This document shows positions 1-64,000 of a stretch of 64,000 nucleotides of DNA, piece by piece. The translations under genes and the position numbers were made by a program. Origin of the DNA: an uncultured Acidobacteriota bacterium (GTDB lineage: Bacteria > Acidobacteriota > Thermoanaerobaculia > Multivoradales > UBA5704). A model generated the notes under the pieces. That model was not told where the DNA came from. It did no database searches and was given only the letters and a program-made list of their open reading frames with translations. The stretch is taken from contig CAVYRF010000001.1 of assembly GCA_963770895.1 (NCBI GenBank), positions 1,984,001 through 2,048,000 of the forward strand. The letters run 5' to 3'. Each line of letters begins with the position of its first letter. Within the stretch, counting starts at the first letter, position 1.

Positions 1-816
1 GTCGCCCAGCGCCTGGACGCCGCGCTGCGCGGCACGGCGCCGGACCGCCTGGCGGAGGCCCAGCGGCAGCTGGCCCTGCTGCAGGCCTGGGCGCCGGGCG
101 AGCCGCCGGCCCTGGAAGGCGCCCGCGCCCTGGCGGTGGCGCGCCACGACCCGCGGGCCGAGCTGGAGGCGGTCAAGGGCCTGTCGGCGCGCGCGCCGGA
201 CGACCGCGAGCTGCTGGAGCGGCGCTCGACCCTGGAGCTGGAGGTGGGCGACCCCGGCACCGGCCTCAAGATCGTCCAGGACCTGGCGGAGCGCCATCCC
301 GGCGATGCGGAGCTGGCAGACAAGGTGCGCTACGCCAAGTTCCGCTGGCGCCTGTCGCTGCTGCCGGCGGACGTGCGCGCCATGGCCGCCAAGCCGGAGA
401 TCAGCCGCGCCGACTTTTCGGTGCTGCTCTACTGGCTGGTGCCGACCGTGCGCTACGCCAAGCCCGGCGCCGGCCGCATCGCCACCGACCTGCTCGACGA
501 CCCCCACCGGGAGGAGATCGTCCACGTCCTCAACCTGGGCCTGCTCGACGTGGACCCCAACCTGCACCGTTTCTCGCCGGCGGCGACGGTGCGCCGCGGC
601 GTGGCGCTGCGCTGCCTGGCGCGCCTGCTGACCGGCTTCGGCAGCCACCTGACCTGCGCCCAGCAGGCCGGCGGCCCGGCGGCCAATCCCTGCAGCCTGG
701 CGGTGTCGTGCGGCTTGATCACCGACGACGACGCGTGCGACGCCGGCGAGGCCTTGGCGGGCGCCGACGCGCTCGACTGGATCCAGCGCAGCCTGGTGCT
801 GCTCGGCGGCGTATGA
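1..816 (+). CDS. TPR-like/S-layer-homology-like protein, 5' truncated by window edge
   Basis: Frame open from base 1 to TGA 816; helical repeat-like N-part; C-terminal 'HVLNLGLLDV..HRFSPAATVRRG' resembles an SLH motif; ATGA overlap with next gene. Confidence 0.6.
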   Translation, partial: VAQRLDAALRGTAPDRLAEAQRQLALLQAWAPGEPPALEGARALAVARHDPRAELEAVKGLSARAPDDRELLERRSTLELEVGDPGTGLKIVQDLAERHPGDAELADKVRYAKFRWRLSLLPADVRAMAAKPEISRADFSVLLYWLVPTVRYAKPGAGRIATDLLDDPHREEIVHVLNLGLLDVDPNLHRFSPAATVRRGVALRCLARLLTGFGSHLTCAQQAGGPAANPCSLAVSCGLITDDDACDAGEALAGADALDWIQRSLVLLGGV

Positions 817-1397
817 AATTTACCGTTCCCAACCTGCTGTCGCTGCTGCGCATGGCGCTGGTGGCGCCGTTCATCATCGCGCTGCTCAACAACCAGATCG
901 CGCGCGCGCTGGTGATCGTCGTCGTCGCCGGCGTCTCGGACGTGGTGGACGGCTTCATCGCCCGCTTCTTCCACCAGGAATCGCTGCTCGGCACGTACCT
1001 CGACCCGCTCGCCGACAAGCTGCTGGTGATGGCCGCCTTCGTGGTGCTGTCCCTGCCCGGCGTGCAGCACCGCTTCGCGATCCCCGCCTGGGTGGCGGTC
1101 GTGGTCATCAGCCGCGACGTGCTGCTGGTCATCGTCGCCCTGGTGCTCTACCTGGCGGCGGGGCTGCGCCGCTTCCCGCCGTCGGTGCTCAGCAAGATCA
1201 CCACCCTGTTCCAGATCGGCACCGTGCTGCTGGTGCTGCTGGCCAACCTGTGGCCGGAGCTGGACACCGCCGCCCTGGTGCTGCTCTACGTGGTGGCGGC
1301 GCTCACCCTGGCCTCCGGCCTGCACTACGTGTGGCGGGCCAACCGCCTGTTCGAGATCAACGCGCAGCCCGCGCCGCCGGCCGGCGACCGGCCCTGA
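813..1397 (+). CDS. CDP-alcohol phosphatidyltransferase family protein
   Basis: PNLLSLLR, then signature SDVVDGFIAR-x6-LLGTYLDPLADKLL; hydrophobic; ATG 813 overlaps upstream stop. Confidence 0.92.
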   Translation: MKFTVPNLLSLLRMALVAPFIIALLNNQIARALVIVVVAGVSDVVDGFIARFFHQESLLGTYLDPLADKLLVMAAFVVLSLPGVQHRFAIPAWVAVVVISRDVLLVIVALVLYLAAGLRRFPPSVLSKITTLFQIGTVLLVLLANLWPELDTAALVLLYVVAALTLASGLHYVWRANRLFEINAQPAPPAGDRP

Positions 1398-1462
1398 CGC
1401 GCGCCGCACGCGCCGACAGACTACCCGGTTCTGCTACCATGGCCTGAGACCGCTAGCGCGCG

Positions 1463-4966
<3,504 letters not shown>

Positions 4967-4989
4967 CGGCCGCCCCCCCAACCCCCCTC

Positions 4990-6378
4990 ATGGCAGCCCC
5001 GGAGCGGCCGTTGGCGCAGGTCGGCCAGCTCGACGGCGCCCTGGCGCACCGCGTCGCCGTCGTGGCCCAGGCCGCGGCCGCGCTGGGAATCGAAACCTGG
5101 CTGGTGGGCGGCACCGTCCGCGACCTGCTCCTCGGCAGGCAAAGCCCCGACCTCGACTTCGTGGCCGTCGGCGACGGCTGCGCGCTCGCCGCCGCCGTGG
5201 AGCGCCAGCTGGGCGGGCGGCTCCTGCTGCACCCCGCCTTCCTGACCGCCGACCTGGTCGACGCCCAAGGCACCCACCTCGACATCGCCACCGCCCGCCA
5301 GGAAACCTATCGCGCCATGGCGGCGCTGCCCACCGTGGCGCCAGGCACGCTCGCCGAAGACCTGCGCCGCCGCGACTTCACCATCAACACCCTGGCCTTG
5401 CCGCTTACCGCCGCCATGCAGCCAGCGGCGGCGCTGGACCTGTCGGCGGTGGTGGACCTTTTTGATGGCCGCCGCGACCTGGCGGCTGGGGCGCTGCGGG
5501 TGCTGCACGACCGGTCGTTTCTGGACGATCCGACGCGCGTGCTGCGCGGAGTGCGCTTCGAAGTGCGGCTGGGGATGCGGATGACGCCGGAGACCGAGGG
5601 ACTGGCGCGCCAATCCCTCGCGGCCGGAGCCTTCGCACGGCTGACCGGCGGCCGCCTGCGGCACGAGCTGGAGCTGCTGTTGGAAAGCGACCAGGCGATC
5701 GCCGGGATCGAGCGGCTGGCGGATCTCGGAGTGCTGGCCGCCGTGCACCAGGACCTGACGCTGGACGACGCCGGCCGGCGCCGTCTGCGCGACGCGACGA
5801 TCGAGCACGCCTGGTACCGTGCCGCCTGCGGCCCGCCGGTGCCGCGGCGCTGGCTGGTGCTGCTGATGGCGCTGCTGGCCGGGCTGGACGCGCCGCGGCG
5901 CCGCGAGGCTGCCGAGCGGCTGTTGCTTGCCGGCGAGGAGCTGCGTCTGGCGGCGAGCGCCGTTGGCGGCGCTGGAAGCAGCGGAGCCGCCAGCGAAAAT
6001 GGAGGCACCGGCGCCATCGCCAAGGACGGCGGCAGCGACCTGTTGGCCGCGACCGCCGCGCGCCTCTGCGCCGGCACCACCGCCAGCCAGGCGGATGCGG
6101 CTCTGGCGCCGCTGGTCCCCGAAGAGCTGATCCTGTTCGCCGCGCAGGCGGGAACGGTGGCGCGGTCTTGGGTCCGCCGCTATGCCACCGAGCTGCGGCC
6201 GTTCAAGTTGGCGATCGGCGGCGCCGACCTGGTAGCGGCCGGCGCCCGCCCGGGGCCGGCTATCGGCGCCGCACTACGCGCCACACGCGCCGCCCGCCTG
6301 GACGGCTCGATCGACACCCGCGACGAATTGGCCTTCGCGCTCAACTATCTTTCCAAGCCCGCCGGCGCTCAGCCCTGA
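4990..6378 (+). CDS. CCA tRNA nucleotidyltransferase / poly(A) polymerase family
   Basis: VGGTVRDLLLG..DLDF, EDLRRRDFTINTLA, SFLDDPTRVLRGVRF; ATG 4990 lies just after the dnaE stop. Confidence 0.93.
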   Translation: MAAPERPLAQVGQLDGALAHRVAVVAQAAAALGIETWLVGGTVRDLLLGRQSPDLDFVAVGDGCALAAAVERQLGGRLLLHPAFLTADLVDAQGTHLDIATARQETYRAMAALPTVAPGTLAEDLRRRDFTINTLALPLTAAMQPAAALDLSAVVDLFDGRRDLAAGALRVLHDRSFLDDPTRVLRGVRFEVRLGMRMTPETEGLARQSLAAGAFARLTGGRLRHELELLLESDQAIAGIERLADLGVLAAVHQDLTLDDAGRRRLRDATIEHAWYRAACGPPVPRRWLVLLMALLAGLDAPRRREAAERLLLAGEELRLAASAVGGAGSSGAASENGGTGAIAKDGGSDLLAATAARLCAGTTASQADAALAPLVPEELILFAAQAGTVARSWVRRYATELRPFKLAIGGADLVAAGARPGPAIGAALRATRAARLDGSIDTRDELAFALNYLSKPAGAQP

Positions 6379-6434
6379 GCGGCCCGAGCCGAGTCGCCGC
6401 CGGCGCCAGCTGACGTAACACCTGCGCGGGTGAT

Positions 6435-6463
6435 TTGCACGGATATTGCCAACTTGGTAAAAT
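6435..6463 (+). promoter_or_regulatory. sigma70-like promoter of the Cys-rich gene
   Basis: TTGCAC-N17-TAAAAT in an AT-rich patch, upstream of RBS GAAAGGAG. Confidence 0.65.
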
Positions 6464-6504
6464 AGCGAATAAATCCAAACTATTTCTTTCTGAAAGGAGA
6501 GTCG

Positions 6505-6846
6505 ATGAGAAAGCTGCTCTTGGCCCTGGGGCTGGTAGCCGCGGTGCTCACCGCCTTCTATCCGCCGGCCCCGGCGGCGGCGTCGTCGGAAAAATGCTCC
6601 ACCACCTGCAGCCCCTCGGGCGCCGTGCTCAACTGCATGGTGGCGAACGGCTCCTGCAGCAGCACGAACACGTCGGTCACCTGCTGCGGCCAGACCCACT
6701 CCTGTACCCCCAACAACGACTGGTGGGACTGCATCGAGGCATGCATCCACGGCAGTGCAGCCTGCACCGGCAAGACCTGCCCGGACATCCAGCAAGGCTG
6801 CATCCAGGGCTGCGGGTCCGCGCCTCCAACCAACTTCTCCTGCTGA
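6505..6846 (+). CDS. Secreted Cys-rich small protein (113 aa, 14 Cys)
   Basis: Strong RBS; signal peptide MRKLLLALGLVAAVLTAF..AAA; 14 Cys in the mature part. Confidence 0.85.
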   Translation: MRKLLLALGLVAAVLTAFYPPAPAAASSEKCSTTCSPSGAVLNCMVANGSCSSTNTSVTCCGQTHSCTPNNDWWDCIEACIHGSAACTGKTCPDIQQGCIQGCGSAPPTNFSC

Positions 6847-6853
6847 CTCCGCC

Positions 6854-6883
6854 GCCGGCAGGCGCCTCCGCGCGCCTGCCGGC
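6854..6883 (+). terminator. GC-rich stem-loop after the Cys-rich gene
   Basis: GCCGGCAGGCGC-ctccgc-GCGCCTGCCGGC, 12-bp stem; no U tract. Confidence 0.5.
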
Positions 6884-7023
6884 CGCCTCCCCGACACCGG
6901 CATCCGCCAGCGTACCCGTATCACCAACGACCAGCCGGAACACAACCGCAGCCGGTAGGTGGTATGGCGGCGGCTTCGGTCCCATGTAACATGCGCAGGG
7001 GTGATTTGCATCGATACCAGGCG

Positions 7024-7749
7024 ATGGAGCGATTCTCGTCCGCAATGATCGGCCTGCCGCTCAGGCGTTCCGCCGCCGCGCTCGCATGGTGCCTTGGCGC
7101 CGCCGTGCTGCTGGGTGGTTTGCTGTGCGCGTCGGCTGCCGCGGCGCCCGCCGGCGACCCGGTGCCGCCGACGGGCAGGTCGTTTGAGGTGCTGCGGCTG
7201 GACTGCGCCAGCACGCTGGGGCGGCGGGAGGTGACGCTCTTCGGCAACGGCACGATCCGGCTGCGCGACGGGCCGCTGGGCAAGGAATGGATGGGGCTCG
7301 CCGAGCTGGGGCCCGACGACCTGGATGACGTTCTGCACAGGCTGGGTGAGCTGGAGCTTCCGGACAGCATGGGGCTGCCGCAGGGGGTGATGGGGGATTG
7401 GATCGAAAAGTGCGACCTGGTCGTCGAGCTGCCCGGCAAGACCCGGCGCAAGTTCTTCTTTGGGCGCCACGACACGTTGCCGCTCGGCCTGTCGCGCGTC
7501 GTGCACCTGGCGGAGGAGCTGGGCGCCAAGGTGGCGACGACCAACACCAGCGAGCACCTGCCCGAAGGCTACCAGCCCAAGATGGACGACGTGCTCAAGC
7601 GCACCGACGGCCACCAGTTTCGGGTGGTCAACTTCACCAGCGACAAGAAGGGCGTCGAGCTCGACGGCATCGACCAGCCGCTGCACCTGATCGTGCTCAA
7701 GGAGCAGATGCGGCTGGAGTTCGTCGGCTTGATCTCGCGCCAGCCGTGA
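7024..7749 (+). CDS. Hypothetical exported protein
   Basis: Hydrophobic N-terminal segment, host-like codon usage, just upstream of rsmD; start uncertain. Confidence 0.75.
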   Translation: MERFSSAMIGLPLRRSAAALAWCLGAAVLLGGLLCASAAAAPAGDPVPPTGRSFEVLRLDCASTLGRREVTLFGNGTIRLRDGPLGKEWMGLAELGPDDLDDVLHRLGELELPDSMGLPQGVMGDWIEKCDLVVELPGKTRRKFFFGRHDTLPLGLSRVVHLAEELGAKVATTNTSEHLPEGYQPKMDDVLKRTDGHQFRVVNFTSDKKGVELDGIDQPLHLIVLKEQMRLEFVGLISRQP

Positions 7750-7771
7750 CCCTGATGGGCGGGACACCGCG

Positions 7772-8473
7772 ATGAGTCCCGGCGGCGCCAGCCGCTCGCT
7801 GGGCGGCGTGCGCGCCACCGGCGGCACCTTCCGCGGCCGGCCGCTGAGCGTCCCAGCCGGCGCCCGCCCGACCGAAGCGCGAGTGCGCGAAGCCCTCTTC
7901 TCGATCTGGCGCGACCCCCTGGAAACCGGCACCTGCAACTTCCTCGACCTCTTCGCCGGCAGCGGCGTCGTGGCCATCGAAGCCGCCGGCCGCGGCGCCC
8001 TGCACGTCCTGGCGATCGACGACGACGCCCAGGCGGTGCGCCTGATCGCCGCCAATGCCGCCGCCATGGTCGCCACGCCCCCAGCCGGTGCCGCGCCCCC
8101 ACCCGGCACTGCGCGCGCATCCGGTACCGACCCGGCCGACCCCCGCCCTCGCCCGCGGCACGGTGCCCCGCCGCTGATCGCCTGCCGGCGCCTGACCCTA
8201 CCCGCCGGCCTCGCGCGCCTGGCCGCCGAAGGCCCGTTCGACCTGATCTTTGCCGACCCCCCGTACAACTTCGACGCCTACCAGGCGCTCCTGGACACCC
8301 TGCCGCCGCTGCTCGCCGCCGACGGCGAGATCGCCGTCGAACACTCCACGCGCCGCGACCTGCCGCCGATCGCCGGCGCCGCCACCACCGCTGGCCTGGT
8401 CCGCACCGGCGTCCGGCGGTACGGAGAAAGCAGCCTCAGCTTCTATCGCCACGACGTGCGGCCTCTCCAGTAG
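7772..8473 (+). CDS. rsmD: 16S rRNA m2G966 methyltransferase RsmD family
   Basis: RPTEARVREALFS, LDLFAGSG, DLIFADPPY, YGESSLSFY. Confidence 0.9.
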   Translation: MSPGGASRSLGGVRATGGTFRGRPLSVPAGARPTEARVREALFSIWRDPLETGTCNFLDLFAGSGVVAIEAAGRGALHVLAIDDDAQAVRLIAANAAAMVATPPAGAAPPPGTARASGTDPADPRPRPRHGAPPLIACRRLTLPAGLARLAAEGPFDLIFADPPYNFDAYQALLDTLPPLLAADGEIAVEHSTRRDLPPIAGAATTAGLVRTGVRRYGESSLSFYRHDVRPLQ

Positions 8474-8557
8474 GAGGGGCGCCGCTTCTGGTGCATGACA
8501 GCGAGGATCCTGATGGATCCCGAATTCCGCCAGAGGGTGGAAGGCGTAGCCGGTCAC
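8458..8557 (-). pseudogene. Internally deleted RelE/ParE toxin
   Basis: GTG overlaps the antitoxin stop (GTGA); N-terminus MTGYAFHPLAE is joined out of frame to C-terminus IRILAVMHQKRRPSYWRGR. Confidence 0.75.
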
Positions 8558-8784
8558 GATATCTCGGCGGCGGCTCTCCGAAGTACTTCGTCGCCCGGAA
8601 GTGGCTCCACCTGCCCGCTCTGCAGCTCCTGCTGCCGGCGCTCCGCTTCGGCAAGCCAAAGCCGCTCGTTTTCTGCCTCCGAAACGCCTTCAAGGCTGCG
8701 CAGAAGCTTCGCGGCTAGCGCTGCGCGGTCATCGAGCTTCAGTTCCAGAGCTGCTTCTTCGACGTCTTCCAGCTTCCGTGACAT
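8554..8784 (-). CDS. Addiction module antitoxin component
   Basis: EAALELKLDDRAALAAKLLRSL..WLAEAERR..SGQV, typical of the putative addiction-module family; RBS GGAG. Confidence 0.85.
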   Translation of the reverse strand: MSRKLEDVEEAALELKLDDRAALAAKLLRSLEGVSEAENERLWLAEAERRQQELQSGQVEPLPGDEVLRRAAAEIS

Positions 8785-8858
8785 GGGTTTCTCCTACCCG
8801 CGACACAAGTGTACCGCGGCAGGGCTGCACCAGCAGACGGACCGAGCCCTGGGCGGCC

Positions 8859-9476
8859 TTATCGTGTCCCCAATTCCCCGGCCGGGGCCGCCGCCTTCTG
8901 GCGCAGCTCGCCGACCAGGTCTTCCGCCGGGGTGATGCGGGCGAAGCGTTCGCGCAGCATGAACTCCGTGCGGTGCCGGATGTCGTCCGTGGAGAGCTCT
9001 TCGCCGGTGGCGCGGTTGAGGATGGGGAAGGTCAGCGTGCCGTCCATCACGAAGTCCACGTCGTAACCTAGATCCGCCGCCAGCCGCGCGCTGGTTTCGC
9101 AGCACTGCTCGGTCTGAATCCCGGTGATCGCCAGCCGCCGCACGCCGCCCTTGTCCAGGATCTGCTGCAGGTCGGTGCTGGTGAAGGCGTTGCGCGTCGT
9201 CTTGATCAGCACCCGCTCTTCCGCCCGCGGCGCGATGAAATCCATCAGCTTGAAATAGGGGCTGGTCTGGCTGAACGGCTCGTCGTCGTCCGTGTGCAGC
9301 ACGAAGATCACCGGCAGCTCCGCCTGGCGATAGGCATCGATCAAGCGGCCGACGTTCGCTTCGAAGTCCGGATTGCTGCGCCGCGCCCACCGCTCCGGCG
9401 TCGCCTTGAACGAGTCCTGCACGTCGATCACCAGCAGCGCCGAGCTCTCGATCGGCAGCTTTTTTGCGTCGCTCAT
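8859..9476 (-). CDS. Isochorismatase / cysteine hydrolase
   Basis: ALLVIDVQ, NAFTSTDL, GIQTEQCCETSAR; RBS AAGGAG before ATG 9476. Confidence 0.92.
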   Translation of the reverse strand: MSDAKKLPIESSALLVIDVQDSFKATPERWARRSNPDFEANVGRLIDAYRQAELPVIFVLHTDDDEPFSQTSPYFKLMDFIAPRAEERVLIKTTRNAFTSTDLQQILDKGGVRRLAITGIQTEQCCETSARLAADLGYDVDFVMDGTLTFPILNRATGEELSTDDIRHRTEFMLRERFARITPAEDLVGELRQKAAAPAGELGTR

Positions 9477-9653
9477 CAGTTTCTCCTTGGCGTCATGGCA
9501 CCGCGTCGGCCGGGTCACCCCGCCGCAAGGGCGAGGCTGGTCGTGGACCCGGCCAACCGGGCCATCCAGGCCAGCAAGTTTATCAGCCCCGGCGGTCCGG
9601 CGGCGGTCCGGCAGGGCAGGCGCGGTGGCGCTCTGCGGTAGGATCGTGCCGCT

Positions 9654-11501
9654 TTGATCCACCCCAGCGAAGACATCTCCCGCGGCAGCCGCGACGGCAG
9701 GATCCGGGCGGCGGCCTGGATCGCCGCGGCCCTGGCCGTCGCGACCCGCGTGCCCTTTGCCGCCAGGCGGCTGTGGGATCACGATTCGATCCAGTTTGCG
9801 CTGGGAGTGGAGAAGTACGACCTGGCCGCCCACCACCCGCATCCGCCGGGCTACCCGCTGTACATCGCCATCCTGAAGGTCCTGAACGCCGCCGGCATCG
9901 ATTCGCTGCACGGCATGGTCGCCCTCTCCATCCTCGCCGCGGCCCTGGGCGCCGGCCTCATCGTGCCCCTGGTCGCGCGCCTGACGGCGCTGCGCAGTGC
10001 CCGGCCACCCGCAGAGCTGGGCATAACCGAGCAGCGGGAAGAGATGGGCAGCGCCGGGCGGCTAGGAGCGCTGCGCGATGCCCAGCGGCCTGGAGAGCTG
10101 GGCAACGCCGAGCCGCCGGCCGGTGCCTCGCTGCCGCCGGCCGTCGCCGTGGCGTCGCCGGCTGATCGCGACGACGCGGCGCTGGCCGCCGGCCTGTTCG
10201 CCGCGGCGCTCTACGTCTTCAATCCGCTGCTCTGGTTCTACGGCGAGCTGCCGCTGGTCTACGCCGTCGAAGGCGGCATGACCGTCGCCCTTGCCTGGGC
10301 CGCCCTGCGCATGGCCGACAGCCGCGCCGCCCTGCTGACCGGCTGCGTCGCGTTTGCCCTTGCCGGCGGCGTCCGCCCGTCCACGCTGGTGCTGCTGCTG
10401 CCACTGTTCCTGTTCGGCGTCGTGCGCGCCTGGCGCCGCGGCGCCGCCTGGACCACGCTGCTGATCGGCGCCCTCTTGGCCACCGCCGCCGGCCTGGCCT
10501 GGCTCCTGCCGCTGCTCGCGGCCGCCGGCGGCTACGCCGGCTACCAGCGCATCAACCGCGAGCACTTTGCGGCGCTCCTTCCCTACACCTCGATCTTGTA
10601 CGGCGCCGGCACCAAGGCCCTGGTCCACAACCTGACCATCATGACCAAGTGGTTCCTGCAGGGGCTTTTCCCCGCCGCCGTGGCGCTCGCCGGCGTCGGC
10701 CTGCTGGGGTTGGCAACACCCGCCGCCCGCGATCGGCGCGACCTGAACCACCGGCCCGATGGGCGCATGGGCGCCCGCTCCCATCCTGCTCCCCTGTTTC
10801 TTGCCGTGTGGGTGCTGCCGCCGGTGGTGTTTTTCGCCCTGTTCCACATCACCAAGGCCGGTTACACCCTGGTCTACCTTCCAGGCCTGCTGGTCGCCGC
10901 CAGCCTTGTCGCCGTCCCGCTGCTGACCGCGACCAAGGTGCCGGTGCGAACGGCCACGGCGGTGCTCCTGGCCGCCGCTGCCGGCGCCGCCCTGTTCCTG
11001 TTCGGCGCCGACCGCCGCCCCGATCAGCCGCGCGCCCTTGCCGTCGTGCGCAACGAGTTCAACCGCGGCGCCATCGCCGCCTACCAGCGCGACCTGGACC
11101 AGCTGCTCGCCGTCCTGCGCGCCTATCCACCGGACACCACCGTCCTGGCCACCGTCGAGCTGTCCGGCACCGGCCCCGCCGGCCCCGAATCCTTCCTCTA
11201 TCCCTGGCAGCGGCACCTGCAGTGGTATCTCCCCCAATACGAAGTGCTGCACCTGGTCCCCGAAGACCGCCTGGCCTTCGTCACCCGCGGCCACCATCCC
11301 TTCCGCCGCGAACCCAGCCCCATTCTGGCCCTCCCGCCGGGCACCACCCGCCTGGCCATCGTCCTCGCCGGGCCGACCGGCGCGCGCTTCCCCCTTGGCG
11401 CCCCGCTGCAACCCATCGGCACCACGTTCGACCTGGTCGTCCTGCCGGTCACCGCCCCGTCGCTGCGCCTCGGCCCTTTCACGATGGTGCCCGCGTTCTG
11501 A
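9654..11501 (+). CDS. Polytopic membrane protein, glycosyltransferase-C-like (DUF2723-like)
   Basis: WDHDSIQFALG..HHPHPPGYPLY motif followed by many TM helices. Confidence 0.7.
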   Translation: MIHPSEDISRGSRDGRIRAAAWIAAALAVATRVPFAARRLWDHDSIQFALGVEKYDLAAHHPHPPGYPLYIAILKVLNAAGIDSLHGMVALSILAAALGAGLIVPLVARLTALRSARPPAELGITEQREEMGSAGRLGALRDAQRPGELGNAEPPAGASLPPAVAVASPADRDDAALAAGLFAAALYVFNPLLWFYGELPLVYAVEGGMTVALAWAALRMADSRAALLTGCVAFALAGGVRPSTLVLLLPLFLFGVVRAWRRGAAWTTLLIGALLATAAGLAWLLPLLAAAGGYAGYQRINREHFAALLPYTSILYGAGTKALVHNLTIMTKWFLQGLFPAAVALAGVGLLGLATPAARDRRDLNHRPDGRMGARSHPAPLFLAVWVLPPVVFFALFHITKAGYTLVYLPGLLVAASLVAVPLLTATKVPVRTATAVLLAAAAGAALFLFGADRRPDQPRALAVVRNEFNRGAIAAYQRDLDQLLAVLRAYPPDTTVLATVELSGTGPAGPESFLYPWQRHLQWYLPQYEVLHLVPEDRLAFVTRGHHPFRREPSPILALPPGTTRLAIVLAGPTGARFPLGAPLQPIGTTFDLVVLPVTAPSLRLGPFTMVPAF

Positions 11502-11663
11502 GCATCCCATCCGCCGCGCCGGCGGCGCGGCGCCGGATCGCACGGAGCCTTCTGCCAACGCATCGGCTCGCAACTTGACAGCGCGCAAGCCCATAGTTCA
11601 GCATCGACGGATCTGAATGGATGTCGGCGGAGGATTGGCCGCGACACCGCGAAAGGAGCTCTT

Positions 11664-13175
11664 ATGCGTACGCAAACCCTTCCTTTCCGCCTCGCGGTGC
11701 GCCGCGCTCTCTTTTTGGCTCTGGCGTTTGCCCTGGCGGCCGGCATCCCGGCCAGCGCTGCCACGGGGCATCGTGTGGTTGTAATTGGCACGGTGTCCGC
11801 GGTCGATGCAGCAGCCGGCAACCTTGCCGTCACGCCGCGCTATCCCAACCACGCCGCAGCCATCACGCTGCAAACCAACGCGCAGACCGCCCTGACGTTG
11901 GACGGAGCGCCGGTCAAGCTGGCCGACGTCCCGGTCGGTTCGGAAGCGCGGGCGGCTTACAACTCGGCGACCAAGGTGGCGATGCGCGTCGACACGATTT
12001 CGCCGCACCCGCTGGGAGCGGTGCAAGGTACGGCGACAGCGGTCGCGGCCTCCTCGATCACCATCGCCCCCCAACGCGGCGGCGCGGCGGTGACGCTCCA
12101 AACCAATGCGTCCACGGAGATCCTGCTCGACGGCGCCACCTCGACGCTGTCTGCGATCGCGGCCGGCGATCAGGCGAGCGCCCTGTTTGACAGTTCGACC
12201 AAGGTCGCGATCGTCATCGAAGCCCAGGCGCCGCACCATGCGTTCACCGCGGTCGAGGGGCAGGTCACCGCAGTCGCTGCCTCTTCCATCACCATCGAGC
12301 CCGAAGGCGGCGGCGCGGCGGTGACCCTGGACACCAACTCGTCGACGCGGGTGTTTCTCAACGGTTCGCCGTCCACCCTGTCCGCCATCGCCACCGGCGA
12401 CAAGGCCGGCGCGCTCTATGACAGCTCGACGATGCTCGCGACACTCATCCAGGCACTGTCGCCGCAGACCGTACCGCAAGAGGTCGAGGGCCAGGTGACG
12501 GCGGTCGCCGCCTCTTCGATCACCATCGCGCCCCAGGGCGGCGGCGCGGACGTCACGCTCGGCACCGATGCCGCGACCCAGATCTTCGTCAACGGCGCGC
12601 CGGCCAGCCTGTCCGCGATCGCCACCGGTGACAGCGCCCGCGCCCTCTACGACGGCACGACCCTCATCGCCCAGGTGATCCAGGCACAGGCACCGCACCA
12701 CCAGCTCGCCGCCGTCATCGGCCAGGTGACCGCGCTGACCAGCGCCTCGCTCACCATCACCCCGCCGCACGGCTCCGCGGTCACCATCACCACCAACGCG
12801 ACCACCCAGATCTTCCTCGACGGCGCCCCGGTCAACCTCTCCGCCCTCGCCGCCGGCGACCAGGCCCAGGCCCTTTACGACACCGGCACCCAGGTCGCCG
12901 TGATCATCTCAGCCCAGGCCCCCCGCCAGCAGGTCGCCCAGGTCGAAGGCAAGGTCACCGCGGTAGCCGCCGCCTCGATCACCATCACCCCCGAAGGCCC
13001 AGGTGGCAGCGCGCCGGTGACCCTGACCACCACCTCCTCCACCCAGATCTACCTCAACGGCAAGACCGCCCCCCTCACCGCCCTCGCCGTCGGCGACCCA
13101 GCCCGCGCCCTCTACGAAACCTCAACCCTCACCGCCCTGGCGATCGAAGCCGTGTCTGCGCCAGCGCACTATTGA
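11664..13175 (+). CDS. Secreted protein with six ~77-aa DUF5666-like repeats
   Basis: Signal peptide; six repeats of VEGQVTAVAASSITI..VTL.T...T.I.LNG....LSAIA.GD.A.ALYD; RBS AAAGGAG. Confidence 0.8.
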   Translation: MRTQTLPFRLAVRRALFLALAFALAAGIPASAATGHRVVVIGTVSAVDAAAGNLAVTPRYPNHAAAITLQTNAQTALTLDGAPVKLADVPVGSEARAAYNSATKVAMRVDTISPHPLGAVQGTATAVAASSITIAPQRGGAAVTLQTNASTEILLDGATSTLSAIAAGDQASALFDSSTKVAIVIEAQAPHHAFTAVEGQVTAVAASSITIEPEGGGAAVTLDTNSSTRVFLNGSPSTLSAIATGDKAGALYDSSTMLATLIQALSPQTVPQEVEGQVTAVAASSITIAPQGGGADVTLGTDAATQIFVNGAPASLSAIATGDSARALYDGTTLIAQVIQAQAPHHQLAAVIGQVTALTSASLTITPPHGSAVTITTNATTQIFLDGAPVNLSALAAGDQAQALYDTGTQVAVIISAQAPRQQVAQVEGKVTAVAAASITITPEGPGGSAPVTLTTTSSTQIYLNGKTAPLTALAVGDPARALYETSTLTALAIEAVSAPAHY

Positions 13176-13194
13176 GTACTGCATAACAAATGTC

Positions 13195-13766
13195 CTACTT
13201 GAGGCGCAAAAAAAGAGGACTGTGCGCCAGGAAGGATCGAAGCAGAGGCTGATTCCGCTGAAGGCTGCGGTGGCCGTGACGGGCGGCGGCGGTGAGTGCG
13301 TCGAGTTGAGTCGGCGCCAGGTTGGCCATAGCGCCGGTCTTCAAATACGACCAGACATACTCGACGGGGTTGAGGTCGGGGGCGTACGGAGGCAGGAAGG
13401 ACGCTCGCGACCCGAAGGTTTGCCGAAGAACCTGGTCAACCCGGTTGCTGCGATGAGCTTGGAGGCGATCCCAAATCACAACCGCCCGGCCTGGCAAATG
13501 GCGAGCAAGGCCGCGGAGAAACTCCACGATCTCGGTGATGCAGATATTGCGGTCTGGATGCAGCCGGAAGAAGAGCGACAACTCATCGCGGCTCGGTGGG
13601 ATGCATAGAGCGGCGATTGCCGAGACCTTTTGATGAGAACGGGTCCGCTGCACCAGCACTGGCGTTCGACCATGGCGCGACCAGCTTCGACGGACCCACG
13701 GGGCCATCAAGAAGCCGCTCTCGTCGATAAATACCAGCGTTGCATTCAGGCGCCAGGCTTTTTTTT
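13195..13766 (-). CDS. IS630 transposase OrfB (DDE part), probably reached by frameshift at A8
   Basis: VFIDESGF, VIWDRLQAH, LPPYAPDLNPVEYVWSYLK. Confidence 0.88.
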
Positions 13767-14255
13767 AATGCGGGGCCACTCCTGCTTAACCCACGTCTGA
13801 ATTTTCTCCTCGTCGCGTTCGATGGCGCGTCGCTGAGGCTTCTGCGGACTCCAGCCGAGACTGTGCAGGAGCCGGCCGACATGATCAGCGTGGTATTGCA
13901 CCGCGAACTGGGAGCGGATCACATCTGCGACCCGCGGACACGTCCACAGATCTGTCGGATACCCTGCGGCCTGGGCGCCCTGCAGCAGCAGCTCTTCCAG
14001 CGCAGCCTTGGTCTCCTGATGAAGTCGACTCGGGCGTCCCGGTACCGGCTTGGCCCGCAAGCCGATCGCTCCGCCCTGCTGATGCGCCGCCTTCCAACGC
14101 CGAACGCTCCTTCGATCGACTCCTACCATCCGAGCCACCTCAACCGGAGGCAACCCCTCTCGGAGAAGCTCTACAGCGCGCCTGCGCCGCCGTTCCAACT
14201 CCTCTGGGCTTCCTTGAGGACGCATCCCTATCCTCCCACCCAGAGTATAGGACAT
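13746..14255 (-). CDS. IS630 transposase OrfA (HTH part)
   Basis: EVARMVGVDRRSVRRW, LWTCPRVA, LGWSPQKPQRRAIERDE; ends at A8 run (13759-13766). Confidence 0.9.
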   Translation of the reverse strand: MSYTLGGRIGMRPQGSPEELERRRRRAVELLREGLPPVEVARMVGVDRRSVRRWKAAHQQGGAIGLRAKPVPGRPSRLHQETKAALEELLLQGAQAAGYPTDLWTCPRVADVIRSQFAVQYHADHVGRLLHSLGWSPQKPQRRAIERDEEKIQTWVKQEWPRIKKKPGA

Positions 14256-14463
14256 TCATTATGCAGGCATCAATAGCCACCAAAATCCACCCGGACCGCG
14301 TCACCTGTCCCGCCGCGGTCGTCTGCCCCCCTACCACCCGCCACCTATCGCCAGCCGCGGCGGCGAAGAACCTGCGGCTGCTCCCCTTCGAGGTGGTGCG
14401 CCAGCGCCTGTCCAGTCGGTGTCCTCAGGCGCCGGCGCCCTGCGATCGCCCTGGCCGTTGGGC

Positions 14464-14691
14464 TCAAGATTCGTCGCGCAGTTTGTTGACCAAGGTCATC
14501 GTCGGCATCGGGCCGCCGGACGGTCGGCGGGGAAGTAGCGGATCCCCATTGCGAACCTGGGAGATCTGGGCCGGCTCCATGGCCTTGCGTACCAAGTCGG
14601 AGATCACCTGGCCGATCGTTGAGCCACGGCTGCGTGCGATCTCTTTGACAGCCTGCAGCACGTCATCGTCGATGTTGAGGGTAGTTCGCAT
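14464..14691 (-). CDS. VapB/CopG-like ribbon-helix-helix antitoxin, orphan
   Basis: MRTTLNIDDDVLQAVKEIAR..TIGQVISDLVRKA; no recognisable toxin downstream. Confidence 0.82.
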   Translation of the reverse strand: MRTTLNIDDDVLQAVKEIARSRGSTIGQVISDLVRKAMEPAQISQVRNGDPLLPRRPSGGPMPTMTLVNKLRDES

Positions 14692-14787
14692 GGCACCGCG
14701 AATTGTAGCTCCAGGGCTGGAACACGCCCCTCGCTCTTGGGACGTGGTGTCTGTAAGTTCGCTGTTGTTCGCGACCCGGCCGGTCAG

Positions 14788-15612
14788 CTAGGGGCTGGCG
14801 GCGGCGGTTGCGATGTAGCGAGCGATGTTTTGTTCCAGGACGGGGAGGGGGACGGAGCCGCTGCCCAGGACGGCGTCGTGAAAGTCGCGGACGTCGAAGC
14901 GGGGGCCCAGAGCTTGTTCGGCCTGGTGGCGGAGCTGTTGGATCTTCAGCTGGCCGACCTTGAAGGCCAGGGCCTGGCCGGGGAAGGAAGTGTAGCGGTC
15001 GGTTTCGGTTTCGACCTCGTGCAGGGATAGCGCGGTGTGCGCGGCCAGATAGTCCATGGCCTGGCGGCGCGACCAGCCGCGGGTGTGGATGCCGGTGTCG
15101 ACGACCAGGCGGCAGGCGCGCCACATCTCGTAGCTGAGGCGGCCGAAGTTGCTGTAGGGATCGGTGTCCAGACCGGCTTCCAGGCCCAGCCATTCGCTGT
15201 ACAGGCCCCAGCCTTCGCAGAAGGCCCAATGGTAGAGATAGCGGCGGAACGGCGGCAGGCCGGTGATCTCGCGCGCCAGGGCGATCTGCAGGTGGTGGCC
15301 GGGAACGGCTTCGTGCAGGGTCAGGGCGACCAGGTTGTAGGTCGGGCGTGACGCCAGCAGCGAGGTGTTCACCCAATAGGTGCCGGGTTGGGTGCTGCCG
15401 GCCTGCGGCTCGACGTAGCGGCCGGCGGTGTAGTTGGGGGCGATGCTGTCGGGCACCGGCGCAACGGTGTAGGGAGTGCGCGGCGGGGTGCGCACCAGCG
15501 AGGGGAGCTTGCCGTCGATGGTCTTGGCGATGAGGGCGGCGCGGCGCAGCAGCTCTTCGGGGGTCTTTGCGTAAAAGCGCGGGTCGGTGCGCAGGAACTG
15601 CAGGAACTCCGG
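14788..15612 (-). pseudogene. DUF885-family protein, C-terminal fragment only
   Basis: EFLQFLRTDPRFY, LTLHEAVPGHHLQ, AFCEGWGLYSE, WRACRLVVDTGIH, PGQALAFKVG; N-terminal half replaced by unrelated DNA. Confidence 0.85.
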
Positions 15613-15675
15613 ACTTCCGTCCTCGTAAGCGGACACGAAGACTGATGCACGCAGCCCCACGGGTTCATTCATCAG

Positions 15676-15903
15676 TTGCCACCCTGCCGCGTCACCCTCC
15701 GAGGACGCAAATCCCAGCCCCGCTACCCCGAAGACCCCCGGACTTTGGGCGAGCACCTCCGCCGGGCGCGCCTCTACCGGGGCCTCCCGCAGCGACAGGT
15801 GGCCGAGGTGATCGGCTGGCGTCCAGCACGGCACCATCGCAGACCAAGGTCCCGTTACGACGATAGTGAGACAGCTCGGACAATCGGGCAAGCACCCGAC
15901 TAG
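15676..15903 (+). pseudogene. XRE-family HTH fragment
   Basis: YPEDPRTLGEHLRRARLYRGLPQRQVAEVIG, after which homology is lost. Confidence 0.6.
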
Positions 15904-15912
15904 CGGACGTGG

Positions 15913-15945
15913 TTGACATAGCTCTATGGTATCGCCTACGATACC
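15913..15945 (+). promoter_or_regulatory. TA operon promoter with two palindromic operators
   Basis: TTGACA-N18-TACGAT; palindromes CATAG-ct-CTATG (15917-28) and GGTATCG-ccta-CGATACC (15928-45). Confidence 0.7.
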
Positions 15946-15948
15946 GCG

Positions 15949-16377
15949 GTGTCGCTCCCGCGGGTCGTCCTCGACACGAATGTGTTGGTCGCGGCCTCGC
16001 GGTCGAAGAGGGGGGCATCTGCCAGGCTCCTGTCGCTGATCGGGACGGGCAGTTTCGAGATGGTGCTCTCTGTGCCGCTCCTTCTGGAATACGAGGCGGT
16101 GTTTGTGCGGGGTCTTGCACCTGACTCGTCTGAGCGGCAAACCAGAGAGGAACTCCTCGATTACCTTTGCGCGGTTGCCGAGCGGCAGGAGATCTTCTTC
16201 TTGTGGCGGCCTCATTTGAGAGATCCGCAGGATGAGATGGTCCTGGAGGCGGCGGTTGCCGGAGGCTGCGGAAGGATCATTTCCTTCAACAAGAAGGATT
16301 TCGTGGGCGCAGAGCGGTTCGGTGTGGTCGTCCTTACTCCCCGGGAGTTTCTCGAAGAGATAGGAGCAGTATCATGA
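15949..16377 (+). CDS. PIN-domain toxin
   Basis: RVVLDTNVLVAA, LLLEYEAV, LRDPQDEMVLEAA, IISFNKKDF. Confidence 0.92.
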   Translation: MSLPRVVLDTNVLVAASRSKRGASARLLSLIGTGSFEMVLSVPLLLEYEAVFVRGLAPDSSERQTREELLDYLCAVAERQEIFFLWRPHLRDPQDEMVLEAAVAGGCGRIISFNKKDFVGAERFGVVVLTPREFLEEIGAVS

Positions 16378-16610
16378 GCACGATCAGCCTGAGGCTTCCG
16401 GACTCCTTGCATGAGCAGATCCGGAAATTGGCGAACGTGGACGGTATTTCTATCAACCAGTTCATCAGCACGGCGGCCGCCGAGAAACTGGCGGCTCTCA
16501 TGACCGTCGACTATCTGGAGGAGCGTGCAAAGCGCGGGACTCGGCAGAGGTTCGAGGCTGCACTCAAACGCCTGCCAGATGTCGAGCCGGCTGATGATGA
16601 CAAGTTGTAG
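16374..16610 (+). CDS. RHH (CopG/HicB-like) antitoxin
   Basis: MSTISLRLPDSLH..GISINQFISTAAAEKLAAL; ATGA overlap with toxin. Confidence 0.88.
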   Translation: MSTISLRLPDSLHEQIRKLANVDGISINQFISTAAAEKLAALMTVDYLEERAKRGTRQRFEAALKRLPDVEPADDDKL

Positions 16611-16869
16611 GCTTGGGTTGCGCACGGCGGCCCGATCCTCTTTGATCCTTGAAGTCCCTGTCGCAGGAGCGCGCGGCTTGGGAGTAGAGGCCAAAGAGCT
16701 CGGGCCAGGATTGGCTGATCTCTTTCCCGGTCTCGGAATCCTCGCAAAGGATCTGTCCGCCAGGCTTATTTCGCACAGGCCATAAAGCAGCGCGGGGCCT
16801 CGGGTTCACCCTGCTCCCAGGGTTAGTCGATTCAAGAGCTTTGAAACCAACCAGAGGAGCCTGTCTTAT

Positions 16870-18024
16870 ATGTCTAAGAGCATCTTCCTTTCTGGGTGGG
16901 ACTACAATCGTGTACTTCGAGAAGACCCCCTGAGGCCGTCGGCATCGGGACTACCGGCACAGGTACTCTGGAGCGGGTCTGCGCAATTCTGGCTTTTTGA
17001 AACAGTGTATTGCTCCAAGGAAGCCCTTGAGGGAGATATGGCTGCGTATACTGCGCTGGGGTGGACGACCGGTAAGATTTTCGCCGATCTCGCCAGTAGG
17101 GGTTTTCTAACACCTATCGACTTCGGCTCCTACATAACAAAAGATGACGCGCTCTTGACGCAATTCACCAGTATCCACAAATTGCTTCATGAGCACTACG
17201 ACCGAACCGAGATAAGAAAATATCTTGAGGAAGGAAACGATGTCGAGCTCGAGGCGATAAAGCTTAGGCTGTTGTCTCCTCTCCTCAGGCGCCTTCAGTG
17301 CGTCAAGAACGTCTCTCCCAATAGCATACGCCATTGGATTGCCCCGCGGCGTAAAGCCTCTCAGATGCCTGCGGCCGGCACAACGGCGGCGGGGCTTTTT
17401 GACGAGGCGCTTGCAACAGGTGGTGCCGGCAGTATGCGTGCTTCCTTTCGTCTGTGCGATCCTCCGGGCACGGGGTTACCACAATCCGTTGTCACCGAGC
17501 AAGCGCGCATTGAACAACAGGTTCAGCGCCCCCTAATACCCGCTCTTCTGGAGGGTAGCCTTCCCATGGCCGAGTTTCATGAAGCGCTGGTGCCAACACG
17601 CAGCTATTACGAACCCATCAATCAGCAGCTATGGGACAATTATCTCCATAACATCGACAGACTGGAACGCCTTCGTGATATTGCCAAGATTCACCTTTGG
17701 CCGAATTTGCACAGCGAATGGTTGCCATCGCTCGAATCAGATCCGGGGTACTTACGTAAGTTTCGCTCTCGACTAAGGGATGCGCTCTTGCGAAGTCGCT
17801 ACGATCCATATCTCCAGTTTGGAACCGACCTGGCAATAAACGCCGTTAGCCTGGGCGCAGGCGCGGCCGCGGGTCTTGCAGCTCCAGATCTCTTTACCGG
17901 CGCTGCCGCTATGGGGATGACGGTTTATACAGTGAGGCGTGGCCTAGAGATCGTTCATGGAGAGGTGCGTAAGCGCTCCGACAGCCTGACCTTGTTTCTA
18001 CAAAAGGCGGCTATCAAGAAATGA
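16870..18024 (+). CDS. Hypothetical protein (384 aa) with C-terminal Gly/Ala hydrophobic hairpin
   Basis: Long ORF in visibly lower-GC DNA; RBS GAGGAG; ATGA coupling to the NUDIX gene. Confidence 0.8.
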   Translation: MSKSIFLSGWDYNRVLREDPLRPSASGLPAQVLWSGSAQFWLFETVYCSKEALEGDMAAYTALGWTTGKIFADLASRGFLTPIDFGSYITKDDALLTQFTSIHKLLHEHYDRTEIRKYLEEGNDVELEAIKLRLLSPLLRRLQCVKNVSPNSIRHWIAPRRKASQMPAAGTTAAGLFDEALATGGAGSMRASFRLCDPPGTGLPQSVVTEQARIEQQVQRPLIPALLEGSLPMAEFHEALVPTRSYYEPINQQLWDNYLHNIDRLERLRDIAKIHLWPNLHSEWLPSLESDPGYLRKFRSRLRDALLRSRYDPYLQFGTDLAINAVSLGAGAAAGLAAPDLFTGAAAMGMTVYTVRRGLEIVHGEVRKRSDSLTLFLQKAAIKK

Positions 18025-18581
18025 CGGGAGATAGCAGCGTGAAAGAGATCGCCTGGAGGCTCCTTGAGCGTAAGGTGCTGTTGGAAAATCAATGGGTTAC
18101 CGTTGAGTGTAATCGGTACGCGACTCCAGATTTGGAGAGCGTCCCAGACTACCTGGTAGTGCGACGGCGGCCATTTGTGGTGATCGTTGCAGAGGATGAT
18201 GGCTGCGTCTTGTTCATAAGACAGTATAGGCCCGCCACGAATAAGATATATTTGTGTCTCCCCGCTGGTTTCTGTGCGGACCAGGAAGACCCGACTTTGG
18301 CCGGGCAACGAGAACTGCACGAGGAAACCGGCTACGAAGGTCGCTCATTTCGCCAATTGGGCGTGCTCGACCCTCTGCCTGGCTATGTATCCTCACCGGC
18401 GCACATTTTGCACTGTCAATTGGGACGTCGGGGTGAACATCTTGATCCCGACAAAGAGTCGCTAGAGGTTCTGCTTGTTCCCTGGAGCCAAATTCTCCGA
18501 GAGATCATGGACGGTGGTATAGACGAAATGCAGGCAGTTGCGGCGTTGTTGTTGGCCTATACCAGAGGTGCACAATCCTGA
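18021..18581 (+). CDS. NUDIX hydrolase (ADP-ribose pyrophosphatase-like)
   Basis: IRQYRP; Nudix box GFCADQEDPTLAGQRELHEETGY. Confidence 0.9.
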   Translation: MTGDSSVKEIAWRLLERKVLLENQWVTVECNRYATPDLESVPDYLVVRRRPFVVIVAEDDGCVLFIRQYRPATNKIYLCLPAGFCADQEDPTLAGQRELHEETGYEGRSFRQLGVLDPLPGYVSSPAHILHCQLGRRGEHLDPDKESLEVLLVPWSQILREIMDGGIDEMQAVAALLLAYTRGAQS

Positions 18582-18597
18582 TAGAGACCCTGGCAAG

Positions 18598-18649
18598 GGA
18601 TCACAAAAAGTGCACGCGGCCCCAGTGATGTGTGCACCTTTTGTGATCC
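18598..18649. repeat. 18-bp inverted repeat
   Basis: GGATCACAAAAAGTGCAC-N16-GTGCACCTTTTGTGATCC (1 mismatch), between convergent genes. Confidence 0.8.
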
Positions 18650-18712
18650 GCTTGCGGGGCCGGATTCCGCGTCCCTGGTGCCCCGAGAGGTCCCGGAAGG
18701 TGGGCGAGGACT

Positions 18713-20500
18713 TCAAACAGGCCCGCCTCGATCGGCCTGCAGCGTCGCCGGCGGCACCCGTGATGGGCGGTGGTTACTGAGAGATCTCAGGATCGCGTCC
18801 AGCACCATGTCCAGCTCCTTGCCGACATCTTCGGCGAGGAATCGGAGCACCAGATAGCCGCGCTCCTGGAGCAGCTGATCCTTGCGCCTGTCCCGTCGGT
18901 AGGCGATCGGGTCTGCGAGATGCTGGGCGCCGTCCAGTTCCACTGCCACCCGCGCATCGGCGCAGAGCAGGTCGACCTCCATGCTCGCCATGCCGTTGAA
19001 CGGGATCAGTAATGTCGCGTTGACGCCGAAGCGGTCCTTCGTTTCCGGGAGTGTCTCCAACCGTCTGAATAGAAAGGCCTCCGTGGCGCTCCGCGCGCGG
19101 TTGGCACCGATGGCGTCAGAAGGCACGGCTCTCGCGACGTGGATGAACAGGCTGGCGAGTGGTGCATCGATACCGTCACGAACGAGCCGTCGTACGCTGC
19201 CCGAGTAGTCTCGCTTCCACGCGGGGTCTGACGGCAGGACAACGTCCGCGGGCCAGCCCGGGATCGCGCTTGCGGGGAGGATCACGGTGTAGCCGACGGT
19301 CTCGTACCCGCGGCAGCGACGGTCGAACATCCGCGCGAGCATCGATACGTTGAGGTCGGCGTAGTCGTAGATACGTACTTCGCGCTTGCCGTCGTATAGC
19401 CGATGCAGTCGGCCCGCGTATTGAGCGACGGTGCCACGCCACGAGACCGGCAACGTAAGGAACAGCGTATCGAGTCGAGGATCATCGAACCCTTCGCCGA
19501 CGTAGCGGCCGGTAGCAAGGATGACGCGGGGTTCGTCTCGCGGGATGTTGGCCAGTCGTTCGGCGATGGCATTGCGCTCCTTCTTTCCCAGTTTGGCCCG
19601 CAGCACCAGCAGGTGTTGAATCCGGTCGATGAGCCCGCGTTCGAGTCGGTCCAGGTGGTCATTGCGCTCGGTCAGAACCAGAGGCGAACGTCCATTGCGA
19701 ACCGACTCCAGTACGTCGTCGCAGATCCGTCGATTGCGCGGCTCGTCTTCTACCAGCGCTCGGTAGAGAGCCTGGAACTCACGGCGCCTATCGGGATCGG
19801 GCGGTCGGGTGGACTGGAATGACGTCGGCTGCACGAGGGCGTAGTGCTCGAAAGGACGGGCTGCTGCCTGTGACCGGGCACTCACGCGATGCCGGATTGG
19901 ACCACACTGCATAACTAGAAAGGTGGCAAGCCGCTCGATCCACTGATGGAGCAACTGCCGTCGATGGACGAGGACGAGCGTGTTCACGCCGCGCTCAGCA
20001 ATGAGCCACGCGGCGACGACGGTCTTGCCGAAGGCCGTGGTGGCGGCCAGTACGCCGGTGTCGTGCTTCAGAATGGCTCTGCGGCAACCTTCTGCTCAGG
20101 ACGCAACTCGCCGTGGAAGGCGACATCGAGGGGACGACCGATCGAGCGTTCGTCCCGAATGGTCATGCGAACGCGCAGCGCGTGGAGCGTCTGCTGGATG
20201 TCCTCGAGGCAGCCGCGCGGCAGGGCGACGTGGTGAGGGTGGTCCTCGGCGCAGGCGATCACCCGCGGCTTGTCATAAGTGGATAGCCGCATTGCCTGGG
20301 CCTTGTAGAACTCTGGATTCTGAAATGCTGCTAGGCGAAGCAGCCGGTTCCTCAGACCGGGATGAAGTGCGTCCTTGGGGACGTAGATCTGATTGCCCAA
20401 GACCACGGGTACACGTCGTCTCGACCTCGGAAGAGGGATTGGAAGAGGGCGATCTTGATCTCGGATCGCGACGTCCGGTCGACTGAGCTCGCGATCAGAC
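18713..20500 (-). pseudogene. Decayed SF2 (DEAD/DEAH-like) helicase with TOTE-primase-like N-terminus and C-terminal DUF559 nuclease-like domain
   Basis: IALFQSLFRGRDDVYP; LAAFQNPEFYKAQAMRLST; Walker A ATTAFGKT; GEGFDDPRLDTL, QYAGRLHR; AVELDGAQH..YRRDRRKD; two internal deletions and a frameshift near 20070. Confidence 0.82.
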
Positions 20501-20569
20501 TCACCGGGATGTCTAGCGGCGAGAGAGTGCCCATTCTTTCCACCTCAAACCTGGCACGCGCACGAAGTG

Positions 20570-20653
20570 GTAGAGCTCCTCGCGTGAAACGACGATGGCG
20601 GGATGCGGACCTGCCTTTGGGAAGTCGGCAAGGTAGATCTCACCGGGCTCCAT
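20570..20653 (-). pseudogene. Truncated PemK/MazF toxin
   Basis: MEPGEIYLADFPKAGPHPAIVVSREEL, after which homology is lost. Confidence 0.7.
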
Positions 20654-20748
20654 CAAGACGCCCTCTTGGCGCTGTCCCCGGCGTTGGTAGGGCCGCCGTG
20701 CATCTCGTCGAGTGCCCGCTGCTGCTGCTCGGTCAAGCGAATTCGCAT
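20653..20748 (-). pseudogene. Probable shortened antitoxin upstream of the MazF remnant
   Basis: 31-aa ORF MRIRLTEQQQRALDEMHGGPTNAGDSAKRAS with TGATG overlap to the toxin start. Confidence 0.45.
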
Positions 20749-21024
20749 GGGCCATTATCGCTCAATCCAGGAGGTGTGGCGCATTGCGCGGGGCGACCGA
20801 AAGAGCGTGCGGCCCGCCGTTGGGCGATCAGAGTGACTCGTCGTCGAAGCGTCCACGCTCGCCTGTTGTCTCAGGTTGGCTCGCCATTTCCGGCAACCGG
20901 CCTCACTCGAGAAAAGCGTCCGGGGCGAGGCGGCGAGGTACGGCCGTGGGGAACGGTGATGGAGGTCTGGGCCGGACGGCAGTCAGCGAACATCAGCGGG
21001 CTCGGGCTGGGATAGCATCGTGGG

Positions 21025-22482
21025 ATGGCGCTTCTGGGGAGAGGTCCGGAGCGGCAGCCCGAGGGGGCGCCGCCGCGGTTGACGGCTGTGGCGCGGCGGC
21101 TCACGGTGGCGCCGCTGGTGGCGGCGACCTACTTCATGGTGGCGGGCGGCCCGTATGGGCTGGAGGAGCTGGTCGGTGGCGCGGGCTACGGCCTGGCGGT
21201 GGTCATCCTGCTGGTGACGCCGATCGTCTGGAGCCTGCCGGTGGCGCTGATGGTGGGGGAGCTGGCCGGCGCGATCCCCGAGGAGGGCGGCTTCTACGTC
21301 TGGGTGCGCCGCGGCCTGGGCCCCTTTGCCGGTTTCATGGAGGCGTGGCTGTCGCTGGCGGCGAGCGTCTTCGACATGGCGATCTACCCGACGCTCTTCG
21401 TGCTCTACCTGGCGCGGCTGTGGCCGGCGCTCGGCGCTGACGGCGCGACCAAGGCCCTGGGGGTCGGGATGATCGCGGTGTGCACGATCTGGAACTTGCG
21501 CGGCGCCAAGGCGGTGGGTGGTGGGTCTCTGATCATGACGGTGCTGCTGCTGGCGCCGTTTGCGGTGCTGTCCGTCCAGGCTCTGGTCACGCACATCGGC
21601 GGCGTCGTCGCGCCCGGCGGCGGCGCGGCTGCCGCCGCTGGGGCGGGCGCCGCTGCCGTGCCGGCCGGCGTGGCGCATGCGGCAGCGGGCGGCAGCGCGG
21701 CGCTGTTTGCGGGTCTGCTGGTGGCGATGTGGAACTACATGGGGTGGGACAACGCCTCGACGATCGCCGGCGAGGTGGAGCGTCCGCAGCGCACCTATCC
21801 GGTGGCGATGGTGGCGGCGGTGGCGCTGGTTGCGATCACCTACCTGGTGCCGGTCGCCGCGGTGAGCAGGACGGGACTCGACCCGCACGGCTGGCAGACC
21901 GGCGCCTGGGTCGACGCGGCGACGGCGATCGGCGGCCGCTGGCTGGGGGTTGCGGTGGTGGCGGGCGGCGTGCTGTCGGCCGTCGGCATGTTCAATGCCC
22001 TGGTGCTGTCGTATTCGCGGCTGCCGATGGTGCTGGCCCAGGACGGGTTCCTGCCGCGGCTGCTGGCGCGCCGCGACGGGCGGACGGGGGCGCCGGTCGC
22101 TGCCGTCGTGACCTGCGCCGCGGCCTACGGACTGGCCCTCGGCCTGGGATTCGTGCGCCTGGTGGAGCTGGACGTGATGCTTTACGGCCTCAGCCTGATC
22201 CTGGAGTTCGTCGCGCTGGTGGCGCTGCGGGTGCGCGAGCCGCGGCTGCCGCGCCCCTTCCGGGTGCCGGGCGGCCTGCCCGGCGCGATCGCGCTCGGCC
22301 TCCCGCCGACCGCCCTGATCGTCTTCGCGTTCTTCCACGGCGGCGACGAAGACCAGGCGGCCGGCGCCGTCAGCCCTGTCGCGCTGGGCGGCCTGCTGAT
22401 CCTGGCCGGCGTCGTCATATACGCCCTGACCGCCCGCCGGCGCAGAGCCCGCGCGCTGCCGCAGCCGCCAGCTGGCGGGTGA
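21025..22482 (+). CDS. APC-family amino acid/polyamine permease
   Basis: YFMVAGGPYGLEE, PEEGGFYVWV, MWNYMGWDNASTIAGEV, LRVREPRLPRPFRVPGG; multiple TM helices. Confidence 0.93.
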   Translation: MALLGRGPERQPEGAPPRLTAVARRLTVAPLVAATYFMVAGGPYGLEELVGGAGYGLAVVILLVTPIVWSLPVALMVGELAGAIPEEGGFYVWVRRGLGPFAGFMEAWLSLAASVFDMAIYPTLFVLYLARLWPALGADGATKALGVGMIAVCTIWNLRGAKAVGGGSLIMTVLLLAPFAVLSVQALVTHIGGVVAPGGGAAAAAGAGAAAVPAGVAHAAAGGSAALFAGLLVAMWNYMGWDNASTIAGEVERPQRTYPVAMVAAVALVAITYLVPVAAVSRTGLDPHGWQTGAWVDAATAIGGRWLGVAVVAGGVLSAVGMFNALVLSYSRLPMVLAQDGFLPRLLARRDGRTGAPVAAVVTCAAAYGLALGLGFVRLVELDVMLYGLSLILEFVALVALRVREPRLPRPFRVPGGLPGAIALGLPPTALIVFAFFHGGDEDQAAGAVSPVALGGLLILAGVVIYALTARRRRARALPQPPAGG

Positions 22483-22655
22483 GGCACAGCAAAAGACTTT
22501 CCAGCGGGTCGGGCGCAGGAAGAAACTGCCGCATCCTTGCCCTGCGCGTGCTCGGCTCGCCGCTCCCCGGCCTGGGCGACCAGCGCCCGCGCCTGGCGCG
22601 CGACCTATCTGACGCCGAGCCGTTTTCCGGCGGGAGCCGGACCCCGCGCGGCGGG

Positions 22656-23075
22656 TTACATCGGGGCCATGCCGCCGTTGACCATCCACGGCGTGCCGAA
22701 GCGATCGACCACCATGCCGAAGGCTTCGGCCCAGAAGGTCTTCTGCAGCGGCATGCCCACCTTGCCGCCGGCGCCCAGCGCTTCGAAGACCCGCTGGGCC
22801 TCTTCGGCGGTCGGGTAGGTGAGCGCCAGGCCGAAACCGTGCATGCCGTGGAAGGGCTGTCCGGGCATGGTGTCGGAGGCCATGACCACGCTGCCGTCCA
22901 GGGACAGGCGCGCGTGGATAATGCGGTCGGCGCTGCCGGGCGGCGCCTGGCCGGCCATGGGCGAGTCGGCGAAGGTCATCATGCCTTCGATCTTGGCGCC
23001 CAGGGTCTGTTCGTAGAACCGCAGCGCCTCGGCGCAGGTGCCGTCAAAATTGAGGTAGGGCTGGATGGCTGGCAT
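22656..23075 (-). CDS. VOC/PhnB-family (glyoxalase-like) protein
   Basis: PYLNFDGTCAEALRFYE, IIHARL, MPLQKTFWAEAFGMVVDRFGTPWMVN; RBS AGGAGG. Confidence 0.93.
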   Translation of the reverse strand: MPAIQPYLNFDGTCAEALRFYEQTLGAKIEGMMTFADSPMAGQAPPGSADRIIHARLSLDGSVVMASDTMPGQPFHGMHGFGLALTYPTAEEAQRVFEALGAGGKVGMPLQKTFWAEAFGMVVDRFGTPWMVNGGMAPM

Positions 23076-23276
23076 CGTGGTGTTCCTCCTGGCGCGATCC
23101 TACCCCAAGTGGGTACCGCGCCGGGGCCAGACCTGCCGGCCGTAGCCGGCGCGGCGCACGGCCGGAGCCTGCGCCGCGCCGGGGTCTGGGCGGGATTAGA
23201 AAGATTTTTGCGCATCGCCGCCGCGCCGTCGCCGCCGGCCGGCGCGGTCGATGGCAGGTACCGCGAGCGGTCTGTC

Positions 23277-23432
23277 TTAATCCAGTCCGGGAGGGCAGTT
23301 GACCAGGGTGCAGCTGACGCACGCGCTGTGGGGGTTGGAGCCGGTCTCCGCGGCGGCGGCCGCCGACGTGACCGATGCCAGGGAGCGGATCGTTTCGCGG
23401 TGCAGGTTGAGCGTAGCAAGCTTTTTCTTCAC
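23277..23432 (-). CDS. 51-aa RiPP (lanthipeptide-like) precursor peptide, absent from ORF track
   Basis: RBS AAGGAGGAG, GTG start, TAA stop; MKKKLATLNLHRETIRSLASVTSAAAAAETGSNPHSACVSCTLVNCPPGLD. Confidence 0.8.
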   Translation of the reverse strand: MKKKLATLNLHRETIRSLASVTSAAAAAETGSNPHSACVSCTLVNCPPGLD

Positions 23433-23670
23433 GATGTCTCCTCCTTTGCCGCAACGTTACGTTAAAGAAAGACCGCTGTAAAGAACGCCGCCGCGGCAGC
23501 CCATCGCATGGAGCGATCGCGCCGATGTTGCGCCGCATTGCACTCGATAAATGACGTCTTGTTGCCGGAAAGCGACGCGTTTGACGACTGATCGCGTTGC
23601 TATATTTCAAACCGATCAAGTTTTTTCTGCGCTCCCGGATCACTCAAACGAAAGGGATATTTCGAACAAT

Positions 23671-26600
23671 ATGAGACCGATTTGTGCGCCAAATGCTGCG
23701 CTGCGGGATGCCGAGCTGCCGGCGGGCGTGCTGGCCGCCTGGTTGCGCGGCGCGGCGGCGCGGGCTCTGGGCATCCAGCCGGCAGATGTGCCGCTCGATC
23801 GGTCGCTGGTAGGCCTGGGCCTGGATTCGCTGGCGGCGGCGGAGCTGGCGGCGGCGATCGAAGCGGATCTGGCGGTGCCGGTCTCGATTGCGGACCTGCT
23901 GGAAGGACCCAGCGTCACCGAGCTGGCCGAGCGCATCGCGGTGCTGCAGGCTGCGGATTCGCCGGGCAGCGAGGCCGCCTCAAGCGGCGAGCCGGGGCAG
24001 GAGCCCAAGCCGGAGCCGAGCGGTGCGCTCGCGCAGGGCGGCGACGCGGCGCCGGATCGCCAGCCTCTCCGCCATGCGCTGACGCAGGGACAGCAGGCCC
24101 TCCTGGCTCTCGACCGCAGGTCCGCGGGCGGGGCCGCCTACATCATCAGCGCCGCGGCGCTGATCGAGGGCGACCTGTCGGTGGCGCGGCTGCGCGCAGC
24201 GCTGGCGGCGCTGATGGCGCGGCATCCCGCCTTGCGCGCCACCTTTCACGAGAGCGCCGGCGAAACCGAACAGGTGGTGCGGGACCAGGCGGCATTCGAG
24301 TGGGTGGAGGAGGCGGCGGAGGGCTGGAGCGACGCCCAGCTGCGTGCCTGGATGGCGGAACAGGCGCACCGGCCGTTTGACCTGGAGGCGGGGCCGGTGT
24401 TGCGGGTGGCGCTGCTGGGGTGCGGCGCGCGGCGGCACCGGTTGGTGTTCGCGGTGCACCACCTGGTGGCGGACTTCGGGTCGCTGGGGATCTTGCTCGC
24501 GGACCTGCGCGCGCACTACGGCGGGGCCGCGCTGCCGCCACCGGCGCCGGGCGCCTCGTACGCCCAAGTCGCACGGCGCGAGGCGGCCTGGGTCGCGGGA
24601 CCCGAAGGGCAAGTGCAGGCGGCATTCTGGCGTGGGCAGTTCGCCGGCGGGGTGCGGGCGCTCGACCTGCCGGCCGACCGGCCGCGCCCGCCGCTGCCCA
24701 GCTTTCGCGGCGGCGCCCGCGGGCTGCGGTTCGACGCGGAGGTAAGCCGGTCGCTTGCGGCGGTGGGCCGCGAGGTGGGGGCGACGCCGTTCATGACGCT
24801 GCTCGCGGTCTATGTGGCGCTGCTGCACCGGCTCAGCGGCACCGAGGACTTCTGGGTGGGGACCCCTGCCGCGGGGCGGCGGGACGCGGACCTGGACGGA
24901 GTCGTCGGCTACTTCGTCAACCCGGTCGCCGTGCATGCCAGGATCGGCGCCAGGCCGCGTTTCGAGGAGCTGCTGCGGCGCCAGCGCGCCGCGGCGCTGG
25001 CCGCCTTTGCCCACCAGCGGCTGCCCTTCGCGCTGGCGGCGGCGGAAGTTGCGGGAGGGCACGACCCCAGCCGGTCGCCCGTCTTCCAGACGATGTTCGT
25101 GCTGTACCGCGAGCGCGCCGGCGACCGGGGACTGGCCGCGCTGGCGATGGGCGAGGGCGATACGCCGCTCGACCTGGGCGGCGGCGTGGTGGTGCTGCGG
25201 CCGGCGCCGCTCGAGCGGCGAGCGGCGCAGCTGGACCTCACGTTGCAAATGGCCGAGATCGACGGCTGCTATGCGGCATCGCTCGTCTATAGCGACGATC
25301 TGTTCGACGCCGCGACCGCCGCGCGCATGCTGGGACAGCTGCGCAGCCTGGCGGAGGCGGTGGCCGCGCCGGGCGGCCGCACGGTGCGAGTGGCGGAGCT
25401 GCCGCTGCTGTCGGCGGCCGAATCGCACCAGCTCATGGTCGAGTGGCAGGGCCAGGCCGGCGCCGAGCCGGCCGGCGACGGTCTGTGCCTGCACCAGCTG
25501 TTCGAGCGGCGGGCGGCGCTGACGCCCGCCGCGGTGGCGCTGGTCTGCGAGGGCGCGGAGCTGACCTACGGCCAGCTGAGCCGCAGCGCCAACCGTCTGG
25601 CGCGGCACCTGCGCCGCTTCGGGGTGGGGCCCGAGGTGCGGGTCGCGCTCTGCCTGGAGCGCGGTATCGACCTGGTCGTGGCGCTGCTCGCGGTGCTCAA
25701 GGCGGGCGGTGCCTACGTGCCGCTCGATCCTGGCTACCCTCGCGAGCGCCTGCGCTTCGTCGCCGCCGATGCCCTGGCGGACGTCGAACATCCGGTCCTG
25801 ATCACCCGGCGACAGCTTGCCGGCCTGTTCGCCCCCGCCGCCCCCGCCCCCGACGCTGCCGCACCCGGCGCTGCCGCACCCGGCGCCGCCGCACTCGATG
25901 CCGCTGCGTTCGACGCCGCGGCCCGGCGACCCTTCCGCCTGCTGCTGGTGGATGGAGACCGCCAGGCGATCGCCGCCGAAAGTGCCCAGGACCTGGCGGC
26001 CGGCGCGGCACCCGCGGCTTTGGCCTACGTGATCTACACCTCGGGCTCGACGGGCCGGCCCAAGGGGGTGATGGTCAGCCATGCCAACGTGACTCGCCTG
26101 CTGCGCCAGACCGAGCGGTGGTACGGCTTCGGCGCACGGGACGTCTGGCCGCTCTGCCATTCGGCGGCGTTCGACGTTTCGGTGTGGGAGATCTGGGGCG
26201 CCCTGCTCTACGGCGGCCGCCTGGTGATCGTGCCGTATTGGGCCAGCCGCGCTCCCAACGCCCTGCATCGCCTGCTGGTGGAGCAGCGGGTGACGGTGCT
26301 CAACCAGACGCCGTCGGCATTCCGCCAGCTGATCGAAGCCGATGCCGCGGCGGACGCGGCGGCGCGGCGCGACCTGGCGCTGCGCTGGGTGATCTTTGCC
26401 GGCGAGGCGATCGACCTGGCCTCGCTGCGGCCGTGGGTGGAGCGCCACGGCGAGGCGGCGCCGCGCCTGGCGAACATGTACGGCATCACCGAGACGACGG
26501 TCCATTCCACCTGGCGGGCGCTGACGGCGGCCGATCTGGACGATCCGGGGCGCAGTCCGATCGGCGTCGGCATCGCCGATCTGAGCCTCTACCTGCTGGA

Positions 26601-29600
26601 CGCCGCGGCCCAACCGGTGCCGCTCGGCGTGCCCGGCGAGATCCACGTCGGGGGCGCGGGCGTGGCGCGCGGCTACCTGGCCCGCCCCGACCTGACCGCC
26701 GCGCGCTTCGTCCCCGACGCCTGGGCCGGCGCACCGGGCGGCGGGCGCCTCTACCGGTCGGGCGACCTGGCTCGCTGGCGGCCGGGGGGCGACCTTGAAT
26801 ACCTGGGCCGGATGGATCACCAGGTCAAGATCCGCGGCTTCCGCGTCGAGCTGGGCGAGATCGAAGCCGCGCTGGCGGTGCAGCCGGGAGTGCGCGCCGC
26901 GGCGGTGACCCTGTGGTCGCCGCGCTCGGCCGGCCCCGCCGCCTCCGGCGTGAGCGGCGGCGCCGTCGCGGCCGGCGAAGACGCCCGCCTGGTGGCCTAC
27001 GTGGTGATGGGCGAGGAGCGCGCCACCCAGGCCGACGGCGGCAGCGCTGCCAGGACGGCGACGGCGGTGTTGCCGCCCACGCCGGCGGGCCAGCTGCGGC
27101 AGGCCCTGGCTTCGCGCCTGCCGGAGCACATGGTGCCGGCCAGCTTCGTCTTCCTGGAGGCGTTCCCGGTGACGCCGAGCGGCAAGCTGGACCGCCGGGC
27201 GCTGCCGCCGCCGGCGTCGGACGGACGGATGGATGCGGCGGGCTGGGTGGCGCCGCGCACTGCCGCCGAAGAGCTGGTGGCGGACCTGTTCGCGGCGGTG
27301 CTGGCGGTCGGCCGGGTGGGCGCGCAGGACAGCTTCTTCGCCTTGGGCGGCCACTCCCTGCTGGCGACGCGCCTGGTGACGCGGGTGCGCGCGGTGTTCG
27401 GGGTGGATCTGGTGTTGCGCCAGGTCTTCGAGCACCCCACCGTGGCGGAGCTGGCGCGCCTGCTGACCGGCATGGCCCGCCTGGATCATCCGCGGGCGCC
27501 GCCGCTGCTGCCCGCGGCTCGCTCCGAATCGGCGCCGGGCGCGCCGGCGGTGGCCGGCCCGATCCCGCTGTCCTACGCGCAGGAACGGTTGTGGTTCCTG
27601 GACCGCCTGGTGCCGCGCGGGGCGGTGTACAACCTGCCGGGGGCGTTGCGCCTGCGCGGCCCGCTGGACGTGCCCGCCCTGGCCGCCAGTCTGCGCGCCA
27701 TCGTGCGGCGGCACCAGGTGCTGCGCACGGTGTACCCGGCGGCGGCGGGGAATGCGCCGCGGCAGCAGGTGCTGGCCGATTTCACCCTGCCGATACCGCT
27801 GGTGGACCTGGCGGGCCTGGGCCTGGGAGGCGCCGACGACGGCAGCGATGCCCACGGGATGGGCGACGCGATCGGCGCTGCCGGCGCATCGGGCGGTACC
27901 GGCGACGGAGTGCCGGCCGCGCACCGCGTGCGCCAGGCCGCCGCCTGGCAGGTGGCTGTCTCCCTGGCGCGCGAGCCGTTCGACCTGGCGTGCGGGCCGC
28001 TGGTGCGCGTCCACCTGCTGCGCCTGGGCGCCGCGCATCACCTGCTGATCCTGACGCTGCATCACATCGTGGCGGACGGCTGGTCGGTCGGCATCTTCCT
28101 GCGCGAGTTGGCGGCGCTGTATGCAGCCTGCGTGGCGCCCGCGCGCCCGGCTTTGCCGGCGCTCGCGCCGCTGCCCATCGCCTACGCCGACTTTGCGCGC
28201 TGGCAGCGCGCCTGGATGGAGGGCGAGCGGCTGGCGGCGGAGCTGGCGCACTGGCGGCGGGTCCTGGCCGGGGCGCCGCCGCGCACCGAGCTGCCGGCGG
28301 ACCGCCCGCGCCCGCCCGCGCCCAGCTATCGCGGCGGGCGCACGCACGTGCTGCTGCCGCCGGCGGCGCTGCGCGACCTGCGCGGCGTCGCGCGGCAGCA
28401 GGGTGCGACGCTCTTCATGGCGCTGCTGGCGGCGTTCGACGCCCTGATCGCCCGCCATGGCGGCCGCGAAGACCTGGTGGTGGGGACGCCGGTCGCCAAC
28501 CGCGAGCGCATCGAGACCGAGGGCTTGATCGGCTGCTTCGTCAACTCGCTGCCGCTGCGGGTCTCGCTCGCCGGCCGGCCGCACGCGGGCGAGCTGGTTG
28601 CCCGCGTGCGCCAGGCCAGCCTGGATGCGTTCGCGCACCAGGACCTGCCGTTCGAAAAGCTGGTCGAGTCGCTGTCGCCGGAGCGCGACCTGACGGCGCC
28701 GCCGGTGTTCCAGCTGATGCTGGTGGTGCAGAACGCCGGCGACCCGCACGACCCGCACGGTGGAGACGGCGGCCTGCGGCTGGAGCTGTGCGCGATCGAC
28801 ACCGCCACCGCCAAGTTCGACCTGCTGGTCGAAGCGGTGGAGGCGGCGGATGGCTTGCGCCTGGGCTTCGAGTTCAGCCGCGACCTGTTCGACGCGGTGA
28901 CCGTCAAGCGCTTCGCGGCGCACTTTGTCACCCTCGCCGCGGCGCTCGGCGGCGAGCCGCCGCTGCCGATCGGCGAGCTGCCGCTGCTGACCGCCGGCGA
29001 GCGTCAGCAGCTGCGCGAGTGGAACGACACTGCCGCCGCCCCTCCGCGCCATCTCTGTCTGCACCAGCTGATCGAGCAGCAGGCCCGCCGCACGCCGGCG
29101 GCGGTCGCGGTGGTGGATGGGGAGGGCGGCAGCCTGACCTATGCGGCGCTCGACGCCGCCGCCAACCGCCTGGCGCGCCGCCTGCGGCACCTGGGCGCCG
29201 GCGCGGAGACGGTGGTCGCCGTCTGCGCCGAGCGATCGGTCGCCCTGGTGGTCGGGCTGCTCGCCATCCTCAAGGCGGGCGCCGCCTACCTGCCGCTCGA
29301 TCCCGACTACCCGGCCGAACGCCTGCGCTTCATGCGCCAGGACGCGGGCGCCCCGCTGCTGCTCACCGAGCGCCGGGTCGCGGCGCGCCTGGGCGAGCCG
29401 CTGCCGCCGCCGGCGGCGGCGTCGGCGTCGGCGTCGGCGGGCACGGTGTGGCTGGACGACCTGGATAGCGACAGCGAACCGTGGGCGCCAGGCAAGGACC
29501 AGGCGGGACGGCCCGACGGCGGCCTGGGCGCGACCGCCGCCGCGGACAACCTGGCGTACGTGATCTATACGTCGGGTTCGACCGGCCGGCCCAAGGGCAC

Positions 29601-32600
29601 GATGAATAGCCACCGTGGCATCGTCAACCGCCTGCTGTGGATGCAGCAGCGCTACCGCCTGGCGGCCGACGACCGCGTGCTGCAGAAGACGCCGCTCAGC
29701 TTCGACGTCTCGGTGTGGGAGCTGTTCTGGCCGCTGCTCGCCGGCGCGCGGCTGGTCATGGCGCGCCCAGGCGGGCACCGCGATCCCGCGTACCTGCTCG
29801 CAGCCATCGCAGACCAGGCGATCACCACGGTGCACTTCGTGCCGGCGATGCTCGCCGCCTTTCTTGCCGCCGCCTCCGACGCGGTGGCGACGCCCGCCGG
29901 CCGCCGGCCCGACCTTTCGTCGTTGCGGCGCGTCCTGGCGAGCGGCGAGGCGCTGCCGTACGAGCTGCAGCAGGAGCACGCGGCACGCATCGCCGCGCCG
30001 CTGCACAACCTCTACGGGCCGACCGAAGCGGCGGTGGACGTGACCAGCTGGCAGACGGACCCGGCCGGCGCCCGCCGCCTGGTGCCGATCGGCCGGCCGG
30101 TCGCCAACACCTCGATCCACCTGCTCGATCGCGACGGGCGGCAGGTGCCGGTCGGCGCGGCAGGGGAGCTGCACATCGGCGGCGTGCAGGTCGGCCGCGG
30201 CTACCTGGGCCGCCCCGACCTGACCGCGGAGCGCTTCGTGCCCGCCGCCGTGCCAGCTGTGGCCGGCGATCCGCACGGAGCGCGCCTCTATCGGACGGGC
30301 GACCTGGCGCGCCACCTGGCCGACGGCGCGATCGACTACCTGGGGCGCCTGGACGGCCAGGTGAAGATCCGCGGCCTGCGCGTCGAGCTGGGCGAGATCG
30401 AAGCGGCGCTCGCCGCCCATCCGGCGGTGCGCGCCGCCGCCGTGGCGCTGCGCCCGCTGGCCGCCGCCGCGGGCGCGCCGGTCGCCCTGGTGGGCTACCT
30501 GGTCGCCGCCGCCTCTCCGGCCGCCGCCGACCGTTCTGCCGCGGCTCCAGCCCCTGCCGCCGCGCAAGCGGTTGCGGCGCCGGCGGAGGCCGCCGCCCTG
30601 CGGCAGTTCCTGGCGGCGCGGCTGCCGCGCCACATGCTGCCGGCGGCCCTGGTCTGGCTCCCCCAGCTGCCGCTTTCGCCCAGCGGCAAGGTGGACCGGG
30701 GCGCTCTGCCGCCGCCGCACCTGGCTGGCGGACGGGACGCCGCGGCGGCGGCGGCGCGGCTGCCGGAGTCGCCGAGCGAGCAGCTGGTGGCGGCCTGTTT
30801 TGGCGAGCTGCTGGGGGTCGAGCCGATCGGCCTGGACGACGACTTCTTCGCCCGCGGCGGGCACTCCCTGCTGGCGACGCGGCTGGTGTCGCGCCTGCGC
30901 CAGCTGCTGGGCGTCGAAGTGCCGCTGCGCGAGGTCTTCGAAGGCCCGACCGTCGCCGCGCTGGCCCATCGCATCGACAGGCTGCTGGCGGGCGGCGACG
31001 CCGCGGCAGCTGCGCCGCCCATCCGCCCGGCGCCGCGCGACCTGCCGCTGCCGCTCTCCTTTGCGCAGCAGCGCCTGTGGTTCCTCGATCAGCTGCAACC
31101 CGGCAGCCCGCTGTACAACCTGCCGCTGGCGCTCGGCCTGGACGGGGAGCTGGCGATCGCCGGCCTGCGCGCCGCCCTGGCCGCGCTCGTCGCTCGCCAG
31201 GAAGCGCTGCGCACGGTGTTTGCGGTTCCGGCCGGCGGCGGCGATCCGTTCCAGCGGATCCTGCCCGCCGCGCCCCAGCCGCTGCCGCTGGTCGATCTCA
31301 CCGGCCTGCCGGCGGCGCGGCGCGAGCCGCTGGCCCGCGAGCTTGCCGCGGCGACGGCGCTGCTGCCCTTCGACCTGGCGCGCGGACCTCTGGCGCGCGC
31401 CCGCCTGGTCCGCCTGGCGGAGCAGCGCCACGTGCTGCTCCTCGCCCTGCACCACATCGTCGGCGACGGCTGGTCGCTGGCGTTGATCGTCGACGAGATC
31501 GCCGCGCATTACACCGCCGCCGTCGCCGCCGTCGCCGCCGTCGCCGGCGTCGCCGACGTGGCCCGCCCCCTGCCCGCCTTGCCGGTGCAGTACGGCGACT
31601 TCGCGGTCTGGCAGCGCCGCTGGCTGCAGGGCGACGTGCTGCAGCACCAGCTGGACTATTGGCGCCGCCACCTTGCCGGCGCGCCGGCGCAGCTGGACCT
31701 GCCCCTGGATCGCCCGCGCCCGCCGGTGCAGAGCGGCCGCGGCGGCACCCGGCGCGCCGCCTTCGACGCCCGCCTGACCGAGGCGCTGCGGTGCCGGTCG
31801 CGCGCCGGCGGCGGCACGCTGTTCATGACCCTGCTGGCCGCCTTCCAGCTGCTCCTGGCGCGCCACGCCGGCCAGGACGACGTGGTGGTCGGCACCCCGA
31901 TCGCCAACCGCACCCGCGGCGAGATCGAAGGCGTCGTCGGCATGTTCGTCAACACCCTGGCGCTGCGCACCCGGATCGCGCCCGAAGCCGGCTTCGGTCA
32001 CCTCCTGGCGAGCGTCCGCGAGGTCACGCTGGGGGCCTTCGCGCGCCAGGACCTGCCGTTCGAAAGGTTGGTCGAGGAGCTGCGGCCGGAGCGCGCGCGG
32101 TCGCATTCGCCGCTGTTTCAGGTGATGTTCGCGCTGCAGGCCCCGACCGCGGCGCCGCCGCCCGCGGCGGGCGTCGCCTTGTCGCTCTTTGCCGAGCCGG
32201 GGACGGGGTCCAAGTTCGACCTGACGCTGTCCCTGCGCGAGGTTGAAGCCGGCCTGACCGGCTGCCTGGAGCACCGCCGCGACCTGTTCGACCCGGCCAC
32301 AGCCGAGCGCCTGCTGGCGGCGTTCGGCAGCCTGCTCACGGCGGTGGCGCACGACGCCGGGAAGCCGCTGTTCGACCTGCCGCTGCTGGCCGACGCGCAG
32401 CGCCACCAGCTGGTCGCGGAGTGGGGCGCCGGCGCCGTCACGCCGCCGCCCGCCGCCGCCAGCCTGCACCACCGGTTCACCGACCAGGCGCGCCGCACGC
32501 CGCAGGCGGTGGCGGTGGTCCACGGCGGCGAGCACCTCACCTTCGGCGAGCTCGATCGCAGCGCCGACCGCCTGGCCCGGGAGCTGCGCCGCCTGGGCGT

Positions 32601-35600
32601 CGGCGCCGGCGCCATCGCCGGCATCTGCGCCCAACGGTCGCCGGCGATGATCGTCGCGCTGCTCGCGGTCCTCAAGGCCGGCGGCGCCTATCTGCCGCTC
32701 GATCCGGGGTACCCGCCCGAGCGCCTGGCCTTCATGGCCGCCGACGCCGGCATCGCGGTGCTGCTGCACGACGCCGCCGCGGCGCCCGGCGGGCGCCTGG
32801 GCGGCCTCGCCCCTGGGGCCGCGCGGTTCGATCTCGCGGGTCTCCCCGAGCTTCGGCAGCTCCAGGATCTCCGGGGCCTCCCGCAACCCGACGCGCCGGC
32901 GCCGGCGGACGACGACGGCGGCGGCGCGGCGAGCGCCGCCTACGTCATCTACACCTCGGGCTCGACCGGCACGCCCAAGGGCGTGGTGGTGTCGCACGGC
33001 GCGATCTGCAACCACATGGCGTGGACCCTGCGCATCCTGGCGCCGGATGCGCGGGACGCCGTGCTGCAGCGCACCACCGCCAGCTTTGACGCCTCGGTGT
33101 GGGAGATCTTCCTGCCGCTGTGGAGCGGCGCGCGGCTGGTGCTCCTCGACGCTGCCGCGCAGGGCGACGCCGACCGCATGCTGCAAGCGATCGCCGTCCA
33201 CGGCGTCACCATCCTGCAGACCGTGCCGTCGCTGCTCGCCCTGCTCTGCGACCGGCCGCGCCTCCAGGAGCACTGCCGGTCGCTGCGCCGGGTGATCTGC
33301 GGCGGCGAAACGCTCACCACAGACATCGCCAGCCGCTTCGAGCGCCAGCTGGGCGCGCCGCACGGCCCCCGGCTGCTCAACTTCTACGGCCCGACCGAGG
33401 CGGCGGTCGACGCCTCCTGGTGGCCCTGCCAGCCCGGCGACGCGAGCGAGCGCGGCATGCCCATCGGACGGCCGATCGACAACCTCGACGTCGCGGTGCT
33501 CGACGCCACCGGGCGGATGGCGCCGATCGGCGCCATCGGCGAGCTGCACCTGGGCGGCGCCGGCCTGGCGCGCGGCTACCTGGCGCGCCCCGAGCTCACC
33601 GCGGCGCGCTTCGTCCCCGATCCGCGCCAGCGCCGCGCCGGCGGCCGCCTCTATCGTACCGGCGACCTGGCCCGCTTCCGCGCCGGCGGCCAGCTGGAGT
33701 ATTGCGGCCGCACCGATCACCAGGTGAAGGTGCGCGGCTTCCGCATCGAAACGGGTGAGATCGAGGCGGCCCTGCTGGCGCTGCCGGGCGTCGAGCAGGC
33801 GGCGGTGGCGGTCGTCGCGGCGGCGACGGGCGATCGCCGCCTGGTCGCCTACGTCGCGGCGCCGCCGGACGCCGCGCCGCCGGACCCCGCGGCGTTGCGC
33901 GCCGAGCTGCGCCGCCGGCTGCCCGAGTTCATGGTGCCGGCGGCCTGGGTCACCCTGCCGCGGCTGCCGCGCACCGCACAAGGCAAGCTCGACCGCCAGG
34001 CCCTGGCGCGGATCGCGCCGCGGCCGGGCGCGGTGCTGTCGGGATCGCCAGCGTCGGGAGAGCCGCTGGAGCCGTGGGCGCCGGGCGGCGCGCTGCCGCG
34101 CAGCCCCGGCGAGGAGCTGATCGCCGGCGTGTGGCAGGAGGTGCTGAGCCTGGGCGACGCGCGTCCCGGCCCCGGCGACAACTTCTTCGAGCTGGGCGGC
34201 CACTCGCTGCTCGCCACGCAGGTGGTGTCGCGGCTCGCCGCGATGCTGCACGTCGACCTGCCGGTGGCGACGGTGTTCGAGTCGCCGACCCTGGCGGCCT
34301 TCGCCGCGGCGGTCGAAACGGCGCGCGGCGCGCGGCCGCGGCCGGCGATCCCGCGCGCGCCGCGCCGGGCGCCGCTGCCGCTCTCCTACGCGCAGGAGCG
34401 GCTGTGGTTCCTCGACCGCTTGCAGCCGGGCCAGGCCACCTACAACATGCCGGTCGCCTTCGCCGCCCGCGGCCACCTGGCGCCCGCCATCCTGGATGCC
34501 GCGCTGGGAGAGGTGCTGCGGCGCCACGAAGCGCTGCGCACCCGCTTCGTCGAGTTGGGCGACCGGCCCATGCAGCACTTCGACCCACCGCGGCCGCCGC
34601 GCCTGCCGCTGGTCGACCTGGCCGCGCTGCCCGGCGGGCGGCGGGCCGCCGAGGGCTTGCGCATCGCCCGCGCCGAGGCCGGCCGCCCCTTCGACCTGGC
34701 CGCCGGACCGCTGCTTCGCGGCCTGCTGGTGCGCCGCGGCGGCCCGGCGGAGCCCGCCGCCGCGGAGCACGTGGTGCTGCTCAACGTGCACCACATCGTC
34801 TCCGACGGCTGGTCGATGGGGGTGCTGGTGGCGGAGATCGGCGCCCTCTACCGGGCGGCGATCGCCGGCGCGCCCAGCCCGCTGCCGGAGCTGCCGGTGC
34901 AGTACGCCGACTTCGCGGTCTGGCAACGCGGCTGGCTGGACGAGGCGGAGCTGGGCCGCCAGCTGGCCTGGTGGCGCCAGCGCCTGACCGGCGCGCCGGC
35001 GGCGGTCGAGCTGCCCACCGACCGCCCGCGGCCGATGGCGCAGAGCGGCCGCGGCGGCCTGGCGCGGCTGCACCTGGGAGCGGCGGCGACGGCGGCGCTG
35101 GCGGCGGCCGGGCGCCGGCGCGGCGTCACCCTCTTCATGGCGCTCTTCGCCGGCTGCGCCGCCCTGCTGGCCCGCCTGGGCCGGCAGGAAGACCTGGTGG
35201 TGGGGACGCCGATCGCCAACCGCCACCACCTCGAAACCGAGCGCATGATCGGCTTCTTCGTCAACAGCCTGGCGCTGCGCTGCAACCTGGGCGGCGACCC
35301 GACGACCGCAGAGCTGTTCGGGCGCGTGCGGGAGACGGCGCTGGCCGCCTACGCGCACCAGGACCTGCCGTTCGAACGCCTGGTGGCGGAGCTGCGGCCC
35401 GAGCGGCTGCTCAGCCAGAACCCGATCTTCCAGGTGATGTGCGCCCTGCAGAACGCCCCCCTGGGGGCGCTCGACCTGCCCGGTCTGGACCTGGCGCCGC
35501 TGGCGCTCTCGGCCCCCACCGCCAAGTTCGATCTGGCGCTGTCGTGGAGCGAGCAGCCGGACGCCGGCGGGGCGCTGGCGTGCGAGCTGCGCTATGCCGC

Positions 35601-38600
35601 CGACCTGTTCGACGCGCCGACCGCGGCCCGCCTGCTGGGTCACCTGCGCGAGCTGCTGGCCGGGCTCGCCGCGCAACCCGGCCGGCGCGTCGCGGAGCTG
35701 CCGCTGCTGGGCGCCGCCGAGCGCCATCAGGTGCTGTGCGAATGGAACGCCTCGACCTGGCAGACCGGCGGCGGCGACCCGACGCTGTTGCAGCTGGTGC
35801 ATGCGCCGTTCGAGCGTCAGGCGGCGCGGGAGCCGGCGGCCGAAGCGGTGGTGGACGGCGACAGGACGGTTTCCTACGGCGAGCTGGCGGCGCTGGCGCG
35901 GCGCGCGGCGGCGCGCCTGCGCGCCGCGGGAGTGGGGCCGGACCGGCCGGTGGCGCTGTGCGCCTGGCCCTCGATCGAGCTGGTGGCGGCGCTCTTCGGC
36001 ATCCTGCGGGCGGGCGGCGCCTACCTGCCGCTCGACCCGGCCCACCCGCGCGAGCGGCTGGCGCAGGTGCTCGCCGACTCGGGAGCGGCGGTGGTGGTGG
36101 CGGAACCGGCCACCATCGACCGCCTGCCGCCGGCGGTGCGGCCCATGCTGCTGGCGCAGCTCGTCGCCGATCCCGACCCGGCGGACGGCTCGGCACCGGC
36201 GCCGGCACCGGGCTCACCTCCGGCGCCGGCGTTGCCGGCGGCGCTGGAGGACGTCCAGCCGGACCATGCCGCCTACGTGCTCTACACCTCGGGCTCGACC
36301 GGCATGCCCAAGGGCGTCGTCGTGTCCCACCGCGCGGTGTGCAACCGCCTGCGCTTCCAGGTGGAGGCGGACCTGGCGCCGGGCGCCCGCGTGCTGCAGC
36401 GGACGCGCCTGGGCTTCGACGTGTCGGTGATCGAGCTGTTCGCGCCGCTGTGGGCCGGAGCGGTGCTGGTGGTGGCGCCGCCGGCGCAGGCGCAGGACGC
36501 CGCCAGCCTGGCGCGCCTGGTCGTGGCGCAGCGCATCACCAACCTGACGGCGCCGCCGGGGCTCTTTCCGGCGCTCCTGGCGGAACCGGCGTTCTGCCGC
36601 TCCGGCTCGTTGCGCCGCCTGGTGACGGGCGGCGACAGGGTGCCTGCCGACCTGGCGCGGCGCCTTGCCGACGCCTTCGACGCGGCGCCGGTGCCGCCGC
36701 AGCTGTGGTCGCGCTACGGCCCGACCGAAGCCACCGTCTCGGTGAGCGAATGGGACTGCCGCCTGCCGGCCTCCGGCCCCACGGTGCCGCTCGGCCGGCC
36801 GCTCGCCGGCGCCCGCCTGTACGTGGTGGACCGCGCCCTCCAGCCGGTGCCGCCGGGAGTGCCGGGCGAGCTGTGCATCGCCGGCGTCTGCCTGGCGCGC
36901 GGCTATCACGGCCGCCCGGACCTCACCGCGGCGGCGTTCGTGCCCGACCCGCACGGCGCCGGCCCGAGGGCAGGCGGCAGGCTCTATCGCACCGGCGACC
37001 TGGTGCGCCGGCGCTCCGACGGGGTGGTGGAGTTCCTGGGCCGCCTCGACTGGCAGGTCAAGGTGCGCGGCTTCCGCATCGAAACCGGAGAGATCGAAAG
37101 CGTGCTCGCCGGCCATCCGGCGGTGCGCCAGGTGGTCGTGGTCGCCGTGGCGGAGGGCGGCGCCGCCGCCGACGCGGACGGGGCGCAGCAGCAGCTGGTC
37201 GCCTACGTCGTGCCTCGCGCTCAGGATGCCGGCGCTGGGGGGGAGCGCACGTTGCCATCCGCCGTCGCCGCCGTCACCGCCGTCACCGCGGACGAGCACG
37301 TCGCCGCCTGGAACGCGCTCTACGAAGAGGTGCATCCGCACCAGGAGACGGGCGATCCCGCGCTCGACTTCGCGGGCTGGAACAGCAGCTACGACGGCGC
37401 CCCCATCCCGGTCGCGGAGATGCGGGAGTGGGCCGACGCCGCGGCCCGGCTGGTGCTGTCGCTGGCGCCGCGGCGGCCCAGGGTGGTGGAGGTGGGCTGC
37501 GGCGCCGGCCTGCTGCTGCTGCGCGTGGCGCCGCACTGCGCCAGCTACCAGGGGGTCGACTTCTCGCGCTCGACGCTCGCCGTCCTGGCGGGCCGCCTGG
37601 CGCGGCCGGGCCACGAGCTGCCGCAGGTGACCCTGACCCACGCGCCGGCCGACCGCTGGCAGCCGCACGCGGAGGCGGGCGGCGGCGCTCGCCATGCGGA
37701 CCTGGTGATCCTCAACTCGGTCGTGCAGTACTTCCCGAGCGTCGACTACCTGCTCCAGGTGCTCCGCCATGCCGCCGCCGTCGTCGTGCCGGGCGGCAGG
37801 ATCTTCCTGGGCGACGTGCGCAGCCTCGACCTGGCCGAAGCGCTCTACACCTCGATCGAGCTCGCCGCGGCGCCCGACGACCTGGCGGTGGAGGAGCTGC
37901 GCCGGCGCGTTCTGGCGCGGCGCGACGACGACGAGGAGCTGCTGCTGGCGCCGCGCTTCTGGCACGCCCTGCGCCGCCACCTGCCGGCCGTGTCGCACGT
38001 CGATCTGCGGGTCAAGCGGGGGCGCGCGATCAACGAGCTGAGCGGCTACCGCTACGATGTGGTGCTGACGCTGGGGGGCCAGGTCGCCGCTGCTGGGCTG
38101 CCCCCCGAGCTCCTGGTGTTCGATGCCACCGCCGCGGCGTTCAACCTGGAGGTGGTCGGCGAACGCCTGGCCGCCGCCGCAGGTGCGCCCGCGGCCGACG
38201 CCGCGACGGCCGTGGTCGAGATCCAGGGCCTCCTCGACCGGCGCCTGGCGGCCGAGGCCGCGGCCATCGCCCTGCTGGCCCAGCCCGAGTCGGAACCGTG
38301 GACCGTGGGCGAGCTGCGCCGGGCGCTCGCGGCGCGGCTGGCGCGCGAACCGGGCGTGTCCGGCGAAGACGTCTGGCAGCTGGGCGCCAGCCTGGGCTAC
38401 CAGGTCGAGCTGCTGGCGGGCGGCGCCGACAGCGCGGGAGGCTTCCGCTTCACGGCGCGGCTGCGGCGTCCGGGTCAGGCCGCTGCCGCGGCGGCGCCGC
38501 CCGCCATCGCGGCGAGCGCCGCCATCGCCGCGAGCGGCACCAGCGCCGCCAGCGGTGTGAGCGGCGCCACCGCCGCGGTGGAGCAGGAGCCGGGCGCCCT

Positions 38601-39954
38601 GGCCGCCCTGGCCAGCAATCCGCTGCGCGGCAGGCTCAACCGCGAGCTGGCGGCCGAGCTGCGGCGCCGCGTTGCGGCGCAGCTGCCGGACTACATGGTG
38701 CCCGCCGCCTTCGTGATGTTGGAGCGGCTGCCGATGACGGCGCACGGCAAGCTCGATCGCGCCGCCCTGCCGGCCCCCAAAGCGACGCGCCAGGCGGTGT
38801 CGCAGCGCTACAGCGAGCCGCGCACGCCGCTCGAAAAGAGCCTGGCGGAGCTGTGGGGGGAGCTGCTGGGACGCGAACGGATCGGTCGGGAGGACAGCTT
38901 CTTCGAGCTCGGCGGCCACTCGCTGCTGGCCGTCCGCCTGATGGCACGGCTGCGCCAGCGCTTCGGCCGCGAGCTGCCGGTCGCGGCCCTCTTCCGCGCC
39001 GATACGGTCGAGCGCCTGGCGGCGCTGCTGTCCAGCGGGCGCGGCGCCGCCGTCACCAGGGCGCTGGTCGAGCTGACGCCGCCGCCCGCGGCCGGCCCCG
39101 CCGGCCCCGGCAGCGCCGGCCGGGTGCCGCCGCGGCCCTTGTTTTGCGTCCACCCGGCCGGTGGCAACGTCCTGTGCTACACCGCGCTGGCGCGCGCGCT
39201 CGGATCGCGCCAGCCGCTCTACGGTTTGCAGCTGCCGGACGCCGAAACGCTCGGGCCCGACCCCACGATCGAGGCCCTGGCAGCGCGCTACGTGACGGAG
39301 CTGACCGCGGTCGCTCCCGCCGGCCCCTACGCCCTGGGCGGCTGGTCGCTCGGCGGGGTGATCGCCTACGAGATGGCGCGGCAGCTGCGCGCGGCCGGCG
39401 CCCAGGTGGATCTGCTCGCCCTCATCGACCCGTCGCCCGTGCGGCGCAACGGCGCCGCCCCCGCCCAGGCCGAGGATTCGCGCCTGCTGGCCGACTTCGG
39501 CTACGACCTGGTGGCGCTCGCCGGCAACGGCAGCGCGGTGCCGGCCGCAACCCTGCAGCGGCTCGACCGCGAGCTGACGCTGCCGCGGCTGGTGGCGGCC
39601 GCCCACGCCGCCGGTCTCCTGCCGCCCGAGCTGGAGGTGCCTGAAGTGGAGCGTCTGTTCGCTCTCTATCGCACCACCCGTCGGGCGCTGGACCGCTACC
39701 GGCCGCGGCCCACCGCCGGTCCGCTGACCCTGCTGCTGGCCGGCCACCCACTGCCGGCGCCGCCGCTGCCGGCCGGCCTGGCACGCCGCAACGGCAGCAC
39801 GTCGCCCCCCGTGCCGTTCTGGGCAGCCGTCGGCGGCGCCGGCACCGAGATCGAATCCCTGCCCGGCGACCACTATTCGATCGTGCGGCCGCCTGCCGTC
39901 GCCATCCTCGCCCGCAAGCTCCGGCGACGCCTTGCTGCCATATCGCTAACTTAG
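23671..39954 (+). CDS. Four-module NRPS: T-C-A-T-C-A-T-C-A-T-C-A(MT)-T-TE
   Basis: GLDSL carrier at N-terminus; C motifs HHLVADF, HHIVADG, HHIVGDG, HHIVSDG; four YTSGSTG.PKG A domains; four GGHSL T domains; MT VVEVGCGAG; TE GWSLG; start 23671 preferred over 23551. Confidence 0.97.
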   Translation: MRPICAPNAALRDAELPAGVLAAWLRGAAARALGIQPADVPLDRSLVGLGLDSLAAAELAAAIEADLAVPVSIADLLEGPSVTELAERIAVLQAADSPGSEAASSGEPGQEPKPEPSGALAQGGDAAPDRQPLRHALTQGQQALLALDRRSAGGAAYIISAAALIEGDLSVARLRAALAALMARHPALRATFHESAGETEQVVRDQAAFEWVEEAAEGWSDAQLRAWMAEQAHRPFDLEAGPVLRVALLGCGARRHRLVFAVHHLVADFGSLGILLADLRAHYGGAALPPPAPGASYAQVARREAAWVAGPEGQVQAAFWRGQFAGGVRALDLPADRPRPPLPSFRGGARGLRFDAEVSRSLAAVGREVGATPFMTLLAVYVALLHRLSGTEDFWVGTPAAGRRDADLDGVVGYFVNPVAVHARIGARPRFEELLRRQRAAALAAFAHQRLPFALAAAEVAGGHDPSRSPVFQTMFVLYRERAGDRGLAALAMGEGDTPLDLGGGVVVLRPAPLERRAAQLDLTLQMAEIDGCYAASLVYSDDLFDAATAARMLGQLRSLAEAVAAPGGRTVRVAELPLLSAAESHQLMVEWQGQAGAEPAGDGLCLHQLFERRAALTPAAVALVCEGAELTYGQLSRSANRLARHLRRFGVGPEVRVALCLERGIDLVVALLAVLKAGGAYVPLDPGYPRERLRFVAADALADVEHPVLITRRQLAGLFAPAAPAPDAAAPGAAAPGAAALDAAAFDAAARRPFRLLLVDGDRQAIAAESAQDLAAGAAPAALAYVIYTSGSTGRPKGVMVSHANVTRLLRQTERWYGFGARDVWPLCHSAAFDVSVWEIWGALLYGGRLVIVPYWASRAPNALHRLLVEQRVTVLNQTPSAFRQLIEADAAADAAARRDLALRWVIFAGEAIDLASLRPWVERHGEAAPRLANMYGITETTVHSTWRALTAADLDDPGRSPIGVGIADLSLYLLDAAAQPVPLGVPGEIHVGGAGVARGYLARPDLTAARFVPDAWAGAPGGGRLYRSGDLARWRPGGDLEYLGRMDHQVKIRGFRVELGEIEAALAVQPGVRAAAVTLWSPRSAGPAASGVSGGAVAAGEDARLVAYVVMGEERATQADGGSAARTATAVLPPTPAGQLRQALASRLPEHMVPASFVFLEAFPVTPSGKLDRRALPPPASDGRMDAAGWVAPRTAAEELVADLFAAVLAVGRVGAQDSFFALGGHSLLATRLVTRVRAVFGVDLVLRQVFEHPTVAELARLLTGMARLDHPRAPPLLPAARSESAPGAPAVAGPIPLSYAQERLWFLDRLVPRGAVYNLPGALRLRGPLDVPALAASLRAIVRRHQVLRTVYPAAAGNAPRQQVLADFTLPIPLVDLAGLGLGGADDGSDAHGMGDAIGAAGASGGTGDGVPAAHRVRQAAAWQVAVSLAREPFDLACGPLVRVHLLRLGAAHHLLILTLHHIVADGWSVGIFLRELAALYAACVAPARPALPALAPLPIAYADFARWQRAWMEGERLAAELAHWRRVLAGAPPRTELPADRPRPPAPSYRGGRTHVLLPPAALRDLRGVARQQGATLFMALLAAFDALIARHGGREDLVVGTPVANRERIETEGLIGCFVNSLPLRVSLAGRPHAGELVARVRQASLDAFAHQDLPFEKLVESLSPERDLTAPPVFQLMLVVQNAGDPHDPHGGDGGLRLELCAIDTATAKFDLLVEAVEAADGLRLGFEFSRDLFDAVTVKRFAAHFVTLAAALGGEPPLPIGELPLLTAGERQQLREWNDTAAAPPRHLCLHQLIEQQARRTPAAVAVVDGEGGSLTYAALDAAANRLARRLRHLGAGAETVVAVCAERSVALVVGLLAILKAGAAYLPLDPDYPAERLRFMRQDAGAPLLLTERRVAARLGEPLPPPAAASASASAGTVWLDDLDSDSEPWAPGKDQAGRPDGGLGATAAADNLAYVIYTSGSTGRPKGTMNSHRGIVNRLLWMQQRYRLAADDRVLQKTPLSFDVSVWELFWPLLAGARLVMARPGGHRDPAYLLAAIADQAITTVHFVPAMLAAFLAAASDAVATPAGRRPDLSSLRRVLASGEALPYELQQEHAARIAAPLHNLYGPTEAAVDVTSWQTDPAGARRLVPIGRPVANTSIHLLDRDGRQVPVGAAGELHIGGVQVGRGYLGRPDLTAERFVPAAVPAVAGDPHGARLYRTGDLARHLADGAIDYLGRLDGQVKIRGLRVELGEIEAALAAHPAVRAAAVALRPLAAAAGAPVALVGYLVAAASPAAADRSAAAPAPAAAQAVAAPAEAAALRQFLAARLPRHMLPAALVWLPQLPLSPSGKVDRGALPPPHLAGGRDAAAAAARLPESPSEQLVAACFGELLGVEPIGLDDDFFARGGHSLLATRLVSRLRQLLGVEVPLREVFEGPTVAALAHRIDRLLAGGDAAAAAPPIRPAPRDLPLPLSFAQQRLWFLDQLQPGSPLYNLPLALGLDGELAIAGLRAALAALVARQEALRTVFAVPAGGGDPFQRILPAAPQPLPLVDLTGLPAARREPLARELAAATALLPFDLARGPLARARLVRLAEQRHVLLLALHHIVGDGWSLALIVDEIAAHYTAAVAAVAAVAGVADVARPLPALPVQYGDFAVWQRRWLQGDVLQHQLDYWRRHLAGAPAQLDLPLDRPRPPVQSGRGGTRRAAFDARLTEALRCRSRAGGGTLFMTLLAAFQLLLARHAGQDDVVVGTPIANRTRGEIEGVVGMFVNTLALRTRIAPEAGFGHLLASVREVTLGAFARQDLPFERLVEELRPERARSHSPLFQVMFALQAPTAAPPPAAGVALSLFAEPGTGSKFDLTLSLREVEAGLTGCLEHRRDLFDPATAERLLAAFGSLLTAVAHDAGKPLFDLPLLADAQRHQLVAEWGAGAVTPPPAAASLHHRFTDQARRTPQAVAVVHGGEHLTFGELDRSADRLARELRRLGVGAGAIAGICAQRSPAMIVALLAVLKAGGAYLPLDPGYPPERLAFMAADAGIAVLLHDAAAAPGGRLGGLAPGAARFDLAGLPELRQLQDLRGLPQPDAPAPADDDGGGAASAAYVIYTSGSTGTPKGVVVSHGAICNHMAWTLRILAPDARDAVLQRTTASFDASVWEIFLPLWSGARLVLLDAAAQGDADRMLQAIAVHGVTILQTVPSLLALLCDRPRLQEHCRSLRRVICGGETLTTDIASRFERQLGAPHGPRLLNFYGPTEAAVDASWWPCQPGDASERGMPIGRPIDNLDVAVLDATGRMAPIGAIGELHLGGAGLARGYLARPELTAARFVPDPRQRRAGGRLYRTGDLARFRAGGQLEYCGRTDHQVKVRGFRIETGEIEAALLALPGVEQAAVAVVAAATGDRRLVAYVAAPPDAAPPDPAALRAELRRRLPEFMVPAAWVTLPRLPRTAQGKLDRQALARIAPRPGAVLSGSPASGEPLEPWAPGGALPRSPGEELIAGVWQEVLSLGDARPGPGDNFFELGGHSLLATQVVSRLAAMLHVDLPVATVFESPTLAAFAAAVETARGARPRPAIPRAPRRAPLPLSYAQERLWFLDRLQPGQATYNMPVAFAARGHLAPAILDAALGEVLRRHEALRTRFVELGDRPMQHFDPPRPPRLPLVDLAALPGGRRAAEGLRIARAEAGRPFDLAAGPLLRGLLVRRGGPAEPAAAEHVVLLNVHHIVSDGWSMGVLVAEIGALYRAAIAGAPSPLPELPVQYADFAVWQRGWLDEAELGRQLAWWRQRLTGAPAAVELPTDRPRPMAQSGRGGLARLHLGAAATAALAAAGRRRGVTLFMALFAGCAALLARLGRQEDLVVGTPIANRHHLETERMIGFFVNSLALRCNLGGDPTTAELFGRVRETALAAYAHQDLPFERLVAELRPERLLSQNPIFQVMCALQNAPLGALDLPGLDLAPLALSAPTAKFDLALSWSEQPDAGGALACELRYAADLFDAPTAARLLGHLRELLAGLAAQPGRRVAELPLLGAAERHQVLCEWNASTWQTGGGDPTLLQLVHAPFERQAAREPAAEAVVDGDRTVSYGELAALARRAAARLRAAGVGPDRPVALCAWPSIELVAALFGILRAGGAYLPLDPAHPRERLAQVLADSGAAVVVAEPATIDRLPPAVRPMLLAQLVADPDPADGSAPAPAPGSPPAPALPAALEDVQPDHAAYVLYTSGSTGMPKGVVVSHRAVCNRLRFQVEADLAPGARVLQRTRLGFDVSVIELFAPLWAGAVLVVAPPAQAQDAASLARLVVAQRITNLTAPPGLFPALLAEPAFCRSGSLRRLVTGGDRVPADLARRLADAFDAAPVPPQLWSRYGPTEATVSVSEWDCRLPASGPTVPLGRPLAGARLYVVDRALQPVPPGVPGELCIAGVCLARGYHGRPDLTAAAFVPDPHGAGPRAGGRLYRTGDLVRRRSDGVVEFLGRLDWQVKVRGFRIETGEIESVLAGHPAVRQVVVVAVAEGGAAADADGAQQQLVAYVVPRAQDAGAGGERTLPSAVAAVTAVTADEHVAAWNALYEEVHPHQETGDPALDFAGWNSSYDGAPIPVAEMREWADAAARLVLSLAPRRPRVVEVGCGAGLLLLRVAPHCASYQGVDFSRSTLAVLAGRLARPGHELPQVTLTHAPADRWQPHAEAGGGARHADLVILNSVVQYFPSVDYLLQVLRHAAAVVVPGGRIFLGDVRSLDLAEALYTSIELAAAPDDLAVEELRRRVLARRDDDEELLLAPRFWHALRRHLPAVSHVDLRVKRGRAINELSGYRYDVVLTLGGQVAAAGLPPELLVFDATAAAFNLEVVGERLAAAAGAPAADAATAVVEIQGLLDRRLAAEAAAIALLAQPESEPWTVGELRRALAARLAREPGVSGEDVWQLGASLGYQVELLAGGADSAGGFRFTARLRRPGQAAAAAAPPAIAASAAIAASGTSAASGVSGATAAVEQEPGALAALASNPLRGRLNRELAAELRRRVAAQLPDYMVPAAFVMLERLPMTAHGKLDRAALPAPKATRQAVSQRYSEPRTPLEKSLAELWGELLGRERIGREDSFFELGGHSLLAVRLMARLRQRFGRELPVAALFRADTVERLAALLSSGRGAAVTRALVELTPPPAAGPAGPGSAGRVPPRPLFCVHPAGGNVLCYTALARALGSRQPLYGLQLPDAETLGPDPTIEALAARYVTELTAVAPAGPYALGGWSLGGVIAYEMARQLRAAGAQVDLLALIDPSPVRRNGAAPAQAEDSRLLADFGYDLVALAGNGSAVPAATLQRLDRELTLPRLVAAAHAAGLLPPELEVPEVERLFALYRTTRRALDRYRPRPTAGPLTLLLAGHPLPAPPLPAGLARRNGSTSPPVPFWAAVGGAGTEIESLPGDHYSIVRPPAVAILARKLRRRLAAISLT

Positions 39955-39964
39955 TTATTTGCTA

Positions 39965-39993
39965 TTGACACGATTGTTCGCAATCTCTACGAT
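39965..39993 (+). promoter_or_regulatory. sigma70 promoter with palindromic operator in the spacer
   Basis: TTGACA-N17-TACGAT; GATTG-ttcg-CAATC at 39972-39985. Confidence 0.75.
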
Positions 39994-40026
39994 ATCGGCG
40001 TGAGCGCTGATACCAGTGGAGGTGCT

Positions 40027-40779
40027 ATGAGCCCAAGCAGAGCACATGCAGGCATTCTTGCCGTACTCCTTGTCCTCACCCTGCCGGCCCTTCTGGCCGC
40101 GCAGACCATCCCCGCGGGAACCGATCTCTGGGCGACGCCGCGTGACGGCAATACCTCGTTCACGTTCCCCGCCGGCGACGTGGAGAGCTTGTGCGGCATG
40201 CCGCCCATCTCAAGCTGGAACCACACGGTCGCCCTGGGCGGCCCGGCCAACTCCGGCCCGGGGGGCGACACCGCGGTGGCGCGGCTCGACAACGCCACCT
40301 TCTCGGGCGGCAAGGCCACCACGCGTGTCCAGCTCGCCGCCCTGAACATGACCAACCTGGCGCCCCAGAACACGCCCTGCGGCCCCCTCAACTGGACGGT
40401 GGGGCTCTTCGGCAGTCAACCCATGACCATGATGACGATCACCCTGGGCAGCGGCTCCAGCGGCACCACGGGCAGCTCCACCGGCGGCACCTTCGCCGCC
40501 AACCTGCAGCTGAGCGCCAGGCTGGACGCCACCAACGCCGCTACCGGCTCGCCGGTCGGCAGCCTGTTCTACACGGTGACCCTGCCGGACCCGGGCGGCA
40601 CCGCCTGGTCGCTCAGCTCGACGGGCCAGTTCCGGGCCGGCATGGATTCCAGCAACAACTGCCTTGAAACGCTGCGCGGCGAACAGAACACGACCGGCGG
40701 ATCGGGTGAGCACGCCTACTGCATCGCCGATGCGATCTCGCAGGGCAACTGCAACCTGCCCTGCCTGACGCAGAATTGA
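40027..40779 (+). CDS. Secreted Thr/Gly-rich beta-type hypothetical protein
   Basis: RBS GGAGG; signal peptide ..LTLPALLAA-Q; TTGA overlap with the MMPL gene. Confidence 0.8.
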   Translation: MSPSRAHAGILAVLLVLTLPALLAAQTIPAGTDLWATPRDGNTSFTFPAGDVESLCGMPPISSWNHTVALGGPANSGPGGDTAVARLDNATFSGGKATTRVQLAALNMTNLAPQNTPCGPLNWTVGLFGSQPMTMMTITLGSGSSGTTGSSTGGTFAANLQLSARLDATNAATGSPVGSLFYTVTLPDPGGTAWSLSSTGQFRAGMDSSNNCLETLRGEQNTTGGSGEHAYCIADAISQGNCNLPCLTQN

Positions 40780-43370
40780 AGCCCCAACGCGGCCGGGCGG
40801 CGGCATCGCCGCCCGCGCCACCGTCGCTCCCGTGGGCCCTGTGGCTGGCGCAGGCCTCCGCCGCCCATCCCCGTCTGGCCCTGGGCCTGATGCTGGCGCT
40901 GGTGTCGGCCATGGCGCCCGGCCTCTGGCGCATCCAGCTGCGCACCGACGGCCATTCGCTGGTGCCGCCGCACGATCCGGCGGTGACTGTCGACCGCCAG
41001 GCGCGGCAGGTTTTCGGCCTGCGTGACCCGCTGCTGGTGGCGATCGAAACCCCCACGCCCAACGGGATCTTCGACCCCCACACCCTGCAGCGCCTGCAGG
41101 CCCTGACCCACGACCTGGCGGCGCTCCCCGGCATCGGCCCGGACCACGTGGTGAGCCTCGCCACGGAAAAGAGCCGGCGCTTTGCCGCCGACGGCTTCAA
41201 CTTTCTGCCGCTGCTGGAGCCCTTGCCCTGGACGCCCGCCCGCCGCCGCCAGCTGCAGGAAGAGGTGCAGGCGGTCGACACCTTCCGCGGCACCCTGATT
41301 TCGTTCGACGGCCGAGCCGCGGCGGTGCTCGTCGGCGTGCCGGCGCCGGGACAGCTGGTAGACGGGCACGCCGTCGACCGCGTCCGCCTCTACCACCAGG
41401 TGGCCGCCATCGCACAACGGTACCAGCACGCGTCCGTGCGGCAAGCCGCAAACGATGCCGCGGCGCCACTTCCGGCCGCGGTCACCCCCGACCACCGTGC
41501 CCAGGGCTCCGCTCTGTCCGGCGGTGCCCAGGGCGGGACCACCGGCGATCGGCAACAGGGGGGCCAGGCGGCCAACCGCCCGGTGGGTGAGCGCATCTGG
41601 GTGGTGGGGGCGCCCGCCGCCGAAGCGCTGCTGGGTGAGCACGTGCTCGCCGACCTGGCCCTGCTGCTGCCGCTGGCCCTGATCACCATCGCCACCGTCC
41701 TGTGGGTGGCCTGCGGGCGCACCTGGGGCGCGGCGATCGGTCTGGCGAAGGTGGCCGGGGTGCAGGTCTTCACCCTGGGACTGATCGGCTGGAGCGGCCA
41801 GCCGGTCTACCTGACCACCGCCGTCATCCCGGTGTTGCTGACCACCGTCGGCCTGTCGGACGAGATCCACCTGCTGTGGCACTACCGCCACCGGCCGGCC
41901 GGGCAGCCGCCGGCGGTCGCCCTGGCGCGCGCGCTCCAGGACCGGGTGCCGCCGATCGTGCTGACCTCGCTCGCCACGGCGATCGGCTTCCTGTCGTTTC
42001 TGGCTTCGTCCATTCCGGCGGTGTGGAGCTTCGGCCTCTTTGCCGGGATCGGCGTGCTGTTCTGCATCCTGTGGGCGCTGGTGGCGACGCCGGCGCTGAT
42101 GGCACTACGGCCGGACGCCATTCCGGCGGCCGGTCCCGCCGCCGCCGACCTGCGGCGGGTCCACGCGGCCCTGGCCCGCCTGGCGCAGCCGCGCACGGCG
42201 CTGCCGGCGCTGGCGATCGCCACCATCCTGCTGGTGGCCGGCATCCCGCGCCTGGTCGTTCAGGACGGCTGGATCGACAACTTCGCGCCCGACAGCCCGC
42301 TGCGCCGCGCGTCGGCACGCATCGACCAGCTCTTCGCCGGCACCCACCAGCTGCTCGCCGTGCTCACCTTCGACCCGCCCGCCGCCCAGGTGCCGGCCGT
42401 CCCCGCCGCCCGCGGACCGCTCCTCGCCGGCTCGACGCTTGCCGCCGTCGGCCGCTTCGAACAGGCCCTGCGCGCCCAGCCCCAGGTCGGCGGCGTGCTG
42501 GGGCCGGCCGGCTACCTCACCACCACCGCCTACCTGTGGGCGGGGATGCGCCCGGAAAGCCGCGCGATCATCGACGATCCCGCCTGGATCTATCTCCATT
42601 TCTGCCGCATCGGCACGGTGCGCGGCATGGCGCGGCGGCGGGAGCTGATCGACGCCGGCTTCCGCCGCACCGTCGTCACCCTGCTGCTCAAGCGCGCCAA
42701 CTACCAGGAGACCGCGGCGCTCATCGCCACCATCCGCCAGCTTGAAAAAACCCAGCTCGCCCCGGTCTACGGACGCGTCGACCTGGCCGGCGACGTCGCC
42801 GTGTCGCAGGCGATGATCCCGGCGATCGTCCACACCCAGCTCGCCTCGCTAGCCCTGGCCCTGGCCGGCAGCCTGGCCGTCGTCATGCTGATCTTCCGCT
42901 CCGCCAGGATGGGTCTAGCGGCGGTCGCGCCCACCGCGCTGGCCGTCGCCTGGACCTTCGGCCTGATGGGCTGGCTGGCAATCCCGCTCGGCGTCGCCAC
43001 CTCGATCTTCTGCGCCGTGACCCTCGGCATCGGCGTCGACTTCGGCATCCACCTGTTCCACCAGCTGCGCCGCGCCCAAGCGGCGGGGGAGCCACAGCCA
43101 GGCGCGGCCGCCCTGGCCGCTGCAGGACCCGCCATCCTGATCGACGCCGCCGCGATCACCCTGGGCTTCGGCCTGCTGGCCTTTTCGCGCGTCCCCGCCA
43201 ACAGCCGCTTCGGCTTGCTGGTGGCGGCCGGCCTGTCCAGCGCCTGCCTGCTCACCCTGGCCGGCGCCGGCGCCGGCCTCCTGTTGCGCGACCGCCGTTA
43301 CCAGCCAGCACCGCTTCCGGCGCCTCACCCGCCGCCGCTGGCCGATCGGGCGATCCCCGCCAAACCGTGA
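40776..43370 (+). CDS. MMPL/RND-family exporter
   Basis: Two-fold repeat of TM + periplasmic loop + 5 TM; GLSDEIH, LTSLATAIGFLSF, LGIGVDFGIH. Confidence 0.92.
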   Translation: MKPQRGRAAASPPAPPSLPWALWLAQASAAHPRLALGLMLALVSAMAPGLWRIQLRTDGHSLVPPHDPAVTVDRQARQVFGLRDPLLVAIETPTPNGIFDPHTLQRLQALTHDLAALPGIGPDHVVSLATEKSRRFAADGFNFLPLLEPLPWTPARRRQLQEEVQAVDTFRGTLISFDGRAAAVLVGVPAPGQLVDGHAVDRVRLYHQVAAIAQRYQHASVRQAANDAAAPLPAAVTPDHRAQGSALSGGAQGGTTGDRQQGGQAANRPVGERIWVVGAPAAEALLGEHVLADLALLLPLALITIATVLWVACGRTWGAAIGLAKVAGVQVFTLGLIGWSGQPVYLTTAVIPVLLTTVGLSDEIHLLWHYRHRPAGQPPAVALARALQDRVPPIVLTSLATAIGFLSFLASSIPAVWSFGLFAGIGVLFCILWALVATPALMALRPDAIPAAGPAAADLRRVHAALARLAQPRTALPALAIATILLVAGIPRLVVQDGWIDNFAPDSPLRRASARIDQLFAGTHQLLAVLTFDPPAAQVPAVPAARGPLLAGSTLAAVGRFEQALRAQPQVGGVLGPAGYLTTTAYLWAGMRPESRAIIDDPAWIYLHFCRIGTVRGMARRRELIDAGFRRTVVTLLLKRANYQETAALIATIRQLEKTQLAPVYGRVDLAGDVAVSQAMIPAIVHTQLASLALALAGSLAVVMLIFRSARMGLAAVAPTALAVAWTFGLMGWLAIPLGVATSIFCAVTLGIGVDFGIHLFHQLRRAQAAGEPQPGAAALAAAGPAILIDAAAITLGFGLLAFSRVPANSRFGLLVAAGLSSACLLTLAGAGAGLLLRDRRYQPAPLPAPHPPPLADRAIPAKP

Positions 43371-43410
43371 GCGGCCGGCAGGAGCCCCGCGCCTATGGGT
43401 GCTCCGGCCA

Positions 43411-43688
43411 GCCGCAGGCCGGATGCGCTGGGCCGCACGATAAGGCGTCCCTGCGCCCACCCGATCTCCTTCGAGTCTCCTGCCTCGCGCGCACTGCGGC
43501 CCCCGTGCGCTTCGCACCCCTGCCGATAGCGCCCACCCCATCCGCCTGCCCCACCCAGGGGAATTTGCCCACGCGACCGCGCACTCGCCAAACCCTGATC
43601 CCGCGGTGCGCGCTCCGGCAACAGCCAGCCCCGCGGACATGAATCGGACCGGTTTGCTCGTCCTCAACCCACCCCTGGCGCTGGCCTC
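43411..43688 (+). repeat. Dispersed structured repeat, copy 1
   Basis: TAAGGCGTCCCTGCGCCCACCCGATCTCCTTCGAG...GTGCGCTTCGCACCCCTGCCGATAGC...CAGGGGAATTTGCCCAC...CTCGCCAAACCCTGA...; shared with copies 2-4. Confidence 0.92.
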
Positions 43689-43689
43689 A

Positions 43690-43832
43690 TGGCCGGCGCG
43701 GCCGACGACGGATAGCTCGACGCGGGTGCCGGCCTGGTCGGTCTTGCTACGCCGCATGCGGAACCCACCCTCGACCGGCACCAGGTCCTCGACACGCGCC
43801 GCGGCGACCTCGGAAGGCTCGCGGCCGAGCCA
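43690..43832 (-). pseudogene. Tyrosine recombinase (Cre-like) fragment
   Basis: Reads LGREPSEVAAARVEDLVPVEGGFRMRRSKTDQAG; RRSKTDQ is characteristic of Cre-like integrases. Confidence 0.6.
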
Positions 43833-43974
43833 CTACAAGACGGCAAGACGCAAATGGGGGCCGCGAAACCACGTCGCCGAAAACGAACTGTCTCTAATTT
43901 GCGGTGTTGTGAAACTACCCTTATAGGAACCCCCAGCTATGCCTGCAACCTGGAGGGAGAAAGGGGTGAATGTG

Positions 43975-45108
43975 ATGAAGCGTCCGGTGGGCCTGGCCGC
44001 TCTGGCGGCCTTCACCTGTCTCGCGGTCTGTGCCGTCGCCTGGTGCGCCGAGGGCCAGCCGACCATGGCTGCTCTCCACATCGTGGCGGACCAGGAAATT
44101 CCGCTCGAGCCAAGCCAGGCGCTCAATGTGCGCTGGGCGAGCGACCAGACCGTCTACCTGAGCCGGCTCTATCACGGTGTCACGGAGGTATCCCTCGACG
44201 GCAAGCTGACGCAGCTGCGCCAGCCGGTTCCCGACCGGGCGACCCTTCATGTTCCAATGCATGGGTTCGAGCGCCTGGCCATGTCGCCGCAGTTCTTCCT
44301 CGTCGGCTCGCCGCTGACGGACTATGGCTTCCGGCCGCGGGCGGCCGATGCGGCAGGCACCTTCAAGTTCACCTGGCTGCGCGTCTCGTCGATCGGCGGC
44401 ATCGACCTCTTCGGGAATCGCCTGCTCTTCCTGGGAGACCCGACACCCCGGCGCCTGGAGAGCCTTGAGCCGAGCGCGGGCATCGCCTGGATCGGCCGGC
44501 TCAGCAGCCACCCCGAGCGGGACCTGAAGCCGTTCCTCTACGACATGGCAGGCGCACCGCCCAAGAGCCTCTTGAACTGCATGAACCTGGAGATGGGGGC
44601 GGTGCGCTTCCTGCCGAGCGGTTCCTACCTGGTGGTGCCCGGCTTTCAGGATGGGGTTTTCCTGTACAGCGCAGGCGGAGCGCTCCTCCATCGTTGGAAC
44701 AACGCGGCCGTGGGTCTCGATGCCCCCGATTGCGCCAGCATGGAGCTGGCGCAGGCGCAGCTCTTCGCCGGCTCCTATCTCGCACGGTTTGAGTTTCTCA
44801 ACCGGTACCGGGTGCTGGACGAGATCCTGCCGCTGGCCGAGGGCCCCGGCCTGCTGATCCGCAGCGTCGCGGACGGCGCGGTCCACTGGACGCTGAACGT
44901 CCTTCATGGCGATCAGGTCGACACCTATCCGGTGCCCATCACCGGGAGCGTTCCCTTCGATCGCCTGCGGGCGGATGTGCGCGGCAACCGCATCGTGTTG
45001 CTCCGCACCTGGCACGGCTTTGGAGCCAATCCCACATTCCGCCCGGGGCGCCTCTACGTGGCCGAGATCACCACGCCGGCCAGGTCGGCCATGGAGGCGG
45101 CGCAATGA
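43975..45108 (+). CDS. Secreted protein family A, copy 1 (probable beta-propeller)
   Basis: Signal peptide; RBS AAAGGGG; collinear high similarity to 45954-47081; ATGA overlap with the Cys-rich gene. Confidence 0.85.
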   Translation: MKRPVGLAALAAFTCLAVCAVAWCAEGQPTMAALHIVADQEIPLEPSQALNVRWASDQTVYLSRLYHGVTEVSLDGKLTQLRQPVPDRATLHVPMHGFERLAMSPQFFLVGSPLTDYGFRPRAADAAGTFKFTWLRVSSIGGIDLFGNRLLFLGDPTPRRLESLEPSAGIAWIGRLSSHPERDLKPFLYDMAGAPPKSLLNCMNLEMGAVRFLPSGSYLVVPGFQDGVFLYSAGGALLHRWNNAAVGLDAPDCASMELAQAQLFAGSYLARFEFLNRYRVLDEILPLAEGPGLLIRSVADGAVHWTLNVLHGDQVDTYPVPITGSVPFDRLRADVRGNRIVLLRTWHGFGANPTFRPGRLYVAEITTPARSAMEAAQ

Positions 45109-45668
45109 GGCGCCGACGCCGGCTTTCCGCGCTCATCCGGTGGGCATTTCTGGCGCTGCTACTGCTGGTCCAGGCACAGGTCAGGTCGCGCCCGGCCCTG
45201 GCTTCGGCGAGCGGCTGTGTGCTCGGATCGTTGCGCTGGGGTCCTGGTTACCAAGGGTCGGAGCCGGACTGCTCCGGGGGGAACGGTGGCTGTTACCTAT
45301 GCAGCTACAGCAACACCGGCCAGGATGGTTACACCATCTGCTCCGAGCTTCCGGACGGCAGTGGTTCCTCCTACTGCTCCGACGTCAGTCAGATCCCGGA
45401 TGATTGGCCCCCACCCAACCCGGATGAGCCAGATCCGGACCCGGGCGCGCCGCCACCCGATGCCCCGCCGCCCGACAGTCCGGGGACGGGAGGTGATGGT
45501 GGCGGAGGGGGTGGGGGAGGAGACTGCCTGCCGCCCAAATGCCATGAGGCTGATTGGGTGCACGTGCACACGGCGGTCTCGGCACATCCGTCAAAGCCGG
45601 GTGTGAACCTCTGGCTGGCCGTGGAGACGCTCGGTTCCAGTGACTTGCACCGGCAGCCTGACCGGTGA
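45105..45668 (+). CDS. Secreted Cys-rich protein family C, copy 1
   Basis: Signal peptide ending ALASA; 6-Cys domain; Pro/Asp/Gly linker; DCLPPKCHEAD tail. Confidence 0.8.
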   Translation: MRRRRRLSALIRWAFLALLLLVQAQVRSRPALASASGCVLGSLRWGPGYQGSEPDCSGGNGGCYLCSYSNTGQDGYTICSELPDGSGSSYCSDVSQIPDDWPPPNPDEPDPDPGAPPPDAPPPDSPGTGGDGGGGGGGGDCLPPKCHEADWVHVHTAVSAHPSKPGVNLWLAVETLGSSDLHRQPDR

Positions 45669-45730
45669 CGGCAGGGCGGCGAGCGCCAGCCCCGCCGCCT
45701 GGGTGCCGCCGGCCAGGTGTTCGGAGATGT

Positions 45731-45826
45731 AGGCCGCTATGGGCTGGGCTGCAGCTTAAGGCGTCCCTGCGCCCACCCGATCTCCTTCGAGTCTCCTGCC
45801 TCGCGCGCACCGCGGCCCCCGTGCGC
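45731..45826 (+). repeat. Dispersed structured repeat, copy 2 (5' part only)
   Basis: Matches copies 1, 3 and 4 up to CCCCCGTGCGC. Confidence 0.9.
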
Positions 45827-45953
45827 GCGGATCGTAGCCGGCGAGGGCGGCGGCGGCAAAGGATGGCATTTCGGCCTGTGACGGACCGGTGACGCCTGTC
45901 CCCGACTACGTCCACACGGCAACATAGTAAGTAGTGGAAGAAAGGGGAAAGTG

Positions 45954-47081
45954 ATGAAGCGTCCAATGGGCCGAGCTGCTTTGGCTTTGACGGTCCTCAC
46001 CTGTCTTTCGATGTGCGCCATCGCCTGGTGCCTGGAGGGCCAATCTCCGATGGCCCTCCGCATCCTGTCCACGCAGGAAGTCTCCGCACAACCCAGCCCG
46101 CCGTTGACGGTGCGCTGGGCAACCGACGACACGATCTATCTAAGCCGCCTTCATCATGGGGTGGCGGAAGTGACGCTGGACGGCAAGCTGACGGTCCTTC
46201 GCCAGCCGATTCCGGATCGCGAGACACTTCACGCTCATTTCCCGATGATGGAACGATTGGCGGTGTCGCCCCAATATGTCGCCGTCTCCTCGCTCATGGC
46301 GGACTATGGCTTCCGCCCGCGCGTCGCCACCCAGGGCGCCTACGGCTTCACTCACCTTGAGCTCTGGTCCGTCTACGGGTTCGATCTAGCGGGCGACCGC
46401 CTGCTTTTCCTGGGCGATCCGGTGCGCAGAGAAGCGGCCAGTTGGGAAGATTCAAAGGGGGGTATTGCGTGGATCGGCCCCGTAAGCGCTTACCCCGCAA
46501 GGGACCTGAAGCCCTTTCTTTTTGACGTGCCGGGTGCGCCGTCGCACGGCCTCTTCCATTGCATGAGCCTGGAGTTAGGGGCCGTGCGCTTCCTGCCCGA
46601 CGGGTCCTATCTGGTCGTCCCCGGCTTCAAAGACGGCGTCTACCTGTACAGCCCCGGAGGCACGCTGCTCCGCACTTGGAAAAATGAAGCCGTCGGCTTT
46701 GACGCGCCCGATTGTGCGGGCATGGATGAGAAGCAAATGGGCGAGTTCAACGGCTCCTATCCGGCGCGCTTTGACTTCCTCAACCGCCATCGGGTCCTGG
46801 ACGAAATCCTGCCTCTCCAAGAGGGCCCCGGCCTGCTGATCCGATCCGTAGCGGATGGCAAGGTCGAATGGACCCTCAACGCCCTGCATGGGGATCAGAT
46901 GGTGAAATACGCTGTCCCAATTTCCGGAGACCTCCCCTACGATCGGCTGCGCGCCGATGCCCGGGGCGGGCGCTTGGTCTTTCTTCGCACCTGGCACGGC
47001 TACGGCCCCGCCGCGGCCCATCGTCCGGGCTATCTCTATACAGCGGAACTGGCACCTGCGCGCCCTGCGGTGGTGCAATGA
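45954..47081 (+). CDS. Secreted protein family A, copy 2
   Basis: Paralog of 43975-45108 (YLSRL.HGV.EV.LDGKLT, GAVRFLP.GSYLVVPGF.DGV, LDEILPL.EGPGLLIRSVADG). Confidence 0.87.
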   Translation: MKRPMGRAALALTVLTCLSMCAIAWCLEGQSPMALRILSTQEVSAQPSPPLTVRWATDDTIYLSRLHHGVAEVTLDGKLTVLRQPIPDRETLHAHFPMMERLAVSPQYVAVSSLMADYGFRPRVATQGAYGFTHLELWSVYGFDLAGDRLLFLGDPVRREAASWEDSKGGIAWIGPVSAYPARDLKPFLFDVPGAPSHGLFHCMSLELGAVRFLPDGSYLVVPGFKDGVYLYSPGGTLLRTWKNEAVGFDAPDCAGMDEKQMGEFNGSYPARFDFLNRHRVLDEILPLQEGPGLLIRSVADGKVEWTLNALHGDQMVKYAVPISGDLPYDRLRADARGGRLVFLRTWHGYGPAAAHRPGYLYTAELAPARPAVVQ

Positions 47082-47418
47082 ATCGCGTCTGGTTGCGTCG
47101 CTTCGGCCAGGTGGGTGTCCTGGCCCTGACGCTCACTTTCCGTCTCGGCCTCTCCTCGGCCCCCGAGGCAGGCGCCACCGCGAGTGGTTGCGGGTTGTGG
47201 GGAAACAACCGGACGCCTGAGGCGCGCCGCCGCCAGACGCGCCGCCGCCGGATAGCCCTGGCGATGGTGGAGGAGGCGATGGAGGTGGGGGCGGGGATTG
47301 CCTGCCTCCGGAGTGCCACGAGGCCGACCTCGTGCCCAGGTTCGCCGTGACTTCGGCGCAGCGACAGCCGGCGACGAATCTTTGGTTGTCTTTGGTGCCT
47401 GTGCCCTTCCACCAATAG
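47078..47418 (+). pseudogene. Family C copy 2 with the Cys domain deleted
   Basis: Signal peptide + ASGCGLWG, then in another frame GAPPPDAPPPDSPG..GGGDCLPPECHEAD..NLWL matching the copy 1 tail. Confidence 0.8.
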
Positions 47419-47615
47419 GCGAAGAGGTAGAAGCCCCGGTCGGAGGTGGCGAGCCGCGGGCGAAAGAGCGGGCCTTCGGTCAGGCCTGGAGGGCGCTGCG
47501 GCCGGCGGCTCACCAACCGACCTCGACCCCCTACCCAGCCAGGGCGGGTGGGGGAACTCGGCAGGCCACGGGGGACTGTCGTAGGGCATTACAGCGCCCG
47601 CGGCAGCCGGTTAGT

Positions 47616-48857
47616 TTAGGACGTGCTGCGCTCTTCCGTGTCCTGGGCGGCGGCTTCAGTGCTCACCTGTGGCACCGGCTTCCATCGCTCGTCCAGCTGA
47701 TCCCAGGAGATCTCCCATACCGGCTCGCCCAGCCCACGACCAGCGATGTAAAGGCCGCTGTGGCCGGCGGCGACGGAAAGGCGGCGGTTGCCCGAGGAGA
47801 TTTCGCCCAGCAGCACGCGGTTCAGCTGTTGGGCGGTATGGTCCCAGCAGTCCACGGCCAGTCCCTGAGAGGTCTCCACCACGAGATAGACGCGGTTACC
47901 CTGTGCGGTCATGCCGCGTACCACCCGCACCGCCTGCGAGGCACCCAGCGCAGCGCGGTCGAGCTTGATCCCTTCGGCCTGCGCCCGCTTTTCCATTGCT
48001 TGCCACTCGTCCGCGGAGCGTTCAGCCCAGCGCACCTGGCCGCCGCCCACCGTCACCGACTCCTTGACAGCGCCGGCGGCTGAATACATCTTCAGCGCGT
48101 AGGCATTTTGCTGTGCTACCCAGATCGCACCGTCGCGGCCGGCTGTAAGCCGAGTGTCGCGTTCGGCCTTGGTTTTGAGGAACGAGCCGGGGGAAGGGAG
48201 ATCCGTGCTTTTGTTCTGGTCAAAGCGCAGCGATGGCTGCACTGCCAGGGTTCGCCAGCCCTGATCGTCGAACTGCAAAAGCAACGGTGGCGTGTCCCAG
48301 GTCGGGTCCTTGAAGTTCGAGGATGCGCCGGCGTTCCGGTTGCTGTCGCGCGCCGGTACCACCGCCACGACAGGACCGCTTCTGGTATACGTCAGCGCCG
48401 AAATCATCCAGCCCGCCGCCGGCACTGGCCGGCGTTCGTTACCCCGCAACAGCGATAGATGGCCGTCCGGCGCACTTTCCAGGAGCCAAGCATCGCCGTC
48501 CGGGCTCATCGCCGCATCAGCCACCCAATCCACCGCCACTGCACCCCCGGCAGGCACCGCAGCATGCGCAACCACGATCTTGCCAGAAGGCAGGATCTGG
48601 TCGATCTGCAGGCGATCGCCATGCAGCAGAAAGACCCGCCCTTCGGTGTCCGCCTGCATGAACTGCAACGCCTGGTTGTTTTCAAGCGCCGGATCGCCAC
48701 CGATCTTGACCGGCGCCACACGGTGAAACGAACCCGCGGCTCCCGAGTCCGTGGCTCCCACCGCGGGGAGGGCGATCAGCAGCAACCCGAACCCTATCCT
48801 TGTCCACCCAATGGTGCTGTTCTGGCAGCGCACAGGACGATCGCTCTGTTTATTCAT
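47616..48857 (-). CDS. Secreted protein family B, copy 1 (probable beta-propeller)
   Basis: Signal-like GFGLLLIALPAVGA; aligns along its length with 57375-58517. Confidence 0.8.
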   Translation of the reverse strand: MNKQSDRPVRCQNSTIGWTRIGFGLLLIALPAVGATDSGAAGSFHRVAPVKIGGDPALENNQALQFMQADTEGRVFLLHGDRLQIDQILPSGKIVVAHAAVPAGGAVAVDWVADAAMSPDGDAWLLESAPDGHLSLLRGNERRPVPAAGWMISALTYTRSGPVVAVVPARDSNRNAGASSNFKDPTWDTPPLLLQFDDQGWRTLAVQPSLRFDQNKSTDLPSPGSFLKTKAERDTRLTAGRDGAIWVAQQNAYALKMYSAAGAVKESVTVGGGQVRWAERSADEWQAMEKRAQAEGIKLDRAALGASQAVRVVRGMTAQGNRVYLVVETSQGLAVDCWDHTAQQLNRVLLGEISSGNRRLSVAAGHSGLYIAGRGLGEPVWEISWDQLDERWKPVPQVSTEAAAQDTEERSTS

Positions 48858-48867
48858 ATGGGGCCAG

Positions 48868-49147
48868 AGGCTAGGCCTAAAAGAGCGGCTTACCGTCCGC
48901 GGTTGCGTCCTGCACGGGCTTCCAATGCGCAACCGCCAGGGGTTTTCAACGGGAATCCGCCAAATCCCATCTGTTGCGAGCCGCCCACCAAGCCAGAGCT
49001 GATCCGGCGCCACCGCGGCTCAGCCGCCCGGTTGTTCCCTATAGGTTGTGTTGCCGCAAGGCGCAAATTACGGACATGGCCTCGGCGAGCGGCTGTGCGC
49101 TCAGATCGTTGCGCTGGGGTGGGCCGCAGGCCGCAATATGTGCTGGG
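48868..49147. repeat. Deleted duplicate of the B2 locus (3' end of B2 joined to its upstream region)
   Basis: 48868-49012 matches 57366-57508; 49011-49147 matches ~58641-58781. Confidence 0.9.
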
Positions 49148-49368
49148 TGAGAGCGGTCGCGGTAAACGATGGAAGGCGGGCGTTGGTTGATCAAGATAAG
49201 CGATGGTCGTGGGGTGGCGACCATCAAGTAGCGTGATCGGCAGGGTAGGTCAGCATCATCGGCGCCCGCAGGGCGCCATCCGCTCAAAACAAGGAAGCCC
49301 TCCAGGGGTTGACGCCACCCCCGGAGGGCTTGTCTGCTTTCGTTGTCGACGCGAAAGGAGACGATCCC

Positions 49369-49953
49369 TTGTACCAGACCTTGCTGCGAGATTCCAGCTT
49401 GTTCGAGCTACTGCTGCGCTTCGACGCCGATCTGGCGGCAATGGTTCGCGAGGGCGGATGCGCCGTCTGCGGAGGGGCGCTGCACAGCGCTCGCTACCGG
49501 CGCAAGCCACGGGGCGGTCCCCTGGGGCTCGGGGCCGAGTACGCCTTGCGGCAGAGCTTCTGCTGCGCCACCGAGGGCTGCCGGCGGCGAGCGACGCCAC
49601 CGTCGGTACGGTTCCTCGGCCGCAAGGTGTTCTTCGGTCTCTGGGTGCTGCTGCTGCCGGTGCTTCGGGAAGGGCCGACAGCCGAGCGCCTGCACCGTCT
49701 GGAGGAGGTTTTTAGAGTGAGCCGGCGGACCCTGTTGCGCTGGCGGCGGTGGTGGCGCGAGGTCGTGCCACGGAGCCGATTCTGGCAGTCGCGGCGCGGC
49801 GACTGGGCTTCGCCAGTGCCGCCGGCGGCGCTACCGAGCTCCCTGCTGGCCGGGTTCGAGCACCTTGCCGGGATCGCCGAGCAGGCGTTGTCGGCGCTGC
49901 GCTGGCTGGCGCCGCTCGGCGCCACCGGCAGCTTCTTGGATCACGCTCGGTGA
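49369..49953 (+). CDS. Transposon accessory Zn-ribbon/HTH protein (DUF6431-like)
   Basis: RBS AAAGGAG + TTG; CAVC and CCATEGC; VSRRTLLRWRRWW. Confidence 0.75.
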   Translation: MYQTLLRDSSLFELLLRFDADLAAMVREGGCAVCGGALHSARYRRKPRGGPLGLGAEYALRQSFCCATEGCRRRATPPSVRFLGRKVFFGLWVLLLPVLREGPTAERLHRLEEVFRVSRRTLLRWRRWWREVVPRSRFWQSRRGDWASPVPPAALPSSLLAGFEHLAGIAEQALSALRWLAPLGATGSFLDHAR

Positions 49954-50061
49954 GGTCCGACGCCGACCCGCAGAAGATGCGTCTGGCGGTCGTCGGGCAA
50001 CCGCCGTAGCCTCGGCTTCGCCGGCGAGAAACCCCAGGACGCCGGTTCCGGGAGGCGCGCG

Positions 50062-51516
50062 ATGCCGCACGAGCACGAGGTGCGCTCTCACGAGCGCTGG
50101 GCGCATCTGCGCTTTGCTGTTGTCGGGCCGCTGCTGGCCTCGCCGCCGGCAGCCGGCGAGCTCCAGACGGAGCTGTCCCGTCTGGCGTCGAGACTCTGGC
50201 AGCATCCGGTCTCCGGTCAGCCGGTGCGCTTTGCCGTCTCGACGATCGAGCGCTGGTACTACCAGGCCCGACACGGCAACGACCCGGTGGCCGTCTTGCG
50301 CCGCAAGATCCGCAGCGACAGCGGCCAGCAGCAGGCCCTCAGCGCTGAGCTCGGAGAGGCGCTGCGACGCCAGCATGCAGCCCATCCGAGCTGGAGCTAC
50401 CAGCTGCACCTCGACAATCTGGCCGTCCTGGTCGCCGAGCAGTCGAACTGGGGTCCACTGCCGTCCTACGCCAGCCTGCGGCGCTACATGGTGGTGCATG
50501 GCTGGCTGCGACGCCGGCGAGTGCCGCGTGGCCAGCGCCCGGGAGAGCGCCTGGCCGAAGAGCGCCGAGAGGCGCGCGAGACGCGCAGCTACGAGGCTGA
50601 GTACGTCGGCGGCCTCTGGCATCTGGACTTCCATCACGGATCGCTGAAGATCCTCAATGCGCAGGGCGAGTGGGTGCAGCCGGTGCTGCTGGCGATCCTC
50701 GACGATCGATCGCGACTGCTCTGCCACGCCCAGTGGTATCTGAGCGAAACCGCCGCGAGTCTGGTGCACGGCCTGGTGCAGGCCTTTCAAAAGCGCGGTC
50801 TGCCGCGGGCGCTGCTGACCGACAACGGCGGCCCGATGCTTGCGGCCGAAACCACCCAAGGTCTACAACGCCTCGCCGTCGTCCACTCCACCACGCTCTC
50901 GTACTCCCCGCATCAGAACGGCAAGCAAGAGGTGTTCTGGGTGCAGGTCGAAGGCCGGCTGCTGGCCATGCTCGAAGATCAGCCTGACCTGACGCTGGGC
51001 CTGCTCAACGAGGCCACGCTCGCCTGGGTGGAGATGGAGTACCAGCGGACCCGGCACTCCGAGACCGGCCAGGCCCCGCTGACGCGCTGGCTCGATGGCC
51101 CCACGGTGATCCGTCCTTGTCCAGAGACCAACGACCTCCGCTTCGCCTTCACCGCTGCGGCCGAACGCACTCAGCGTCAGAGCGACGGCACCCTCAGCCT
51201 CGACGGCACCCGCTTCGAGGTCCCCGGCCGCTTTCGCCACCTGCGGCGGCTGGCGCTACGGTATGCGAGCTGGGATCTGCGCTCGGTCTGGCTCGTCGAC
51301 CCACGCACCGGCGTCGCTCTCGAGCGGCTCTATCCTCTCGACCGCACCCGAAACTCCGAGGGCGTAAGACGCCCGCTCGCACCGCCGTCGCTACCGACCG
51401 CGGAGATCACTGCCCAGCCCGGCGGCATCGCGCCGCTGCTGCGCCAGCTCATGGCCGACTACGCCGCCACCGGCCTGCCTCCCGCTTACATCGCCTACGA
51501 CGAGGAGCACACATGA
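50062..51516 (+). CDS. DDE transposase (rve integrase core, IS481/Mu-like)
   Basis: N-terminal HTH STIERWYY; LWHLDFH, LLTDNG, NGKQEVFW. Confidence 0.93.
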   Translation: MPHEHEVRSHERWAHLRFAVVGPLLASPPAAGELQTELSRLASRLWQHPVSGQPVRFAVSTIERWYYQARHGNDPVAVLRRKIRSDSGQQQALSAELGEALRRQHAAHPSWSYQLHLDNLAVLVAEQSNWGPLPSYASLRRYMVVHGWLRRRRVPRGQRPGERLAEERREARETRSYEAEYVGGLWHLDFHHGSLKILNAQGEWVQPVLLAILDDRSRLLCHAQWYLSETAASLVHGLVQAFQKRGLPRALLTDNGGPMLAAETTQGLQRLAVVHSTTLSYSPHQNGKQEVFWVQVEGRLLAMLEDQPDLTLGLLNEATLAWVEMEYQRTRHSETGQAPLTRWLDGPTVIRPCPETNDLRFAFTAAAERTQRQSDGTLSLDGTRFEVPGRFRHLRRLALRYASWDLRSVWLVDPRTGVALERLYPLDRTRNSEGVRRPLAPPSLPTAEITAQPGGIAPLLRQLMADYAATGLPPAYIAYDEEHT

Positions 51517-52373
51517 TGACCCGCAACCTGCTGGCCCTATTCGGCGTCAAGTGGAATCCGTTCTCACCCGACATTCCGATCGAGGCGCTTTGGCGCACCC
51601 CCAAGATCGAGCACTTCTGCTGGCGGCTCGAAAACCTGGCGCGCGAGGGCGGCTTCGCCCTGATCACCGGCGATCCCGGAACGGGCAAGTCCGTCGCCCT
51701 CCGCGCTCTCGCCCACCATCTCGCCGCGCTGCCCGACGTCACCATCGGTGTCCTCAGCCGGCCGCAGAGCGCTCTCGGTGACTTCTACCGCGAGATGGGA
51801 CAGCTCTTCGGCCTCGCGCTCTCTCCCCACAACCGCTGGGGCGGCTTCAAGATCCTCCGGGAAAGCTGGCTTGCCCACGTCGAAGCCACCCGCTGCCGCC
51901 CCGTGCTGCTCGTCGACGAAGCTCAGGAGATGCCCGCTGCCGTCCTCGCCGAAATCCGCATCCTTGCCGCCACCGAGTTTGATTCGCGCTCGATCCTCAC
52001 CGTCGTGCTCTGCGGCGACAGCCGCCTAACGCAACAATTCCGCAGTGATGAGCTGCTGCCCATCGCCAGCCGCATCCGCGCTCGCTTGACGCTCGACTAT
52101 CTCACTCCCAAGGAGCTGCTCGATTGGCTCCAGCACGCCCTCGCCCAGGCCGGCAATCCCCAGCTGCTCACCTCCGAGGTCAAGACCACCTTGGCCGAAC
52201 ACGCGGCCGGCAACCTGCGCGTCCTCACCACCCTGGGCAATGAGCTGCTCGCACTCGCCGCTCACCGACAGCTCGCCCAGATCGATCAAAAACTCTATCT
52301 CGAAGTCTTCGCCTCGCAACCCCGACCCAAACTCAAAGCCCAAACCCCAGGCAGCAAGCACCCTCGCGCCTGA
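51513..52373 (+). CDS. ExeA-like AAA+ transposition ATPase
   Basis: Walker A GDPGTGKS, Walker B LLVDEAQ; ATGA overlap. Confidence 0.92.
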   Translation: MMTRNLLALFGVKWNPFSPDIPIEALWRTPKIEHFCWRLENLAREGGFALITGDPGTGKSVALRALAHHLAALPDVTIGVLSRPQSALGDFYREMGQLFGLALSPHNRWGGFKILRESWLAHVEATRCRPVLLVDEAQEMPAAVLAEIRILAATEFDSRSILTVVLCGDSRLTQQFRSDELLPIASRIRARLTLDYLTPKELLDWLQHALAQAGNPQLLTSEVKTTLAEHAAGNLRVLTTLGNELLALAAHRQLAQIDQKLYLEVFASQPRPKLKAQTPGSKHPRA

Positions 52374-52416
52374 ACCTTGGCCGGCTCTCGGCTCTCCCGC
52401 CTTCCCGAGAACCACC

Positions 52417-52764
52417 ATGCTCGCTGACGCCTATATCCGCTGCATACTCGACCTCTACCGCAGCACTCCCGATACCCCGGGGCGTGCCCGCCCCGCCGAC
52501 CGCCAACTCGCCGCCTCACTCCACCAACTCGAAATCCCTCTCGATCTTGTCGCCGCCGCGCTCGTCCTTGCCACCGCCCGGCGCAGACACCGCCATCCCC
52601 AAACTCCGCCTCTTCGCCCAATACGCTCGCTTCACTACTTTCTGCCCGTCATCGACGAGCTGATCAACGATCCGCCTCCACGCGCATATTGCGACTACCT
52701 CCGCCGAAGGCTCGAAACCTCTGCCCCCAAACTCATCGCCACGATCGACCATCAAATACCATGA
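52417..52764 (+). CDS. Small transposon-encoded hypothetical protein
   Basis: MLADAYIRCILDLYRSTPDTP..PIRSLHYFLPVIDEL; ends inside the right-end repeats. Confidence 0.65.
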   Translation: MLADAYIRCILDLYRSTPDTPGRARPADRQLAASLHQLEIPLDLVAAALVLATARRRHRHPQTPPLRPIRSLHYFLPVIDELINDPPPRAYCDYLRRRLETSAPKLIATIDHQIP

Positions 52765-52797
52765 CCGAACCGCCATCAAATACCGCGACCGCTCTCA

Positions 52798-53058
52798 CTG
52801 GGCCGCAGCTTAAGGCGTCCCTGCGCCCGCCCGATCTCCTTCGAGTTTCTTGCCTCGCGCGCACCGCGGCCCCCGTGCGCTTCGCACCCCTGCCGATAGC
52901 GGCCACTCCATCCATCTGCCCTACCAGGGGAATTTGCCCACTCGACCGCGCACTCGCCAAACCCTGAGCCCGCGGTGCGCGCTCGCGCAACAGCCACCCC
53001 TTCGGACACGAACCGGACCGGTTTGCTCCTCCTCACCCTACCCCTGGCGCTGGCCTCC
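52798..53058 (+). repeat. Dispersed structured repeat, copy 3 (its first ~25 bp, 49123-49147, split off by the transposon)
   Basis: Collinear with copies 1 and 4. Confidence 0.92.
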
Positions 53059-53366
53059 CCGCCAGAACGTCACCGGCGTCGCCGACCAGACAGGAACCAG
53101 TTGCCACGCGGCAGGCTGCGCCCCCGCTACCTGCCTGCCGTAGCCCCCGCTAGCCCGGATCAGATATCCGCAAAATGGAAACTTCTTGGCAAAACCGGGG
53201 CACTGCTGGGCATTCCAGGTAACCGACATTGCGCAAGCAAAGTGTTGGCGTAAAATCACCGGCGCTGACAGCGACAACGAATGTTTCCTCGAACGGCGAC
53301 AGCCCCGCATGGGCGACCCAAAAATCTTCTGATGGTGACCACAAACCCGATTGCCGAGGTGCCCTG

Positions 53367-55040
53367 ATGCCCAGGCCCGTTCCGTCGCCGCTCGCGATCG
53401 CCCTCACCTGGTTGCGCGAGCGCTCGGCCTGGACCCAGCGGGATCTCGCGTTGGCAGTCGGCGGGAGCTCGGTCAGTATCAGCAAGTACGAGAACGGTCA
53501 GCAGACGCTGAAACGTGAGCGGCTCGACCAGCTGGCAGCCGCCCTGGGCTACGGCCTTGCCGACGTCGATCTAGCGCTTCTCACCGTCACCGCGCTCGAC
53601 CCCGCCGCCGCAGCTACGCCCCAGGCCACTCACCCCCAACTGACCAGCCGCCAACACGGGGTCAGGGTTCGGCTCACCAAGTACGAGAGGGGCCAACGGC
53701 CGCTGAAGCGTGAGCGGCTCGATCAGCTGGCAGCCACCCTGGGCCACGACCCTGCCGACGTCGATCTGGCGCTCCTCACCATAGCCGCGCTCGACCCTAC
53801 CGCCGCGGCCGCGCCGCAGGCTCCACTGGAACATCCGGGCGCCATTCCCCCCCTGCTGGCCCGCCTCAGCCGCCGGGCCGGGGTCCGCTTTGCCATCGAA
53901 GCCGCCACTCTGGCCCAGTCATGCTGGCAGCCTCAGCTGGCCGCCCGTCGCATCGCCCAGGACCGAGCCCAGGCCGGCGACCTGTGGCAGCAGCTGGCGC
54001 GCGTCACCCCCGCGCAGCGCCGCCTCCTGGTCGAGCGCACCCTGGAGTTCCAAGGCTGGGCGCTCGCCGAGCGCCTGGCCGAGGAGAGCCGGCGTGCTGC
54101 GCCCAAGAACGCCGCTACCGCGCTGGAGCTGGCGCAGCTCGCCGTGGCGGCGGCCCGTCGCGCCGGCGGGTCCGACGCCTGGCTCAGCCGTCTGGAGGGC
54201 TACATCCGGGCGTTCCTGGCCAACGCCCTGCGTGTCCAGGGGAGCCTGTCCAGCGCCGGCGCCGAGTGGCAGACCGTCTGGCGCCTCTGGCACGCCGGCA
54301 CCGCGGGCGACCCCGCCGCCGTGCTACCGGAGTGGCGCCTGCTCGACCTGGAGGCTTCCCTGCGTCGCGATGCGCGCCAGTTTGCCGCCGCCCTGGACCT
54401 ACTCGATCGCGCCGCCGCGGCGGCTCCCAGCTCCGCAGCGGGGCGTATCTTGGTGAATCGCGCTTCGACCCTGGAACAGGCGGGCGACCTTCGGGGCGCC
54501 GTGGCCACGTTGCGGCAAGCTGAACCTATCGTTAATGAGACGCGCGAGCCGCGTCTGCAATGGCTGCTTGCGTTCAATTTCAGCGTCAACCTCTGTCATC
54601 TCGGTGGCTTCGCCGAGGCGGCATTGCAGCTGCCCAAGCTGCGGCAGCTCACGCTCAACCTCGGCAATGACTTGGACCTGGTGCGCGTCGTTTGGTTGAG
54701 CGGTCGTGTTGCGGCCGGCATGGGCAGCAGGCAGGATGCATGCGTCGCCTTTGAGGAAGTGCGGGACCAGCTGGCGGCGCGCCGCGATGGCTTCGGCACC
54801 GCCATGGTATCGCTTGAGCTGGCAGTTCTCTACTTGGAAGACGGGCGTCTTGGCGAGGTGCGCCGCCTCGCCATGCAGATGAGCTGGATCCTCGCCGCCG
54901 AGGGATTGGAGCGCGAGGTCCTCGCCGGCCTGCAGCTCTTCTGCGAGGCGGCCCGCCGCGAGGCCGCCACGATCGAGCAAGCGCGCACGGTGCTGTGCCA
55001 GCTTGGCCCCGCACCCCATTTTGGCGCCGGTGCGCTGTGA
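53367..55040 (+). CDS. XRE-HTH + TPR-like regulator 1
   Basis: WLRERSAWTQRDLA..SISKYENG HTH; helical repeat C-terminal region (WRLLDLEASLRRD, LGNDLDLVRVVWLSGR); RBS GAGG. Confidence 0.88.
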   Translation: MPRPVPSPLAIALTWLRERSAWTQRDLALAVGGSSVSISKYENGQQTLKRERLDQLAAALGYGLADVDLALLTVTALDPAAAATPQATHPQLTSRQHGVRVRLTKYERGQRPLKRERLDQLAATLGHDPADVDLALLTIAALDPTAAAAPQAPLEHPGAIPPLLARLSRRAGVRFAIEAATLAQSCWQPQLAARRIAQDRAQAGDLWQQLARVTPAQRRLLVERTLEFQGWALAERLAEESRRAAPKNAATALELAQLAVAAARRAGGSDAWLSRLEGYIRAFLANALRVQGSLSSAGAEWQTVWRLWHAGTAGDPAAVLPEWRLLDLEASLRRDARQFAAALDLLDRAAAAAPSSAAGRILVNRASTLEQAGDLRGAVATLRQAEPIVNETREPRLQWLLAFNFSVNLCHLGGFAEAALQLPKLRQLTLNLGNDLDLVRVVWLSGRVAAGMGSRQDACVAFEEVRDQLAARRDGFGTAMVSLELAVLYLEDGRLGEVRRLAMQMSWILAAEGLEREVLAGLQLFCEAARREAATIEQARTVLCQLGPAPHFGAGAL

Positions 55041-55113
55041 AGCACCCAGCCCGAGCGGCGGAGTTCACGTCTACTCTCACTGCTGACCCGCTGCAACAGG
55101 CGATACCGCCCGT

Positions 55114-55330
55114 TCAGTGCGGCGTAACTACGTTCGTGCAACGCCCATCAGGTGGCGGGCGGCGTGACCGCGTTGATGCAGCGCCCATCTGGATCCGCCG
55201 TGCAGGTTGCTTGCGGCTTAACCACGTTCGTGCAGAGGCCGTTCGGGTCTCCCGTGCAAGTTGCCTGCGGCTTAACCGCGCTCGTGCAGAGGCTGCTCGG
55301 GTCCATTCCGCAGGTGGCCTGCGGCCTCAC
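55114..55330 (-). repeat. 54-bp coding tandem repeat (three full units, one deleted unit, short tail)
   Basis: Units start at 55330, 55276, 55222 and 55168. Confidence 0.9.
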
Positions 55331-55573
55331 CCGCGAGGGCGAGCGCCGCAGTGGCAGTTGGGCGCTGCTGGAGGGCCGCCCCGCCCACGGCCAAATTGCG
55401 CTCAGCCACCGGCCCAACTGGGCCACGACATCGACACCAGGGCCACCTGGGGAGCCAGGAAAGCTGAGGCCGGCAGCCGAAGTGGCTGCTACGGAGCTGG
55501 ATACGTTCGTCCAACCTGCCACAGCAAGGACGGCGGCCGCGACGGCAATGCGACGGGGGATTCTTGGACGCAT
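55148..55573 (-). CDS. Secreted multi-core peptide precursor with 18-aa C-x2-DP-x2-x-C repeats
   Basis: Signal peptide MRPRIPRRIAVAAAVLAVAG..; amphipathic LGRWLSAIWPW; three complete repeats plus a frameshifted fourth. Confidence 0.85.
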   Translation of the reverse strand: MRPRIPRRIAVAAAVLAVAGWTNVSSSVAATSAAGLSFPGSPGGPGVDVVAQLGRWLSAIWPWAGRPSSSAQLPLRRSPSRVRPQATCGMDPSSLCTSAVKPQATCTGDPNGLCTNVVKPQATCTADPDGRCINAVTPPAT

Positions 55574-55639
55574 AGGGAAGTCCTTTCGTGGGGCGCTGCC
55601 GCTCGCGGCCGGAATTGGCCGGGGGCGGCCCGCGTCCCT

Positions 55640-55686
55640 GACAATCCGCTGCCGGTACGATTGTCGAGGTTAAAAATATACTTTTT
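55640..55686. promoter_or_regulatory. Candidate operators in the divergent peptide/regulator intergenic region
   Basis: GACAATC-N12-GATTGTC (55640-55665) and AAAAA-tatac-TTTTT (55672-55686). Confidence 0.5.
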
Positions 55687-55721
55687 CCGAGTACGGTATT
55701 CACGCGGGGAGGATTGCACGC

Positions 55722-57239
55722 ATGGCATCGCCAGGGCTTGACGACCAAGGGTTGCTTCTCCAGTGGCTGCGCGCAGTCCGGGGCTGGGACCAAAGCCAGC
55801 TTGGAGCGGCGGTCGGCATCTCGCAAGCCTCGATCTCTCGCTACGAGAAAGGAGAGGTGCCAGTACGGCCAGAAGCGCTGGAGCGCATCACCGCCGCCGT
55901 AGGACTGCCGGTCTGGTTCGTGAAGCGCTACTTGGTGCCCGTTTTTCGTGCCACCCGCAGTCTTTCGGCGACCGTGGCGACCAGCCCCTCATCGGGTGCC
56001 CACCCCCCGCTTGCCCAAGACCATAAACCCCTCGACGGGGGCGTCCTGGAGGCGGCTCTACGCGCGATGCTTGACGGGGCGCTGGCCGAGGTCGAGGCGG
56101 CGGCCATAGCTGCGGCAAACCAGAGAAGCACCCCCCGGCCCTTGCCGTCGCCGCGCGACCGCGAGGACGCCGCGCGCGCCTGGGACCGTCTGGCGCCCTG
56201 CGCCGCGGCTGACCGCCAATGGCTGGTTGAGCGGTGCGCCGAGTTCCACCTGTGGGCGCTGGCCGAGCGGCTCTGTGACGAGAGCGCGCGAGCGGCGCCC
56301 CAAGAGGCGGCAGCAGCCCTCGACCTGGCCCGCCTCGCCCTTACCGTGGCGCAGCGCACCGGCGGTGCTGAGCCCTGGCGCCGGCGCTTGCAAGGTTACG
56401 CGCGGGCCTTCCTGGCCAACGTATTGCGCGTCACCGGTGAGCTGGTGGCGGCCGGAGCTGAATTCGCAAAGGCTTGGGAGCTGTGGCGCTCCAGCGGCGA
56501 GGGCGACCCCGCCGGCCTGCTGGAAGAGTGGCGCCTGCTCGACCTGGAAGCCTCCCTGCGGCGCGACGCCCGGCAATTCCACGACGCGCTCGATCTGTTG
56601 GAGCGCGCCGCGGCCGTAGCGCCGCCGCGCGCCCTTGGCGGCATCCTGCTCAACAAGGCGTCCACCCTGGAGCAGGCAGGCGACCCGGCGGGCGCTCTCG
56701 CCGTCCTGCGGCAGGCCGCGCCGCTGGTCGCGAGCAGCGACGCACCCCGCCTGCACTGGATATTGGACTTCAACCTGTGCGTCAACCTCTGCCATCTCCG
56801 CCAATTCGCCGAGGCCGAGGCACAGCTGCCGCGCCTCCGCCAGCTCGCCCTGGACCTGGGCAACGACCTGGACCTGGTGCGTGTCGTCTGGCTGAGCGGC
56901 CGCACGGCCGCGGGCTCCGGCCGCCGCGCCGAGGCGTGCGCCGCCTTCGAGCAGGTGCGCGGGGAGCTCACGATCAGGAAGGACGCCTTCGGCACCGCCA
57001 TGGTCTCGCTGGAGCTGGCGCAGCTCTACCTGGACGAGGGCCGCACCGCCGAAGTGCGCGAGCTCGCCGCGGAAATGGCGTGGGTCCTTGCCGCCAAAGG
57101 CCTGGAGCGCGAAGCGTTGGCCGCCCTGCGCCTGTTCTGCGATGCCGCCCAGCGTGAGGCGGCGACCCTCGATCAGGTGCGGCGGGTGCTGGGCCAGCTG
57201 GAGCGCACCGCCGTCCTGCCGCGTCCCGCCGCTCTCTGA
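55722..57239 (+). CDS. XRE-HTH + TPR-like regulator 2
   Basis: WLRAVRGWDQSQLGAAVGISQASISRYEKG; paralog of regulator 1; RBS GGAGG. Confidence 0.9.
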   Translation: MASPGLDDQGLLLQWLRAVRGWDQSQLGAAVGISQASISRYEKGEVPVRPEALERITAAVGLPVWFVKRYLVPVFRATRSLSATVATSPSSGAHPPLAQDHKPLDGGVLEAALRAMLDGALAEVEAAAIAAANQRSTPRPLPSPRDREDAARAWDRLAPCAAADRQWLVERCAEFHLWALAERLCDESARAAPQEAAAALDLARLALTVAQRTGGAEPWRRRLQGYARAFLANVLRVTGELVAAGAEFAKAWELWRSSGEGDPAGLLEEWRLLDLEASLRRDARQFHDALDLLERAAAVAPPRALGGILLNKASTLEQAGDPAGALAVLRQAAPLVASSDAPRLHWILDFNLCVNLCHLRQFAEAEAQLPRLRQLALDLGNDLDLVRVVWLSGRTAAGSGRRAEACAAFEQVRGELTIRKDAFGTAMVSLELAQLYLDEGRTAEVRELAAEMAWVLAAKGLEREALAALRLFCDAAQREAATLDQVRRVLGQLERTAVLPRPAAL

Positions 57240-57374
57240 CGGCCGCCGCCGGCCCGTTCTCTCCAGTTACAGGGGAGAGCACGACGGCCGTGGTGCGTGC
57301 GAAATCGGCCGCCCCCGTTCCGCCGGCGGCCCGCTCGCGGGCGATCGCCGGCGGGACGGGGGCAAAGGCTAGGC

Positions 57375-58517
57375 CTAGAAGAGCGGCTTACCGTCCGCGG
57401 TTGCGTCCTGCACGGGCTTCCAATGCGCAACCGCCAGGGTTTCAACGGGAATCCGCCAAATCCCGTCTGCTGCGAGCCGTCCACCAAGCCAGAGCTGATC
57501 CGGCGCCAGCGCGGCCGACATGGGGCCGGATGAAACCGTCACTCCTTCGAGCAACACCCGCTCCAAAGTGTTCTGCGAAGGGTTGAAGCGGTCCAGGGCC
57601 ATCCCTTCGGGGCTGGAAACCACCAGGTAGACATAACCATCCCGGCCGCAGACCAGAGCCCGTACGACCCCACGGGCAATCCCAGCAGGGGATTCGGGTG
57701 AGGCGGCGCGGTTCGCACCTTGCGCTGCGCGGTTCCGCCATTCCCGTTCCTGATCCTGCTTTCCAAGCTTCTGCCACTGCAGGTCACCGCTGCCAACCAC
57801 GATTTCATGCTCGGGGGTCTCGGACGAAGAGGAGAGCTTCTGCAAGCGATAGCTGTTCTGCGAAGCGCTCCAGAGCGCCCCACCTTGGCCTGCGCACAGG
57901 AGCGTCTCCGTCTGCGCCCTACCTGCAGCCATCATCTCGAAGGCGCTTGCAGGCTTCTCTTTGAACTGGACAATTGGAGCCGAGACGACGGGCTGCCAGC
58001 GTCCATTCGTGAGAGCGAAAACCCGCGGGACCGTTTTCTTGAAACGATCTGCAGCGTCAGGGGGAGGCCCCAGCGATGTGACGCTGACCAGGGGACCAGA
58101 GGCTGAATAGGCCGCGGAAGAGATGACCCATCGAAGATCGGGAAAGCTCTCTTGCCTGCTGAAATCGCACACCGCCACTTCGCGGGGCGAACTCACGACC
58201 CAGGTCTGTCCTGCCGGATCCTTGGCGGCGGCATAGGCGGGAGCCAGCTGGTGGTCGCAAGCCAGCACACCCAGGCGATGGTCGAAACCTTCATCGGCTC
58301 CCAGGCCGAAAACTTCAAAGGAATCTCCGCGCAGGAGCCAGGGCCGCCCTTGGACATCCGTGGCAAGAAACTGCGTCGTCTCGGCCTTTTCGAGGGCAGG
58401 CGCCGCGACCCGGAGCACTCGCACCCTGGCATACCCAGAAGCATCCTTTGGGGACTGTGGGAGGGCTGCCGCAGGGAGCACCAAGAATATGAAAAAACTA
58501 GCGCTTACGATTCGCAT
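57375..58517 (-). CDS. Secreted protein family B, copy 2
   Basis: Signal peptide MRIVSASFFIFLVLPAAA; shares W.IS...Y..SGP.V.V, G..GA.W.A.QN.Y.L, VVR...VYLVV...L.RVLL with B1. Confidence 0.83.
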   Translation of the reverse strand: MRIVSASFFIFLVLPAAALPQSPKDASGYARVRVLRVAAPALEKAETTQFLATDVQGRPWLLRGDSFEVFGLGADEGFDHRLGVLACDHQLAPAYAAAKDPAGQTWVVSSPREVAVCDFSRQESFPDLRWVISSAAYSASGPLVSVTSLGPPPDAADRFKKTVPRVFALTNGRWQPVVSAPIVQFKEKPASAFEMMAAGRAQTETLLCAGQGGALWSASQNSYRLQKLSSSSETPEHEIVVGSGDLQWQKLGKQDQEREWRNRAAQGANRAASPESPAGIARGVVRALVCGRDGYVYLVVSSPEGMALDRFNPSQNTLERVLLEGVTVSSGPMSAALAPDQLWLGGRLAADGIWRIPVETLAVAHWKPVQDATADGKPLF

Positions 58518-58756
58518 ACGTGTCACCTTGCCTCATGCCTATTTTTGGATCTCCTATCGAAAGAGGTGCGGGTAGTCCCTGGGGCCAATGCTGCCGGCGC
58601 TATCAGTCACGAAGCCGTGAAGTCATGGCTTCGCGCCGCACACCGCGACCCGGCCGCCCGGTTGTTCCCTATATGCAGTGTTGCCGCAAGGCGCAAATTA
58701 CGGACAGGGGCGGCTCGCGGCGAGTGGCTGTGTGCTCAGATCGTTGCGCTGGGTGG

Positions 58757-59048
58757 GCCGCAGGCCGCAATATGTGCTGGGCTGCAGGTTAAGGCGTTCC
58801 AGGCGCCCACCCGATCTCCTTCGAATCTCTTGCCTCGCGCGCACCGCGGCCCCCGTGCGCTTCGCACCCCTGCCGATAGCGCCCGCTCCAGCCATCTGCC
58901 GCACCAGGGGAATTTGCCCACTCGACCGCGCACTCGCCAAACCCTGAGCCCGCGGTGCGCGCTCGGGCGACAGCCAGCCCTGCGGACATGAACCAGACCG
59001 GCTTGCTCCTCCTCGCGCTACCCCTGCCGCTGGCCCCCCGGCCAGAAC
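58757..59048 (+). repeat. Dispersed structured repeat, copy 4
   Basis: Collinear with copies 1 and 3. Confidence 0.92.
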
Positions 59049-59140
59049 TTGACCGCCGGCGCCGATCCGATTGCCGCCCGTCGCCGCGTGCGCGCGACGA
59101 CGGGCGGAATCACTCGGCCAACGGCGGCGGCGCCGGCGGC

Positions 59141-60961
59141 TTACTTTTTGGCGTCGGCCAGGATCACGTCGGTGGCTTTTTCCGAGATCATGTAGGTCGG
59201 CGTGACGATGAAGAAGCCGGGGATGCGGGGGAAGACCGAGGCGTCGACGATGCGCAGGTTTTGCGTGCCGATGACGCGGAAGTTGCTGTCGACGACGGCG
59301 TTGGGGTCGGTGGCGGCGCCCATGGGGTTGGTGCACGAGGCGTGGTGGCCCCAGGCGTTGTCCTTGACGAACTGCACGATCTGGTCGTGGGTCGCGACGG
59401 CCGGTCCGGGGACCGTCTCCTGCTGGATCGCGCCGTTGTGCCGCGAGATCTGGCGCACGAATTCGACGCCGTTGGCGACCGACTCGGCGTCGGTGCCCTG
59501 GGTGTCGTTGCCGTCGTCGAAGTAGCGGAAGTTGATGTCCGGCGGGTCCAGCGGGCTGGCCGAGCGCAGGCGGACGGAGCCGGCGGTGTTGTTGGTGTGG
59601 GCCTTGAGGATCGCCCAGGTGAGGAAGTTCTTGGTGCGCTCGACTTCCTGCGAATAGCCGGGGAAGTAGCCGTAGAACTTGCCGGGCAGGGCGAAGATGA
59701 ACAGGTCGGGATCGGGGCGCTCCGGCGCCGATTTCTTGATCACCCCCAGGACCGCGCCGCCGGTCGTGTAGACCCCCTTGCCGTTCTGCCAGTCCGTGTA
59801 GCAAGGGTCGCCCGGCTGGTTGGGGAGCGGCGGAGCGAAGGTCGCGCCGGCCAGCACCTTCCAGTCCTGCTTCATCTCGGTGACGACGCCGATTTCGTAG
59901 CGGTCCTGCAGGTTGCTGCCGACTCCCGGCCGGTCCAGCAGGCAGGCGATGCCGAACTGTTCGAGGTGCGCCCGCGGCCCGATGCCGGACAGCATCAGCA
60001 GCTGCGGCGAATTGAAGGCGCCGCCGGCGAGGATCACTTCCCGCGCGCAGTAGTACTGCACCACGTCGTAGTCGTTGCCGGCCTGCGGGTTGTCGACGGC
60101 CTGCGGGTCGGCTTTGTACAGGTGCTGGCCTTCCCAGCATTCGACGCCGATGGCACGCTTGTCGGCGTCGAAGAGGACCTTGGTCGCCAAGGTGCTCATC
60201 TTGATCACCAGGTTCTGCGGCAGGGCGGCACGCGTGCCGTCGATCAGCTCGCGCGTGCTTTCGCGGCGGCCGCTCAAGGTGGCGGACGGGGCGAAGCAGA
60301 TGCCCTCGAACTGCGGCGTGCGCCAGTCGTTGGGGTCCTGCGGCAGGAGCTGCGGCAGCGGCCCGCTCAGCCCCTCTTTCCACGCCCCCAGGATGGCGCC
60401 CAGGATGGTCTGGATCAGCGCCGGATCGCCGAACACCAGCGACAGCTCGGGGCCGGTGGTGTTCAGCCAGCCGTCCCAACCGTGGCGCGTCGGGTTGGGC
60501 TGGCCGGCGCCGGGATTGGCGACGTAGCCGCACCGTTCCAGGCGCTCGAAGTAGCCGCGCATCTTGTCGGACGACCACGACGCATCGCCGGTCAGCTGGG
60601 CGATGTGGTCCCAATCGCTGTTGTGACCATAGACGGTGATCATCGCGTTGTGCGACGTGCAGCCGCCCAGGGTGCCGGCGCGGGGATAGAAGATGCCGCC
60701 CTTGTCGGCGGCGTACTTGGAGTCGCGTTGCGGATTTTCGCCGTAATGTTTGACGAAGAACTCCCACGACATTTCCGGATCTTCGCTGGCGTAGGAGTTG
60801 AACACCGGCACCGGGTAGGAGGTGGTGTCGGGCTCCTGGCCGGCCTCGATCAGGCCGACCTTGTAGCCGGCCTTGGCCAGGTTGCAGGCCAGCGGCCCGC
60901 CCCCGGCGCCGGAGCCGACGATGATGTAGTCGAAATCTGGGTGTTGCGGATCGTTCGGCAT
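59141..60961 (-). CDS. GMC-family flavoprotein oxidoreductase
   Basis: DYIIVGSGAGGG, YPRAGTLGGCTSHNAMI, GGAFNSPQLLMLSGIGP, GSNLQDR, GHHASCT, NLRIVDASVFP. Confidence 0.95.
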   Translation of the reverse strand: MPNDPQHPDFDYIIVGSGAGGGPLACNLAKAGYKVGLIEAGQEPDTTSYPVPVFNSYASEDPEMSWEFFVKHYGENPQRDSKYAADKGGIFYPRAGTLGGCTSHNAMITVYGHNSDWDHIAQLTGDASWSSDKMRGYFERLERCGYVANPGAGQPNPTRHGWDGWLNTTGPELSLVFGDPALIQTILGAILGAWKEGLSGPLPQLLPQDPNDWRTPQFEGICFAPSATLSGRRESTRELIDGTRAALPQNLVIKMSTLATKVLFDADKRAIGVECWEGQHLYKADPQAVDNPQAGNDYDVVQYYCAREVILAGGAFNSPQLLMLSGIGPRAHLEQFGIACLLDRPGVGSNLQDRYEIGVVTEMKQDWKVLAGATFAPPLPNQPGDPCYTDWQNGKGVYTTGGAVLGVIKKSAPERPDPDLFIFALPGKFYGYFPGYSQEVERTKNFLTWAILKAHTNNTAGSVRLRSASPLDPPDINFRYFDDGNDTQGTDAESVANGVEFVRQISRHNGAIQQETVPGPAVATHDQIVQFVKDNAWGHHASCTNPMGAATDPNAVVDSNFRVIGTQNLRIVDASVFPRIPGFFIVTPTYMISEKATDVILADAKK

Positions 60962-60973
60962 GCCCACGTCCCC

Positions 60974-63133
60974 TTAAAAGGTTTTGATGAACTCGATGAG
61001 CGCGCGCTTGTCGCGGTCGGGCAGGGAGGTGGCGAAGTAGTGGCCTTCGTCCTCGATGAAGTCAGGGCATGAGTTGAGCGCATAGAAGTCGGGAACCAGC
61101 GACAGCAGCCGCTGCGTCGCCGCGTCGCCGGTCAGCCCCTGGTCCTTGACGTCCTTGAGCGCCTTGATCGTGCGGATCAGCAGGCGCGCCAGGCGTACCT
61201 TCTTGCCCAGGCCCTTGAGCTCCAGATTGGTGTTGGCGATCAGGTTGATCGGCGTCCCCTTGGGGATGGGGCCGATGTGGATGAACCCGTCGGCGCTGGC
61301 CGCACTGCTCAGCCACGGCGCGTACGACACCGGGATCTGCAGGCTGCTTTCCACCGTGGTGCGCCAGATCGATTCCTTGCCCAGGCGTTTTTCGGACCAG
61401 AACATCTTTTCGATCGCGTCGTTGAACGCCTCCATCCGCGAATCGACGTCCACCGCGTGCACGTGCTTGCCGAGCGCGTTGTTATGCAGGAACGGCGCGC
61501 TATACCAAACGTTGACCAGCGATGGCGGCCGGTAGTAACCGCGGCCGTCGCCCGGTACCTCCCACGGCCGATCCTGGCCGGTGAACGGGTCCCACACCCG
61601 GATCGAGCCGACCTTCGGCAGCGTCTTGTAGGTTTCCGAAGAGAAGTTGTCCCACACGTGATCGCGCAGGGCGTTGGCGGCGACGGCGCGGGTGGCGTTG
61701 GTCTTGACCTCGGTGACCGGTACGCGGATCTCGGCGCTCAAGAAGTTGCCGTCCAGGAAGTCGGGCTTCATCACCTCCTGCTCGAACCACTTCTGTCCTT
61801 CCGGCGAGTTGGGCTGCATCGGCGGCGGCGGCTGCTTGCTCGAATGGCAGCGCGCGCAGTTCTGCGCGAACATGACCTTGCCGCGGTTGAGCACCTGCGT
61901 GTCGGTGGTCAGGTACTTCTGGCCGCCGGGCGCGTCGGCAAGCTTGAGCGGCCGGGCGATGTCGACGAAGTACTGGGCCAGCGCCGGCGAGTGCTGCTCG
62001 CTCCAATTCCAGTGCGGCGACAGCTTTTGCGCGTCCTTGACCCGGATCGGCGACTGCTGCTTGATACCGACCAACGGATTGAAATGACGCAGCCACTCTT
62101 CCCAATATTCGCCGATGTTGAGGTAGACGCGGGAGAGCGCCGCGTCGAAGCCCACCGAGTCCGCGCCCTCCTTGAGCACGCGCGGCGTGAGCTGCGGATC
62201 GTGGACGCCGCGCAGGTCGAGCGCGCCGCCGGTGACATGCTCGTTGGCCGCCACCTGCAAGCGGCCGGCGACGTTGAAGATGCCGTTCATCGTGCCGGGA
62301 TTGTTCAAGTAGTCGGTGGCGATGAACGAGGTGTCGAGCGTCCCCGCCGGATTGCTGTGCAGCAGCTGCCAGACGAAGTTGTCTTCGGGCAGATTGTTGC
62401 CGAACACCTCCCACACCTTGAAGAAGTGCTGTCCCACGTAGTCGTTGAGGTTGGCGTATTCGGCCTCGTTGGGATCGGCGGGAGGGTTGACCGGGTCGGC
62501 GCCCAGGTGGCAGAAGGAGCAGGCCATGCCGACGACGTACGGGCGCACCAGCTTCTGGTCCGTGTAGTAGCGGGGATCGTTGTAGTACCGCGCCGGGTCC
62601 CAGCGGGCCTTGGCGGCGGCGTCGAAGTTGGGGTTGGGGAACAGGCGCAGCCCCATGATGCCGCTCGACTTGCCATAGGTGTAGGTGTCGATCTTGCTGT
62701 CCAGGTCGTACTTGGCTTCGCGCGGCACGTCGATGTAAAGACCGTAGGCATCGGGCTGCGCAGGCCGCACAAAGCCGGGCTGATTGAAGATGCCGTACTT
62801 TTGGAAGCGCTGGTCGCGCGGCGAATTGACGATCTTGAGCAGGTCGGCGGTGCCGAAACCGTGATTGGCCAGCCAGTCCCAGAACGAGCCGTTGTCGCCC
62901 GACCAGAGGTTCCAGATCACGCGGCCCTTGAGATCGTCGTCGCTCAGCTTGAGCGCGTGGCCCTGGGAGTCCATGCCGGGGAACGGATCGAAGCTGACCT
63001 CCTTGAAGTCGCTGTACTTCCAGCTTGGCGCCACCGGCTGCTGCGAGCAGCCCGCCAGCAACGCCAGCAGCGCGGCGAGCAGCAGCAGGATCACCAGCAG
63101 GTGGGGGAGGCGGGCACTGCGGCCTGTCTTCAT
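60974..63133 (-). CDS. Di-heme cytochrome c lipoprotein (RoxA/bCcP-like)
   Basis: Lipobox LLAGC; CSFCH and CARCH; YYRPPSLVNVWYSAPFLHNN motif. Confidence 0.8.
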   Translation of the reverse strand: MKTGRSARLPHLLVILLLLAALLALLAGCSQQPVAPSWKYSDFKEVSFDPFPGMDSQGHALKLSDDDLKGRVIWNLWSGDNGSFWDWLANHGFGTADLLKIVNSPRDQRFQKYGIFNQPGFVRPAQPDAYGLYIDVPREAKYDLDSKIDTYTYGKSSGIMGLRLFPNPNFDAAAKARWDPARYYNDPRYYTDQKLVRPYVVGMACSFCHLGADPVNPPADPNEAEYANLNDYVGQHFFKVWEVFGNNLPEDNFVWQLLHSNPAGTLDTSFIATDYLNNPGTMNGIFNVAGRLQVAANEHVTGGALDLRGVHDPQLTPRVLKEGADSVGFDAALSRVYLNIGEYWEEWLRHFNPLVGIKQQSPIRVKDAQKLSPHWNWSEQHSPALAQYFVDIARPLKLADAPGGQKYLTTDTQVLNRGKVMFAQNCARCHSSKQPPPPMQPNSPEGQKWFEQEVMKPDFLDGNFLSAEIRVPVTEVKTNATRAVAANALRDHVWDNFSSETYKTLPKVGSIRVWDPFTGQDRPWEVPGDGRGYYRPPSLVNVWYSAPFLHNNALGKHVHAVDVDSRMEAFNDAIEKMFWSEKRLGKESIWRTTVESSLQIPVSYAPWLSSAASADGFIHIGPIPKGTPINLIANTNLELKGLGKKVRLARLLIRTIKALKDVKDQGLTGDAATQRLLSLVPDFYALNSCPDFIEDEGHYFATSLPDRDKRALIEFIKTF

Positions 63134-63447
63134 CGTCATCCCTTTCGCAATCGCCGGCAGGGTCTGCCCGCCGGCCCCTGGACCGCAGGGTTGCGCCGCC
63201 CGCGACGGGCAGCCCAGGCCATCGCCACCCACACGGCGGCAGGCCTTCGCCAGCGGCGGCAAACGCCTCTGGCGGCCCCTGGGGACCTTGCTCTTAATCG
63301 CTCAATCGAATGTTAACTTGCGGCCTCGGCGACCGTCAAGACCCAACGTGAGCGCGCTCGCCAAACGTCACCGGCATGTTGCGCATACGTTGATATGTGT
63401 ATTCGTGTTGACGGTGCGGTGATGGATTCTCGCGGCCGCGCGGCAGG

Positions 63448-63480
63448 GCGGTGCGGCCACCTGGGCGGGGGCCGCACCGC
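63448..63480 (-). terminator. Stem-loop downstream of the CMD gene
   Basis: GCGGTGCGGCC-N11-GGCCGCACCGC; no U tract. Confidence 0.45.
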
Positions 63481-63490
63481 GGAACGGAGG

Positions 63491-63967
63491 TCACCGCGCG
63501 ACGGCGGCGGCGGGCTGGTAGGTGCCGGGCACGATGCGGGCGGCGATCGAAAGCCGATTCCAGGCATTGATCGCGGCCACGGCCAGCGTCAGGTCGGCCA
63601 GCTCCTTGTCGGTGAACGCCGGCTTCACCTGCTGGTACACCTCGTCGGCGGCGTGCCCCTGGGCGATCTGCGTCACCGCCTCGGTCCACGCCAGGGCGGC
63701 GCGTTCGCGCTCGCTGTAGTACGGGCATTCGCGCCAGGCGTCCAGCGAGTACAGCCGCTGCTCGCTTTCGCCGCGCGCCCGCAGGTCCTTCCAGTGCATG
63801 TCCAGGCAGTAGGCGCAGCCGTTGAGCTGCGAGGCGCGCAGCTGCGCCAGCATCACCAGCGACGGCTCCAGACCGCTGCTCTGCACGTAGCGGTCGAGGC
63901 TGTCCATGGCGTCGAAGACGCCGGGGGCGGCTTTGGCATAGTCGATACGAGCTTTCTGGGCGGGCAT
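63491..63967 (-). CDS. Carboxymuconolactone decarboxylase / AhpD-family protein
   Basis: LRASQLNGCAYCLDMH, ERERAALAWTEAVT, INAWNRLSI; RBS AAGGAG. Confidence 0.93.
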   Translation of the reverse strand: MPAQKARIDYAKAAPGVFDAMDSLDRYVQSSGLEPSLVMLAQLRASQLNGCAYCLDMHWKDLRARGESEQRLYSLDAWRECPYYSERERAALAWTEAVTQIAQGHAADEVYQQVKPAFTDKELADLTLAVAAINAWNRLSIAARIVPGTYQPAAAVAR

Positions 63968-64000
63968 GCGATCTCCTTCCGAAGGTGCGACGTTGGGCGC

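Follow-up and report, generated by a model that had tools for sequence, protein, structure and literature searches.

A recurrent two-gene cassette of XRE-HTH/TPR regulator and multi-core DPxG propeptide in Thermoanaerobaculia: a candidate peptide-sensing system

Introduction

In the literature consulted here (PMC10075063; PMC9765709), accounts of peptide signalling via cytoplasmic TPR receptors are confined to Bacillota and to phages and plasmids of these hosts. The locus studied here raises the question of whether a similar system operates in a soil acidobacterium. It lies in a 64,000-nt stretch of DNA (the window) from an uncultured member of the Thermoanaerobaculia, in which a small gene for a putative exported peptide stands between two genes for XRE-HTH/TPR proteins. 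Is the peptide a signal that its neighbors sense, a product that they control, or a relic?

Results

The cassette consists of reg1 (53367-55040, + strand; 557 aa), the propeptide gene (55148-55573, - strand; 141 aa), and reg2 (55722-57239, + strand; 505 aa). The propeptide gene is convergent with reg1 across a gap of 107 nt (55041-55147) and divergent from reg2 across one of 148 nt (55574-55721). These open reading frames match the earlier, sequence-only reading of the locus, which described a paralogous HTH/helical-repeat pair around a small gene, one convergent and one divergent. The high-GC diderm host that it predicted was also right: all relatives with names are Thermoanaerobaculia or Acidobacteriota MAGs. 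A transposon is located 570 nt upstream of the cassette, and a repeat search detected transposon and dispersed repeats on its flanks.

Pfam searches matched reg1 to HTH_3 (E 6.7e-13) and HTH_31, and reg2 to HTH_31 (E 9.4e-12) and HTH_3 (E 7e-9); each also had a weak, sub-threshold match to TPR_12. The two proteins are paralogs, with 56% identity across reg2 residues 36-493, and HTH_3 was present in 87 of 91 members of the regulator family. The AF2 model of reg2 (pLDDT 90.7) comprises the HTH, a long helical linker, and about eight helical-repeat pairs after residue 146. No clear transmembrane segment was found in the regulators. An in-frame internal tandem duplication in reg1 (53462-53821, + strand) was detected by repeat search and is visible in the translation. 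Its 165-nt copies (53462-53626 and 53657-53821) are 81% identical, lie 195 nt apart, and cover the latter half of the HTH plus the linker after it. A soil short-read contig spans 53507-53751 of the duplication without gaps, and the reg1 N-terminus matches paralogs in the same genome. Extra N-terminal modules are typical across the reg1 clade, where paralog ORFs are 618-834 aa long. In the tree, reg1 falls within the "conv" clade and reg2 within the "div" clade. The reg1-type and reg2-type clades show identical topology for the triad of the window and the three paralogs nearest to it, which indicates that these were duplicated as whole units.

The propeptide begins with a basic and hydrophobic signal-peptide-like segment, MRPRIPRRIAVAAAVLAVAGWTNVSSSVAA (aa 1-30; 55484-55573, - strand), which contains the hydrophobic maximum of the protein (aa 9-27) and whose aligned position is kept in 31 family members. 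The amphipathic Trp segment, VDVVAQLGRWLSAIWPW (55385-55435, - strand), has the family consensus LxxLWxWLxxxW; in the family alignment it directly precedes the first core in most relatives and is the most conserved element outside the cores. Repeat search and translation revealed three 54-nt units encoding three nine-residue Cys-bracketed loops, all on the - strand: core 1, CGMDPSSLC (55286-55312), core 2, CTGDPNGLC (55232-55258), and core 3, CTADPDGRC (55178-55204). The signal peptide, Trp segment, and tandem variant cores proposed earlier are thus seen in the translation. The DPxG motif ascribed to the cores is borne out for cores 2 and 3 (DPNG and DPDG), whereas core 1 has DPSS, with Ser replacing the Gly of the family motif. 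Repeat spacing, sequence, and translation also identify a fourth-core remnant (DGRCTNVVTPH-stop; 55112-55149, - strand), which is out of frame by one base owing to a final repeat spacing of 40 nt, 14 nt shorter than the other two (54 and 54 nt). Since 55112-55601 was reproduced without indels in short-read soil contigs from three runs, the frameshift is no artifact of assembly. Paralogs B and C, the closest ones, carry four cores each. No Pfam or NCBIfam family matched the window peptide.

Family alignments and a profile search place the propeptide in a large family. At E<=1e-3 the profile matched 3,409 cluster representatives (972 at E<=1e-10), mostly of 100-150 aa, and none of the 3,409 carried an annotation. 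The core consensus is G-C-x-[ILM]-D-P-[NDS]-G-x-C, with one to five cores per precursor. A Cys at -3 was present in 197 of 220 cores and a second Cys in 190, and this pairing implies a putative disulfide loop that is frequent but not universal. Some family members have no Cys, and two paralogs from the source genome end in linear ADPYGG; the Cys-bridged peptides of the sequence-only reading thus fit most cores and not these two paralogs. Similarity is 0.55 among cores of one precursor and 0.35 between precursors, which fits cassette-specific signals. Long secreted proteins also contain the DPNG unit, in 25-30 copies per protein among those of 669-783 aa (others listed reach 3,728 aa), as nonapeptide GxGxDPNG[KR] repeats matched by the core part of the profile, and its presence there suggests that DPxG may be a structural or binding repeat. 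One family member, P0122, exceeded the curated cut-off of Pfam DUF6799 (PF20606; 31.1 vs 26.8 bits) at its last core repeats. It was the only one above the gathering score; weak matches were observed in 2 of 31 aligned members (best E 0.001), and the window peptide gave none. DUF6799 has no described function, and no mention of it was found in the literature searched.

The association of regulator and peptide genes is not confined to the window. The source genome has 61 regulator matches and at least 11 further peptide genes of the same kind, each adjoining such regulators; 13 peptide-profile matches were counted, and all 12 among the matches listed adjoin regulator matches. Every one of the best 30 peptide loci, a set that includes one locus of the source genome, has a regulator homolog within 1.5 kb, and in two further genomes 20/20 peptide loci have one within the same distance. 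Counted from the regulators, a peptide gene was present at 53 of 60 loci of named Thermoanaerobaculia/Acidobacteriota MAGs. Peptide-profile matches were detected in 33 of 36 genomes of the same family, with up to 19 per genome. The layout recurs across the genome and the family far beyond chance, and the linkage across genomes on which the signalling proposal had been staked is near-obligate.

The geometry is regular on one side. The 3' end of a convergent regulator lies within 400 nt of the peptide gene in 60 of 61 loci (median gap 54 nt), and the start of a divergent regulator in 42 of 61 (median about 150 nt); reg-pep-reg-pep arrays are common. The invariant unit is a regulator with a convergent peptide gene, which in the window is reg1 and the propeptide gene. 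Because the convergent position is so conserved and the units are often arrayed, reg1 is the likelier cognate partner of the window peptide.

When the neighbors at 58 of the 60 regulator loci were clustered, the only other recurrent one was a small helical protein (23/58 loci; absent from the window), and the rest were just regulators, peptides, and spurious antisense ORFs. With the crude ORF picking used, no enzyme family occurred in more than 6 of these 58 loci, and no transporter, protease, Opp, immunity, or modification gene was conserved beside the cassettes. Nine cassettes of the source genome differ in their neighbors, and its two Opp/Dpp-type binding-protein (SBP_bac_5) genes are unlinked to cassettes. 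With neighbors not conserved, the earlier suggestion that the system controls adjacent secreted-protein modules or the NRPS (large ORF 23551-39954) found no support.

In the intergenic stretch that separates the peptide gene from reg2 (55574-55721), a GAAAGGA ribosome-binding motif lies immediately upstream of the peptide ATG. Neither a sigma-70 consensus promoter nor an intrinsic terminator was found in this region, and the two palindromes reported there earlier were not recovered by the repeat finder, which gave no inverted repeat in 55560-55735. When the intergenic regions of paralogous cassettes were aligned, an AT-rich box with A5/T5 arms emerged, CGGAAAAAGTATATTTTTAACCTC (55666-55689, - strand). 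It lies upstream of both start codons, 93-116 nt from the ATG of the peptide gene and 33-56 nt from that of reg2. The box is kept in the four closest paralogous cassettes of the genome (W, A, B, C), and many orthologous loci have AT-rich elements at a similar distance. We regard the box as a candidate promoter or operator.

Discussion

The observations in hand are gene linkage, domain architecture, an export-type N-terminus, motif conservation, expansion, and whole-unit duplication. We favor, with about an even chance of being right, the reading that the window locus represents a two-gene cassette for independent, RRNPP-like peptide sensing, specific to the Thermoanaerobaculia lineage and greatly expanded there. 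The regulator would be a cytoplasmic XRE-HTH/TPR transcription factor with its propeptide gene convergent and just downstream; reg2, the second paralogous regulator, would share the promoter region of the window peptide. The propeptide would be exported, its Cys pairs probably oxidized in the periplasm, and the product cut into loop peptides. These may be released across the outer membrane, taken up again, and bound by the TPR superhelix of the cognate regulator, whose DNA binding would change; the AT-rich box of the 148-nt region, as a putative operator, would be among the targets in its presumed regulon. The net effect would be peptide sensing with autoregulation, functionally akin to that of RRNPP systems.

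A more far-reaching version is possible rather than probable: acidobacteria may have evolved intracellular-receptor peptide quorum sensing independently, with oxidized nine-residue Cys-loop DPxG peptides, re-uptake across two membranes, an own XRE-TPR regulator for each peptide, and a multi-channel "pherotype" network of at least 10 diversified, often arrayed cassettes per genome in soil communities. The peptide-sensing reading is favored by the linkage and its fixed geometry, the expansion and whole-unit duplication, the likeness of cores within a precursor, the HTH and TPR superhelix of the reg2 model, the peptide-binding TPR proteins among the Foldseek matches, the cytoplasmic type of the regulators, the precedent of multi-copy propeptides in RRNPPA systems, the C-terminal ADPYGG of two paralogs, and the two Opp/Dpp-type genes. 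Against it, a loop peptide of 1-2 kDa must pass the outer membrane twice since Acidobacteriota are diderm, no transporter, protease, or Opp gene is conserved next to the cassettes, and the disulfide would be reduced once in the cytoplasm. The regulators also gave no sequence match to RRNPP receptors among those listed, and the DPNG repeats of long secreted proteins suggest a structural or binding unit. The mixing of Rap with unrelated TPR proteins in the Foldseek results and the wear of the window copy (core 1 without Gly, core 4 frameshifted, a transposon nearby) also count against it.

The peptide may instead be an output, with the XRE-TPR proteins sensing something else and switching on a dedicated exported repeat peptide that acts outside the cell, possibly a disulfide-loop product with Ca2+- or metal-binding, adhesive, protease-inhibitor-like, or antimicrobial activity. 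The repeats of the long secreted proteins point to a structural or binding role of DPxG, disulfide loops are typical of extracellular stability, and the diderm host has no linked uptake system. However, one-to-one pairing with a TPR regulator, at least 10 cassettes per genome, and unit duplication are unusual for a simple effector; cores diversify between cassettes and are homogeneous inside a precursor, and genes for immunity, transport, or modification are not conserved next to the cassettes. We consider this account rather unlikely. It is very improbable that the small gene encodes a RiPP precursor, with the Trp helix as leader of multiple cores, tailoring enzymes elsewhere, and the pathway under the regulators. 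The multi-core layout and the conserved helix directly ahead of the first core are in keeping with this, and RiPPs with Sec signal peptides exist, bufferins being an example (PMC11626156). No enzyme family, though, recurred in more than 6 of the 58 clustered loci, and neighbors vary among the nine cassettes of the source genome.

The DPSS of core 1, the loss of core 4 through a 14-nt shortening where paralogs B and C keep four cores, the internal duplication within reg1, and the flanking transposon and dispersed repeats would suit a window copy that is decaying and non-functional while the rest of the family works. Yet both regulator ORFs, three cores, the signal segment, and the helix are intact, extra N-terminal modules are normal for the whole reg1 clade, and soil metagenome contigs show the sequence to be stable, so that decay seems unlikely. 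Alternatively, the regulator could sense its precursor in cis, before export or in the periplasm, and thereby give feedback on export or the state of the envelope and not between cells; its TPR domain could, for instance, recognize the signal or Trp segment ahead of export. Such sensing would avoid the outer-membrane and uptake problem, and the Trp helix is indeed the top conserved non-core element, but the tandem, diversifying cores are left unexplained and we know of no precedent. We think it highly unlikely.

If the peptide-sensing reading is true, Acidobacteriota hold a large unannotated family with thousands of members in metagenomes, and TPR-receptor peptide communication extends to a diderm phylum that is dominant in soil and poorly cultivated. 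Disulfide DPxG loops out of multi-core precursors would be a new peptide chemistry and would raise the concrete question of the route of such peptides across an outer membrane. If the peptides are effectors, the family still adds an abundant new class of secreted peptides under regulation.

Comparison with known peptide-sensing systems

Like RRNPP(A) receptors, the regulators have an N-terminal XRE-type HTH, as in the PlcR, NprR, Rgg, PrgX, and AimR branch, and, judged from the model, Foldseek, and the lack of a clear transmembrane segment, a C-terminal TPR-type superhelix in a cytoplasmic protein. The adjacent gene encodes a small propeptide with a signal-like N-terminus. RRNPP(A) systems occur in Bacillota and their mobile elements, whereas all relatives with names here are Thermoanaerobaculia or Acidobacteriota MAGs. 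Membership by sequence was not supported: when a profile of 91 regulators was run against all PDB sequences, the best 60 of 130 matches were all to HTH proteins or generic TPRs, and no RRNPP-specific family was present among 25 of the 29 Pfam families listed for these regulators. The RRNPP analogy drawn earlier therefore stands for architecture, adjacent exported-type propeptide, and a TPR fold near Rap, with no sequence match to RRNPP families among those listed.

A Foldseek search with the reg2 model returned, among others, LGN (E 1.8e-5), RapJ-PhrC (4gyo, TMt 0.66), the phage phi3T Rap with its pheromone (8rst, 0.61), RapF-PhrF (4i9c, 0.60), and, with a low TM-score of 0.22/0.34, PlcR-PapR7-DNA (3u3w). 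Matches also included the unrelated TPR proteins TTC7B, Tom71, APC, OGT, and designed CTPR. Rap-Phr of Bacillus and phage phi3T gave the best bacterial structural matches to the TPR domain, although the eukaryotic LGN/Pins TPR domains outscored Rap. Rap-Phr receptor-propeptide cassettes are present in many paralogous copies per genome, the peptide differing from one to the next, and so it is with the cassettes here. Rap proteins are without an HTH and act via protein-protein binding or phosphatase activity.

In PlcR-PapR and NprR-NprX, the cytoplasmic receptor likewise combines an XRE-type HTH with a TPR superhelix at its C-terminus, and the gene next to it encodes a small exported propeptide whose active part lies toward the C-terminus. 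RRNPPA systems include propeptides with several peptide copies, and the survey hits are Firmicutes, nearly all Bacilli (PMC9765709), whereas the host here is a diderm acidobacterium. Known RRNPP pheromones are described as short and unmodified (PMC12998947); most cores here are Cys-bracketed DPxG loops with a putative disulfide, and some family members have no Cys. The peptide gene of PlcR-PapR and NprR-NprX is co-directional rather than convergent, the regulator here contains about 80 aa of additional helical linker, and sequence homology to these systems was detected only at the generic HTH and TPR level.

In Rgg-SHP and PrgX-PrgQ, receptor and peptide genes lie on opposite strands with a common control region, and the arrangement here is alike, except that the invariant partner is convergent and no homology was shown. 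Peptides of the SHP and cCF10 type are short linear chains of hydrophobic character. For PapR, Phr, and AimP, the pheromone derives from the C-terminal end of the precursor, with which the C-terminal ADPYGG of the two linear paralogs may be compared.

Gene content and integrity of the cassette

The cassette consists of two paralogous regulator genes flanking a small peptide gene. The regulators reg1 (53367-55040, + strand, 557 aa) and reg2 (55722-57239, + strand, 505 aa) are ORFs that each encode an N-terminal XRE-type HTH followed by a sub-threshold TPR_12 match; the two proteins share 56% identity across residues 36-493 of reg2, and their homologs, from Thermoanaerobaculia, are annotated only as HTH or TPR proteins. 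The peptide ORF (55148-55573, - strand) is convergent with reg1 and divergent from reg2. Its 141-aa product matched no Pfam or NCBIfam family. It begins with a basic and hydrophobic N-terminus and carries a Trp-rich segment (VDVVAQLGRWLSAIWPW) and three 18-residue repeats, each with one 9-residue Cys-bracketed loop (in translation order CGMDPSSLC, CTGDPNGLC, and CTADPDGRC).

A fourth repeat unit was detected in the DNA at a spacing of 40 nt vs. 54 nt for the others, and the corresponding core is an out-of-frame remnant beyond the stop codon. Short DNA contigs of soil metagenomes, which were used for indels and the reg1 duplication only, match the end of the peptide gene with zero indels; since these short-read contigs give the same end, the truncation is real. 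In reg1 the second half of the HTH is duplicated in frame, with the copies 195 nt apart, and one independent soil-metagenome contig also spans this duplication. The cassette in the window shows some decay, and we consider it unlikely to be a non-functional copy.

The sequence-only reading placed two palindromes in the 148-nt divergent gap between the peptide gene and reg2; the repeat finder detected no inverted repeat there. The gap has an AT-rich box (55666-55689), and this box is retained across the four closest paralogous cassettes. No sigma-70 promoter or intrinsic terminator was found in a scan of 54950-55800, and an Rfam scan of the whole window gave no match.

Linkage of regulator and peptide across genomes

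A single-sequence search with the window peptide returned one match only (protein P0121, 51% identity), and profile searches were therefore used. A profile built from nine paralogs gave matches at E<=0.01 in 42 of 61 genomes (own genome counted), among them 33 of the family's 36 genomes; those three that gave no match all belong to one genus and are 91-95% complete. In a 400-genome sample of the phylum, searched at low sensitivity with 11 scored candidates per genome, only the sample's two genomes from the same family gave matches.

A regulator homolog was present in the 1.5-kb flanks of all 30 best peptide loci (29 from other genomes and one from the own genome) and of all 20 loci in two further genomes; by an arithmetic estimate, about 3% of the own genome lies within the same distance of a regulator match. 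The reciprocal, regulator-centred search (16 closer alignment rows against one genome per species) yielded 60 loci, all in MAGs titled Thermoanaerobaculia, Thermoanaerobaculaceae, Thermoanaerobaculum, or Acidobacteriota, and 53 of these contained a peptide gene. Among the other seven, L091, L105, and L106 have too little DNA 3' of the regulator, L137 and L138 are weak partial matches with no real regulator, and L111 and L126 are apparently genuine negatives. The regulator-peptide linkage proposed for the window is thus conserved across genomes, at 30/30, 20/20, and 53/60 loci in the three counts.

The geometry was counted for those peptide ORFs of the 60 regulator loci that reached E<=1e-8, 61 in all. 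An opposite-strand regulator ends within 400 nt of the peptide stop in 60 of the 61 (median 54 nt); the one ORF lacking a convergent regulator is an alternative-frame artefact in L135. A regulator start also lies within 400 nt of the peptide start in 42 of the 61 (median about 150 nt), and several loci are regulator-peptide-regulator-peptide arrays. From the convergent geometry and the arrays it follows that the unit is a regulator and then a convergent peptide gene, which makes reg1 the positional partner in the window. By gene order, reg2 is the start of a second unit that has no peptide gene of its own. The gene 3' of reg2 (57375-58526, - strand) is unrelated and encodes a 383-aa protein with a hydrophobic signal-like N-terminus and no Pfam family.

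Neighbour clustering of the regulator loci revealed no enzyme, transporter, or protease family that recurs next to the cassettes. Only one other neighbour recurs, at a minority of loci: a small helical protein encoded divergently from the regulator. It was found at L085, L093, L094, L095, L099, L104, L106, L110, L112, L118, L120, L128, L129, and L136, in most cases no more than about 700 nt upstream of a regulator and on the other strand. Most of these proteins are about 85-160 aa long (two are 220-300 aa) and share the motif TE[IL]RxVIxCVLxDxIxPAIxDLxxAAxY; a tblastn search with one representative did not find the protein in the own genome.

It had also been suggested that the cassette may control a putative NRPS, a single 5,467-aa ORF (23551-39954) in a stretch of 75-77% GC. 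Nothing was found to connect the two: the ORF is more than 13 kb from the cassette, with an MMPL-type gene, unnamed genes, and a transposon in between.

Cassette copies within the genome

The own genome (8.16 Mb, three contigs) contains 61 matches to reg2. Peptide paralogs on contig C2 at 1901580, 5556236, and 3839137 are each flanked by one reg1-type and one reg2-type gene, and more peptide genes occupy gaps between regulator pairs at C2:4269756, C1:516563, C2:495038, C2:505101, C2:502517, and C2:1826441. Two further genes were found with the family profile (C2:1827020 and C2:365293). Regulator matches adjoin all of these listed paralogs, and the neighbours of the nine regulator clusters differ. 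The propeptides at C2:502517-502816 (- strand) and C2:1826441-1826707 (- strand) are free of Cys and terminate in ...GADPYGG or ...AADPYGG; judged from their predicted products, they are a linear C-terminal variant of the peptide family. A weak match at C2:3252603 was dismissed as fortuitous: the large ORF around it has no DPxG motif, and by eye we take this ORF to be a polyphosphate kinase.

A maximum-likelihood tree was computed for 26 of this genome's regulators. For the four closest cassettes it groups the reg2-type proteins in one clade and the reg1-type proteins in its sister clade (support 100/98 and 100/100). These clades share their internal order, and the triad was therefore copied as one unit. 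Two further cassettes have flanking regulators that, in the tree, are more closely related to each other than to any other regulator, which points to repeated local duplication. Four regulators (C2:1905277, C2:1822767, C2:4274699, and C2:5559858) are near-identical (branch lengths about 0.1) and have no adjacent peptide gene; each is a few kb from a cassette. The one of these that was read (locus L145:1122-3215) is 697 aa long and runs from an HTH through a TPR region to a second HTH at the C-terminus; a 208-aa ORF containing a CPEC motif precedes it.

The three cassette genes and the 383-aa gene lie in a 5.5-kb segment bracketed by a direct repeat of about 450 bp, of which the right copy (58641-59088) is uninterrupted; the left copy (49011-49147 and 52818-53108) is split by a 3.65-kb transposon-like insertion (49147-52798) with 26-nt inverted ends (49147-49172 and 52773-52798). 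Within the insertion lie genes for an rve-integrase transposase (50062-51516) and an AAA_22 ATPase (51519-52373) as well as a 115-aa ORF. The transposon has another copy at C2:3309498-3315555, whose proteins are 99.7-100% identical and in which the transposase match falls into two pieces separated by about 3.3 kb. A dispersed element forms the core of the flanking repeat (58798-59088; also 43411-43694 and 45731-45826), with 25 blastn matches including itself, mostly partial and of 72-94% identity, on contigs C1 and C2. Paralogs of the 383-aa protein were identified at C2:972964 (64% identical) and in the window (47616-49013, - strand; 27% identical). A copy of its last 46 codons (48880-49019) is fused in front of the window paralog, next to the left repeat, and suggests a past duplication and deletion.

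The peptide family

The 88 distinct precursors yielded 220 cores, with 1 (10 precursors), 2 (38), 3 (27), 4 (12), or 5 (1) cores each. The core consensus is [EANT]-G-C-x-[ILM]-D-P-[NDS]-G-x-C, in which D, P, and G are invariant because the cores were anchored on DP.G. A Cys is present at -3 in 197 of the 220 cores, and a second Cys at +4 to +7 in 190 of those. Identity at variable positions was 0.55 within precursors vs. 0.35 between them. In the family alignment, the Trp helix abuts the first core in most relatives.

When 1.84 billion cluster representatives were searched with a profile, 3,409 proteins matched at E<=1e-3, of which 972 also reached E<=1e-10; their length is 100-150 aa in nearly every case. 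The DUF6799 cut-off is exceeded by one short family member but not by the window peptide. Among the best 150 matches, five are long (669-3,728 aa; P0127, P0132, P0145, P0138, and P0194). The three that were read (P0127, P0132, and P0145; 669-783 aa) matched no Pfam family and have a signal peptide, an N-terminal domain, 25-30 tandem, mostly Cys-free GxGxDPNG[KR] nonapeptides in mid-protein, and a C-terminal repeat region (VDEWDxEVVKR). The DPNG unit is common to these long secreted proteins and the short propeptides. No intact copy of P0127 was found in 60 relatives, where its matches were at repeat level only, mostly short, and in several cases at known peptide loci.

Interpretation and comparison with known systems

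The evidence is best fitted by a dedicated peptide-receptor pair working like RRNPP systems, the peptide quorum-sensing receptors of Bacillota, a reading to which we give about an even chance. It is favored because the one-to-one linkage is near-obligate, the geometry is fixed, the units are duplicated, and the cassettes are many and diversified per genome, and because a predicted exported, multi-core propeptide is paired with a cytoplasmic HTH-TPR partner. The peptide may instead be a regulated secreted effector and not a signal, which we regard as doubtful; the diderm envelope of the host, the disulfide predicted for the cores, the lack of any uptake or processing gene linked to the cassette, and the DPNG unit of the long secreted repeat proteins would all agree with such a role. 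Two Opp/Dpp-type binding-protein genes are present in the own genome, elsewhere than the cassettes.

That the regulator senses the precursor in cis is possible at a very low probability, but such sensing has no known precedent. A RiPP precursor is very improbable, as no enzyme family recurs beside the cassettes. In the literature searched, we found no description of the cassette, of peptide signalling in Thermoanaerobaculia, of RRNPPA and Acidobacteriota jointly, or of DUF6799.

In the AF2 model of reg2 (91 sequences; pLDDT 90.7), a long helical linker joins the HTH to about eight helix pairs. Foldseek gave 49 PDB matches at E<=0.001, led by the TPR domains of LGN/Pins. RapJ-PhrC (4gyo) ranked seventh (TMt 0.66); phage phi3T Rap with pheromone, RapF-PhrF, RapH, and PlcR-PapR7-DNA ranked lower, with unrelated TPR proteins between. 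An HTH and TPR fold with Rap- and PlcR-like matches is thus compatible, at the level of the model, with a peptide-binding TPR receptor. No RRNPP sequence family was matched: the regulator profile retrieved HTH proteins and generic TPRs only, among the matches listed, and the families listed for the 91 regulators included no RRNPP-specific Pfam family. Complex prediction with the reg2 TPR domain (140-505, family alignment A2) and the propeptide (31-141, peptide-family alignment A3) scored 0.00 in both runs, a result that weighs neither for nor against binding. The nearest ESM Atlas clusters, which serve as leads, are Acidobacteriota hypothetical proteins (scores 0.85-0.88).

Propeptides with several peptide copies have been reported in the RRNPPA survey (PMC9765709), and both this survey and the RRNPP_detector paper (PMC10075063) place the systems in Firmicutes. 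The cassette differs from RRNPP systems in taxon, in the lack of sequence homology among the matches listed, and probably in type of peptide; on present evidence, it would work like them.
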